Positions 1 through 64,000 are shown, counted from the stretch's first letter. The stretch: DNA of 64,000 nt from Bacillota bacterium (GCA_049325575.1 JBMOLK010000188.1:2758-66757), one strand, 5' to 3'. Made by a program: numbers and translations. Notes: generated from the sequence alone by a model not told the origin.

Positions 1-1302
1 CAAATTAAGCTTATAGCTTATCATGATGCGCTGACCGGACTCCCAAACCGCTATCTGTTAAATGATTACCTGACTCAGACTCTCTTGCAGTGCAGAATTA
101 ATAAATCCCAACTGGGAGTAATGTTTATTGACCTGGATAGATTCAAGATTATAAATGACACAATGGGGCACAGCTTTGGAGACAGTATCCTAAAGCAAGT
201 ATCAGAGAGACTTAGTAAGTGTGTGCGCAGGGATGATATTGTTTCACGCTATGGCGGCGATGAATTTGTAATAGTATTAAACGGAATTGATAAGGATAGC
301 TGCTCACAAATAGCCCGTAGGGTAATTGATGCCTTCAGTCAGCCTTTTTGCGTAAACAGCCATGATGTATTCTCTACTCCAAGCATAGGAATAAGCTTTT
401 TTCCAAAGGACGGCGACAATGTTGAAACACTTCTTAGAAATGCCGATGCAGCAATGTATCTGGCAAAGGAGCTTGGTAAAAACAATTATCAATTTTACAA
501 TGAAAATATTAACAAGACAGTATCAAGAAAAATGGAACTGGAAAACGGTCTTAGGAAGGCTCTGGCTAACGGGGAGTTTGTGCTGCATTACCAGCCCCAG
601 GTAGATCTGGAGTCGGGCAAAATATCAGGAATTGAAGCTCTTATCCGCTGGCAAAACCCTGTTCACGGACTGATTCCTCCTTCCGAATTTATTCCACTTT
701 CAGAGGAGACAGGTCTTATAGTTCCTATTGGTCAATGGGTGCTTGAAACAGCTTGCAGGCAAAACAAGATGTGGCAGGAGGCGGGATTTCCTGCTGTTCC
801 AATAGCCGTCAATGTTTCGGTTAATCAGTTGTTGTATTCGGATTTTGTAACGGTCTTAAGACAGACACTGGATAAAACCAGGCTGGACCCACAGTATCTT
901 ATAATAGAGATAACTGAAAGCGTGATGCAGGATATAGAAAAAACATATGAAATTATAAAAAGCTTAAAGTCATTGGGGATTAAAGTAGCTATTGATGATT
1001 TTGGTACTGGGTATTCATCAATAAGCCTTCTTAAGAATCTTAAGTTTGATATATTAAAAATAGACCCTTCTTTCACAAGGGACTTTAGTGTCAATCACAG
1101 TTCGGTTGTTCTGGTAAAGTTCATTATAGATCTGGCCCACGAGCTTGATTATTTTGTGATTGCAGAAGGTATTGAAGATAAAAACCAGGCAATGATACTA
1201 AAGGAGAAGAACTGTGACTTAGGACAAGGATATTACTTTAGCAGACCTCTACCGGGCGAAAGTCTGGAAAAAATCCTGAACAATACATATCACCAAATCT
1301 AA
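1..1302 (+). CDS. GGDEF-EAL domain protein (diguanylate cyclase/phosphodiesterase), 5' end outside window
   Basis: Frame 1 is open from base 1 and reads [10 protein letters not shown]...RYGGDEF (GGDEF). It continues with EALIRW...DDFGTGYSS (EAL) motifs, so the ORF-track start at 85 is internal. Confidence 0.85.
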
Positions 1303-1355
1303 GCATTTAAAACAGAAAGAACCCTGTTCATTTTAACATGCCTCGCCTAAAAACC

Positions 1356-1380
1356 TAGTAAACCTATAGGAATTTATAAA
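1356..1380 (+). promoter_or_regulatory. CymR-type operator (AAACCTATAGGAATTT) just upstream of -35 TTGACA (1398-1403)
   Basis: Matches the ATMGGAATTW core of the B. subtilis CymR consensus. The same motif recurs at 1588-1600, 58005-58025, 58512-58524, 60884-60897 and 63318-63330 (minus strand). Confidence 0.55.
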
Positions 1381-1440
1381 AATATTTTTATAAAGTATTG
1401 ACATATTTTTCATGATGCTTTAAAATAATAACATACTAAA

Positions 1441-1457
1441 CATATAAGAATACTGGG
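1441..1457 (+). promoter_or_regulatory. second half-site-like box CATATAAGAATACTGGG downstream of the -10 (TAAAAT 1421-1426)
   Basis: Identical 17-mer at 60966-60983 in the cysK promoter, in the same relative position. Confidence 0.4.
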
Positions 1458-1587
1458 AAATAAAATATTTTATGGGGGAAATAAAAGATACTGTCCAAAA
1501 CCAATTTCCACAAGTCTTAAGAAGTAAAAAGAGCTGTTAATAGGGTTAATAAAAATGAGGCCTAAATTTGCATTAAACCCGAGTAAA

Positions 1588-1600
1588 CCTATAGGAATAC
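1588..1600 (+). promoter_or_regulatory. CymR-type operator copy (CCTATAGGAATAC) immediately before the RBS of the first operon gene
   Basis: Motif repeat; a roadblock position. Confidence 0.45.
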
Positions 1601-1612
1601 TAATAAAGGAGA

Positions 1613-1843
1613 ATGATTATGGCAGAAAAACCTATACGCAGTATAGTAAAGGCCGTTTCGTGGAGAGCAACCGGAACACTTGATACTATTATAATATCTT
1701 TCTTTATCACAGGCGAAATTAAATTTGCTATATCCATCGGATTTATTGAATTAATTACGAAAACAACACTTTACTTTATTCACGAAAGAATTTGGAATCG
1801 TATAAAATTTGGTAAAACTAAGGAACCGGAGTTTCATATTTAG
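1613..1843 (+). CDS. small membrane protein (DUF2061-like), first gene of sulfur operon
   Basis: 76 aa, two hydrophobic helices, a WRxxGxxDT motif and an AAAGGAG RBS. Confidence 0.5.
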   Translation: MIMAEKPIRSIVKAVSWRATGTLDTIIISFFITGEIKFAISIGFIELITKTTLYFIHERIWNRIKFGKTKEPEFHI

Positions 1844-1860
1844 TAAAGGAGGGAAAAAGC

Positions 1861-2580
1861 TTGAGCAAATTGAATGTGGAAGCGTTAAATAATGAGTACA
1901 AAGATAAGTCTGCCGAAGAAACAATGAGATTTATAATTGACAGCCTGGGGTCTAGTAGAGTGATTCTTGCTTCCAGTATGTCCATAGAGGACCAGGTACT
2001 TACCGATATGCTTCTTAGAATCGACCCAAAAGCAAGAATTTTCTTTATTGATACTGGCAGGCATTTTCAGAAGACCTATGACCTTATGGAAGAGACTATG
2101 GGTAGGTATAAGTTTAATTATGAGGTCTATGCACCGGAACGTAAAGAATTGGAGCCGGCTGTTTCAGAATACGGACCAAATTTCTTTTATGAGAGTGTTG
2201 AGCTTAGAAAGAAGTGCTGTGAGATAAGAAAGGTTAACCCCTTAAAAAGAGTTCTAAGTACAGTGGATGCTTGGATTTGCGGACTAAGGAGGGAGCAGTC
2301 CCAAACCCGCCAGGATATAGAAATTTTTGAGTGGGACGAAGCCCATTCCATTTATAAAATAAATCCAATTGCGTTTTGGGATGAAGAACGTGTATGGGGT
2401 TACATAAAAGAGAAGAATGTACCCTACAGCAGCTTGTATAATAATGATTTTAGAAGTATTGGCTGCCAGCCGTGCACCCGGGCGGTAAAGCCTGGTGAGG
2501 ATGTACGCAGCGGAAGATGGTGGTGGGAGGACCCGGATAAAAAGGAATGCGGCCTGCACCTTGGCGCAAGACATTGTTAA
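1861..2580 (+). CDS. cysH: adenylyl-sulfate/phosphoadenylyl-sulfate reductase (thioredoxin-dependent, Fe-S type)
   Basis: PAPS-reductase fold. The CC...CxxC cysteine pairs (KKCCEIR, GCQPCTR) are typical of APS reductases, and there is a C-terminal ECGLH catalytic motif. TTG start with GGAGGG RBS. Confidence 0.85.
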   Translation: MSKLNVEALNNEYKDKSAEETMRFIIDSLGSSRVILASSMSIEDQVLTDMLLRIDPKARIFFIDTGRHFQKTYDLMEETMGRYKFNYEVYAPERKELEPAVSEYGPNFFYESVELRKKCCEIRKVNPLKRVLSTVDAWICGLRREQSQTRQDIEIFEWDEAHSIYKINPIAFWDEERVWGYIKEKNVPYSSLYNNDFRSIGCQPCTRAVKPGEDVRSGRWWWEDPDKKECGLHLGARHC

Positions 2581-2658
2581 ATATGACCTTGATAAAAAGG
2601 ATTACATCCAGTTTGCTAGGAGGTATTCCGCTTACTTAAGTTTAAGGAGGAAGCAAAT

Positions 2659-3540
2659 ATGAATCATTTGGATAAGTTGGAAGCACAGAGTGTTTATATA
2701 TTTAGGGAAGCGTACAGGGAATTTAAAAATATCTGTATGCTGTGGTCCATAGGAAAAGACAGTACAGTGCTTTTATGGCTGGCCAGAAAGGCTTTTTTCG
2801 GCCATGTGCCCATACCCCTTGTGCATATAGATACAAACTATAAAATGCCGGAAATGATCAGATACAGGGATGAACTTGCACTTAAATGGAAATTGACCAT
2901 GATCTATGGCCAAAATAGAGAGGCTCTAGAGAAGAAAAACACGTTCCCTGACGGAAAGATAGACCGTATCAGCTGCTGTCAGGCACTAAAGTCCGAAGCC
3001 CTGAAAAACACCCTGTCAGGGGAATGGGACAGGTATATAATGGATCATAGTACCGGTAAATATGTAACTGATTCAAACAGGGAAAAGTTTACAGGTGTTA
3101 TTGTTGGTGTAAGGGCTGATGAAGAGGGAAGCCGTTCAAAAGAGAGGTACTTCTCCCCCAGGGATAAGGAAAATGACTGGGATGTTGGGGACCAGCCTCC
3201 GGAGTTCTGGAACCAGTTTAAGACGGATTTTGCTCCCGGAACACATATAAGGATTCATCCGCTGCTTGATTGGACTGAGCTTAATATCTGGGAATACATT
3301 GAAAGAGAAAATATACCCATTACTTCGCTCTATTTTGACCAGGGGAACGGCAAGCGCTACAGATCACTTGGGTGCTATCCATGTACTCTCCCGGTTGATT
3401 CAACAGCGAAAAATGTAAGCGAAATAATTGAGGAGTTAAAGAGTGGTAAATTTTCTAAAATCGCAGAAAGGTCTGGCCGTGCACAGGATAAGGATGACGG
3501 CGGAGGACTTGAAACCTTAAGAAGGGGAGGGTATATGTAA
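2659..3540 (+). CDS. cysD: sulfate adenylyltransferase subunit 2
   Basis: [16 protein letters not shown]-loop and typical CysD length. Confidence 0.9.
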
Positions 3541-3541
3541 T

Positions 3542-5338
3542 ATGGAAACCAGAGAACAGATGAACATTGTAATCGTTGGACATGTAGATCACGGTAAAAG
3601 TACTGTCATAGGGAGGCTCCTTGCAGATACCGGCTCTCTTCCCGAGGGTAAGCTTGAATCTGTAAAGAACTACTGTAAAAAGAACTCAAGGCCCTTTGAA
3701 TATGCATTTCTATTGGATGCCTTAAAGGATGAGCAGGCCCAAGGGATTACCATTGATACTGCAAGATGCTTTTTTAAGACGAAAAAACGGGATTACATTA
3801 TTATTGATGCGCCAGGACATATAGAGTTTCTAAAGAACATGGTTACTGGTGCGTCAAGGGCGGAGGCTGCACTTTTGGTCATAGATGCCAAGGAAGGGAT
3901 CAGGGAGAATTCAAAAAGACATGGACATATAGTTTCCATGCTGGGTATCAAGCAGGTGGTTGTGCTTGTTAACAAAATGGACCTGATAGATTTCGACAGG
4001 GAAGTATTTAACAACATCAGTACCGAGTTTACGGCGTTTTTGAACAAGATAAATATCAAGCCCATAAGCTTTATACCCATTAGTGCTTTTAATGGGGACA
4101 ATATTGCGGATAGATCGCCCAATACCTTGTGGTATGATGGACCTACGGTGTTGGAGCAGGTGGATGGTTTTATCAACAGGAAAGAAAATCAGGAGCTTCC
4201 ATTCCGCATGCCTGTACAGGATATCTACAAGTTTACTGAAGAAGGTGATGACAGACGAATTGTAGCAGGTACGGTTTTAAGCGGTACAATCAACACCGGT
4301 GACGAGGTTGTTTTCTTACCTTCCAAAAAGAGAAGTACTGTTAACAGTATTGAAGGATTTAATGTGAAACCAAGAGACACCGCATATGCAGATGAAGCAA
4401 TAGGGGTGACGCTTAAAACCCAAATCTACATTAAACCTGGAGAACTGATGGTTAAAGCCAGTGAAAAACTGCCTGTGGTGAGCTCTCGTTTCAGGGTAAA
4501 TATATTCTGGGTAGGCAAGGCACCCCTTATAAAAAATAAAAACTATAAGCTAAAAATCGGAACAATGAGAATACCGGTAAAGCTTGTTGAAATATTAAAC
4601 ATTATTGATGCTGCGGAGCTTAATATTGATACATTTAAGGACCAGGTAGAGAGGCATGATGTAGCAGAGATTATTTTAGAAACTGCAAAGCCTATAGCCT
4701 TCGATCCGGTTTCCGATATTGAACTGACCGGAAGGTTTGTAATAGTGGATAACTATGAAATATCAGGGGGCGGAATTATATTAGAGGGCGTATCCGATAC
4801 CGACAATACACTGGTAGAACACATAAAGGACAGAGAGTTCCTATGGGAAAAAGGTCTGGTATCATCTGCGCAAAGAGAAGAGGCTTATGGCCATAAGCCT
4901 AAATTTATAGTAATTACATCAGGCAGCGAGGGGAATGAAAAAGCTGTACAGGATATAGGAAAAGAATTGGAAGACAGACTTTTTAAAATGAAATACAAGG
5001 CATACTACCTTGGGGTTTCAAGCTTCCTTCATGGCCTAGCCGCAGACGCGGGTTCCAGTTATGAGGGAAGGGACGAACATATAAGGCAGATTGGAGAACT
5101 GGCAAGGATATTTACCGATTCGGGACAGATTTTCATAACTTCCATATTCAATCTGGATGATTATGAAGCAGGAAAGCTCAAACTTCTGAACCAACCAAAT
5201 GACATATTGGTTGTAAATGTCGGTGAAACACCCTTTGACAGTTTTAAGCCTGATGCAAGTATAAAGATAGATGGGGCTGTGGATGAAGTTTGTGATCTAT
5301 TGAAAAAACATGACATAATACTTGAATATTACCTGTAG
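3542..5338 (+). CDS. cysN: sulfate adenylyltransferase subunit 1 (GTPase) with C-terminal APS-kinase-like domain lacking a canonical P-loop
   Basis: [10 protein letters not shown]1 motif and EF-Tu-like domains. The last ~170 aa resemble CysC, but the P-loop position reads [10 protein letters not shown] instead of GLSGSGKST. Confidence 0.85.
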
Positions 5339-5386
5339 TGAGAAGCCTGGAACTTATAATGTGTTAAATATATAGGAGGTTTTAAA

Positions 5387-5596
5387 ATGAAAGTCGTTGT
5401 AAATGGAAAGGATGTATTACTCGAAAAGGAGATTACAATAAAAGAGCTCTTAATGACTCAGAAGGTTGAAATGCAAAATTATGTCACCGTACAGGTAAAT
5501 GATGAACTGATAGCAAGAGAGGACTTTGAAACCTTGACTGTCAAGGAGGGAGATGTGGTAGAATTCCTTTACTTCATGGGTGGAGGTGCTGTATGA
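5387..5596 (+). CDS. ThiS/MoaD-family sulfur-carrier protein (HcyS/CysO-like) with GG plus 2-residue C-terminal extension
   Basis: 69 aa beta-grasp protein ending FMGGGAV. Translationally coupled to the E1 gene. Confidence 0.7.
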   Translation: MKVVVNGKDVLLEKEITIKELLMTQKVEMQNYVTVQVNDELIAREDFETLTVKEGDVVEFLYFMGGGAV

Positions 5597-6405
5597 ACTT
5601 CACCAATGAGCAGCTGGAGAGGTATTCCAGACACATTATTCTAAAAGAGGTGGGAGCAAAGGGACAAAAAAAGCTTCTTGGGTCAAAGGTTCTGATCGTT
5701 GGAACAGGGGGTCTTGGAGCACCGGCAGCTATGTTCCTGGCGGCTGCGGGAATTGGGACTATAGGTCTTGTAGATTTTGATGCAGTGGAGCTTTCAAACC
5801 TTCAAAGACAGATTATCCACCTTACAAAGGACGTAGGTAAGCCCAAGGTTCTATCGGGAAAGGAAACAATAAATGAAATGAACCCTGATGTGGAGGTTGT
5901 CACATATAAGGAATGGGTAAGCGCGGCAAATATAAAGGATATTATAAATGACAGGGATTATGATTTTATTATAGACGGGACGGATAATTTTCCGGCAAAG
6001 TTCCTGATTAACGATGCTTGTGTTCTTACAAAAAAGCCGTTTTCGCATGCCGGTATCATAAGATTCCAGGGTCAGACAATGACCTATGTACCGGAAAAAG
6101 GCCCCTGCTACAGGTGTATATTTCAAAATCCCCCTCCGCCGGATGCCGTACCTACCTGTAAACAGGCCGGGGTGCTGGGTGTTATGGGGGGCATCATTGG
6201 TACTATCCAGGCAACTGAAGCCATTAAATATGTTCTTGGCGTAGGCGATTTACTGACAGGATATCTTCTGACTTATGATGCGCTGGATATGGATTTTAGA
6301 AAGATTAAGCTGCCGGATAATAAGAACTGCCAGGTTTGTGGAGAAAATGCAACAATAAAGGAGCTTATAGACTATGAACAGGCAGCCTGCGACTTGAAAC
6401 TGTGA
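5593..6405 (+). CDS. ThiF/MoeB-family E1-like sulfur-carrier adenylyltransferase (HcyF/MoeZ-like)
   Basis: GTGGLGAP Rossmann motif, CxxC...C zinc motif, and no rhodanese domain. Confidence 0.8.
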   Translation: MNFTNEQLERYSRHIILKEVGAKGQKKLLGSKVLIVGTGGLGAPAAMFLAAAGIGTIGLVDFDAVELSNLQRQIIHLTKDVGKPKVLSGKETINEMNPDVEVVTYKEWVSAANIKDIINDRDYDFIIDGTDNFPAKFLINDACVLTKKPFSHAGIIRFQGQTMTYVPEKGPCYRCIFQNPPPPDAVPTCKQAGVLGVMGGIIGTIQATEAIKYVLGVGDLLTGYLLTYDALDMDFRKIKLPDNKNCQVCGENATIKELIDYEQAACDLKL

Positions 6406-6456
6406 TAAACGGCGGATCAAAATAATATAAGTGTTTATTTAGGAAGGTGACTAATA

Positions 6457-6873
6457 TTGGTTGTAATAACAAAGCAACAATATAAAGACATATTGGATCA
6501 TTCCCTTGGGGCTTTACCAAATGAAGCCTGCGGGCTTTTGGGCGGCATAGCTGTAAACGATATAAAATATGTGAAAAGGGTATACCTGCTTACCAATATT
6601 GATAATAGCCCCGAGCACTTTTCAATGGACCCTAAGGAGCAGTTTTCGGCGGTAAAGGATATGAGGAGCAACGGGTGGGTGATGCTGGGGAATTTTCACA
6701 GCCATCCTGCCTCACCTTCACGTCCTTCTGAAGAAGACAAAAGGCTGGCATTCGATCCCGGGGTCAGCTACTTGATCATATCGCTGATGGATCAAGAGAA
6801 TATTGTTTTAAAGAGCTTTAGTATAATTAAGAGTGAGGCTTTAGAGGAAGAATTAGTTATAGAAGGAGAATGA
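6457..6873 (+). CDS. JAMM/MPN+ metalloprotease (HcyD/Mec+-like) that would trim the carrier C-terminus
   Basis: HSHPASPSRPSEED JAMM motif (HxHx7Sx2D) with an upstream E. Confidence 0.75.
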   Translation: MVVITKQQYKDILDHSLGALPNEACGLLGGIAVNDIKYVKRVYLLTNIDNSPEHFSMDPKEQFSAVKDMRSNGWVMLGNFHSHPASPSRPSEEDKRLAFDPGVSYLIISLMDQENIVLKSFSIIKSEALEEELVIEGE

Positions 6874-7742
6874 CTATGGCAGGTGTAGATTACAAGGAAC
6901 TTAAAAAAGGCGGTTTCATGCGTCAGGTACAAAAAGACAATTTTGCTCTAAGGCTAAGAATTGTAGGCGGCCAAATTGAGGCAGATCAATTGCTCAAGGT
7001 TTATGAAATCGCAAAGAAGTACGGACAGGGTTATATTCATATGACTGCACGTCAAAGTATTGAAATTCCCCATATTAAGCTTCAGGATATTGAGGCTGTA
7101 AAAAAAGAGCTGCTTGATGCTGGGCTGCAGCCTGGGGCATGCGGCCCGAGGGTAAGGACAATTACTGCATGCCAGGGCAGTACAATTTGTACCAGCGGAT
7201 TGATAGATACAAATTCCCTGGCAAAGGAATTTGACGAAAAATACTATGCCAGGGAATTACCTCATAAGTTTAAGCTTGGTATTACAGGCTGCCGCAACAA
7301 CTGTCTTAAGGCCGAGGAAAATGACCTTGGAGTGAAGGGCGGGATGAAACCGGAATGGATTGAGGGCAACTGTACTTTCTGTGGGCTCTGTGAAGTGGTT
7401 TGCCGTGAGAAGGCCATTATGGTAGATAAGAAAAATCGAAAGCTTGATTTTGATGAAAGCGCCTGCAATTACTGCGGACGCTGCGTAAAATCTTGTCCTG
7501 TGGAAGCCTGGGAAGGTAAAAGCGGGTTTATTATCTATTTCGGTGGGTTGTTTGGCAACAGGATTGCCATTGGAAAGCAGCTTTTTCCTATTATTTTTTC
7601 CAAAGAAGTACTCCACAGGGTAATAGAAACCACACTTGAATTCTTTAAAAAGCATGGAAAACAAAGTGAGCGTTTTGGGAACACCCTTGACCGTGTTGGT
7701 TGGGAGCTTTTTCAAAAAGAGCTGGAGGAGGTTATAAAATGA
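6870..7742 (+). CDS. small assimilatory sulfite reductase (nitrite/sulfite reductase siroheme-4Fe4S domain plus 2x[4Fe-4S] ferredoxin)
   Basis: CxxCxxC...CP ferredoxin motifs (CTFCGLCEVVC, CNYCGRCVKSCP) and a NiR/SiR-type Cys cluster. Confidence 0.65.
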   Translation: MTMAGVDYKELKKGGFMRQVQKDNFALRLRIVGGQIEADQLLKVYEIAKKYGQGYIHMTARQSIEIPHIKLQDIEAVKKELLDAGLQPGACGPRVRTITACQGSTICTSGLIDTNSLAKEFDEKYYARELPHKFKLGITGCRNNCLKAEENDLGVKGGMKPEWIEGNCTFCGLCEVVCREKAIMVDKKNRKLDFDESACNYCGRCVKSCPVEAWEGKSGFIIYFGGLFGNRIAIGKQLFPIIFSKEVLHRVIETTLEFFKKHGKQSERFGNTLDRVGWELFQKELEEVIK

Positions 7743-7984
7743 GTGAAATTAAAGCGGATTCCTTTGTAGATATTACCGATGTGGTTTGTCCCATGACTTT
7801 TGTGAAAGCCAAGGTTGCCATTGAGGAACTGGAGGACGGGCAGGTTCTAGAAGTGAGGATGAACGAGGGAGAGCCAATAATGAACGTGCCTAAAAGCTTT
7901 AAAGAGGAAGGCCACAAGGTTATAAACGTAACAAACAATAATGACGGAACATTTACAGTGTTTGTTGAAAAGGGTGGAATATAA
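7739..7984 (+). CDS. TusA/SirA-like sulfurtransferase
   Basis: DITDVVCPMTF matches the CPxP-type TusA motif. A likely start at 7739 has a GGAGGAGG RBS, whereas the ORF track starts at 7700. Confidence 0.55.
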   Translation: MSEIKADSFVDITDVVCPMTFVKAKVAIEELEDGQVLEVRMNEGEPIMNVPKSFKEEGHKVINVTNNNDGTFTVFVEKGGI

Positions 7985-9214
7985 ATGAGATTTAATACAG
8001 CTCTTTTACACGGTAATTTTACATCTGATGGTAAAACCGGTGCTACAACAACTCCCATATACCAGTCTTCCTCCTTTAAACACGGGACAGCTGAAGAATT
8101 GGAGAATGTTTTCAATGGACGTGAACCGGGCTACATCTACACAAGAATAAATAATCCCTCTATTGAAGCCTTCGAGATGCGCATTGCCTATCTTGAAGGC
8201 GGAGTTGGTGCCGTTGCATGTGCTTCCGGAATGGCGGCTGTAACACTTGCTCTGCTGAATATTTTAAAGAGCGGGGATGAGATTGTATCGGGAAGCGGTA
8301 TTTTCGGGGGCACCCATTCTCTTTTTAAGTGCTTTGAAGACTTCGGCATAACTGCAAGATTTGCCAAAGATAATAGCGTAGGCAGCTTTGAAGAATGCAT
8401 CAATGAGAAAACAAGAGTTATTTTTGTAGAAACCATAGGTAATCCCAGGCTTGATGTACCCGATATCAAAGCTTTGTCGGAGCTGGCGCACAGGTTTGGA
8501 ATTCCGCTTGTAGTAGACAGCACTGTTACAACTCCATACCTTGTAAAGCCTATAAGTCTTGGTGCGGATATTGTAGTTCACTCAACCTCAAAATATATAA
8601 ACGGAAGCGGTAATTCCATTGGAGGAATTATAGTTGACAGCGGAAAATTCAAATGGGATATTAATAAATACCCCTCATTAAAGGCTTATAAGAAATTTGG
8701 AGAGTTTGTATATCTTGCAAAGCTTAGAAAAAGCTTGTTCAAAGATTTTGGAGCATGTATGTCCCCTTTTAATGCATATCTTAGCAGTCTGGGGCTTGAA
8801 ACCCTGGCTTTAAGGATGGACCGGCTTTGCAGCAATGCACTGGGTCTTGCCAAAAGCTTACAGGATAATCCAAAGGTTGTTTCTGTAAATTATCCCGGGC
8901 TTAATGAAAGTGAATATTATACTTTGGCAGATGAGCAGTTTAATGGTAAATTTGGTGCTATTCTTACAATAAGGGTTGGCTCAAAAGAAAATGCCTTTAA
9001 GTTAATAAATTCACTTAAATATGCTGCAAACCTTGCCAATATTGGTGATGTAAGAACATTGGTTATCCATCCGGCTTCAACCATCTACGCAACTAATAAT
9101 ATCGAAGAGAAAGAAATAATGGGGGCCCATGAGGATTTGATAAGGATAAGTGTCGGGCTTGAGGACATTGAAGATATTGTGGAAGACTTCACTCAAGCGT
9201 TGAATATGGTATAA
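7985..9214 (+). CDS. metY: O-acetylhomoserine sulfhydrylase family PLP enzyme
   Basis: Cys/Met-metabolism PLP fold with the PLP-lysine region HSTSKYINGSGNSIGG. Its position follows a thiocarboxylate carrier module. Confidence 0.8.
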   Translation: MRFNTALLHGNFTSDGKTGATTTPIYQSSSFKHGTAEELENVFNGREPGYIYTRINNPSIEAFEMRIAYLEGGVGAVACASGMAAVTLALLNILKSGDEIVSGSGIFGGTHSLFKCFEDFGITARFAKDNSVGSFEECINEKTRVIFVETIGNPRLDVPDIKALSELAHRFGIPLVVDSTVTTPYLVKPISLGADIVVHSTSKYINGSGNSIGGIIVDSGKFKWDINKYPSLKAYKKFGEFVYLAKLRKSLFKDFGACMSPFNAYLSSLGLETLALRMDRLCSNALGLAKSLQDNPKVVSVNYPGLNESEYYTLADEQFNGKFGAILTIRVGSKENAFKLINSLKYAANLANIGDVRTLVIHPASTIYATNNIEEKEIMGAHEDLIRISVGLEDIEDIVEDFTQALNMV

Positions 9215-9232
9215 CTTGATGCGGAGGTAGCT

Positions 9233-10141
9233 TTGACGATGTATGATGTAATAATAGTAGGAAAGGGCCCGGCGGGCTTGTCGGCAGCACTTTATACATT
9301 AAGGGCAAATCTTAGGACACTGGTCATAGGTAAAAGTGACAGTGTTCTTTTAAAGGCTGAAAAAATAGAGAATTATTTCGGGTTTAAGGATACTGTAAGC
9401 GGCAGTGAACTGCTTAATGCAGGAGAACATCAAGCTCTGAAGCTGGGAGCCGATATTGTGGACGAAGAGGTTCTTGGTATAAACCAAAGCGAAGGCTTTG
9501 AAGTAATCACCTCTAAAAACAAGTACGCAGGCATAGCAGTGCTACTGGCAGCAGGTCAGCCCCAAAAGAAACTTAAGATTGAAGGGTTGCAGGAATTAGA
9601 GGGTAGAGGCGTAAGCTACTGTACGACCTGCGATGGTTTTTTCTACAGGGGATTGAAGGTTGGTGTTCTTGGCAACAGTGATTATGCAGTGCATGAAGCA
9701 GAGGAACTCAAGGCTTTTACCAATAATATCACAATATATACAAATGGACGTGATCTTCAGTATAAGGGCGATTATAATGACATTATGAAAAGTTTTAATA
9801 TCGAAAGTAAAAGTATCTTAAAGCTTGAAGGGGATGAATACCTTCAATACATATGCTTTAGTGATGGCTCAAAAGATAGAATAGACGGGCTGTTTATTGC
9901 AAATGAAAGCGCTTCCAGTATTGACTTCGCAAGAAAGCTGGGAGTAATTACAGAAGGTGCATCAATCATTGTTGACAAAGAACAAAAAACCAATGTGGAA
10001 GGGCTGTATGCCGCCGGCGACTGTACAGGAGGCTTTAAGCAGATAGCTACAGCAGTTGGCCAGGGGGCCCTTGCAGCAAGGCATATAATTGAATTTGTAA
10101 GGAATTTAAAAAAGGGCGCTGCATCTGATACTGTAATTTAA
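9233..10141 (+). CDS. trxB: thioredoxin-disulfide reductase-like FAD/NAD(P) oxidoreductase
   Basis: GKGPAGLSAALY FAD motif and CTTCDG redox CxxC. Confidence 0.7.
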   Translation: MTMYDVIIVGKGPAGLSAALYTLRANLRTLVIGKSDSVLLKAEKIENYFGFKDTVSGSELLNAGEHQALKLGADIVDEEVLGINQSEGFEVITSKNKYAGIAVLLAAGQPQKKLKIEGLQELEGRGVSYCTTCDGFFYRGLKVGVLGNSDYAVHEAEELKAFTNNITIYTNGRDLQYKGDYNDIMKSFNIESKSILKLEGDEYLQYICFSDGSKDRIDGLFIANESASSIDFARKLGVITEGASIIVDKEQKTNVEGLYAAGDCTGGFKQIATAVGQGALAARHIIEFVRNLKKGAASDTVI

Positions 10142-10211
10142 AAGACAAGCAAGAGATGATAGCAATTAAAAAGAGCACAGGAGCAAATAAAGCTTATCAT
10201 TGTGCGCTGGC

Positions 10212-10244
10212 AGCACCCTGCCTTTGGGGTGCTTTCTTCTTCTT
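10212..10244 (+). terminator. rho-independent terminator of sulfur operon
   Basis: AGCACCC-TGCCTTT-GGGGTGCT hairpin followed by TTCTTCTTCTT. Confidence 0.55.
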
Positions 10245-10663
10245 AATTCATTCCTATTTCATGTGAAACAGGTCTTGTAGTTTCCAGCCGTCAATTAATC
10301 AGTATTTATATTCGGATTTTGTAAAGTAGGCACATAGTCTTTACTGAATAATGATGCCTATTTTTCTTATGTCTACAAATAAATTTCCATAAGTGGTTTA
10401 TATACCTGCGTAGAGTATATAAAAAATATACCTTTTTTTACCCAGGTATTTAAATAATAATATCATTAAAAGTTCATTATTAAGAAAAAATCTATAGAAG
10501 TTAACCTTTCAAGTGGCAAGTGGCTCTGGGATTAAAAACAGCAGGCATTCAATGGTTGAAGAGAATACTGACAGGCATCAGCAGTTAGATATAGAGTAAA
10601 GGGTTTAAACAGCCTGGACAAGTATGAAGAGATACTTAATTAAGTTACAAGGGGGGAATTCCA

Positions 10664-11809
10664 GTGGTTATCAAAAATATTGTTGTTGGTGCCGGCTTTG
10701 CCGGAAGTATTATGGCCCGGCTTATTGCAGAAGAAAAGGGTGAAGAAGTATTAGTTGTTGAAAAAAGAAATCACATCGGTGGTAATGCATTTGATTTTTA
10801 CAATGAAGATGGAATCCTGGTACATAAGTATGGCCCGCACATATTTCATACCAACAGCAAGTCAGTTTGGGATTATCTGTCCCGGTTTACCAAGTGGAGA
10901 TTATATCAGCATAAGGTTCAAGCGTTTATTGATGGACAGAAAGTGCCAATTCCCATAAACATAGACACCATCAATAAGCTGTATGGTACATGTTATAACG
11001 CTGATAATATTGAGGCTTTTTATAACTCAATACGGGTATCCCGGGATAGTATTGAGAACTCTGAAGATATGGTAATAAGTAAGATTGGAACGGAGCTATA
11101 TACAAAGTTTTACAAGCACTATACAAAGAAACAGTGGGATTTATATCCAAATGAGTTGGATCCGGAAGTAACTGCCCGAATACCTGTTAGGCCAAATAGA
11201 GATAACAGATATTTTTCAGATATGTATCAGGGTATACCAAAGCATGGATATACAAGGATGTTTGAAAACATTCTGGACCACCCTGGAATACATGTATTAC
11301 TAAACACCGATTTCCAAAAAACCAAGGATCACTTTAATTGTGAGAAGATAATATATACCGGATGTATTGATGAGTTCTTTGGGTTTAAATTTGGCAAACT
11401 ACCATACCGTTCACTTGATTTTGAATTTGAAACCTTAGAGCAGAAAGAGTTTCAGGAAGTAGGAACAGTAAATTTTCCTAATGACTATGATTTTACAAGA
11501 ATTACGGAGTTCAAACACCTCACAGGTCAAAAGTCTTGCAAAACCACTATCATGAGAGAGTATCCATGTGCTGACGGGGAACCGTATTATCCCATACCTA
11601 AAAAAGAGAATAATGAATTATACAAAAAATATATCACAGAGACAAGAAAACTGGAGGGAGTTTATTTTTGCGGGAGGCTTGGGAGCTACCAATATTATAA
11701 TATGGACAAGGTTGTAGAAAATTCCATGCAACTTTTTACGTTGATTTTCAAAGACAGTTCTAGCAATAGGAGAGCAATAAAACCATACAACAAAACTATT
11801 AACTTTTAG
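10664..11809 (+). CDS. glf: UDP-galactopyranose mutase
   Basis: VVGAGFAGSIMARLIAE...HIGGNAFD...GPHIFHT N-terminal FAD motif typical of UGM. Confidence 0.85.
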   Translation: MVIKNIVVGAGFAGSIMARLIAEEKGEEVLVVEKRNHIGGNAFDFYNEDGILVHKYGPHIFHTNSKSVWDYLSRFTKWRLYQHKVQAFIDGQKVPIPINIDTINKLYGTCYNADNIEAFYNSIRVSRDSIENSEDMVISKIGTELYTKFYKHYTKKQWDLYPNELDPEVTARIPVRPNRDNRYFSDMYQGIPKHGYTRMFENILDHPGIHVLLNTDFQKTKDHFNCEKIIYTGCIDEFFGFKFGKLPYRSLDFEFETLEQKEFQEVGTVNFPNDYDFTRITEFKHLTGQKSCKTTIMREYPCADGEPYYPIPKKENNELYKKYITETRKLEGVYFCGRLGSYQYYNMDKVVENSMQLFTLIFKDSSSNRRAIKPYNKTINF

Positions 11810-12981
11810 TGGAAGTAGTGAATCTAAGTTTAAAAGTAACTATGCAACAAATCACTGCGAGGAGGGTTAAAATGAATAATTTGCAAAGCTATGAAAGCAT
11901 TTCAATTATTATAATTACGCATAACCGGCAGGAGCTGGTGAAAAGGTGTATTGAATCGGTAATGACTGCAGTGGGTTCTTATAGGGGACAAGTTGAACTT
12001 ATTATTGTTAATAGTTCTACCGAGCCTTTAGGTATTAAAGGAGATTTTATAAAAGAAATATATGTACCGGAGATACCAAAACCATATAAAAAGAGAAATA
12101 TAGGAGCAAAAGAGAGTAAGTTCGAATGGTTATTATATCTTGACGATGATTGTATAGTTGATAAGGATATACTAAACATTCTAAATGGCAATATTGCTAA
12201 GGCAGGTAATAAGGTTGGAGGCTTTTATGGAGTTACACAGTTTTTTGGAGATATGACTTATGCATCAAAGTGCTGTGAGAATTCAAATTTTACAAACATA
12301 TTCAAGGCTCCTGAGTATCAGGACGAAATGGCATGGGGTGCTGCAGTAGCTCCACTATTTAGAAAGAAAGCTCTTCTTGAGGTCAACGGATTTTCCGAGC
12401 AGTTTACATCGCCGGTTGGAGGAGAGGATTTGGATTTTGGGGTTAAACTAAATGAAAAAGGGTGGATTTTAAAGGGTATACCCAAGGTTCTTTCTTATCA
12501 CGGATATGAAACCTGGAACTCCTATACCGGCAACCTAAAAAGGTTCTTTAGATACGGGATGGCTGAAACCGGTATAGTGGAGAATCACCCAAGGCATACC
12601 TTTCTAAAGCTTAATTCCTTAATTTTTCTGATCATACCGGTTTTGATAGATCTAGTGCTTTTCTATTCAGGTATTGCTGCACTATTGATTAAAATTCTGA
12701 TTTACTTGTTTGCTACTTCTATTGTCTCTATCTTTTATTATAAATTTAAGAATAAGATACCGTTTCACTATGCAGTCGGACTTGTTTTTTATGATCGGGC
12801 CTTTGAACTTGGTGCAACATTTTCTTCTATTATAACAAGAAACATTAAGACTTTGTTTTTAAGATTTGAGTATCAGAAGCAACGAAAGTTTCTTATTAGA
12901 AATCCCCTTACAAATGTATTGCTTCTACTGGAGCTGTCCAGTGTTGTTATAACTATACTGTTAAATCACACTATTCTTTAG
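11809..12981 (+). CDS. family-2 glycosyltransferase with C-terminal multi-TM domain
   Basis: ISIIIITHNRQELVKRCIESV and YLDDDC (DxD) GT-A motifs, with ~5 TM helices in the C-terminal 130 aa. The more plausible start is 11872 (MNNLQ), which has an AGGAGGG RBS. Confidence 0.7.
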   Translation: MEVVNLSLKVTMQQITARRVKMNNLQSYESISIIIITHNRQELVKRCIESVMTAVGSYRGQVELIIVNSSTEPLGIKGDFIKEIYVPEIPKPYKKRNIGAKESKFEWLLYLDDDCIVDKDILNILNGNIAKAGNKVGGFYGVTQFFGDMTYASKCCENSNFTNIFKAPEYQDEMAWGAAVAPLFRKKALLEVNGFSEQFTSPVGGEDLDFGVKLNEKGWILKGIPKVLSYHGYETWNSYTGNLKRFFRYGMAETGIVENHPRHTFLKLNSLIFLIIPVLIDLVLFYSGIAALLIKILIYLFATSIVSIFYYKFKNKIPFHYAVGLVFYDRAFELGATFSSIITRNIKTLFLRFEYQKQRKFLIRNPLTNVLLLLELSSVVITILLNHTIL

Positions 12982-13036
12982 CAATACAAAATCAATATTA
13001 ACTGGTGATTTTATAAACAGGAGGGAGTAAAACCAA

Positions 13037-14644
13037 GTGTATATGGATATAGTACCAAAGCAGATAGATAGAATAGGTACAAGCAACAACGGAGCATTTT
13101 GTTTTGACGATTGTATTGCAACATACGCGGGATACATTGGACGAAGCTATGAAATGATGTATGGCAACTGCTGGAGCTTTAGTCTAATTCCAGGACGGAT
13201 GAATGATACAACTTCTTTGGTAGAAATAATGAATACTGATAGAAATGAAAGCTATAGATTACTTGAAAAGCTTCATGGTATTAAATTGAAGAGAGAGAAG
13301 CTTTTAGAGAGTAGTAAAGCAAAAAGCTATATATTAGAGGAGTTGGAAGCCGGAAGGCCTACGGTATTTATAACAGATGCTTTCTGGTGTCCCTGGGACC
13401 CTGTGTTTCAGAAATACCATAATATTCACGCTTTCCTGATAGTCGGCTTTGACGAAACAAATAATAGTTTTATTTGTGTAGACAGCTATTTCCTAAAGTG
13501 CAATTCAGTCCTGCCGATGGAGTGCTTTATTAATGGCTATAAAGGCATATACTCCTTTGAAGCATTACCTGAACCTGTCGTTATAAATTATGAGGAAGTA
13601 ATAAGAGATCATGCGAAAAGTTTACTTTCAGGATGCAGTGGGGAAAATCATTTTGAGTTGATGCGTAGTTTTGGCAGTGAATTAATGAATATAGACATAA
13701 AAAGGCAGCTTGAAGACAGCGGTGAGTTTTGGTTATGCCCTATATTCCAGGTATTCAATTATATAATTTCTACCCGGGTTTTATATGCAAACGCTTTAAA
13801 ATACATTGCTGATAAATCCAATATCAAATATGTGGCTGAAATTTTGGAGTCTTTCCTTCTGGTTATTGAAAAATGGAATGTGGCTAAGGGAATGCTTATT
13901 AAATCCTTTAGCCTAAATAACACGCATACCGAAGTAGTGAGGAAGCTTAGCGATACAATAATTGAGCTGGCCAAAGAAGAGGAAGGGCTTGCTTTGGATA
14001 TAACTAAAGCAAATATTGACCAACTGAATATCAAAGCATCTATAAAGGATAATAAAGTAAGCAGGCAAGATATAATAAATTATTCATGTAACGATTATGT
14101 TTTTATTGACCTGTCCGGCTATTTAAACAATAAAGGCTTTGATACATATCCTCCTAAAAGCCCTATGTCCGACTTTACAAGTTATGGACACTATTTCATT
14201 AGAGAGGAAGATTTTATAAGAGATACATGGAATGTTGGAGATATGTTGTTTAAAGTACACATAGACCCTAACGAAACATATGACAATGTATCATGCATGG
14301 GGCAGGAGATATCAGTTCCAGAGGGTTATTATGGAAGGATTCGGATTATGGGGTGTTCGGAATATGGAAGCTACACGGATAAAGTTGGTATATACACAAC
14401 AGGTGGAAATGTATATAGCATTCCCATAACGTTTTATGAGTGGTGTGATAATTCAAACAAGGATATCCTGGCATGGAAGGGAAGAATTGCTCACAAAAAA
14501 GAAAACGAAGTATTGATCATTGATCAGGAACACAAGATCTATGCAAAAGAGTTTGTACTAAGCTATAACGAGAAGATAAACAAAATTAAACTACCGGAGT
14601 GTCCCAATTTGCATTTGTTTGCAATATCAATGCTTAAGTCTTAG
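13037..14644 (+). CDS. hypothetical protein, possibly BtrH-N/papain-like (GAFCFDDC Cys motif)
   Basis: 535-aa ORF with strong coding periodicity and no confident family assignment. Confidence 0.3.
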   Translation: MYMDIVPKQIDRIGTSNNGAFCFDDCIATYAGYIGRSYEMMYGNCWSFSLIPGRMNDTTSLVEIMNTDRNESYRLLEKLHGIKLKREKLLESSKAKSYILEELEAGRPTVFITDAFWCPWDPVFQKYHNIHAFLIVGFDETNNSFICVDSYFLKCNSVLPMECFINGYKGIYSFEALPEPVVINYEEVIRDHAKSLLSGCSGENHFELMRSFGSELMNIDIKRQLEDSGEFWLCPIFQVFNYIISTRVLYANALKYIADKSNIKYVAEILESFLLVIEKWNVAKGMLIKSFSLNNTHTEVVRKLSDTIIELAKEEEGLALDITKANIDQLNIKASIKDNKVSRQDIINYSCNDYVFIDLSGYLNNKGFDTYPPKSPMSDFTSYGHYFIREEDFIRDTWNVGDMLFKVHIDPNETYDNVSCMGQEISVPEGYYGRIRIMGCSEYGSYTDKVGIYTTGGNVYSIPITFYEWCDNSNKDILAWKGRIAHKKENEVLIIDQEHKIYAKEFVLSYNEKINKIKLPECPNLHLFAISMLKS

Positions 14645-14653
14645 CGGATTTGC

Positions 14654-17600
14654 ATGGTGTTTAGGGGGGAGAATATGAGTAATGTTGGTATGGAAAATAA
14701 GGTTAAGCTTTATCCACTAACCCATCCTCAAAAGAGAATATGGTATGGGGAAGTGCTTAATAAAGATACTTCCCTTTACAATATCGGAGGACCTGTAAGA
14801 ATAAGGGGATATGTAGATTTTGGTACTCTGCAGCAATCCATAAACATTTTTATAAAAAAGAATGATAGCTTAAGGATGCGGTTTAATGAACAAAACGGTG
14901 AAATAAAGCAGTATATTAGTGAATTCAAAGAGACTAAAATAGATTTTTTTGATTTCAGTACATGCAAAAATCCTGAAGATGAGTTTAACAAGTGGATAGA
15001 ATACGAAGCCGGTAAGAGATTTGACTTAAAAGAAGATTATTTATATTATTTTGCAATGTTTAAAAATGGCGAGTACGATTCCGGATACTTTGTTAAATTT
15101 CATCACTTGATAGCCGATGGCTGGTCAATGCAGATTTTGACAAGCCAGATTTGTGATATTTACATGAAACTTTTACATGGCTCCAGGATAGATGAAGAGG
15201 TTGAATATTCGTATTTAGAATATATTGATAGGGAGCAGAAGTACTTATTATCCGATAAGTTCATTAAAAACAGGAATTTTTGGAAACAAAAATTTCAAAC
15301 ATTGGATGAGGTGTATTTTGGTAAATCTTCTGAAAGCATCAAAGGGAATAGAAAGACTTTCAGGATGGATAAGGATAAATCCCTGAAGATAAAAAACTTC
15401 TCAAAAGAAAATAAATGCTCCTTGAACACACTGTTTGTTTCCTTATATTTAATCTATTTGTATAAGACAACACAACATCAAGATTTGATTATTGGAGTCC
15501 CTGTACTAAATAGATCAGGAAAAAGAGAAAAAAGCATATTTGGGATGTTTACAAGTACAATGCCTTTTAGAATGTATATAAAAGGCTCAATGACGGCAGC
15601 AGAATTTATAAACCATGTAAACAGCGAATTGATGGAATGCTATTTCAATCAGAAATATCCCTATGATCTTTTGGTGCAGGATATTGAGCTTAAGAAAAAG
15701 GGCTATAATGAGTTGTTTAATGTATGCATTAATTATTATAATACCAGGCTTAATACCGAATTTAACGGTGCTTTAACAGAAAATACGGAGTTTTATAATG
15801 GGAATCAGCTTTATTCGATGCAGATTGTTATTAAAGAATGGGAAGACTTAGGAGAAATAAACCTGGACTTTGATTATAAGTCAGGTGATTTTAGTGAAGA
15901 ACAGATCGAAAATATGTACATGTATTTAAGTAACCTGATTGATCAGATTACAGCAGATTCAATGGCTGTTATCGGATCGTTAAGGCTGCTTCCCGACTCT
16001 TCCAGGAACAGACTCATTTATGAGTTTAATTCAACATGTGTAGATTACCCGAAAAACAATACAATATTCCAGCTGTTTGAGGAGCAGGTTTGCAGGACAC
16101 CTGATAAGACTGCGGTAAGCTTTAATGGGAAAAGCATTACTTATAGAAAGCTTAACAAAAAAGCAAACCAACTTGCCAGACTGTTAAGATACAAAGGTAT
16201 TGGAAGAAATACTGCTGTAGGATTTATGACAACCCACTCAATAGAAACTGTTATAGGAATCCTGGGTGTTATAAAAGCAGGGGGTGCTTATGTGCCTATC
16301 GATCCCTGCTATCCTATGGAAAGAATAAACTATATCCTTGAAGATTCCAAGGTATCAGTTCTGCTTGCCAATTGTAGTCTGGATGGCGGTTTGGATTATA
16401 AGGTGGATATTATTGATCTTAGGGATGAAACCATATATAAAGGTGAAGCAAGTAATCCTGATTTAATAAATGAAATGAATGACCTGGTTTATATTATTTA
16501 TACTTCAGGTTCTACAGGAAAGCCTAAAGGCACAATGATAGAGCACAGGGGGCTTGTTAACTATATATGGTGGGCAAAAAAGATGTATGTAAGACATGAG
16601 GATGATGTTTTTGCGCTTTATTCTTCTTTATCCTTCGATCTTACAGTAACCTCGGTTTTTACACCACTTATAAGCGGGAATAAAATCATGGTTTATGCAG
16701 ATGACGGCGAAGAGTTTGTTCTTTACAGGATACTTGGAGATAATCAAACTACTGTTCTAAAGCTAACACCGGCACATTTATCATTGATTAAGGATTTGGA
16801 TAATAGTAATTCATCAGTTAAAAGGCTTATCGTTGGAGGAGAAGACCTAAAGGTTGTTCTTGCGAAGAGTATCTATGACAGCTTCGGAGGAGACATAGAA
16901 ATATTTAATGAGTATGGCCCTACAGAGACAGTGGTTGGCTGTATGATCCACAAGTATGATGTTGAAAAAGATACTGAACAATCAGTGCCTGTTGGTATAC
17001 CTGCTGATAATGTGCAGATCTATATTCTTGATAAAAATCTTGAGCCTGTACCTTTAGGAGTAAGCGGAGAAATTTACATTTCGGGAGATGGTGTAGCAAG
17101 AGGTTATCTGAATAGACCGGAGTTAACAGCTCAAAAGTTCATTGACAATCCATTTATTAAAGATAAGAGAATGTATAAGACAGGTGATATTGCCAGACAC
17201 CTGCCTAACGGTATAATTGAGTATTCAGGCAGGGCAGACTTTCAGGTTAAGATAAGAGGTTACCGTATCGAATTGGGTGAGATAGAGAATCAGATATTAA
17301 AAATAAAAGGTGTTGATGATGTTGTAGTTATAGACAGGGAAGACTCTTTAGGCAGCAAATACCTGTGTTCATATATTGTTTCAAAGGTACAAATGCCGTT
17401 AACAGAGATAAGGCAGTATTTGTCAGGTGTTTTACCTGATTATATGATCCCATCAAGGTTTGTATCCTTAGATAGAATTCCCCTTACAACCAACGGGAAA
17501 GTAAACAGACAGCTTTTACCCGAACCTTTGGAGGAAAATATTGATGAATCTGACTGTGTTTGCTTTAATAATAAAACAGAAGAAAAGATTATAAAAACTA

Positions 17601-19189
17601 TCAAGGAAGTGCTTAATGTTGCCAGGATAAACAGGAGAGATAATTTCTACCGGCTTGGCGGCGATTCAATTAAGGCAATTCAAATTGCAGCAAGGCTAAA
17701 CGAACTTGGCCTTAAGATAAGAGTAAAGGATATTCTATCTAAAAATGTAATTGAAAAAATCATGGCATGTGTTGAGACTGACACTGCATTTGAAGCTTTG
17801 GAAAACAAAGCCTTAGAAGGAGAAATCGGAATAACGCCAATTGTATCATGGTTTTTTGAGCAGCATTTTAAAAACCCCAATTATTATAATCAATCGGTAT
17901 TACTTTCCCTAAATACAAATGTTGGACTTGACAATATGGAGCAGGCAATAAATATATTAATCAGACATCATGATGCCCTAAGAATAAATTACAGCAGCCA
18001 GAAGGGTATTTTATATTATAACAATGACTATCTAAATGAACATCAGAAACTGCAGATATTTGACCTATCTTTCGTTCCCTTAGATGAACAGAAGGTAAAA
18101 ATGAGACAAATCTGTGAAGAGATAAAATCATCCCTGGATATTGAAAAGGGGATTTTATTCAAGGCTTGTGCGTTAGAGCTTGGTCATTACGGCAGGAGGC
18201 TTCTTTTAACAGGGCATCACCTGATTGTGGATGGTGTATCCTGGAGAATTCTGCTTGAGGACCTTGCCAGGGTTTTAGGTTCTCTGGAGAAGAATATTGA
18301 GTTGTCTCTGCCTCAAAAGTCAAGCTCACTCAAGGAATGGGCTTCACAGCTTTTAAAGCTTGGTCAGGGCAGCCTTAAACAAGAAAGAGAATATTGGAAT
18401 AACGTTATAAGCAGTAGTTTCAGTTTTCCGGTTGATTTTGATCTCGGCCATGACAATATAGAAAACTGTAACGTGAAAAGGTTTGTAATTGATGCTGATG
18501 ATACTGAAAATCTGTTAACCACAGCAAATGCTCCTTATGGTACAAATCCTAACGATCTGCTCCTTACTGCTTTGGTTGCAGCTATTAGGAAGATGTATGC
18601 TGCTGATGAGGTTGTAATAGAGCTGGAGGGACATGGAAGAGAAGACCTGTTTGACAGGTTGGATGTTACAAGGACTGTTGGCTGGTTTACAAGTATCTTT
18701 CCTGTAAAGCTTAAAGCTGTTGGTTCGGATTTAGGATCACAAATCAAGTCTATCAAAGAGCAGCTAAGGAGAGTTCCCAATAAAGGGATTGGGTTTGGTG
18801 TTTTGAAGTACATGTCAAAATTAGTTCCAGTCTGCGATAAAAGGTATGCAAGATTTAATTACCTTGGGGAGTTTGACAATAGTCAGGATGAAAATATTTA
18901 TAAAATATCACTTGAAGACTCGGGTCCTGACTCGGCTAAATCCAACCACTTGACATGTTTATTAGATATAAATGCATTGGTTTTAGACAAAAATTTAAAT
19001 ATATCAATAACTTACAGCAGAAACAAATACCTGGACGAAACGGTTGAAAAACTTATGAAGGAATACAAAAATTCACTGGCAAGTGTAATAAAACATTGCT
19101 TAGGCAAAAGACACTCTGTTGATTTTACACCATCAGATTTTGAAACATTAAATATCTCACAGGATGAACTTGACCAACTTTTTATATAG
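14654..19189 (+). CDS. NRPS module C(starter)-A-T-E with asparagine-type specificity code; ClbN-like prodrug-motif loader
   Basis: HHLIADGWS (C); YTSGSTGKPKG, NEYGPTE, YKTGD, GRADFQVKIRGYRIELGEIE (A); LGGDSIKAIQ (T); ITPIVSWFFEQ and HHLIVDGVSW (E). The hand-aligned Stachelhaus positions give D-L-T-K-I-G-E-V-G-(K). Confidence 0.9.
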   Translation: MVFRGENMSNVGMENKVKLYPLTHPQKRIWYGEVLNKDTSLYNIGGPVRIRGYVDFGTLQQSINIFIKKNDSLRMRFNEQNGEIKQYISEFKETKIDFFDFSTCKNPEDEFNKWIEYEAGKRFDLKEDYLYYFAMFKNGEYDSGYFVKFHHLIADGWSMQILTSQICDIYMKLLHGSRIDEEVEYSYLEYIDREQKYLLSDKFIKNRNFWKQKFQTLDEVYFGKSSESIKGNRKTFRMDKDKSLKIKNFSKENKCSLNTLFVSLYLIYLYKTTQHQDLIIGVPVLNRSGKREKSIFGMFTSTMPFRMYIKGSMTAAEFINHVNSELMECYFNQKYPYDLLVQDIELKKKGYNELFNVCINYYNTRLNTEFNGALTENTEFYNGNQLYSMQIVIKEWEDLGEINLDFDYKSGDFSEEQIENMYMYLSNLIDQITADSMAVIGSLRLLPDSSRNRLIYEFNSTCVDYPKNNTIFQLFEEQVCRTPDKTAVSFNGKSITYRKLNKKANQLARLLRYKGIGRNTAVGFMTTHSIETVIGILGVIKAGGAYVPIDPCYPMERINYILEDSKVSVLLANCSLDGGLDYKVDIIDLRDETIYKGEASNPDLINEMNDLVYIIYTSGSTGKPKGTMIEHRGLVNYIWWAKKMYVRHEDDVFALYSSLSFDLTVTSVFTPLISGNKIMVYADDGEEFVLYRILGDNQTTVLKLTPAHLSLIKDLDNSNSSVKRLIVGGEDLKVVLAKSIYDSFGGDIEIFNEYGPTETVVGCMIHKYDVEKDTEQSVPVGIPADNVQIYILDKNLEPVPLGVSGEIYISGDGVARGYLNRPELTAQKFIDNPFIKDKRMYKTGDIARHLPNGIIEYSGRADFQVKIRGYRIELGEIENQILKIKGVDDVVVIDREDSLGSKYLCSYIVSKVQMPLTEIRQYLSGVLPDYMIPSRFVSLDRIPLTTNGKVNRQLLPEPLEENIDESDCVCFNNKTEEKIIKTIKEVLNVARINRRDNFYRLGGDSIKAIQIAARLNELGLKIRVKDILSKNVIEKIMACVETDTAFEALENKALEGEIGITPIVSWFFEQHFKNPNYYNQSVLLSLNTNVGLDNMEQAINILIRHHDALRINYSSQKGILYYNNDYLNEHQKLQIFDLSFVPLDEQKVKMRQICEEIKSSLDIEKGILFKACALELGHYGRRLLLTGHHLIVDGVSWRILLEDLARVLGSLEKNIELSLPQKSSSLKEWASQLLKLGQGSLKQEREYWNNVISSSFSFPVDFDLGHDNIENCNVKRFVIDADDTENLLTTANAPYGTNPNDLLLTALVAAIRKMYAADEVVIELEGHGREDLFDRLDVTRTVGWFTSIFPVKLKAVGSDLGSQIKSIKEQLRRVPNKGIGFGVLKYMSKLVPVCDKRYARFNYLGEFDNSQDENIYKISLEDSGPDSAKSNHLTCLLDINALVLDKNLNISITYSRNKYLDETVEKLMKEYKNSLASVIKHCLGKRHSVDFTPSDFETLNISQDELDQLFI

Positions 19190-19231
19190 CAGAATTCAGG
19201 TACTTTAATATTAAATTGTGAGGGCTTAACT

Positions 19232-30600: not shown

Positions 30601-32498
30601 GCAAAATTCTGATTTTTGCTGATGAAAAGGGGATGGCCGATAATCTTGCATCAAAGCTTAAAACTGCACAAACCGAAGTTGCTATGGTGAATTTCGGCTG
30701 TGAGTATTTTAAGATCAGTGATGAAAAATATATTATATCTTCTAAGGAAAGGGATTACAAACGATTATTTAGTGAAATTGACCTTAAAGATATTGCTCAC
30801 ATTATTCACATGTCCAGTATATTGGGGAATTCAGAAATAAAAGATGTTAATGAGCTTGAAAGAAGCCAGGATATGGGAGTGAGAAGCCTTTTTCATATTG
30901 TTAGGGAGCTGCTCGGTATTGGCACAACAAACAAAGTGAATGTGTATCTTATTTCCCAATATGCCAACAGGGTAACTGGAAAGGAAAAAAGGATAAATCC
31001 TGAAAATGCAACACTATTTGGACTGGGCAAAGTCATTGAGCAGGAGTATCCAAACCTTAGCTTAAGATGTATAGATATAGATTTGGAAACTTCCATAAAT
31101 GAAATTTTTAAAGAAATATCAGCTTATTTGCCATCCAACCTGGTTGCCTACCGCGCTGGAAAGCGATATGTTGAAGAATTTAGAAGGCTTGAGATCGGTC
31201 AGATTTTAAGGCAGGACGTTTCCATAAAAGACAATGGTGTTTATTTGATTACCGGAGGATTAGGCGGCATAGGGCTTGAAACAGGAAAGTATATTGCGTC
31301 CAAGAATAGGGCAAATATCGCATTAATAAGCCGGTCAGAGCTTCCACCAGGTGAAGAGTGGGAAAAGATTCTAAGAGACGGTACTGACAGTATGTTGTGT
31401 CACAAAATAAAGGCCATTAAAGAAATTGAAGGCATGGGGTCAAGGGTAACATGTATTAGTGCTGATGTATCAAATGAAGAAGAAATTGCAGCTGCCGTTA
31501 ATGGATTGCGCCAAGTTTACGGAAGAATAAGGGGTGTAATACATAGTGCAGGGCTGGCGGGAGACGGGTTTATAATCAAAAAGAATCAAGAAGAATTTGA
31601 TAAGGTACTGTCCCCAAAGGTTAGAGGTACATGGCTTTTGGATATGTTAACCAGGCAGGATAAACCTGATTTCTTCATTATGTTTTCTTCAAATAATACT
31701 TTAATGGGTGTACCGGGGCAGGGGGATTATACAGCGGCAAACAGCTACCTGTGTGCATTTTCCGACTATAGGAATATAAGAGGTGAGAGAACACTGGCTA
31801 TAAACTGGCCTGCATGGAAGGAAACAGGTATGGCAGTTAACCATGGTGTCAACTTTGACAGTATTTTTAAGGCTATGCCTACAAAGCAGGCTCTAGATGC
31901 TTTCGATTTAGCCATAGGTCTTAATGTGAACAGGGTTATAATCGGTGAATTGAATGTTGGCGGTTCTATACACGGTAAAACAATATATGATGCAAAGATT
32001 AGTTTGTCAGAGCAAATAAAATCAAGGATAGACAGGAAAAACGAAAGTACCCCTGTAAAGAAGGGACTTAACGAAAAGGTTAAAGATATAAAGGTGGCAC
32101 TTAAAGGTAAAAAAACTGGAGACTTTACGGAGGAAGAAAAAATAATGGCAGGAATATGGAAGGAGGTTCTTGGATTTGAAGAGTTTGATATTTATGAAGA
32201 CTTCTTTGATATAGGAGGAGACTCTATACTGATAACAAAGGTACAGGCTTTGGCAGAGGAACGATTTCCCGGAAGAATTTCAGTTTCAGATCTTTTTTCT
32301 TACAGGACTATTTCAGATTTGGCTAAGCATTTATCAAAAGAACAGGATAAGCTTAAAGAGCAGCATTATATAGATATAAAGCCTATGTCATCCAGCTCTG
32401 ATATGGACAAAGGCATAAACGAACTTCTAGATGCAATACATAAGGGTGATATTGATATTGACAAGGCTGTTGAAAGCTATAAGTCTATGGGGGTATAG
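27681..32498 (+). CDS. trans-AT PKS module KS-(AT-less linker)-DH-KR-ACP
   Basis: DTTCSSSL, EAHGTGTKLGDPIE, SNIGHLD (KS); HxxxGxxxx-type DH motif (HRIMGDCVLVG); ITGGLGGIGL (KR); IGGDSILITK (ACP). No AT domain lies between the KS and the DH. Confidence 0.9.
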   Translation: MLNFENIRLNINKKPAPVELEEISKKDIAIIGAAIKLPMANTLEEYWNNLRNGIDCVRSIPDSRKRDADDILSQMDIDVSTVKYAEAAYLDEIDRFDYSFFKLAPKEACLMDPNQRLFLETAWNAVEDSGYGGTKLVGSRTGVYVGYGSDPDYKRLISSAEPEAASFALTGNVRPIIASRLSYLMDFRGPSLLVDTTCSSSLMAVHLALRGIRNGECELAIAGGVQVHILPVRQTKIGIESSDGRAKTFDDGSDGTGTGEGVIAIVLKSLSKALEDGDNIYAVIKGSAANHDGASIGLTAPNAEAQEDVIVRAWKESGIDPSTISYIEAHGTGTKLGDPIEIDGIQRAFRRFTGRKSFCAVGSVKSNIGHLDNTAGIAGLLKAVLALENKQIPPTLHFKYPNRKINFEESPVYVNNKLSDWNTEGFPRRCGVSAFGLSGTNVHIILEEAPLRSKEEYVTEAALNVFTLSAKSKAVLREMADNYTKFLEKNKGLNIKDICYTANTGRGHYGFRLAVLAKDNYELLERLRELSVSEFDYISNRRIFYGEHKLAPVNKEVLGEGEVTEAVVKETSIAAESKIRDFLSSAKESEDLIVEICKAYVKGAEINWEEFYKGRKYKRISLPSYAFEKKRCWVEAKGSSKRKVDYARDVQWSLLDNQVAESMGVDIYSTSFSVDSHWVLNEHRIMGDCVLVGTAYLEMAIQACHKHFQGVFVEFRDIVFVKPLVVREGEYKDVQTIITSRNGFYEFTVVSNGGFDDLGQVIWVRHVEGKILGCRERDIKAVDVSEIRDRNREGYFIPDIDSYNADSVFEFGPRWKNIREMYIGDGELLSHIKMPDMFTGELMDYVLYPSLMDNAIATMPLLDKLLKNSPFSGENGIFLPFSYKRLRILRSLPAEFYSYVKLKGDISDGSESVTFDIVLLDKSGEAFAEIEEYTLKKAKKNQMPQSKAGTSDIYYEVAWIPQDITVREKDIKKGKILIFADEKGMADNLASKLKTAQTEVAMVNFGCEYFKISDEKYIISSKERDYKRLFSEIDLKDIAHIIHMSSILGNSEIKDVNELERSQDMGVRSLFHIVRELLGIGTTNKVNVYLISQYANRVTGKEKRINPENATLFGLGKVIEQEYPNLSLRCIDIDLETSINEIFKEISAYLPSNLVAYRAGKRYVEEFRRLEIGQILRQDVSIKDNGVYLITGGLGGIGLETGKYIASKNRANIALISRSELPPGEEWEKILRDGTDSMLCHKIKAIKEIEGMGSRVTCISADVSNEEEIAAAVNGLRQVYGRIRGVIHSAGLAGDGFIIKKNQEEFDKVLSPKVRGTWLLDMLTRQDKPDFFIMFSSNNTLMGVPGQGDYTAANSYLCAFSDYRNIRGERTLAINWPAWKETGMAVNHGVNFDSIFKAMPTKQALDAFDLAIGLNVNRVIIGELNVGGSIHGKTIYDAKISLSEQIKSRIDRKNESTPVKKGLNEKVKDIKVALKGKKTGDFTEEEKIMAGIWKEVLGFEEFDIYEDFFDIGGDSILITKVQALAEERFPGRISVSDLFSYRTISDLAKHLSKEQDKLKEQHYIDIKPMSSSSDMDKGINELLDAIHKGDIDIDKAVESYKSMGV

Positions 32499-32502
32499 TT
32501 TG

Positions 32503-34548
32503 ATGGACAAAGTCTATAAAATGTTATTTGAGAATATTACTTCAGGAAAAGTTGACAGGAAAGCAGGGGTGGATATTCTAAAAGCTTTAAAGGAAGAAGA
32601 AAATCACAATACCAGAGATGATATGGCCATTATTGGAATATCTGCAAAGTTCCCTGGTGCGGAGAATATAAGTGAATTCTGGACAAACCTAAGAAGCGGA
32701 GTAAACAGTATTACAGATTTTCCGGAAAACAGACGCCAGGACTCGGATGCTTTTGTACCATTCACATATATGAAGAATGAAGATGTAAAATACTGCAAAG
32801 GTGGATATCTTAAGGAAGTAGACAAGTTCGACCATAGGTTTTTTGGAATTTCACCCAAAGAAGCAAGTCTTATGGATCCAAGTCAAAGAATCTTCCTTGA
32901 AACAGCATGGAATGCCATTGAAGATGGAGGGTACGGAGGCAAAAAACTTATGGGAAGCAGGACGGGCTTGTATATTGGATATTCCGGGTGGCCCATGTAT
33001 GGACAGTTTGTATCCCATGTTGAGCCAGCAGCTTTTGATGTCTCGGTTACAGGAAATATTTCAGCCATTATTTCAAGAAGAATACCTTACCTGATGGATA
33101 TGAGCAGTCCCAGCATGCTTATAGATACTGCATGCTCATCATCCCTTGTAGCACTCCATCTAGCATGCCAGGGCATAAGAAATGGTGATTGTGACCAGGC
33201 ATTGGTGGGAGCAATAAGACTTTTGCTGATGCCAATTGAAGGGATGATTTCATATGGCATTGAATCAAAGGACTATAACTCCAAACCTTTTGACGATAGT
33301 GCAGATGGTACAACCCTTAGCGAAGGCGTGGCTGCTATTTTGATTAAACCTTTAAGGAAAGCAATCAAGGATAGAGATAATGTCTATGCTGTTATAAAAG
33401 GAACTGCCTGCAACCAGGATGGAGGTTCAGTCGGACTTACTGCTCAAAGCGCTGCTGCCCAGGAAAATGTAATTGTTAAGGCCTGGGAGGATTCAGGCAT
33501 AAATCCGGAAACAATTTCATATATCGAAGGTTTCGGGGCTTGTACCAAGCTGGGTGATACCTTGGAAATAGAAGGCATTCAAAGGGCGTTTGGAAGATAT
33601 ACCCATAGAAAACAATTCTGTGGGATAGGATCAGTAAAATCAAATATTGGCCATCTTGATAGCTGTTCAGGACTGGCCGGACTGATAAAGTCGGTTCTTT
33701 CCCTAAAGCATAGGGAGATACCTCCTACTTTGAACTTTAGAAACCCTAATAAATCGATAAATTTTGAACAGTCACCAGTTTACATAAATGATAGATTAAA
33801 AAAATGGGACTCTGATATTGCTAAAAAAAGGTGCGGTATAAGCTCCTTTGGTTTTAGCGGTACAAACGCCCATGTTGTACTTGAAGAGGCAGCAGAGATT
33901 AATGTAGAAAGGAATTTAACAAAAAAACACTTCTTTATATTTGTTCTGTCTGCAAAAAGTAAGGAATCCCTGGAGGAGCTTATAAAAGCATATAAAGATT
34001 ATGTAAGAAATGAGAAAGAGGTAAGACTTCATGATATATGCTATACTTCCAGTACCGGAAGGGGGCATTACAATTACAGGCTGGCATTGATAGCAGAGAG
34101 TGAAGCAGAATTTACAGAGAAGCTGGAAAAACTTGACGCAGCGGAAGTCATTAATAATAGGGAAGATAATGTTTATTTTGGGTGGCATAAAGCTGTACCG
34201 GCTAATAAGGAGTTTAGACAGGACGGGGAATTGACCGAGTCTGAAATAAGAGAATACGGGAAAGCAGCAAACTTGCTGATAGACAAATACAAAAAAGATA
34301 TTTATGGGGAAAAAAGTATATTAGCAGAACTGTGCGGGTTATATGTAAAAGGAGCTGATTTAGATTGGGAGCGACTATACGAGGGTGATAAATACTACAG
34401 GATAAGTTTACCCGTATATCCCTTTGAAAGAAAAAGGTGCTGGATTAATGTAAAGAAAAAGCCTGAAGAATATATAAAACCAGGTACCAAAACAGATAAA
34501 GCCCGTTTAGAGAATGTACTTGATGAAAATATTGATTTTAAGTTTTAG
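32503..34548 (+). CDS. stand-alone non-elongating ketosynthase (KS0) with flanking linker subdomain
   Basis: The active-site Cys is retained (DTACSSSL), but the HGTGT histidine is replaced (IEGFGACTKLGD) and SNIGHLD is present. The probable start is at 32503 (MDKVYK) with a GGGGGTA RBS, not 32431. Confidence 0.75.
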   Translation: MDKVYKMLFENITSGKVDRKAGVDILKALKEEENHNTRDDMAIIGISAKFPGAENISEFWTNLRSGVNSITDFPENRRQDSDAFVPFTYMKNEDVKYCKGGYLKEVDKFDHRFFGISPKEASLMDPSQRIFLETAWNAIEDGGYGGKKLMGSRTGLYIGYSGWPMYGQFVSHVEPAAFDVSVTGNISAIISRRIPYLMDMSSPSMLIDTACSSSLVALHLACQGIRNGDCDQALVGAIRLLLMPIEGMISYGIESKDYNSKPFDDSADGTTLSEGVAAILIKPLRKAIKDRDNVYAVIKGTACNQDGGSVGLTAQSAAAQENVIVKAWEDSGINPETISYIEGFGACTKLGDTLEIEGIQRAFGRYTHRKQFCGIGSVKSNIGHLDSCSGLAGLIKSVLSLKHREIPPTLNFRNPNKSINFEQSPVYINDRLKKWDSDIAKKRCGISSFGFSGTNAHVVLEEAAEINVERNLTKKHFFIFVLSAKSKESLEELIKAYKDYVRNEKEVRLHDICYTSSTGRGHYNYRLALIAESEAEFTEKLEKLDAAEVINNREDNVYFGWHKAVPANKEFRQDGELTESEIREYGKAANLLIDKYKKDIYGEKSILAELCGLYVKGADLDWERLYEGDKYYRISLPVYPFERKRCWINVKKKPEEYIKPGTKTDKARLENVLDENIDFKF

Positions 34549-37500
34549 TGCTGGGGGGATATAATTTGACAAAAACGATTCAACAGTTGTTTGAAGAGCA
34601 GGTAGAAAAAACACCTGATAGTACTGCAGTATGGTATGAGGGTAATAAGCTTACCTTTAGAGACCTAAATGAAAAAGCCAATCAGCTTGCAAGGAAACTG
34701 CGTGAAAAAGGCGCAGGTCCCGATTGTATAACAGGTATTCTCTTTGAAAGGTCTTTGGACATGATAATTGCTATTGTTTCTGTACTAAAGGCTGGTAGTG
34801 CATATATGCCTGTTGCAGTTGATTATCCTGAAAACAGGAAAAAATACATATTGGAAGACAGCGGAGCGAAAATATTGCTGACTCAAAAACACCTTGCAGA
34901 AAGCCTTCCGCTGCTGCCAGGAGTTGATATAATTGCTATTGACGATGATAAAATCTATGGTGGAGATACGTCAAACCTCCAGGAAGGAAACAGCCCCAAG
35001 GATCTTGCATACGTTATATATACATCGGGAACTACAGGAAAGCCAAAAGGAGTTATGATTGAGAATAAAAGCGTTGTAAATCTTGTAAATGGGCTTTTCA
35101 GTCATATTTATAAAAGGTATGATTTCAGTTTAAATATTGCCCTTTTGGCGCCTTATACCTTTGATGCATCAATTAAACAGATCTTTCCATCCCTTCTTCT
35201 AGGGCATACACTATTTATTGTACCCGAGAGCATCCGGCTAGACGGAAAGGAACTTTTGAACTATTTTAACAGGAATTCAATTGACATAGCGGACGGAACT
35301 CCGGCGCATATCGGAATGCTTGCAAGTTATACGCCGCTTCTTAAAGACGAACTTGCGGTAAAGCACTTTGTTATAGGGGGAGAAGCCTTACCAGCAAAAC
35401 TGGTAAAGGAATTTTTAGACTCTATTGAAGAAAGAAAGCCTCTTGTTACAAATGTATATGGCCCTACAGAGTGCTGTGATGTTTCAACACTCTACACCAT
35501 TTATCCAAAAGAAGCTTATAGTAATAATATTATACCTATTGGGTCTCCCATAGAAAATGTAACCGTTTATATACTGGATGAAAATGAAAAAGCGGTAAAG
35601 GAAGGGACTGTGGGAGAATTATATATATCTGGAGAAGGAGTAGGTAGGGGATATTTAAATAAACCCCAGCTGACAAGCGAAAGGTTTATACCTGATCCGT
35701 TTATTAAAGGGAGAACCATGTATAAGACCGGTGATAAGGCAAGAATACTTCCGGACGGGAATATTGAATACCTGGGAAGGAATGACCATCAAGTAAAAGT
35801 TAGGGGCTTTAGAATTGAACCTGCAGAAATTGAATCGGAAATTATGGATTATGAAGCCGTAAAAGAAGCAGTAGTTATAGTAAGAGAAGAATATAGTGGT
35901 GATAAATATTTATGTGCCTACTACATATCCGACAGGGAAATCCAATCACAGGAACTTAAGGAGTTTTTAGCAAAAAGCTTGCCTTATTATATGATTCCGG
36001 CATACTTTATAAGGATGGTGAGCTTACCGCTTACGCACAACGGCAAGGTTGACAGGAATGCACTGCCCGAACCGGATATATGGGCTAACAAGGTTAAGAT
36101 TTATACAGCCCCTAAAAACGACACTGAAGAAAGAATGGCACATATATGGAAAGAAGTATTAGGTATTGGTCGGATTAGTATGGAAGATAACTTCTTTGAT
36201 TTGGGAGGACATTCCCTGAAAGCCAATATACTTGCATTCAAAATACATAAGGAGTTTAATATTGAAATACCTATAGCCGAAATTTTTGCAAATCCTACGG
36301 TCAATGATATGATAAGGTTTATGGAAGGAGCGGCAAGTAGAGATTATAAAAGTATACAACCTGTAGAGCATATGGATTTGTATCCTCTTTCCCTATCACA
36401 GAAATGGATTTTTGTCTCTAGCAGAGTAAACAGGGGAGATATTTTATGGAATATGCCGTGCTTGATGATGATTGATGGTAAACTTGATATAAAGCGTTTT
36501 GAAAATGCCCTGAACATGTTAGTGAAAAGACATGAAGCCTTTAGGACATCTTTTGAGATGACTGAACGGGGGCCGATGCAGAGAATTTATGATAATGTAA
36601 AATTGGATATATCATACATAGAGTCGGATGAAGATCAAATAGAAGGATTATTAAAGGAATTTATAAAACCCTTTGATTTAAACACCGTACCTTTATTAAG
36701 AGCGGGCCTTGCAAGAATATCTGAAGGCAAACATGCATTCTTATTTGATATTCACCATATCATATTTGATGGCTTGTCAGTAAATATCCTGTTGCGGGAA
36801 TTGGAAACTCTGTATGATGGCGGACAGCTGCCTGAATTAAAGATTCATTACAAGGACTTTGCTTACTGGGAAAATGAGCATTACATGTCAGGAGGGTTTA
36901 AAAAACAGGAAGATTACTGGTTGAAAGTTTTTAATGGCAAGATTCCGGAGCTTGATTTACATACGGATTTTCCAGGAAAACAGGAAATCGGCAATGAGGG
37001 TGACAGGGTAGTATTATCTCTAGGAGTTGATCTTACTGCCCATTTAAGAAAGTTTGCCTCAAAAGCAGGCTCATCCATTTACATGGTGTTGTTAGCTGCA
37101 TATAATATCTTGCTGTTTAAATATTCAGATCAGGAAGAAATTGTGGTAGGTACATTAACAGCAGGCAGACAGCATGCTGATCTGGAAAATATAATCGGCA
37201 TGTTTGTTAGGACCCTTGCAATGAAAAACCATCCCAAGCCATACAAAACTGCTGCTGAATTTTTAAGAGAAGTAAGGGATAACTCCTTAGCCGCATTTGA
37301 TAATCAGGAGTATCCGTTAAATCAACTTTTGGATGTACTCAAATTACCAAGAAATCTATCCAATCATCCATTATATAAAGTTATGTTTATAATGCAGAAT
37401 ATGGATAGCCCAAAGTTTAAAACGGATGGCCTTTTATTTAGACAGCATGACATTAATTTAAGGATCTCGGCATGTGATCTTATCCTGGAGGCTAGAGAAA

Positions 37501-37703
37501 ACCAAGAGGGAATAAAGCTAACTATGACTTACAAGACCAGGTTGTTTAAGAAGGAAACAATAGAGACCATGGTTTTAAACTATCTAAAGACATTGGAATT
37601 GTTAATTGTGAATCCGGATATTAAACTGTGTGATTTTGAATTGGAAGGACTACGTAAGGCTCTGGATAATGTTCTTGATGAAGATATTAATTTTAATTTT
37701 TGA
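34548..37703 (+). CDS. NRPS module A-T-C (terminal condensation domain)
   Basis: YTSGTTGKPKG, NVYGPTE, YKTGD (A); LGGHSLKANI (T); HHIIFDGLS (C). A TTG start at 34567 with a GGGGGGAT RBS is plausible. Confidence 0.9.
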   Translation: MLGGYNLTKTIQQLFEEQVEKTPDSTAVWYEGNKLTFRDLNEKANQLARKLREKGAGPDCITGILFERSLDMIIAIVSVLKAGSAYMPVAVDYPENRKKYILEDSGAKILLTQKHLAESLPLLPGVDIIAIDDDKIYGGDTSNLQEGNSPKDLAYVIYTSGTTGKPKGVMIENKSVVNLVNGLFSHIYKRYDFSLNIALLAPYTFDASIKQIFPSLLLGHTLFIVPESIRLDGKELLNYFNRNSIDIADGTPAHIGMLASYTPLLKDELAVKHFVIGGEALPAKLVKEFLDSIEERKPLVTNVYGPTECCDVSTLYTIYPKEAYSNNIIPIGSPIENVTVYILDENEKAVKEGTVGELYISGEGVGRGYLNKPQLTSERFIPDPFIKGRTMYKTGDKARILPDGNIEYLGRNDHQVKVRGFRIEPAEIESEIMDYEAVKEAVVIVREEYSGDKYLCAYYISDREIQSQELKEFLAKSLPYYMIPAYFIRMVSLPLTHNGKVDRNALPEPDIWANKVKIYTAPKNDTEERMAHIWKEVLGIGRISMEDNFFDLGGHSLKANILAFKIHKEFNIEIPIAEIFANPTVNDMIRFMEGAASRDYKSIQPVEHMDLYPLSLSQKWIFVSSRVNRGDILWNMPCLMMIDGKLDIKRFENALNMLVKRHEAFRTSFEMTERGPMQRIYDNVKLDISYIESDEDQIEGLLKEFIKPFDLNTVPLLRAGLARISEGKHAFLFDIHHIIFDGLSVNILLRELETLYDGGQLPELKIHYKDFAYWENEHYMSGGFKKQEDYWLKVFNGKIPELDLHTDFPGKQEIGNEGDRVVLSLGVDLTAHLRKFASKAGSSIYMVLLAAYNILLFKYSDQEEIVVGTLTAGRQHADLENIIGMFVRTLAMKNHPKPYKTAAEFLREVRDNSLAAFDNQEYPLNQLLDVLKLPRNLSNHPLYKVMFIMQNMDSPKFKTDGLLFRQHDINLRISACDLILEARENQEGIKLTMTYKTRLFKKETIETMVLNYLKTLELLIVNPDIKLCDFELEGLRKALDNVLDEDINFNF

Positions 37704-37726
37704 TGACCATAGAGGGAGGTAATAGA

Positions 37727-38753
37727 ATGGAAATTAAGGATTACACTAAGGAAGACGTAAAGTTCGATAAGGAGAGATCATATTGGCTCAATAAACTCCA
37801 TGGCATGTATACCAAATGATTTCCCGGATAAAGGAGAAAACGGCTATAAAAGTGCTGTTATGAGTTTTTCCTTTGACAAGGAAGTTTATGAAAGGATGAC
37901 AGCAATCAGCAATAAATCTGATTTTGCGCTATTTATTATATTACTTTCGGGGGTTAAATATATTCTGCATGAATACACCCAAAACAGCGATGTATTAACC
38001 ATAATGCCGGTATTTAAACAAAACTCTAAGAATGCTTTGCTTATAAACAGCATTCTTCCGCTCTTAACCAAACTAGATAGGAACAGAACTTTCAAGGAAT
38101 ATTTGAATGAAGTAAAAAATACCGTAGTTGATGCCAACGCCAACCAGAATTTTCCCATAATGAGTCTTATTGACCTCCTGAACGTAGAATTTGATGAAAA
38201 TGGACTCCCAATACTTGGTACGGTAGTTTCGTTAGATTCTGTTCACGATAAGGAATATATTGGAAGCTATAAGGCGGATACCCTCTTTTATTTTTACAAG
38301 GACAATGGGGACTTAAGGGTTGAAGTTGAATATAATTCCAATGCTTATGGCCAAGAAACTATAAGCCAGTTTGTAAAATATTTATTTGAATTTTTTGATG
38401 CTGTACTTAAGGTGCCGGAGAAAAGGTTAATAGATATTGAAATAATTCCAAATGAAGAGAGACAATTGATTAAGGAACGTATTGAGAGAATATGTGATTC
38501 AAAGAATAAACTAAGTTTCATGAACATAGAAGAGATTGAGGAAAAGTTAATAGAAATATGGCAGGATTTATTGGGAGTAGAAAGAGACGAAATAGAAAAT
38601 AATTCATTTTTTGAACTTGGAGGAAACTCCATGCTGGCAATTAAGCTGGAAATCGAAACTTCAAAGAAAGGGATTGTTATGAAATCTTCAGACATTTATA
38701 AATTTCAAACGGTTAAAGAGCTGTCAGCTTATATTGCAAGTAAAAATGAATGA
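37727..38753 (+). pseudogene. relic condensation-domain C-lobe plus PCP, interrupted by a frameshift near 37800-37815
   Basis: The 37727 frame reads MEIKDYTKEDVKFDKERSYWLNKLHG and stops at 37814. The 37800 frame continues with C-lobe-like FALFIILLSGVKYILHEYTQNSDVLTIMPV and FFELGGNSMLAIK (T). Confidence 0.5.
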
Positions 38754-38960
38754 TTTGAGCTGCTTGAAGTGAGGCTTAGGCAGAAATATGTTAAAAACTG
38801 ATTTTCTCAAATTATAACCTAAAGCCAAGAAAGGGTAAGAACATCATATGACTAAAACTATAAGGAAAGTATGGCGGATATATGATAGACAGTAATATAA
38901 AAGGCATGAGAAGAAAAAGGCTTATGATGTTTCTACTGGTTGCCAGTTAGCCCATGGTTG

Positions 38961-38998
38961 AACTTGTTTAAAAAAAAATACAAGTTTTAATTTTTCTG
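38961..38998 (+). terminator. putative terminator after the biosynthetic island
   Basis: AACTTGT-loop-ACAAGTT hairpin followed by TTAATTTTTCTG. Confidence 0.4.
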
Positions 38999-39077
38999 TA
39001 ACCATTTTTAGCCATGTACGATATATAATTACTTTAGATGAGACCTATAGTCTAAAAATTTAAAAGGTGGTGTCAAA

Positions 39078-39413
39078 ATGGAATTAATGCAGATAAGAAA
39101 TTTGGCACAAAAGGTGAAGGAGAATATCAGCCGGTTCATTGTCGGTAAAGATGAAGTAGCCGACTTACTGCAGGTTGTACTGATTTCATCGGGACGTGTA
39201 CTTTTGGAGGATGTGCCCGGAACGGGTAAAACACTGCTCTCCAAAGCAATGGCCAAATCACTTAACACTTCATTTAGAAGGATTCAATTCACTCCAGATC
39301 TTCTTCCTCCAGATCTTCTTCCTCCAGATCTAAGCGGTATCAGTTTTATAACCAAGAGATGGAAAGTTCGAGTTCCGGACGGGTTCGATCTTTTCAAATA
39401 TATGCTGTTTTAA
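39078..39413 (+). pseudogene. truncated MoxR-family AAA+ ATPase fragment with in-frame 15-bp tandem duplication
   Basis: VLLEDVPGTGKTLLSKAMAKSL (Walker A) and RIQFTPDLLP, then PDLLPPDLLPPDL. After this, similarity to MoxR is lost and the ORF ends at 111 aa. Full-length MoxR proteins are ~320 aa. Confidence 0.6.
39294..39331 (+). repeat. tandem direct repeat CCAGATCTTCTTCCT x2.5
   Basis: Exact 15-mer copies at 39294-39308 and 39309-39323, then a partial copy. Confidence 0.9.
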
Positions 39414-39881
39414 ACTAAGTTTTAATGGACTAAGAAAAATGGCCCTACCACAAAAGGCAAAATGAGTATATTATAATAATCAAAATAGAGAACCTATGAA
39501 AGCTATTACTTGTATTTAGACTATAAATCTGCAAACAATGAAGTTAATTCTAGGAGGGTGTAATTTGAATATGTATTTAGCAGCTGTTACTTTAATAATA
39601 ACAGTAATCTATATAACTCAGGTTAAAAGCAACATTACTTTCAGTTATAGCTTAATATCTGAATATATAAAAATAATTTTACTGTTACTCTCATCAATAA
39701 AAATCGCTATTCTTTCTATAAAAACGAAAAACTGGAATTGTATCGCCAAGTGAAGAATATATCCAATGAGACAGCCATAATAAGTCATGCAATAAATAAT
39801 GAGATAGCTTAGGTTTCTATATGCATTGATAATATTGAAAACAATAATTGTAATAATGAAGATATATTCAGGGGGCGAACT

Positions 39882-40499
39882 ATGCATAAAATTAAAGTTA
39901 TGATTATTGACGATGATTTAGATTGGATTGAGACAATGAGGGGTTTCCTAGATAATTATGATGAGATTTCAATTATTGCAACTGCAAACAATAGAACGGA
40001 TGCTGTTGAACTTGTAAAAACTCTTGATATTGACATAGTTCTATTGGATGTAAACTTTAAAGGCAAAAATGAAGGAATGTGTATAGCATCGGATATACAC
40101 AGATTAAAGAACCAAACAAAGATTATAATGCTAACTTGTATGGACCAGGAGGAAATTATTCTAAACTCTTTTTTGATGGGGGTATCAAACTATATCTACA
40201 AAACAAACTATAGACAAGTTCCTTATATAATAAGAGACATGTATAACAATGTTTCGCCAATCGAAATACTTGCAAGAAAGTACTTTAACCAGCAAAAAGA
40301 AAAACAACTTGAAGTGTTAACTCGTACAGAAAAGGAGATCTTTAAACTGATTGAAAGTGGATATACCCAATCACAGATAGCGCGGCTGCAGTTTAAAACA
40401 AAAGGTACTCTTAGGAGTCAAGTCAATAAAATAATAAAGAAGCTAGGTGTTAGAAACAGCAAGGAAGCTGTAAACATTTTTAGACTTGAGAACACTTGA
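39882..40499 (+). CDS. orphan response regulator, receiver + LuxR/FixJ-type HTH
   Basis: MIIDDD...LLDV receiver, and C-terminal LTRTEKEIFKLIESGYTQSQIA...GTLRSQVNKIIKKLGV. Confidence 0.8.
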   Translation: MHKIKVMIIDDDLDWIETMRGFLDNYDEISIIATANNRTDAVELVKTLDIDIVLLDVNFKGKNEGMCIASDIHRLKNQTKIIMLTCMDQEEIILNSFLMGVSNYIYKTNYRQVPYIIRDMYNNVSPIEILARKYFNQQKEKQLEVLTRTEKEIFKLIESGYTQSQIARLQFKTKGTLRSQVNKIIKKLGVRNSKEAVNIFRLENT

Positions 40500-40682
40500 A
40501 ATAAGAGTTTAGTACTACATAAACAATGTGGAAATGCTCAGAGTCAGCGAATCTTAATAATATAAAAAAAGAGGTTTAATGTTATTGTATTATTTTAAAC
40601 TATGTAAGTTTATAGTACCATTCTTAAACAACATATTGTATAATATAACAATGCGGCACAATGAAGGCTTAGAAATTAAGAG

Positions 40683-41228
40683 GTGGTTTGGCAAGTGAGC
40701 TTACATGATGGCAGAAGTACAGAAGAGTTTGATGATATACCTAAGGTTCGACCCTGGATAAGGTATTGGGCCAGAGTTATGGATATACTTTTATTTGGCA
40801 TAATTGTTGGCATAATTCAGGTTGTATTCTTTCCGAGGAAAGTTTTTGATGATCCAATGCTGGGAGCAGGACTTCTAATTTTCTGGATCTTTATAGAAGC
40901 AAAGCTGTTATCAACATGGGGAACAACCCCGGGTAAATGGCTCCTTAAAACAAAAGTCAGGGGTTCTGATTCAAATATACTCACTTTCGTAGCTGCCCTA
41001 AAGAGAAGCTTTCTGGTGTGGCTTATAGGTATGGGAATGGGCTTGTTTTCTCTTGTTACAATGATTATCGCTTACTTAAATTTAAGTACCAGGGATATTA
41101 CATCGTGGGACAGGCAATGCGGGTGCAGAGTTATTCATGAGAAAATAGGTTTTGCGAGGGCTGTTGCTGTTGTACTGATAGTGCTTTTGTTTTATTTGTT
41201 GGTTTTTGTCTCGGCAATCATAAGATAA
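40683..41228 (+). CDS. membrane protein, possibly RDD family
   Basis: 3-4 TM helices and an RYWARVMDILLF N-terminal region. Confidence 0.35.
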   Translation: MVWQVSLHDGRSTEEFDDIPKVRPWIRYWARVMDILLFGIIVGIIQVVFFPRKVFDDPMLGAGLLIFWIFIEAKLLSTWGTTPGKWLLKTKVRGSDSNILTFVAALKRSFLVWLIGMGMGLFSLVTMIIAYLNLSTRDITSWDRQCGCRVIHEKIGFARAVAVVLIVLLFYLLVFVSAIIR

Positions 41229-41407
41229 AACAATTAAAACAATATTGACAAATACAGTATATTGTATTTAAAATTAAATAATATAGATATATTACATAGA
41301 AAATTCAAATTACTTAGCCAATGTGAGTAAACTTGTTCTTTCAATTTCTGCTTAATAGTTATGAGATTTAGAAGGGTTTACAATTTTCCACAAAACAAAG
41401 GAGATAA

Positions 41408-42037
41408 GTGATGTTTGAATTATTAAAAACAGCCATAACAGGAGTAAATATTATTCCTACTACACTGTTGGGGTTGGCTGTTTTATACTGGTTGATTGTT
41501 ATTCTAGGGGCAATTGATATTGATTTTCTCGATTTTGATCTGGACGTTGAAGGTGATCCTGTAACGGGTCCTTTTCATGGAATTTTGGCATTTCTGAATG
41601 TGTCCTATCTTCCATTCATGCTTGTGTTCAGTATTATCACTCTTATTTTTTGGGTTTTATCAATGTTGATGCACCTGTTACCAATCGAAACCGGTGGTCT
41701 TATTAGTGGCATTTTGTTTATTCCAAACCTGGTGCTAAGTGTAGTTATTACAGGAGCTGTCACATATCCTCTAAAAGGCTTGTTTAAAGATGCGTATAAG
41801 GCCGGTAACAAAGAGGATAGGATTGAGGGCAAGCTGTGCACCCTTTTGTGCGACCTGACCTTTGGACGCCTTGGGCAGGCTGAAGTAAAGAGAGATGGAG
41901 CCTCTTATGTTATTAATGTGAAGGTAGAGGAAGGCGAAAACCTCAAAAAGGGAGATAAAGCACTGGTAATAAGCAAAGATGTTGAGAAGAGTTTTTATAT
42001 TGTAAAAAAATTTGAAGGAGTGGGGGTAGAAAGATGA
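41408..42037 (+). CDS. NfeD-like membrane protein (C-terminal OB-fold)
   Basis: N-terminal TM helices. The C-terminal segment KLCTLLCDLTFGRLGQAEVKRDGASYVINVKVEEGENLKKGDKALVI resembles an NfeD beta-barrel. The stop overlaps the flotillin start. Confidence 0.6.
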   Translation: MMFELLKTAITGVNIIPTTLLGLAVLYWLIVILGAIDIDFLDFDLDVEGDPVTGPFHGILAFLNVSYLPFMLVFSIITLIFWVLSMLMHLLPIETGGLISGILFIPNLVLSVVITGAVTYPLKGLFKDAYKAGNKEDRIEGKLCTLLCDLTFGRLGQAEVKRDGASYVINVKVEEGENLKKGDKALVISKDVEKSFYIVKKFEGVGVER

Positions 42038-44136
42038 ATTTTCCATTACAAATCACAGTTGCTGCAATAGTAGTTGCCTTTATTTTTATTTTAGGCTTGT
42101 TTGCTATGTTCTCAAAATTTTACCGCAAGGTAGAGCAGGGTAAAGTAATTCTTAGAAACGGTGTGGGAGGCCCCGTTGTTTCTTTTGGTGGTATTATTGT
42201 AATTCCCATACTGCACCATGCAGAAATTATGGATATATCTGTAAAGAGAGTTGAAATTGCAAGAGAAGGTAAGGATGGACTTATTTGTAAGGACAATTTG
42301 AGGGCGGATATTAGGGTTGCATTCTTTGTACGCGTCAACCAGACAAGGGAAGATGTACTGAAGGTTGCACAGCTCCTAGGCTGTCAAAAAGCTTCAGATC
42401 CCGGAACACTTATGGAATTCTTTGATGCCAAGTTTTCTGAGGCATTGAAAACCGTTGGTAAACAATTCGACTTTGTACAGCTCTATACTGAAAGAGAAAA
42501 ATTTAAGTATGAGATTCTTCAGATCATAGGCACTGATCTTAACGGCTATGTTCTTGATGATGCTGCCATTGATTATCTTGAGCAGACTGATATAGGAAAG
42601 CTAAACAGCAATAATATACTTGATGCGGAAGGTATCAAAAAGATTACCGAGCTGACTTCAAAGCAGCTGGTTCTTGCCAATCAAATCGAGCGCGATAAGG
42701 AAAAAACCATAAAGCAGCAGAATATTACCTCCAGAGAGGCAATTTTGGAACTTGAAAAGCAAAACCAGGAAGCGGAAGCCCGTCAAGAAAGGGAGATCGC
42801 AATTATTAGGGCAAGAGAGAAGGCTGAAGCGGATAAGGTAGCACAGGAAGAACGCCTGAAGGCTGAAATGGCACGTATTAAAGCAGATGAAGAAATAGCC
42901 ATTGCAGAGGAAAACAGACAAAGACAGGTAATAGTCGCACAAAAATCAAAAGAGAGTACTGAAGTAGTAGAAGCAGAACGTGTTGATAGAAAACGACTGC
43001 TTGAGAAGACTGAAAAGGAAAAGCTGGTTGAGCTGGCTGAAATTGATAAGCTTAAATCTGTTGAAGAAGAAAAGAAGAATATTCAGACTGTTATCCGTGA
43101 AAGAGTAGCAGTTGAAAAAGACGTTGTAATTGAAGAAGAGAGAATCAAGGATACCAGGGCAATTGCCGAAGCAGAACGTCTAAAGGCAATCGCTTTAAAG
43201 AAGGCTGAAGAGCAGGCTGAAATGAAGCTTATTTTGGATGTTAAGACCGCAGAAGCAGCAAAGCAGGCTTCGGAAAAGCTTGCCGAACAAAGAATAATTG
43301 AAGCGGATGCCAAACTAAAGTCTTCTGAAAAAGAGGCTGAAGCAATTAAGACCATTGTTGACGCCGAGGTGCTACAAGAAGCTACTAAAGGACTTGCAGA
43401 GGCTCGCGTCATCGAAGCAAAAGCAAGTGCTCTTGAAAAAGAAGGGGCTTCAAAGGCTAGAATACTGCAGTCAACCGCTGAAGCTGAAGCCAAGGCAATT
43501 GAGGCGAAGGCTCTTGCTGAAGCTAAGGGTGAGGAAGCAAAGGTTAGTGTTAAGGAAAAAGCCGGAACAGTCGAGGCTGAAATTCTAGCTAAAAAATACC
43601 ATGCCGAGGCTGAAGGTATTGCTCAAAAGGCAAACAGCATGAAAGCTCTTGATGAAGCAGGAAGAATTCATGAAGAGTTTAAGCTTAAGCTTGATAAAGA
43701 GAAGGAAATTGAGCTTGCCAATATTAATATAATGAAGGAAGTTGCAGAGGCACAGGCTTCAGTCATAAGGGAAGCACTGAAGTCTGCAAAAATCGATATT
43801 GTGGGCGGGGAAACAATGTTCTTCGACAAGATCATAGGATCAATATCACAAGGTAAGTCGTTTGACCGTATGATAGGAAGCAGTGATGTGTTAAAGGACA
43901 TAAAAGAGACATTTATTGTTGGTGATCCTGATTATTTTAAAGGTCAGCTTGAGAAATTTGTATCAAGGTTTAATATGACTTCGGAAGACATAAAGAACCT
44001 TACAATTTCCGGAGCAATTCATAAAATGATGCGCAGTGCAAATTCATCGGAAATACCTATGCTTTCAAAGCTTTTGGATGCAGTAGAAAAAGCAGGCTTT
44101 GCCGATGCACCTGCAGCTTCTGTAACAGAAAAATAG
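42034..44136 (+). CDS. flotillin/SPFH (band 7) family protein with extended E/A/K-rich coiled coil
   Basis: N-terminal TM, SPFH domain, then ~350 aa of EA-repeat coiled coil (AEAERLKAIALKKAEEQAE...). Confidence 0.8.
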   Translation: MNFPLQITVAAIVVAFIFILGLFAMFSKFYRKVEQGKVILRNGVGGPVVSFGGIIVIPILHHAEIMDISVKRVEIAREGKDGLICKDNLRADIRVAFFVRVNQTREDVLKVAQLLGCQKASDPGTLMEFFDAKFSEALKTVGKQFDFVQLYTEREKFKYEILQIIGTDLNGYVLDDAAIDYLEQTDIGKLNSNNILDAEGIKKITELTSKQLVLANQIERDKEKTIKQQNITSREAILELEKQNQEAEARQEREIAIIRAREKAEADKVAQEERLKAEMARIKADEEIAIAEENRQRQVIVAQKSKESTEVVEAERVDRKRLLEKTEKEKLVELAEIDKLKSVEEEKKNIQTVIRERVAVEKDVVIEEERIKDTRAIAEAERLKAIALKKAEEQAEMKLILDVKTAEAAKQASEKLAEQRIIEADAKLKSSEKEAEAIKTIVDAEVLQEATKGLAEARVIEAKASALEKEGASKARILQSTAEAEAKAIEAKALAEAKGEEAKVSVKEKAGTVEAEILAKKYHAEAEGIAQKANSMKALDEAGRIHEEFKLKLDKEKEIELANINIMKEVAEAQASVIREALKSAKIDIVGGETMFFDKIIGSISQGKSFDRMIGSSDVLKDIKETFIVGDPDYFKGQLEKFVSRFNMTSEDIKNLTISGAIHKMMRSANSSEIPMLSKLLDAVEKAGFADAPAASVTEK

Positions 44137-44308
44137 TAAATGATGAAACAGGGTGCACATCCTTTTTTGCCCCAAGTTGTGTAGAGAGCTTTGAAACTTA
44201 AGTTCTTGGAACAATCTGGGGCATATATGAAAAATGCACCAGGTAAAATAAAAAGGGTCAATAATGTTTGCGCTATCCCTTAAAGGAAAAGATGAGGTGT
44301 AAATAGCT

Positions 44309-47300
44309 GTGGATGAAATAAAGACGGAACAGACCGAACAAAAATCTGCACATTTGGACAGTGGCGCATATGAGGTTATAAAAAACAGGTTAATCAAGCA
44401 TGGTAATGACCTTAAAGAGCGCCTTGATAAATTAAACACTGCCAGAAAGAATGTTTTTGGTTCAATAGAAACAACCCTTTTAGGAAGCGAACGGATTATT
44501 ACAGAAAACAACTGTATCCCACGAGATATGGCTCCCGTGGGAACTTCCTTTATTTTTGGGTATAATGTATATATGGGGCTTAAGTCTAAAATAGATCTTG
44601 AGGATGTTTTTTCCATATATGAGTTTAAGGATCATGCTTTCCAGAAGCTCTCTTTATCACTCATAGAAGATGGTCAGTTTAAGACTGATTTCAATGAGCT
44701 GTATACCTATTATAAAAACACTTTTTTCGCAAAATTCTCTGTAATCGGGCCGTATCTTTACATGATATTCCAAATCGGAAAAAATGCATCCGATATCAAA
44801 GCCTTCAAGTGGATTATTGAAGATGGAAAGCTTAGATACATCGATAACAGAAGTGACCATGAGGTAAGGTTTACAGCCCGGCAGGAATTTGGCTGGGTCA
44901 GGGTCAGAAGGGAAGACCACAGAGATGGACTGCATCCTCATGTCTCTATCCTGGATAAGGTCTTTGTTGAGACTATAGGCGGAGACCTTACCATAAAGGT
45001 TGAGGATAACACCGATACCGGGAAGGGAATCTACTCTGAAGAAGTAGAGGATAAGGATCAAACCCTGGATGATGCGGAGATGTTGTATGCGGTGGTAGGG
45101 CATATAATCCTGCTTAAGATCCGTCCCTACAAGGAAAAAAGATATCGCCACTTTATTTTTAATGAGAAGCTTAAGAATGTTGTCCGTATTGATGCCATAG
45201 AAGATGCATGTGTGCTGCTGCCGGATGATCACGGCCTTATTTTTCCCAAAGGCTATTATTTAAAAAGCGGAGAATATAAATTGTTCGATGTTCCGGTTGA
45301 GACATGCATTTTTGAGCAAAGGATCGAGTCTCCAAACGGTGAAGATTATCAGTACTTTTTCTATAATATAGAGAGCGGAATTTATCTTATTTATTCATAC
45401 AATGTGATTGAACAGACACTGGAAACACCCATTGTTTGTAACGGTTATTCCCATTTTAAAAACGGTGAAATGATTGTTTTCAGGCAGGAGAATGAGCCCA
45501 GGAAGAACCATATGATCCAGATATGGCAGACTCCTTATGTAGGGAAAAATCATGTAACCGAAACAAAAAACGACTCTATCCTTTTTAAGATAGGAAACAA
45601 GGATATTGTCCGCTCCATGGCAGACTGCAAAGTGGTGTACAACCTGATACAAAAGGGAGAGAGCTATGCAGACATCTATGTGGATATTGTAAAAGAAGCG
45701 GACCAAATTATTGATTCCTATTTCTGGCTAAGCAAGGAAGAGGCCTTTGATTTAAAAAGCGTTCTTGTGAATATAAGAGAAGCTTCAGCTTCTGCTGTAG
45801 CAGAGTTTGAAAAAGTTACAAGAATCAAAACTGCAACTTTAAAACAAATTAATGACGTGGATGAGAAAGCTCAAAAGCTGTTAAAGGATATTGAATATGG
45901 AAATTTCAACAGCATCAGTGAATATGTTGGAGTTTTGGCAAACTTGAGAATTCTAAGGGGAGAGGTTGCCTCGTTAAAAGACTTGAGGTATACAAATCTT
46001 CCTATGGTTGAATCACTGGAAGCTAAGGTTAAGGAAAAAAACGAGCTGTTCTCCCAAAGATGTGTGGAGTTTTTACTGCATCCCGATGGTTTGAAGCCCT
46101 ATATGGAAAGGGTAAAGGAGCATGAGCAGGCAATTGCCCAGGTAAGTAAGGCATCAATAGGTAAAGAGCTTTCAGATGGCATGTCCAAAACTTCTTCAGA
46201 TCTTGAGCTGTTGATTGATATTGTAAGTAATTTCAAGATAGAGGATGCTACTAAAACAACGGAGATTATTGAAAATATTTCTCTTATATATTCACAATTA
46301 AATGGAGCCAAAGCAAAGCTCAAAACCCGTATGGATGAGCTTTCACAAAAGGAGGGAGCAGCCCAGTTTAACTCCCAGGTGAAGCTTTTGGACCAGGCGG
46401 TAGTCAATTATCTCGATATATCGGATTCTATAGAAAAGTGTGAACAATACCTAAGTAAGGTAATGGTTCAAATTGAGGAATTGGAAGGAAAGTTCGCAGA
46501 TTTTGAGGAGTATGTCTTAAAACTTTCGGAAAAGCGAGAAGAGCTTTACAACGCTTTTGAGACCAAAAAGCAGGCACTTCTGGAAAAACAAAATAAAAAG
46601 CTGACAGCTCTGGCAGGTGCATCCGACCGTATTTTAAAGGGGATTGTAAACAGGCTGCAGGGCTTTAACACTATAGATGAGATCAATGGCTATTTTGCCA
46701 CTGATATTATGATAGAAAAGGTCAGAGATATTGTAGACCAGCTTACTGCTTTAGGTGACAGTGTAAAGGCTGATGAGCTTGAGGGCAGGCTTAAAACCAT
46801 AAAAGAGGATGCGGTACGTCAGCTAAAGGATAAACAAGACCTTTTTGTAGGCGGAAAAAATGTTATAAAGTTTGGAAACCATTATTTTTCTGTAAATACC
46901 AAGCAGCTTGACCTTTCAATGGTACAAAAGGATGATGAGCTATACTTTCATATTTCAGGAACGGATTTTTGGGAAAAGGCAGAATCAGATAAATTAAACC
47001 GGTTCCGTCATGTATGGGATCAGGAGATTCCATCGGAGAACAGGGAGGTTTACCGGGCCCAGTATCTTGCTTATAAGATATTTGAAGCTTCACAGAATAA
47101 AGAAGCAGATAGTGTTGAAGTACTCTTAACGTACCCGGATGAACAGCTGCTTTTATTTATACAAAAGTTTATGGAATCCCGCTACCAGGAGGGCTATACC
47201 AAGGGAGTACATGATGTTGACTGTCATAAGATACTAAAAGCTCTTATGAATTTGTATAAAAGTATTGATCTTTTGATTTACAGTTCTTCCGCAAGGGCCC

Positions 47301-49270
47301 TGGCACAGCTTTACTGGTGCCGCTTTGCAAGAGAGGAAATGAAGGAAACCCTGGGCACTAGATTAAGAGAACTTTCAAAAATCTCAATGTATTTTAAAAC
47401 CAAACCGGACTTAAAGGATTATATACCTGCAGTAAAGGCTTCCATAGAGGAAGCCATACCGGGTATCCCGTTTTTTGATAGAAAATTTGTTCCTGAAGCT
47501 GCAGAATACCTATGCAGCGAATTAATGAGGGGAGATACCTTTGTAATAAGTCTTGAGGCCCAGGAGATTTATCTTAAGTTTATTAGTCATCTTAAAGAGA
47601 AGAAAGCCCTTGAGTTCTTTAACGAATCACTTAAGGCTGTCTCTAAGGACCTGGAGGGCTCATTCTACCTTATCCGCGAGTGGTTATTTGCACTTTTTGA
47701 TGAACTAGGGTTAAAGAACCGGTTTGATGTAATTGATGAAGTAATTATAATGATTATGCTAAACAGCTATAACAGCAAGCAGGTAGTAGAGACAAGGACA
47801 AAGCTTAATGTTACAGGCCTTGGCGGAAATCATCCTAATATTAAAAACGGGGAATTTACCGCCTCTTATACAGAGTTCATAGAAAGGCTTAAAAATTATG
47901 ACAGTACTATAGTTAGAGACTTTATAGAGTTTCAGGCCTTAAAGAAAGAGCTTACACAAAACTTACGGGAAGAGCTTAGGCTTGATGAATTCAAACCGGG
48001 TGTGCTGTCGTCCTTTGTAAGAAACAAGCTTATAGATAAGGTTTATCTTCCGCTTATTGGAGACAATCTTGCCAAGCAGATAGGAGTGGCAGGTGAGAAC
48101 AAGAGGACCGACCTGATGGGAATGCTTTTGCTGATTTCTCCTCCGGGGTATGGAAAAACGACTCTTATGGAGTATATTGCAAGCCGTCTTGGCATTACCA
48201 TGATAAAAATAAACGGACCTGCCCTAGGCCACGAAGTCACTTCATTAGACCCTACCATGGCTAAGAATGCAAGTGCAAAGGAGGAGCTAAGGAAGCTGAA
48301 CCTGGCTTTTAAAATGGGAAACAACGTTATGATTTATGTTGATGATATTCAACACTGCAACCCAGAGTTCTTACAGAAGTTTATTCCTCTATGTGACGGG
48401 CAGAGAAAGATAGAAGGCGTATATAAAGGGGTTGGTCAGACCTATGACCTAAGGGGAAAGAAGGTTGCGGTTGTAATGGCAGGAAACCCTTATACCGAAA
48501 GCGGTGAGAAGTTTAAGATCCCTGACATGCTTTCCAACAGGGCGGATGTTTACAACCTGGGAGATATGCTAAAAGAAAATAAGGAAGCCTTTATGCTAAG
48601 TTATATTGAAAACTGTATAACGTCCAATCCAGTTTTAAGTAAGCTTTCAAACAAGAGCCAGAAAGATATCTATACCTTTATTGAAATTGCGGAGAGAGGG
48701 GAAAGGGATGGACTAAACTTTGAAGGCAATTACTCTATCGAAGAGATAAATGAATTTGTTGAGGTAATAAAAAAGCTTATAAGGATTCGGGATATTGTAT
48801 TAAAAATAAACATGGAATACATTCATTCTGCCGCTCAAGCCGATGAGTACAGGAAAGAACCTCCCTTTAAGCTTCAAGGCTCTTATAGGAATATGAATAA
48901 AATTGCTGAAAGAATAGTGCCTGTTATGAACGACCAGGAGCTTTCAGAGCTTGTCCTGGGTGTTTATGAAAATGATGCCCAGACCTTGACAACAGGTACA
49001 GAGGCAAATATGCTCAAGTGGAAAGAGATCGCGGGCTGTCTTAGTGAGAAGGAGAGCTTACGCTGGGAAGAAATAAAGGTCCTGTTTAACAAGAATAAAC
49101 TTGTAAAAGGTGACGATAAAATAGGTCAGGCAGTTTTAATGTTAAGCGACTTTGGTTCATCCCTAAAAGACCTGGTTGATGTAATGACCAAGATAAAAGA
49201 AACCCACAGTCTTGGAGTTGACAAATTTGTTGAACGCTTGTCACAGGTTAATAAAAAAAGTGAAAAATAG
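44309..49270 (+). CDS. 1653-aa uncharacterized protein: N-terminal globular region, long central coiled coil, C-terminal AAA+ (MoxR/AAA_5-like) ATPase
   Basis: Walker A LLLISPPGYGKTTL (~48.13 kb), Walker B VMIYVDDIQH, and an AGNPYTE...IPDMLSNRADV sensor region. Heptad-rich E/K segments span 45.7-46.9 kb. Confidence 0.5.
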   Translation: MDEIKTEQTEQKSAHLDSGAYEVIKNRLIKHGNDLKERLDKLNTARKNVFGSIETTLLGSERIITENNCIPRDMAPVGTSFIFGYNVYMGLKSKIDLEDVFSIYEFKDHAFQKLSLSLIEDGQFKTDFNELYTYYKNTFFAKFSVIGPYLYMIFQIGKNASDIKAFKWIIEDGKLRYIDNRSDHEVRFTARQEFGWVRVRREDHRDGLHPHVSILDKVFVETIGGDLTIKVEDNTDTGKGIYSEEVEDKDQTLDDAEMLYAVVGHIILLKIRPYKEKRYRHFIFNEKLKNVVRIDAIEDACVLLPDDHGLIFPKGYYLKSGEYKLFDVPVETCIFEQRIESPNGEDYQYFFYNIESGIYLIYSYNVIEQTLETPIVCNGYSHFKNGEMIVFRQENEPRKNHMIQIWQTPYVGKNHVTETKNDSILFKIGNKDIVRSMADCKVVYNLIQKGESYADIYVDIVKEADQIIDSYFWLSKEEAFDLKSVLVNIREASASAVAEFEKVTRIKTATLKQINDVDEKAQKLLKDIEYGNFNSISEYVGVLANLRILRGEVASLKDLRYTNLPMVESLEAKVKEKNELFSQRCVEFLLHPDGLKPYMERVKEHEQAIAQVSKASIGKELSDGMSKTSSDLELLIDIVSNFKIEDATKTTEIIENISLIYSQLNGAKAKLKTRMDELSQKEGAAQFNSQVKLLDQAVVNYLDISDSIEKCEQYLSKVMVQIEELEGKFADFEEYVLKLSEKREELYNAFETKKQALLEKQNKKLTALAGASDRILKGIVNRLQGFNTIDEINGYFATDIMIEKVRDIVDQLTALGDSVKADELEGRLKTIKEDAVRQLKDKQDLFVGGKNVIKFGNHYFSVNTKQLDLSMVQKDDELYFHISGTDFWEKAESDKLNRFRHVWDQEIPSENREVYRAQYLAYKIFEASQNKEADSVEVLLTYPDEQLLLFIQKFMESRYQEGYTKGVHDVDCHKILKALMNLYKSIDLLIYSSSARALAQLYWCRFAREEMKETLGTRLRELSKISMYFKTKPDLKDYIPAVKASIEEAIPGIPFFDRKFVPEAAEYLCSELMRGDTFVISLEAQEIYLKFISHLKEKKALEFFNESLKAVSKDLEGSFYLIREWLFALFDELGLKNRFDVIDEVIIMIMLNSYNSKQVVETRTKLNVTGLGGNHPNIKNGEFTASYTEFIERLKNYDSTIVRDFIEFQALKKELTQNLREELRLDEFKPGVLSSFVRNKLIDKVYLPLIGDNLAKQIGVAGENKRTDLMGMLLLISPPGYGKTTLMEYIASRLGITMIKINGPALGHEVTSLDPTMAKNASAKEELRKLNLAFKMGNNVMIYVDDIQHCNPEFLQKFIPLCDGQRKIEGVYKGVGQTYDLRGKKVAVVMAGNPYTESGEKFKIPDMLSNRADVYNLGDMLKENKEAFMLSYIENCITSNPVLSKLSNKSQKDIYTFIEIAERGERDGLNFEGNYSIEEINEFVEVIKKLIRIRDIVLKINMEYIHSAAQADEYRKEPPFKLQGSYRNMNKIAERIVPVMNDQELSELVLGVYENDAQTLTTGTEANMLKWKEIAGCLSEKESLRWEEIKVLFNKNKLVKGDDKIGQAVLMLSDFGSSLKDLVDVMTKIKETHSLGVDKFVERLSQVNKKSEK

Positions 49271-49294
49271 TTTTATACCGAAAATTTGCTGTTT

Positions 49295-49350
49295 AAAAAA
49301 AAGATGCATTGAACACACAAGTCATGATAAGTGCTCGATGCATCTTTTTT
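49295..49350. terminator. bidirectional terminator between convergent genes
   Basis: Perfect 13-bp stem AAAAAAGATGCAT/ATGCATCTTTTTT with A-run and T-run flanks. Confidence 0.7.
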
Positions 49351-49366
49351 ACGTATATTTTATAAA

Positions 49367-49576
49367 CTACCATGATCCAGAGTACTGTTTTCTCGGAATG
49401 ATAAACCAGCATATAAAGTAAGCCAGAATTGAACTTCCAGCGAAAAAGGCAAATAATACCCAAATAATTCTTACTATTGTGGTATCAATACCAAAATACT
49501 CACCGAGGCCGCCGCAAACGCCTCCTATTTTTTTGTCTGTATCCGAAAGGTATAGTTTTTTCTCCATTATAAACAC
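49367..49576 (-). CDS. PspC-domain membrane protein
   Basis: [33 protein letters not shown] followed by a TM helix. Confidence 0.7.
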
Positions 49577-49823
49577 TCCAATCCATGTGATTTTATAAAT
49601 ATATACGGCTAAGTCCGATTATTTGTCTGACTAAATTCGATAAAAATCAGGGCGTTTTAATTTTTATAAAGGTAACTTTAGCTGTTTTAGTTTTATATAC
49701 TAAAGATAGAAAGAATACTTTAACATTATTTTGCAATAACCTTGATTTGAGAGTTATATACTGGTAAAATATTTAAATGAATTTTATAAGGGTGTGAGTT
49801 TTTTAGGAGGAAAGAGAAGTTAA

Positions 49824-50990
49824 ATGAAATTTAAAAGCTTTGTCGTACTGGCTTTAATATTAACTATGCAGATTCTGCCACTGAATGCTTTTGGGTTATA
49901 CAATAAAACCTATAGATTAGAGGATTTAAAAACTGATTGTATTCCGATAATAGAACTTGTAAGTGATAGTGGGGGAAATATTGAATGGGATTTGGAAAAT
50001 ATAATAGCAAAGGTATCTTTAGAAGAAGTTACATATGGGTTCAAAATAAATACTGATCATACAGTAGACCTCTTAAAAGAAGGTGTCAACTACGGAAAGT
50101 TTGATACCGAGGACGCAAGATATGTCATGGAGTTTCAAGACGGGAGGCTAAATGCTGGTTTGTATATAAATAGAAGCTCCTTTAACAGGTGTTTTGATAA
50201 ACTTAATAAAGGGACTTATACAAAGAATGACTTTTTTAGAGCCGGTGACGAAAGATTGTCCGATTTGGCCAAAAGTATCATTGTAGATATTGAAAATCAG
50301 TATGGCAACCTTACTGGTAATGTTGTTCCAAGAGCAGAAGCGGAGCTTGTAAGAACACTTGATAAGGCTGTGAAAAAACATAAAATCAGAGGACCCGGAA
50401 ACAAATATAATATTAAGACAACATTACATACCATTATGAGTTTACAGAAGGATATAGACTACTACAGTAAAACCACCGGAATTCCGCGGGAGATGGTAAG
50501 CTCAATATTATTCAGGGAAATGATGTGTATTGGAATTGATGATGTTTTTGATGGTATCAATTCTGATAAGAATACAAAGGGCATTGGGCAGCTAAGCGTC
50601 GCAGGCGTTAGAATTAATGAAAACAAGATAGAAGAGCTTTCGCAAGGCAGAAGGCCTGCAAAATTCAAAAATATAAAGGACTATCAATTAAACAAGATGT
50701 TACTGGACCCTGGTGATTGTGTATACTTTACATCTAGTCAGCTTAAGGCAAGGGCAATGGAATATGCGGGGTTTGCATATGAAGAGGAAATTGACATATA
50801 TGATGAAAACAGTATTAAAATGATTTTGGCAGAGTATAATCAGGCTGACGGAAAAGCTATATTTAATTTGCCGGACATATACAACTTTTATAAAGACAAG
50901 ATTACTTACGGTGAACAGGTTTATGAATATTACAAGGCCTTCCGGGAGTATTACAGGGTTGTAAGTGCAAATAAGGTGGTGGACACCTAA
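49824..50990 (+). CDS. secreted hypothetical protein (signal peptide)
   Basis: MKFKSFVVLALILTMQILPLNAFG signal, with no confident domain. Confidence 0.35.
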   Translation: MKFKSFVVLALILTMQILPLNAFGLYNKTYRLEDLKTDCIPIIELVSDSGGNIEWDLENIIAKVSLEEVTYGFKINTDHTVDLLKEGVNYGKFDTEDARYVMEFQDGRLNAGLYINRSSFNRCFDKLNKGTYTKNDFFRAGDERLSDLAKSIIVDIENQYGNLTGNVVPRAEAELVRTLDKAVKKHKIRGPGNKYNIKTTLHTIMSLQKDIDYYSKTTGIPREMVSSILFREMMCIGIDDVFDGINSDKNTKGIGQLSVAGVRINENKIEELSQGRRPAKFKNIKDYQLNKMLLDPGDCVYFTSSQLKARAMEYAGFAYEEEIDIYDENSIKMILAEYNQADGKAIFNLPDIYNFYKDKITYGEQVYEYYKAFREYYRVVSANKVVDT

Positions 50991-51111
50991 AGTACTTTAT
51001 TTCTTTTAGATAAAGGCAAATATGAAATGTCATTATAAAAAGTGTAAAAGAAATCTGGCTTTATTACGATATAGTGATAAGGATAGTATAGAAAGGGGTG
51101 TATTGCTATAG

Positions 51112-52247
51112 CAAGAATCCTTATTGCGGACGACTCGACAACAGCCAGAAACCTGTTGAAACGTGCGTTAAAGAATTCCAGTCATCAGGTTGTCTCAGAA
51201 GCAGACAGCGGTGAGAAGGCAATCATTGAATATGGTAAATGCCGCCCTGATATAGTGACTATGGATTGGGATATGCCCGGTATAGGAGGCATTGAGGCTG
51301 CAAAGGGTATTATTGCTATTGACCCTGATGCAAAGATTGTTTTTGTAACAGCCCACGATTGCAATGACTTATTGGAGATTGCCGGACAAAGCAGGTTCAA
51401 ATATATTATAAATAAACCCGTTACCGAAGCTAATGTTTTAGCTGTATTTGAAAAAATACTAAATGATAAAACCCATAATAAAAATAGCATGGAAGATGCC
51501 AAAAGTCAGGAAGTGAAGAATGACACAGCTCTAGAGGATGCTGTAAGCCAAAAAAATGATTCTTTAGAGGAGAGAATACAGGAAAGTGATTGGGGTGCTG
51601 AAGGAGAGCAGGATAAAGAGATTAAAAAAGGTCAAGCTGTAATAATCAGTCATTATTCAAGACTTAAGTGCTTTAAAGGAACTATTGAAGCGATCGGAAG
51701 AAATACCTTGACTCTAAAGACAGAACATGGAATAAGCGTTAATAATTTCTTCGAACATGATTCTATAGTTATAGGATATAAAAGTAAAGACAAATTCTTT
51801 GTTTGTGGATACAGGATACTATCCATGAATACTAAGGACAGAACTATAGATATCCGGTATAATTCATGCTTTGATCTTTCCAGCAGGGCAGCTTCGGGCA
51901 GACTTCCCGTTTCACTATGTGTTGACATTAAAGCAAATAGTCAAAGCAAGAAACTTACTGCTGTAGTAAAGGATCTTGATATTAATAACATGACCATTAG
52001 TTCAGGCACTGAATTGGATACTAAATACAGTCTCGAGTTTTTAATGCCCCTATTTGAAAATCTGGCTAACATAAAAGCAGCGATTATCCAAAAGAATAAT
52101 AGACCGGGATATTTTGATTATGACTTAAAAATTATGCATACAAGTCTTGATAACAAACAAAATGCGGTTAAATGGTATATAAATGCGTTAAAGGAACAGT
52201 ATATAAAGTCTATAGAAGAATTGGACAACAGTACTAATCAGGAGTGA
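51112..52247 (+). CDS. CheY-like receiver protein with uncharacterized C-terminal domain; start codon unclear
   Basis: The in-frame translation after the TAG at 51109 reads QESLIADDSTTARNLLKRAL...DIVTMDWDMPGIGG, a receiver domain. No ATG/GTG/TTG lies before the DD motif (the first TTG is at 51157). Confidence 0.55.
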
Positions 52248-52266
52248 TGCAAACCATATCATATAA

Positions 52267-52290
52267 AAAAGTGACAAAAGTCACTTTTAT
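52267..52290 (+). terminator. rho-independent terminator
   Basis: AAAAGTGAC-AAA-GTCACTTTTATT. Confidence 0.6.
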
Positions 52291-52377
52291 TGTGCATAAA
52301 TATATATATATTTACCAATAAATGCTTTAGTGTTATAATCTTCCTAGAGAATATTTTTTAGGGGAGGTTGTTTTTTT

Positions 52378-53139
52378 ATGAAAAAGAATAAAATGGTATT
52401 ATGCTGCATTTTGACGGCTGTGTTGGTTCTGGTTAATGGAGGACTTTATGGATTTGCACAACCTGTGCAGGAGAGTGGTACCTTGTTTAACGAACTTTCC
52501 GAGCCGGATACCATTATGTTTGGGGATACAAATGGAGACGGCATAGTAAACTCTACGGACTATATACTGGTATCAAGATATATTCTTGGCACTATCAGCA
52601 GCTTTCCATATGATAAGGGCATTATTACAGCAGACACAAATGCAGACGGATTTGTAAATTCAACAGACTCTTCACTTATTAAAAGGTATGTTTTAGATAT
52701 TATTAGTAAGTTTCCGGCTGAAGCCGTAGTTCAAAATATGCCCCAGAAGGTTTTTGAGTTTAACTATACAAACCATGCCTGGGCTTATTATAATAGGGGA
52801 TGGTACATAGACAACAGCGGGAATATCTACTATTACGACTATGCAAAGGAACCAAAAGAGGAAAAGCTTATAGGCAGTATTTCAAAAAAAGAGCTTGTGG
52901 AAAAGTTTTTATATCTTTTAAAAGCTTCTAATAATGAAAAATATGAGTCATATCATAGGGGGTTTGATATGGGAGCTTTGACCTACAAGGGGTATGTGCC
53001 AGGGGCAGCAGTTGGTGAGGAGAAAGAGGTTGTTCTTTTTGTGGATGGTGATTGGGTAGAATACAATACTTGCCCATTTGCAAAGTCTTTGGTGGACTGG
53101 ATGAAAAGCTTGGAAGAGACTTATCCTGAAATTTATTAA
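52378..53139 (+). CDS. cellulosomal dockerin type I protein with small unknown C-terminal domain
   Basis: Signal peptide, then duplicated Ca-binding segments DTNGDGIVNSTDYILVSRYILG and DTNADGFVNSTDSSLIKRYVLD. Confidence 0.85.
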   Translation: MKKNKMVLCCILTAVLVLVNGGLYGFAQPVQESGTLFNELSEPDTIMFGDTNGDGIVNSTDYILVSRYILGTISSFPYDKGIITADTNADGFVNSTDSSLIKRYVLDIISKFPAEAVVQNMPQKVFEFNYTNHAWAYYNRGWYIDNSGNIYYYDYAKEPKEEKLIGSISKKELVEKFLYLLKASNNEKYESYHRGFDMGALTYKGYVPGAAVGEEKEVVLFVDGDWVEYNTCPFAKSLVDWMKSLEETYPEIY

Positions 53140-53248
53140 TTTTTATATAAAACTATGATATAATAACCCTCTGTATATATTAACGGAATTATCACTGATT
53201 CTATAAATAATTTCCAAACTGCCTAATGATACAGGGGGTTATATAAGT

Positions 53249-54316
53249 ATGAGTAAATATTGGAGCGATGTTGTTAAAGAAATCAAGCCCTATGTTCCAG
53301 GTGAACAGCCAAAGGATAAAGTTTATATTAAATTAAATACAAACGAAAACCCATATCCGCCGTCACCATATGTGATTAAGGCTATTGAGAGGGCTGCAAA
53401 TGAAAGCCTAAGGCTGTATCCGGACCCTGCATGTGACAGCCTTAGGTCTGTAATAGCCAGGTATAACAACCTGAAAAAAGAGCAGGTCTTTGTTGGTAAC
53501 GGCTCTGATGAGGTGCTGGCTTTTTCGTTTATGGCCTTTTTTAATCCGGGGGATACCATAGTCTTTCCCGATATTACTTACAGCTTTTATGAAGTATATG
53601 CATCCTTGTTCAGGTTAAACTATAGAAATATACCGCTGAACGAAGATTTTGAACTTCCCGTATCGAAGTTCTTTGGTGAAAGTGACGGTGTAGTTGTTGC
53701 AAATCCTAATGCACCTACCGGAAAGGCTGTATCAGCTAATGATATAAAAAGCATTGCCATAGGGAATATGGATAAGGTTGTTATAGTTGACGAGGCTTAT
53801 ATTGATTTTGGAGGAGAGTCTTCAGTTAAGCTTGTCAATGAGTATCCAAATGTACTGGTCATCCAGACCTTGTCAAAATCCCGCTCCCTGGCAGGACTTA
53901 GGTTAGGCTTTGCCATAGGACATGAAGATTTGATCGAAGGTCTTTTGCGTATAAAGAACTCCATAAACTCATATACTTTAGACCGCATTGCTCTTGCGGG
54001 AGCAGAACAGGCATTCTTGGATGAAGCCTACTTCAAGGAGAACGTATCGAAAATTATAAATACAAGAGAAACAATAACTGAAAAACTAAGGTGTTTAGGA
54101 TTTTATGTGCTGGATTCAAAAGCAAATTTCATATTCATAAGTCACCCAAATGTAAGTGCTGAAAAGCTTTTTTGGCTGCTTAGAGAAAACAATATCCTGG
54201 TTCGCCACTTCCATAAACCAAGGATTGACAACTACCTAAGGGTCAGTATTGGTACAGATGAAGAAATGGACTATTTCCATAAGGTTGTAAAAAACATTCT
54301 AAAGAATATGACATAG
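53249..54316 (+). CDS. hisC: histidinol-phosphate aminotransferase
   Basis: IKLNTNENPYPPSP and a PLP-lysine region SKS. Confidence 0.9.
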   Translation: MSKYWSDVVKEIKPYVPGEQPKDKVYIKLNTNENPYPPSPYVIKAIERAANESLRLYPDPACDSLRSVIARYNNLKKEQVFVGNGSDEVLAFSFMAFFNPGDTIVFPDITYSFYEVYASLFRLNYRNIPLNEDFELPVSKFFGESDGVVVANPNAPTGKAVSANDIKSIAIGNMDKVVIVDEAYIDFGGESSVKLVNEYPNVLVIQTLSKSRSLAGLRLGFAIGHEDLIEGLLRIKNSINSYTLDRIALAGAEQAFLDEAYFKENVSKIINTRETITEKLRCLGFYVLDSKANFIFISHPNVSAEKLFWLLRENNILVRHFHKPRIDNYLRVSIGTDEEMDYFHKVVKNILKNMT

Positions 54317-54788
54317 ATTATATTTACCACACTACCTACCGGTAAGAGAGTCAATTATTACAGTTGGTTTTTTTATCTTCATAAAATCTTCATAAAAGTG
54401 TTCTAGAATAATAATGAAAGATATTTCACTTTATGTATCATGTATGAGGTGATAATTTGGTTAAGTTTTGGGCAAGACTTAAGGCTGCAGTTCAAAATTA
54501 TCTTGAGAAAATGGCAAAGGAAAATGAAAAAGCCTTTGGAAACGGTAAGCTGGACTGCTGCAGCTTAAATAAGCCGGACAGTGATAAGTAGTCTATATAT
54601 TGACACTATGCTTCTCCCTTGTTTAGTTGATATATTTCCCCATAACTTGCAGGTAATATAAAGTTATGGGGTATTTGCTTGTTTCTTTATAGTATAAAGG
54701 ATATAAATTGATTTTATGTTAAATTTTTTATATATATAATGAAATAATAAACAGGTATACTTGACTTTAATAATAAGGAGGCGAAAAC

Positions 54789-55490
54789 ATGGTTAATAAC
54801 AGTAAAAAAATTCTCGTAGTGGATGATGAAGAGAAAATTGTTGATGTTGTCAAATCATATCTTCAACATGCCGGTTTTACTGTTTTTGTAGCCTATGACG
54901 GGAGGCAGGCTCTGGAAGAATTTGAAAGATTGAATCCGTCATTGTTAATACTGGACCTTATGCTTCCCGATATTACAGGTGAAGAAATATGTAAACTTCT
55001 TAGAAAAAAGTCCAGGGTACCTATAATAATGTTAACGGCAAAGGTTGAAGAAGAGGATATTCTAAAAGGCCTTGATATAGGTGCTGATGATTATATAACA
55101 AAACCATTTAGTCCAAAACAGCTGGTGGCAAGAGTAATAGCACTTTTAAGAAGGTCGGCTGACAATGCCGGGCTTCTTTCAAATATCATTGCTTTTAATG
55201 ATAATGATCTTGTCATAGATTCTTTAAAATTTGAAGTTAAGAAAAAGGGGGAAATTCTGAATCTTACCCCTAATGAGTATAAAATTTTAACAACACTAGT
55301 GAAATACCCCTCCAAGGTTTTTACCAGGGATGAACTTGTATCACTGGCATTAGGAGATGATTTTGATGGGTTTGACAGGACAATAGATACACATATAAAG
55401 AATTTGAGGTATAAGATAGAAACCAACCCTAAAAGTCCACAGTATATTGTTACTGTACATGGGGTTGGTTATAGATTCGGTGGTGATTAG
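54789..55490 (+). CDS. OmpR-family response regulator
   Basis: KILVVDDE...ILDLMLPD receiver and a C-terminal winged helix (YRFGG). Confidence 0.9.
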   Translation: MVNNSKKILVVDDEEKIVDVVKSYLQHAGFTVFVAYDGRQALEEFERLNPSLLILDLMLPDITGEEICKLLRKKSRVPIIMLTAKVEEEDILKGLDIGADDYITKPFSPKQLVARVIALLRRSADNAGLLSNIIAFNDNDLVIDSLKFEVKKKGEILNLTPNEYKILTTLVKYPSKVFTRDELVSLALGDDFDGFDRTIDTHIKNLRYKIETNPKSPQYIVTVHGVGYRFGGD

Positions 55491-56886
55491 AGTGAAATAC
55501 GGACTAAAAACAAAACTATCTCTCTCATATGTTTTGGTATCACTGATTTCTGTTATTTTAATCATAATTCTTATTAACTTCCTGTTTGAAAGGCAGTTTG
55601 GGGAGTATATAAAGAAAAATCAGGATATGCAGAATAAAAAGATTGTAGAGAGATTGGGTCAGCTGTACCTGGGGGACGGAAAATGGGACGAGGAATCAAT
55701 TGAGGATATAGGTGTTAACGCACTGGAGAGCGGTCTAATTATAAAAATCAGGGATATATCAGGCAATGTTATTTGGGATGCAACGGTTCACAATAACGGT
55801 ATGTGCCAAAGAATAATTGAGCAAATGGCGCAGAATATGAACAGTAAGTATCCTTTCCTGAACGGAGGGTACAAGGAAGAACCCTTTAATGTTGTTCGTG
55901 GATTGAACAAAGTGGGGTATGTAGATATAGGTTATTATGGCCCCTTTTATCTCACAGAGAACGACCTGGCCTTTATAAATACCCTTAACAAGTTTATAAT
56001 CGGGGCAGGTATATTTTCTCTGATGCTTGCTCTTGTAATAGGAAATGTAATGGCTAAAAGGCTTAGTAAACCTATAACAAGGGTAACGAATACTGCAGAA
56101 ATGATTTCCAAAGGTCACCTGGAAGAGAGAATAGATTTTAGTTCAAACACTCGTGAGATAATCCAGCTCACCGCATCTGTCAACAATCTGGCAGATACGC
56201 TGGAAAAGCAGGAGAAGCTAAGGAAGAGATTGACTGCTGATGTAGCTCATGAACTTAGAACCCCGCTGTCAACACTCCAGAGTCATATGGAGGCTATGAT
56301 TGACGGGATATGGGAGGCTGACTCCGAGAGACTCAAAAGCTGCCATGAAGAGATATTAAGGATCAGCAAGCTGGTTGGTGACCTGGAAAGACTTGCAAAG
56401 TTTGAGGGCGAAAACCTTATACTGGATAAGACAAAGTTTGACTTAAATGAGCAGATAGGGAGAATAATAAGAAACTTCCAAAGCGACTTTATTAATAAAG
56501 GAGTAGATTTAAGCTATAACGGTGATAAGGAAAACATATTTGCAGATAAGGATAAAATCAGTCAGGTAGTGGTTAATTTACTGTCAAATGCATTAAAGTA
56601 TACGCCCGAAGGCGGAAGGGTTGAAGTTACTATAAAGGGCAACCAGGACATAACAGAGATATGTATAAAGGATACGGGAAGCGGTATCCAGGTAGAGGAT
56701 CTGCCTTATATTTTCGAAAGGTTTTATCGTGCAGATAAATCACGGAACAGACTGACGGGAGGATTTGGAATAGGTCTTACCATAGCAAAGGCAATAGTGG
56801 AAGCACATAATGGAAAGATCAAGGTTAGAAGTGAAGTAGATAAAGGTACAGAATTTGTAGTATCCTTACCAAAGCAGATGGAATAG
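55447..56886 (+). CDS. sensor histidine kinase (2 TM, HAMP, HisKA, HATPase_c)
   Basis: HELRTPLS H-box and N/G1/G2 boxes (NLLSNALKYT, DTGSGI, GGFGIGL). A real start near 55493 (GTG, after the response-regulator stop) is more likely. Confidence 0.9.
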   Translation: MLLYMGLVIDSVVIRVKYGLKTKLSLSYVLVSLISVILIIILINFLFERQFGEYIKKNQDMQNKKIVERLGQLYLGDGKWDEESIEDIGVNALESGLIIKIRDISGNVIWDATVHNNGMCQRIIEQMAQNMNSKYPFLNGGYKEEPFNVVRGLNKVGYVDIGYYGPFYLTENDLAFINTLNKFIIGAGIFSLMLALVIGNVMAKRLSKPITRVTNTAEMISKGHLEERIDFSSNTREIIQLTASVNNLADTLEKQEKLRKRLTADVAHELRTPLSTLQSHMEAMIDGIWEADSERLKSCHEEILRISKLVGDLERLAKFEGENLILDKTKFDLNEQIGRIIRNFQSDFINKGVDLSYNGDKENIFADKDKISQVVVNLLSNALKYTPEGGRVEVTIKGNQDITEICIKDTGSGIQVEDLPYIFERFYRADKSRNRLTGGFGIGLTIAKAIVEAHNGKIKVRSEVDKGTEFVVSLPKQME

Positions 56887-57004
56887 GCCATCTGCTTTGG
56901 CCACTTATGAAAAATTCACTTGTTTCTAAAAATATAACAGCTATTTTTGTCCGTCTACATATTTTCTTCATAAATATTTGCTATTTTAATATTAACGTAA
57001 ATTT

Positions 57005-57562
57005 ATGAAAGGTGGATTATTAATGGGTAATAAAAAGAGGGTTAACGGGAAAAAGACTCAGACTAAACCAAAGTCAGACAAAAAAATTTATGTGGTTCTT
57101 TCAGCAGTTATACTTACTGTTGTATTTTCTGCAGTAGTCTATTTTGCAAGAGGGGGATCCGATGATAATGGCTCCGGCGCATCATCAGGTGGGGATTTGG
57201 TTATACCAAAGAGTGAAATAACCGAAACAGCCAAGTTCTATTCTTATAAGGCTGGAAAAACAAATATGGAAGTATTAGCTATAAAAGCCAGTGATGGTAC
57301 TATAAGAACAGCATTTAATACATGCCAGGTATGCTATGACTCTGGAAGGGGTTATTATGTACAGGATGGAAACGAAGTAGTGTGCCAGAACTGTGGAAAC
57401 AGGTTTAAGAATGACAAGATTGAAGTGGTTAAAGGCGGATGCAACCCTGTACCAATATTTAAGGAAAACAAGGTTGATGACGGTGAGAACATAATAATTA
57501 AAAAAGAATTCCTTGAACAGGATGAGTATAAAACTCTTTTCAGTAATTGGAAAAAGTCGTAA
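57005..57562 (+). CDS. membrane-anchored Cys-rich protein (two CxxC pairs)
   Basis: N-terminal TM, then CQVCYD...CQNCGNRF. Confidence 0.35.
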   Translation: MKGGLLMGNKKRVNGKKTQTKPKSDKKIYVVLSAVILTVVFSAVVYFARGGSDDNGSGASSGGDLVIPKSEITETAKFYSYKAGKTNMEVLAIKASDGTIRTAFNTCQVCYDSGRGYYVQDGNEVVCQNCGNRFKNDKIEVVKGGCNPVPIFKENKVDDGENIIIKKEFLEQDEYKTLFSNWKKS

Positions 57563-57620
57563 TAAAGGTGAAATTTAATATAAAACTAAAAGCATAAGTT
57601 CTGAAGTAACCAGGAGAGAT

Positions 57621-57650
57621 AAAAGGAGGCAATAGACCTCCTTTTATCTT
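57621..57650 (+). terminator. rho-independent terminator
   Basis: AAAAGGAGGC-AATAGA-CCTCCTTTTATCTTTTG. Confidence 0.7.
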
Positions 57651-58004
57651 TTGATAAGTACATTTGTAAGTCCTTATAATATCTGTAGCTGTCAAATCCG
57701 CTGCAGAAGCAGGACAAATTCATTACCGAACTGAAACCAAAACCCCTTTCAGACATTAAATATACCTCAAGTTTGATAATTTGACTTGAATGAACCAAGA
57801 ATTGTGTGTTTATCAAATATACCTCCTAATAAACCCCCTTTTAGCCATTGTATTTAAAACCTCCTTATTAAAATATTTTTATGAAGCGCTTAATCTAATA
57901 ACATAATATTAACAAGGTAAAAAATGTGTTACTCAAATGGAAAAATTTCAAACTTATAAAGATTGACATATATTAATATGATGTAGTAATATAATGGTAT
58001 AAAA

Positions 58005-58025
58005 CATATAGGAATACTAGGAATT
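58005..58025 (+). promoter_or_regulatory. CymR-type operator (CATATAGGAATACTAGGAATT) between promoter (TTGACA 57963-57968) and the Rrf2 gene: autoregulation
   Basis: Tandem ATAGGAAT/CTAGGAAT cores. Confidence 0.5.
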
Positions 58026-58040
58026 GAGAGAGGTGGAAAT

Positions 58041-58488
58041 TATGCGTATTTCAACAAAGGGAAGATATGGTTTAAGGGCGATGTTGGACCTCGCAATCAA
58101 TTCCCATGGTGACCATGTACCGCTAAAAAGCATAGCTGAAAGGCAGGATGTTTCAGAGAGTTATATGGAACAGGTTTTTTCCGCACTTAGAAAAGCTGGA
58201 TTGGTTAAAAGTGTTAAGGGCCCACAGGGGGGATATATCCTGGCAGTCAATCCTTCAAATATAACAATAGGCGATATTTTAAGAGTTTTAGAAGGAACCT
58301 TGTCGGTAGTTGATGAAAACAATGAAGAGGCAGCCAGAAATAACGATGTTGAACGTTGTCTGACTGAAAAAGTTTGGAATTTGATAAATGAAAGTATTAA
58401 CGGTATTGTTGACTCCATAACATTGGAAGATTTGATGCAGGAGTACAAAAAGATGAATAACAATAAAGCTATTATGTATTACATTTAA
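58041..58488 (+). CDS. cymR: Rrf2-family repressor, CymR-like (no IscR-type Cys triad)
   Basis: MRISTKGRYGLRAMLDLA HTH and only one Cys in the C-terminal half. The ORF track starts at 58024; 58041 has a GAGAGGTGG RBS. Confidence 0.65.
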
Positions 58489-58549
58489 CTTTTTTGAGAA
58501 GATCTATAAAACTATAGGAATAATGTTGATTATGGGGGTGGAGCCTTTT

Positions 58550-59704
58550 ATGCCGAACAATTCAAAACACATTGATACAAAACTGGTTCATGGTAGTAAA
58601 GGATTTGATACTGTAACCGGCGCAGTAAGTTTTCCTATTTATCAGAGTGCTACTTTCAGGCATCCGGGTCTCAATCAAACAACCGGATATGATTATTCCA
58701 GGCTTCAGAACCCTACGAGAGAAGAGTTGGAAAATACTGTAGCAGCTCTTGAAAGTGGGTGCTTTGGTTTTGCTTTTACAAGTGGAATGGCTGCAGTTTC
58801 AACAATTCTTTCACTTTTCTCACCGGGTGACCATATAATTGTATCAAACGACCTGTACGGAGGAACTTACAGGCTTTTTGAGGAAATATACAAAAAGTAC
58901 GGATTGGAATTTTCGTATATTGATACATGCTGCATCGAAAAAACTGTAGAAAATATAAGGAGCAATACCAAGGCTGTTTTTATAGAAACTCCTTCAAATC
59001 CCATGATGAAGGTATGTGATATTAAGGCAACTTCAGAGGCTGCAAAATCAAAAGGAATACTGACTATTGTAGATAATACCTTTCTGACTCCATATTTTCA
59101 AAGACCCCTTGAGCTTGGGGCTGACATTGTTGTACACAGCGGAACCAAGTACCTGGGAGGCCATAACGATACTCTTGCAGGCTTTTTGGTTGTAAACGAC
59201 GAAGGTTTGTCAGAGAGTATAAAGCTTGTTCAAAAATCTGCAGGTGCTGTATTACCACCTTTTGACAGCTGGCTAATTCTAAGAGGGATAAAGACTTTGG
59301 GAGTAAGACTTGAAAAGCAGCAAGAAAATGCTATGATAATATCTAAATGGCTTAAGGAAAATAAAAATATAGAGAAGGTTTACTACATTGGTCTTTGTGA
59401 CCATGAGGGCTATGAAATATCCAAAAGACAGGCATCAGGCTTTGGAGCTATGATTTCCTTTACTGTTAAGGACAAGGGAATGGTTCATAGGATTTTAGAC
59501 AGTGTAAAAGTAATAGCTTTTGCAGAGAGCCTTGGCGGAGTAGAGAGTCTTATAACCTATCCTATAGTACAGACTCATTCGGCAATACCGGAAAGTATGA
59601 GGGAGGCTATAGGTGTTAATGAAAGGCTTTTAAGGTTATCTGTAGGTATTGAAGCTGCCGAAGACTTGATTTATGATCTGGAGCAGGCCATGGGGATAGT
59701 ATAG
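58550..59704 (+). CDS. cystathionine gamma-synthase/beta-lyase family PLP enzyme
   Basis: Cys/Met-metabolism PLP fold with SGTKYLGGH PLP-lysine. A CymR-like box at 58512-58524 overlaps the annotated 58523 start, so 58550 (MPNNSKH, with a GGGGGTGGAG RBS) is preferred. Confidence 0.8.
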   Translation: MPNNSKHIDTKLVHGSKGFDTVTGAVSFPIYQSATFRHPGLNQTTGYDYSRLQNPTREELENTVAALESGCFGFAFTSGMAAVSTILSLFSPGDHIIVSNDLYGGTYRLFEEIYKKYGLEFSYIDTCCIEKTVENIRSNTKAVFIETPSNPMMKVCDIKATSEAAKSKGILTIVDNTFLTPYFQRPLELGADIVVHSGTKYLGGHNDTLAGFLVVNDEGLSESIKLVQKSAGAVLPPFDSWLILRGIKTLGVRLEKQQENAMIISKWLKENKNIEKVYYIGLCDHEGYEISKRQASGFGAMISFTVKDKGMVHRILDSVKVIAFAESLGGVESLITYPIVQTHSAIPESMREAIGVNERLLRLSVGIEAAEDLIYDLEQAMGIV

Positions 59705-59718
59705 AGGAGGTGGAATAA

Positions 59719-60858
59719 ATGAAATTCGGAACTAAACTTATCCACAGCAATAACTCAATCGATAAGCATACAGGAGCGTTAAGCATACCTATTTACCAGG
59801 TTTCAACCTATCATCAGTTTGATATTGAAAAAGGAAATGAATTTGACTATTCAAGGTCCGGGAATCCTACCAGGAAAGCATTGGAGGAGACAATAGCACT
59901 ATTGGAAGGCGGAGATAAAGGCTATGCATTTTCATCGGGAATGGCTGCAACTTCTTCAGTATTGTCAATATTTTCCAAAGGGGATCATATATTGGTCTGT
60001 GAAGATGTATATGGTGGAACTTACAGGGTAAGCACAAACTTTTTTCCAAGGTTTGGTCTTGAAATAGAGTTCTTTAATGCTGCTGACACTGATGAATTTA
60101 AAGGGAAGATAAAAAGCAATACCCGGGCAGTGTTTTTGGAGACCCCTTCAAATCCATTAATGAAAATAACTGACCTTAAAGGTATTATCAAAGCTGCAAA
60201 AGAACATGGTTTAACCGTTATAGTTGATAACACCTTTATGTCTCCATATTTGCAAAGACCTATAGAACTCGGGGCAGATATAGTTATACACAGTGCAACG
60301 AAATTTATAGGCGGGCACAGTGATGTTGTGGGCGGACTTGTGGTTGTAAAGGGAGAAGAACTTTCTAAAAAAGTATATTCAATTCAAAACGGATTTGGTG
60401 CAATATTGGGGCCGCAGGACAGTTGGCTCCTGCTTAGGGGAATTAAAACACTAAAGGTAAGGATGGATTTTCAGCAGCAAAATGCTATGAAGCTTGCAAG
60501 CTGGCTTTCAGAAAACAGGAAGGTTTTAAAGGTGTTCTATCCAGGGCTTAACAGCCATGAGGGCAAAGAAGTTCACCTTTCCCAGGCTGATGGGGCGGGT
60601 GCTGTTTTATCGTTTCTGACAAAGGATACCGCTACAGCAAAAGGCTTTATGAGAAGTGTAAAAACAGCTGCTGTTGCTGTAAGTCTTGGAGGAGTAGAGA
60701 CTATTGTTTCATACCCTGTTAAGATGTCCCATGCTGCCATGCCTAAGGATGAAAGAGAAAAACATGGGATTACGGAAAACCTTATAAGGGTTTCAGTTGG
60801 ACTAGAGGAAGTAGATGATCTGATCTATGACTTTGATAAAGCACTTAATGCTGATTAA
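59719..60858 (+). CDS. cystathionine beta-lyase/gamma-lyase family PLP enzyme (paralog of the upstream gene)
   Basis: SATKFIGGH PLP-lysine. Confidence 0.8.
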   Translation: MKFGTKLIHSNNSIDKHTGALSIPIYQVSTYHQFDIEKGNEFDYSRSGNPTRKALEETIALLEGGDKGYAFSSGMAATSSVLSIFSKGDHILVCEDVYGGTYRVSTNFFPRFGLEIEFFNAADTDEFKGKIKSNTRAVFLETPSNPLMKITDLKGIIKAAKEHGLTVIVDNTFMSPYLQRPIELGADIVIHSATKFIGGHSDVVGGLVVVKGEELSKKVYSIQNGFGAILGPQDSWLLLRGIKTLKVRMDFQQQNAMKLASWLSENRKVLKVFYPGLNSHEGKEVHLSQADGAGAVLSFLTKDTATAKGFMRSVKTAAVAVSLGGVETIVSYPVKMSHAAMPKDEREKHGITENLIRVSVGLEEVDDLIYDFDKALNAD

Positions 60859-60883
60859 TTTTTTTAGCATAAATCCTACTAAA

Positions 60884-60983
60884 CCTATAGGAATTTAATA
60901 AAATATTTTTAAAAACCTATTGACAAAAAATGCATAACATATTAAAATTATAATAACCCATAAAACATATAAGAATACTGGGT
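60884..60983 (+). promoter_or_regulatory. duplicated promoter-operator module (CymR box, TTGACA 60920-60925, TAAAAT 60943-60948, second box 60966-60983)
   Basis: Near-identical in layout and sequence to 1356-1457. Confidence 0.55.
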
Positions 60984-61057
60984 ATTAAAAAAATAATTTA
61001 CAGACGCAATTATTGGGTATAATATAACAACAGATATTAAATGAACGGAGTGATTAT

Positions 61058-61993
61058 ATGAGTAAGATTGCAAAAAATCTGACCGATCTTATCGGGAATA
61101 CGCCTCTTTTGGAACTGACAAACTATAACAAAAGTAATGGCATTGAGTCCAGACTTATTGCAAAGCTTGAGTATTTTAATCCTGCGGGAAGTGTAAAGGA
61201 CAGGATAGGATATGCAATGATTAAGGATGCAGAAGAAAAAGGACTTTTAAATAAAGATTCAGTGATTATTGAGCCTACCAGCGGCAATACAGGTATAGCA
61301 CTGGCATTTGTTTCGGCAGCAAAAGGATACAGACTAATACTGACCATGCCGGATACGATGAGTATTGAAAGAAGAAATCTTTTAAAAGCTCTTGGAGCTG
61401 AACTTGTGCTTACACCTGGGAGTGAAGGTATGAAAGGTGCTATTAAAAAAGCTGAAGAGCTTGCAGAAGAGACACCTAATTCATTTGTCCCACAGCAGTT
61501 TAAGAACCCGGCAAATCCACAGATCCACAGGGTAACAACAGCTGAAGAAATCTTTAGAGATACCGATGGAGAGATTGATATATTTGTTGGCGGTGTCGGG
61601 ACAGGTGGTACAATTACTGGAGTAGGTGAAGTACTAAAACAAAAGAAGCCTTCTGTTAAAATCATAGCAGTAGAACCTTTTGATTCACCGGTACTTTCCG
61701 GAGGCAAGGCAGGCCCGCACAAGATACAGGGAATAGGGGCAGGCTTTGTACCCGACATATATAATACAGATGTGGCAGATGAGATTTTTAAGGTAAAGAA
61801 TGAAGATGCCTTCGAGACATCCAGAAAACTTGCAAAAGCTGAAGGGTTGCTTGTCGGTATATCTTCCGGAGCAGCAGCCTTTGCTGCAACCGAAATAGCA
61901 AAAAGACCTGAAAATAAGGGTAAGACAATAGTTGTACTGCTTCCCGATACAGGCGAAAGATATCTATCCACAGTTCTATATCAGGAATCCTAA
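61058..61993 (+). CDS. cysK: cysteine synthase A (O-acetylserine sulfhydrylase)
   Basis: SVKDR PLP-lysine, [12 protein letters not shown], and a [10 protein letters not shown] loop. Confidence 0.9.
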
Positions 61994-62002
61994 CGAACAT
62001 AA

Positions 62003-62098
62003 ACCCCCATTATACTATTCTTCTTTTTATAACAGCGGAGTTTTCTCAAGGGACTGGAGTTTCCGCTGCTATATTGGATAGACCGTAATGGGGGTTAA
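62003..62098 (+). other. nested stem-loop element 3' of cysK
   Basis: AACCCCCATTAT pairs with GTAATGGGGGTT ~75 nt downstream, enclosing ACAGCGGAG...TTCCGCTGCT. Confidence 0.45.
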
Positions 62099-62192
62099 GT
62101 TTATTGGGAATTTGTTATGTTAAAAAGCACTAGTTTACTGTATAAAAAAGCGCTGGAATATGTTAGAATATATTTACTAACTGACTATTGAG

Positions 62193-62903
62193 GTGACTGG
62201 TGTGCTTGAAGTTTATGCAGTGAAAATAAATGATGAAGTTGAAAGAGACAAGTTTGAAAAAGTTTTACATAATTTACCCGAAGACAAAAAAGAAAAAATT
62301 AAAAAGTTCAGAAGATTTGAAGATGGTTTAAGGGCACTTTCTGCTGAAATACTTATAAGGGTTATTATTACTACAAAGCTCGGTATAAAGAATGATGAGA
62401 TAGTGTTTGAGACTGGTCAGCACGGGAAGCCATACCTTACAGGTTTTGATAATTTTCACTTTAATCTTTCACATTCAGGTAAATGGGTAGTATGTGCGGT
62501 AAGTGACCTGCCTGTAGGTATTGATGTTGAGCAAATAAAGGAAATAGAATTAAACATAGCAAACAGGTTTTTTTCACAAATTGAAGCAAAGGATTTGTTT
62601 CACAAAAATGAAAATGAGAGACTGGGATACTTTTTTGATCTTTGGACTCTGAAGGAAAGCTACATAAAAGCAGATGGAAAGGGTCTATCAATGCCGCTGA
62701 ATTCATTCTCCTTTAGAGTAGAGAACGATGAAATATTTTTTGAAACTGACAATGAACTAAAAGACTGTTACTTTAAGCAATATAGCATTGATAGAGATTA
62801 TAAGCTTTCGGTGTGTTCTCAAGTGGCAAAGTTTCCTAAAAGTGTATTGGTAAAAGAATTTGATGATATTTGTGTTGAGTTTTTACGGTACGTAACTTCG
62901 TGA
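62193..62903 (+). CDS. Sfp-type 4'-phosphopantetheinyl transferase
   Basis: GKPYL, FNLSHSG and GIDVE motifs, with a W..KES region. Confidence 0.8.
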   Translation: MTGVLEVYAVKINDEVERDKFEKVLHNLPEDKKEKIKKFRRFEDGLRALSAEILIRVIITTKLGIKNDEIVFETGQHGKPYLTGFDNFHFNLSHSGKWVVCAVSDLPVGIDVEQIKEIELNIANRFFSQIEAKDLFHKNENERLGYFFDLWTLKESYIKADGKGLSMPLNSFSFRVENDEIFFETDNELKDCYFKQYSIDRDYKLSVCSQVAKFPKSVLVKEFDDICVEFLRYVTS

Positions 62904-62974
62904 TTTCAATATTTAAGAAGAACCAAGAAGGAATTTGATCTCTCCATGTCGAATAGATAATTAGTGTAAATCTA

Positions 62975-63202
62975 GTGACTGGAGGGTTTACAATGAGAGT
63001 ATTGAAGTTAAAGGACGGAAGTGAAGTCAAGCTCAATGAAATAAGAAGTTTGCAGAATGGGTGGCAGGAAGCATTGGTTCAGGTCAAGGAAGGAAATAGT
63101 TCTTATTGGGGAAAGGAGAAGAATTATATTATTTGCGGATCTGATTCCCTAAAATACATAATAATAAATGGAGAAAAAGTTTTTATAAACGGCTTTAAGT
63201 AA
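62975..63202 (+). CDS. small hypothetical protein
   Basis: 75-aa ORF with a GGAGGG RBS and a terminator immediately downstream. Confidence 0.4.
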   Translation: MTGGFTMRVLKLKDGSEVKLNEIRSLQNGWQEALVQVKEGNSSYWGKEKNYIICGSDSLKYIIINGEKVFINGFK

Positions 63203-63219
63203 TGGATTTAAATAAAGGA

Positions 63220-63265
63220 CCTTGTTTTGGGATAATAGTTTATACTCAAAACAGGTTTTTTTATT
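63220..63265 (+). terminator. rho-independent terminator
   Basis: TGTTTTG...CAAAACA stem followed by GGTTTTTTTATT. Confidence 0.6.
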
Positions 63266-63317
63266 GTCCTGATTTAGTTAGTGCTGTAACTATATATGTA
63301 AATAGTAACAAATTTTA

Positions 63318-63330
63318 GTATTCCTATAGA
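63318..63330 (-). promoter_or_regulatory. CymR-type operator copy on minus strand (CTATAGGAATACT)
   Basis: The reverse complement of AGTATTCCTATAG matches the other five sites. It lies in an AT-rich non-coding tail. Confidence 0.35.
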
Positions 63331-64000
63331 GTTTAGAGCGTATTTTATTAAGGAAAAATTGAAAAATTGTTGAAACACAAAAAAAAGTAATATATAATAA
63401 AACCAAGTACGAAAAATATTACTGAATTAATGAGCATGAAAATAAAGCTGTTGTATTAATTTGTGATATTTATTGAAGCTCATGCATTTCAGTATAGATC
63501 GCGTCTGTTTTATAGCATTTACTTGGAATTTCCTTTAATTATTCGGCAGGATGTGGCATACTGTATAAAGTAAGAGGGAATTAGTTATAAAAGTGAATTA
63601 TGTCCGTTTTAACAATATAAGTAACTACCTGAACAAAGTATATACATAACAATATACAATTCTTCATAATACGTACTTTCCATAAAAGCATATACATCAA
63701 TCAAAGCTTGCATACTATCAATCTTCATACCAATTTGCTATTCGTCTTGTTTCTATGTAAAAAGAATGCTATTAGTTTGAAAAAACACAGAATAATTTAA
63801 CTGGGTGTGTATACCTGATATGCTGGCTCTTATGTTAAAACTACTGGTTATTGACGGGTTTTAGCAGCCGCATTAGTGTATCATGGCGTTTTTTAATGCC
63901 TATAAAACAATATATATATGCTGTGAGGAATACCGATAGTGATAAAAATAGATATATAAACGTATTTTATAGGATTTAATAGGCTAAAAGGTATTTTCTT

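Follow-up and report, generated by a model that had tools for sequence, protein, structure and literature searches.

A conserved operon encoding a YqiJ/NfeD-like membrane protein, a YqiK-type flotillin and a giant DUF3686-family AAA+ ATPase in a Bacillota bacterium

The locus considered here lies within a 64,000-nucleotide stretch of DNA from a Bacillota bacterium (GCA_049325575.1, JBMOLK010000188.1:2758-66757; hereafter the window). Checking the ORFs of the window bore out all four of the genes that a preliminary description of this region had proposed. The first (41408-42037, + strand) encodes a YqiJ/NfeD-like protein of 209 residues, or of 208 if the start chosen by the gene caller (ATG at 41411) is used. 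Its stop is overlapped by 4 nt by the start of a YqiK-type flotillin gene (42034-44136, +; 700 aa), which is followed by the gene for a giant DUF3686-family ATPase (44309-49270, +; 1653 aa). The fourth ORF runs convergently (49367-49576, - strand; 69 aa) and carries a PspC domain (Pfam PF04024, E = 1.8e-26); its real start is probably the ATG at 49567, behind GGAG, which gives a protein of 66 aa.

A candidate sigma-70-type promoter (41245-41274, +; TTGACA and TAAAAT separated by 18 nt) sits in the gap between an RDD gene and the YqiJ-like gene; proposed from its consensus match alone, it agrees at 11 of 12 consensus positions and was the top site in a scan of 40400-50000. Downstream of the ATPase gene, a hairpin at 49297-49350, bordered by an A-run on one side and a T-run on the other, is a candidate bidirectional terminator. 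Its 20-nt arms (49297-49316 and 49331-49350) are 90% complementary around a 14-nt spacer, and its RNA fold energy of -22.1 kcal/mol (z = -4.62) was equalled by none of 200 shuffled sequences; on the evidence of the arms and the fold energy, the hairpin previously noted as common to the ATPase gene and the convergent PspC gene is real. The interval 41245-49350 is one operon, encoding the YqiJ/NfeD-like protein, the flotillin and a soluble ATPase. The truncated MoxR gene reported upstream is also present (39078-39413; 111 aa), its partial AAA_3 match covering profile positions 2-42 of 131, and a search of the whole window against Rfam returned no match at the gathering score.

Direct searches of Pfam and NCBIfam with the window YqiJ-like and flotillin sequences gave nothing usable, the former matching YqiJ_N at E = 0.32 and the latter having no Pfam match, Band_7 included. 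Family profiles built from orthologues were compared with E. coli YqiJ and YqiK (MG1655), used as references. By hydropathy, the YqiJ-like protein contains approximately three hydrophobic segments; it also has an acidic loop rich in D and ends in a beta-rich domain. Its family profile aligned to YqiJ over 181 columns (hhalign probability 95.9%, E = 6e-9), the alignment running on through the C-terminal beta-rich part. YqiJ_N was matched by 15 of 21 orthologues (best E = 6.3e-8), which together with the hhalign result identifies a YqiJ_N-type multi-pass N-terminal membrane domain; the Pfam NfeD C-terminal domain was matched weakly in 3 of the 21 (best E = 0.019). For the flotillin, the orthologues of which are annotated as YqiK or 'flotillin family protein', the family profile aligned to YqiK with a probability of 100% (E = 9.9e-41) over 424 columns, spanning columns 9-448. 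Band_7 was matched by one of 22 aligned orthologues (E = 3.8e-7), PF01145 is precomputed for some close relatives, and a PDB profile search yielded a single weak match, to the coiled-coil region of QmcA (E = 3e-4). The protein has an N-terminal membrane anchor, where the starts of hydrophobic windows fall at residues 1-13 and 42-48; an SPFH domain comes next, then a long helical region rich in E, A and K that aligns to the YqiK coiled coil, and finally a conserved C-terminal part. This SPFH profile, the anchor and E/A-rich helical region, and the position of the gene directly after the YqiJ-like gene place it in the YqiK type. The NfeD and flotillin labels assigned earlier are accordingly upheld by the family profiles against YqiJ and YqiK, respectively, and not by Pfam matches of the window proteins themselves.

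The giant protein was originally described as having no obvious named family. This is not the case, as it matches DUF3686 (PF12458; residues 34-472, E = 6.8e-184, 612 bits against a cut-off of 25, covering profile positions 1-448 of 448), DUF7902 (PF25472; residues 594-676, E = 8.6e-25, 87 bits against 26) and, towards the C-terminus, Pfam AAA (residues 1273-1393, 31.7 bits against 21.2), all above the curated cut-offs, and carries the NCBI product name 'DNA repair ATPase'. The family is nevertheless an uncharacterised one, in keeping with the view that the protein belongs to no well-characterised family. It is large, with more than 5190 homologue clusters; 119 relatives among the matches listed share 59-76% full-length identity with the window protein, and the DUF3686 domain is found solely in architectures of 1600-2000 aa (742 representative clusters). 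The protein contains no transmembrane segment (maximum Kyte-Doolittle 19-mer 1.23) and is soluble.

Structural models of the giant ATPase, which are of moderate confidence (pLDDT 72-74), suggest a four-part architecture. The DUF3686 domain (44408-45724, +; residues 34-472) is modelled as a long helix followed by approximately seven four-strand groups and in this respect resembles a beta-propeller, with propeller superpositions that are poor (TM-scores 0.2-0.3). It is followed by a helical region of ~370 aa (45746-46843, +; residues ~480-845, including DUF7902 at 594-676), in which helices of 20-58 residues are predicted to form consecutive bundles that resemble spectrin repeats, the spectrin-like matches being generic three-helix-bundle matches. 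The 400-aa coiled coil of the preliminary description is thus modelled as packed helices of this length and not as a single continuous coiled coil. Secondary structure indicates a small beta domain and a helical middle domain in the next segment (46862-47878, +; residues ~852-1190), and residues 1001-1200 are the least conserved of the protein (majority identity 0.40-0.48). The AAA+ module (47996-49108, +; residues ~1230-1600) follows, and its core is the most conserved part (0.79-0.91).

Within this module the Walker A (SPPGYGKTT; 48137-48163, +, residues 1277-1285) and Walker B (MIYVDDIQH; 48329-48355, +, residues 1341-1349) motifs are intact, as first reported, and a beta-hairpin lies ahead of the sensor-1 strand; Asn1393 is the candidate sensor-1 residue and Arg1411 the candidate Arg finger. 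Walker A, the DD form of Walker B, the Asn and the Arg are invariant across phyla in the family, and the DD Walker B may indicate slow, switch-like hydrolysis. As read from sequence, the region corresponding to pore loop 1 of classical AAA unfoldases (consensus NGPAIGHxVTSLDP) contains no aromatic-hydrophobic-Gly motif, so that substrate threading is not indicated. The module is divergent. Sequence and profile searches of the PDB with the giant protein matched the P-loop region alone, and ClpA and Cdc48 were roughly as good matches as NorQ. Compared with AAA+ proteins of the MoxR/NorQ type (AAA_5, AAA_3), the giant ATPase has ~1230 additional N-terminal residues, and clustering of flanking ORFs identified no VWA partner gene of the MoxR type within the cassette.

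Of 64 informative loci, 61 carry the genes for the YqiJ-like protein, the flotillin and the ATPase in the same order and on the same strand. These 61 represent at least eight phyla, among them Bacillota, Planctomycetota, Bacteroidota, Verrucomicrobiota and Desulfobacterota, and have median gaps of 18 nt between the first two genes and 122 nt between the second and third. Pairwise identities of the flotillin and the ATPase correlate (Pearson 0.85), and the two proteins are under strong constraint, with minima across these phyla of 49% for the flotillin and 45%, over ~1650 aa, for the ATPase; the three genes are strictly linked and co-inherited. The neighbourhood conservation that had been put forward as a check is therefore found, and the retention of this arrangement in many phyla supports the view of the three proteins as a functional unit. 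Clustering of all flanking ORFs revealed no fourth conserved gene beside the cassette. At one locus (L075) an AbiEii toxin gene is inserted within it.

The PspC gene neighbours the cassette without being conserved as part of it. Whilst the convergent PspC-domain gene previously described is certainly present in the window, PspC adjoins the cassette in only two of 80 other loci (L009 and L017), where it lies upstream and divergent, and is absent from beside the cassette of three further close relatives; its rarity argues that it does not belong to the module. A 66-aa convergent gene at the locus of the closest relative (L083) was considered as a hidden PspC gene and proved to be unrelated.

A link to the phage-shock-protein (PSP) network has been described for the cassette itself. 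Comparative genomics by Ravi et al. (mSystems 2024, PMC11237479) placed a CesT/Tir-PspA-YqiJ/YuaF-flotillin-AAA+ operon, in which the ATPase has no family name, in the PSP envelope-stress network; the full operon is exemplified by ANH61663.1 of Dokdonia donghaensis (their Table S3), and abbreviated operons without PspA are called widespread. The window shares with that operon the three core proteins, their order and the domain reading, but lacks the CesT/Tir-PspA pair and is adjoined instead by the PspC-domain gene; accordingly, it corresponds to the 'abbreviated' form. The full form was reproduced in our Bacteroidota loci, in seven of which (7 of 80 loci overall) CesT_Tir_1 and PspA_IM30 genes lie directly upstream of the cassette. 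PspA is missing from the other 73 loci, and no PspA or CesT match was obtained in the window with models that were built from Bacteroidota and are of low sensitivity, so that the PspA link may hold in one lineage only. Taken with the published network, the seven Bacteroidota loci make a role in membrane stress, one of the two suggested at the outset, the best contextual reading. The locus itself adds little to what is known: both the operon type and its domain reading have been in print since 2024, and Pfam already lists the family. What is added here is a quantified linkage, the finding that the 'DNA repair' and defence readings are unsupported, the placing of PspC outside the module and an initial outline of the structure of the ATPase.

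Several known systems bear comparison with the cassette. The two-gene units E. coli YqiJ-YqiK, B. subtilis YuaF-FloT and Shewanella SO1376-SO1377 encode homologues of the YqiJ-like protein and the flotillin, in the order and with the tight coupling seen in the window, but they contain no ATPase gene, and the window flotillin is ~150 aa longer than YqiK (700 vs 553 aa). HflK/C-FtsH and QmcA-YbbJ are solved SPFH cages, one of which encloses an AAA+ protease. The likeness lies, respectively, in an SPFH scaffold tied to an AAA+ machine and in an SPFH-NfeD pair; unlike FtsH, the window ATPase is soluble, protease-free and ~1000 residues longer, and common ancestry is not apparent beyond the AAA+ fold. 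HflK/C, moreover, faces the periplasm (PMC2636767). A further parallel is offered by ESCRT-III and Vps4 (CdvB/CdvC in archaea), in that the Bacteroidota form of the operon likewise pairs the gene for a membrane-remodelling polymer, PspA, with a dedicated AAA+ ATPase. PspA is an ESCRT-III relative. Any likeness to Vps4 would be one of function only, by analogy; an MIT domain was not detected in the giant ATPase, its AAA+ module is not close in sequence, and the PspA link is seen in 7 of 80 loci.

With moderate confidence we propose that the ATPase is an ATP-driven remodeller of flotillin assemblies, and possibly of PspA assemblies, beneath the membrane; the protein contacts, substrate and direction of remodelling that follow are those we infer. 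Solved SPFH-NfeD complexes form oligomeric scaffolds, and the flotillin and YqiJ-like protein would form such a scaffold on the inner membrane face, with the SPFH and coiled-coil parts of the flotillin oriented to the cytoplasm. The ATPase would dock on this scaffold through its putative propeller and helical arm and power its assembly, remodelling or disassembly during membrane stress, by analogy with Vps4 on ESCRT-III or FtsH inside HflK/C; PspA polymers, from genes at other places in the genome, are a possible further substrate. Against this proposal, many YqiJK pairs function with no such ATPase, the E. coli and Shewanella pairs among them. According to a 2025 review (PMC7619361), bacteria appear to be without a Vps4-like ATPase for PspA, and a bolder, distinctly doubtful form of the proposal is that the DUF3686 ATPase is this missing counterpart, docking on flotillin/YqiJ platforms and spending ATP to disassemble or recycle PspA and/or flotillin polymers in membrane repair. 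A soluble ATPase that is nearly always encoded with the flotillin/NfeD pair, is conserved at a housekeeping-like level and lies beside PspA in some lineages provides a handle on the role of bacterial flotillins and on the regulation of PspA and its ESCRT-III-like assemblies without Vps4. Literature searches under the Pfam and NCBI names of the ATPase family and on YqiJ/YqiK cryo-EM turned up no publication that deals with the ATPase, and a 2009 paper on SPFH evolution and a 2026 paper on Pseudomonas SPFH proteins do not mention the third gene.

Remodelling of the scaffold is not the only activity that these proteins could support. The flotillin cage might instead confine client membrane proteins on which the AAA+ protein acts as an unfoldase or chaperone, the scaffold not being the substrate, in the manner of HflK/C-FtsH or S. 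aureus FloA-NfeD; we consider this unlikely, as the ATPase sequence contains neither a protease domain nor a recognisable pore-loop motif, the protein has no membrane anchor, and the propeller and roughly 700 residues of helical repeats would suggest docking on a large polymer in preference to the handling of single clients. It is similarly improbable that the giant protein has a chiefly structural role, as a spectrin-like element that is anchored beneath the membrane to flotillin platforms and in which the AAA+ module serves as a nucleotide-controlled switch for oligomerisation and not as a motor. The resemblance of the helical region to spectrin is, as noted, generic to three-helix bundles, and the high conservation of the AAA+ core, with its invariant candidate catalytic residues, fits a working enzyme.

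Readings that place the ATPase outside membrane-scaffold maintenance fare less well than remodelling of flotillin assemblies. The NCBI/Pfam name implies a DNA repair ATPase related to RuvB, and weak matches to RuvB_N and the RuvB equivalogs agree with that name, but RuvB_N scored 24.4 bits against a cut-off of 27 and the equivalogs 23-24 bits against NCBIfam cut-offs of 282-299, with alignments limited to residues 1257-1308; a whole-protein equivalog match was not obtained, and in PDB searches too the similarity spans ~45-50 residues around the P-loop. With no DNA-binding domain found in the protein, two membrane proteins as its obligate partners and no supporting paper turned up by literature searches, the name is without support here and a repair function is scarcely credible. 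Shewanella SO1376/SO1377, considered as a source of the 'repair' label, consists of two genes and has no ATPase. The other role suggested at the outset, an anti-phage or abortive-infection module sensing membrane damage caused by phage, would accord with a patchy taxonomic distribution and variable flanking genes, with a giant ATPase that has membrane partners and with the AbiEii toxin gene inside the cassette at L075. We nonetheless judge it very improbable. PADLOC-DB 2.0.0 (dated 2023, and covering systems known by then) gave no meaningful match for the three proteins, the ATPase returning P-loop-level noise (IetA, E = 2e-3; mad8, E = 3e-3) and its partners nothing. Nor were defence families enriched in a set of 144 genes that flank the cassette at 36 loci, where the only repeated matches to defence models were two protein kinases. 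The flanks consist of housekeeping or regulatory genes. The conservation of the ATPase, at a minimum of 45% identity over its length of ~1650 aa across phyla, is also very high for a defence gene.

The cassette consists of three genes on the forward strand, encoding a 209-aa YqiJ-like protein (41408-42037), a 700-aa flotillin (42034-44136), whose start overlaps the stop of the gene before it by 4 nt, and a giant ATPase of 1653 aa (44309-49270), upon which a reverse-strand gene for a 69-aa PspC protein (49367-49576) converges. All four open reading frames lie exactly where the preliminary description placed them, and an independent gene call on an identical public contig returned the same genes, with the first and last starts 3 and 9 nt further in (208 and 66 aa); a protein identical to the giant has also been recorded in a Bacillota MAG. 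The first gene is preceded by a strong sigma-70-like site (TTGACA, 18 nt, TAAAAT; 41245-41274), and the giant and convergent genes are separated by a hairpin (49297-49350; 20-nt arms at 49297-49316 and 49331-49350, 90% complementary, dG -22.1 kcal/mol, z -4.6), bordered by an A-run and, at its opposite end, a T-run, that could be a bidirectional transcription terminator. Across the window (1-64000), the forward strand carries 33 of the 35 ORFs that reach 200 aa, and every 2-kb bin has a positive GC skew, consistent with a long run of leading-strand genes; Rfam identified no family at gathering score over the same interval.

The giant protein had been described as having no obvious named family. 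Pfam speaks against this: it assigns DUF3686 along the entire profile (residues 34-472, E 6.8e-184), DUF7902 (residues 594-676, E 8.6e-25) and AAA (residues 1273-1393, over cut-off), and NCBI names its relatives 'DNA repair ATPase'. An exhaustive search with residues 1-480 yielded, from 1.84 billion proteins, just 742 representative clusters, whose full-length members are all of 1600-2036 aa, indicating that the DUF3686 domain is confined to one architecture. Hydropathy identified no membrane segment. A structural model of residues 480-1653 (pLDDT 74.4) places a small beta domain before a helical middle domain. The long non-catalytic part is predicted to comprise a propeller-like domain and helical repeats, modules typical of protein-protein interaction. 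Conservation is highest in the AAA+ core. Walker A (SPPGYGKTT, residues 1277-1285), Walker B (MIYVDDIQH, residues 1341-1349, window 48329-48355, with DD in place of the usual DE), N1393 and R1411 do not vary among 24 orthologues spanning at least eight phyla, the nucleotide-binding residues being intact throughout. The DD Walker B resembles the DDIQ found in AAA+ proteins of the DnaA type. Orthologues outside Clostridia and part of Bacteroidota (loci L023, L026, L035, L049, L058, L066 and L075) carry a C-terminal extension of 70-170 aa, and several have in common a motif close to (V/I)xSRxPxxxLxxMxxQFxLMxxWxxP; no such extension is present in the window protein.

Taken singly, the 209-aa and 700-aa proteins fall below every Pfam and NCBIfam threshold, and since the labels NfeD and flotillin initially attached to them were untested guesses, family alignments were built from orthologues in other phyla and compared with YqiJ and YqiK of E. 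coli MG1655. The 700-aa family aligned with YqiK at 100% probability (E 9.9e-41, 424 columns) and the 209-aa family with YqiJ at 95.9% (E 6e-9), bearing out both labels in the form of a YqiJ/YqiK-type pair. Relatives of the 700-aa protein are named 'flotillin family protein' or YqiK in public sources; Pfam YqiJ_N matches 15 of 21 small-protein orthologues and the NfeD C-terminal domain three, weakly. By hydropathy, the small protein has about three membrane segments and the flotillin is anchored at its N-terminus. The pair is assigned as a YqiJ/YqiK-type NfeD-like/flotillin unit. In E. coli and Shewanella, YqiJK units consist of two genes, without the ATPase.

Scanning one genome per species gave 80 loci with the giant gene, from Clostridia, Planctomycetota, Bacteroidota, Verrucomicrobiota, Desulfobacterota, Omnitrophota, Hydrogenedentota and Chitinispirillaceae. 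Conservation of the neighbourhood, raised as a check in the preliminary description, was borne out: of the 64 loci that extend 3 kb or more upstream, 61 have the YqiJ-like and flotillin genes ahead of the ATPase gene and in its orientation, with median gaps of 18 and 122 nt. L058 and L074, one from Desulfobacteraceae and the other from Bacteroidia, have a full-length giant gene but, over 10 kb to each side, lack both partners, which may be encoded at another site in the genome. In L075 an AbiEii toxin gene (8715-9383) is inserted between flotillin and ATPase genes, and no YqiJ-like gene was detected. The same interval holds a DUF3784 membrane protein gene in L059 (9179-9928) and three small ORFs without family in L067 (8256-9955). 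Clustering of all other flanking ORFs yielded no fourth gene conserved across lineages. Across 60 loci, minimum and median pairwise identities were 45% and 52% for the ATPase, 49% and 55% for the flotillin and 16% and 28% for the YqiJ-like protein, and ATPase and flotillin identities correlate (Pearson 0.85); the cassette is therefore inherited as a unit, under constraint unusually strong for so large a protein, and has probably also been transferred as one.

An operon combining CesT/Tir-PspA with three further genes, one encoding a 3TM protein of YqiJ/YuaF type, has been described (Ravi et al., mSystems 2024, PMC11237479), and its Table S3 example from Dokdonia donghaensis (ANH61663.1) has the gene order of the Bacteroidota loci compared here. 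Given this match, the window cassette is a further member of an operon type already known in silico; our literature search found no published experimental work on the giant ATPase. Among 144 flanking genes from 36 loci, the commonest Pfam families were PspA_IM30 (seven genes) and CesT_Tir_1 (six genes), both immediately upstream of the cassette in Bacteroidota.

The cassette joins two membrane-scaffold proteins to a soluble AAA+ protein, and the three are strictly co-encoded and co-inherited; we regard the identity of these parts, and of the unit, as very likely. By analogy with solved SPFH-NfeD and HflK/C-FtsH assemblies, the flotillin and YqiJ-like protein would form an oligomeric structure at the cytoplasmic membrane face on which the ATPase would dock, ATP then being spent on assembling, remodelling or dismantling that structure; in lineages with the CesT/Tir-PspA pair, PspA polymers might also be acted upon. 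We put this remodelling mechanism forward tentatively, at somewhat less than an even chance. The ATPase could alternatively, though less probably, be a client unfoldase or a structural element. The missing aromatic pore-loop motif and the DD Walker B speak against a threading motor, and each would be just as compatible with a switch-like or scaffold role. A DNA repair enzyme, as the NCBI name implies, is unsupported, because solved structures match in sequence over no more than about 45 residues, at the P-loop of RuvB or p97, and the RuvB equivalog models reach 23-24 bits where the cut-offs lie near 290.

A defence system, in line with the anti-phage role first suggested as one possibility, is likewise unsupported: PADLOC gave no meaningful match to the cassette proteins and no defence enrichment among the 144 flanking genes, the sole repeated matches coming from two protein kinases. 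Nor was PspC borne out as a module member, as it adjoins the cassette in only two other loci (L009 and L017, there upstream and divergent) and is absent beside three further close relatives. What stands of the original interpretation is a conserved, uncharacterised membrane-associated module; the absence of a named family, PspC membership and the anti-phage role do not. Interest in the module rests on two open questions, flotillin function and an ATPase for bacterial ESCRT-III-like systems; according to a 2025 review (PMC7619361), a Vps4-like ATPase appears absent in bacteria and the role of PspA's band-7 partners is undetermined.

The window flanks comprise PKS/NRPS genes, a response regulator, an RDD protein and a dockerin protein, none conserved beside the cassette in the 80 other loci. 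The hybrid PKS/NRPS genes (32431-38753, forward; a 705-aa ketosynthase protein, a 1051-aa A-PCP-C module and a 317-aa C-PCP protein) lie just upstream and probably mark one end of a more extensive biosynthetic cluster. The truncated MoxR gene noticed earlier is present as a 111-aa N-terminal fragment (39078-39413, forward), which aligns only with the opening 42 positions of the AAA_3 profile and with the N-terminus of bpMoxR, and looks like a gene remnant unrelated to the cassette. Directly upstream of the cassette, a response regulator of LuxR/GerE type and a membrane protein of the RDD family are encoded (39882-41228, forward); neither adjoins the cassette in any of 80 other loci. Downstream, a 388-aa protein with a hydrophobic N-terminus (49824-50990, forward) is matched by neither Pfam nor PADLOC, and the 80 related loci contain nothing equivalent. 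At 52378-53139 (forward) a dockerin type I protein is encoded, and in the close relative L084 a cohesin/CBM scaffoldin gene (14800-17034) adjoins the cassette, which together point to a cellulosome-bearing clostridial host.
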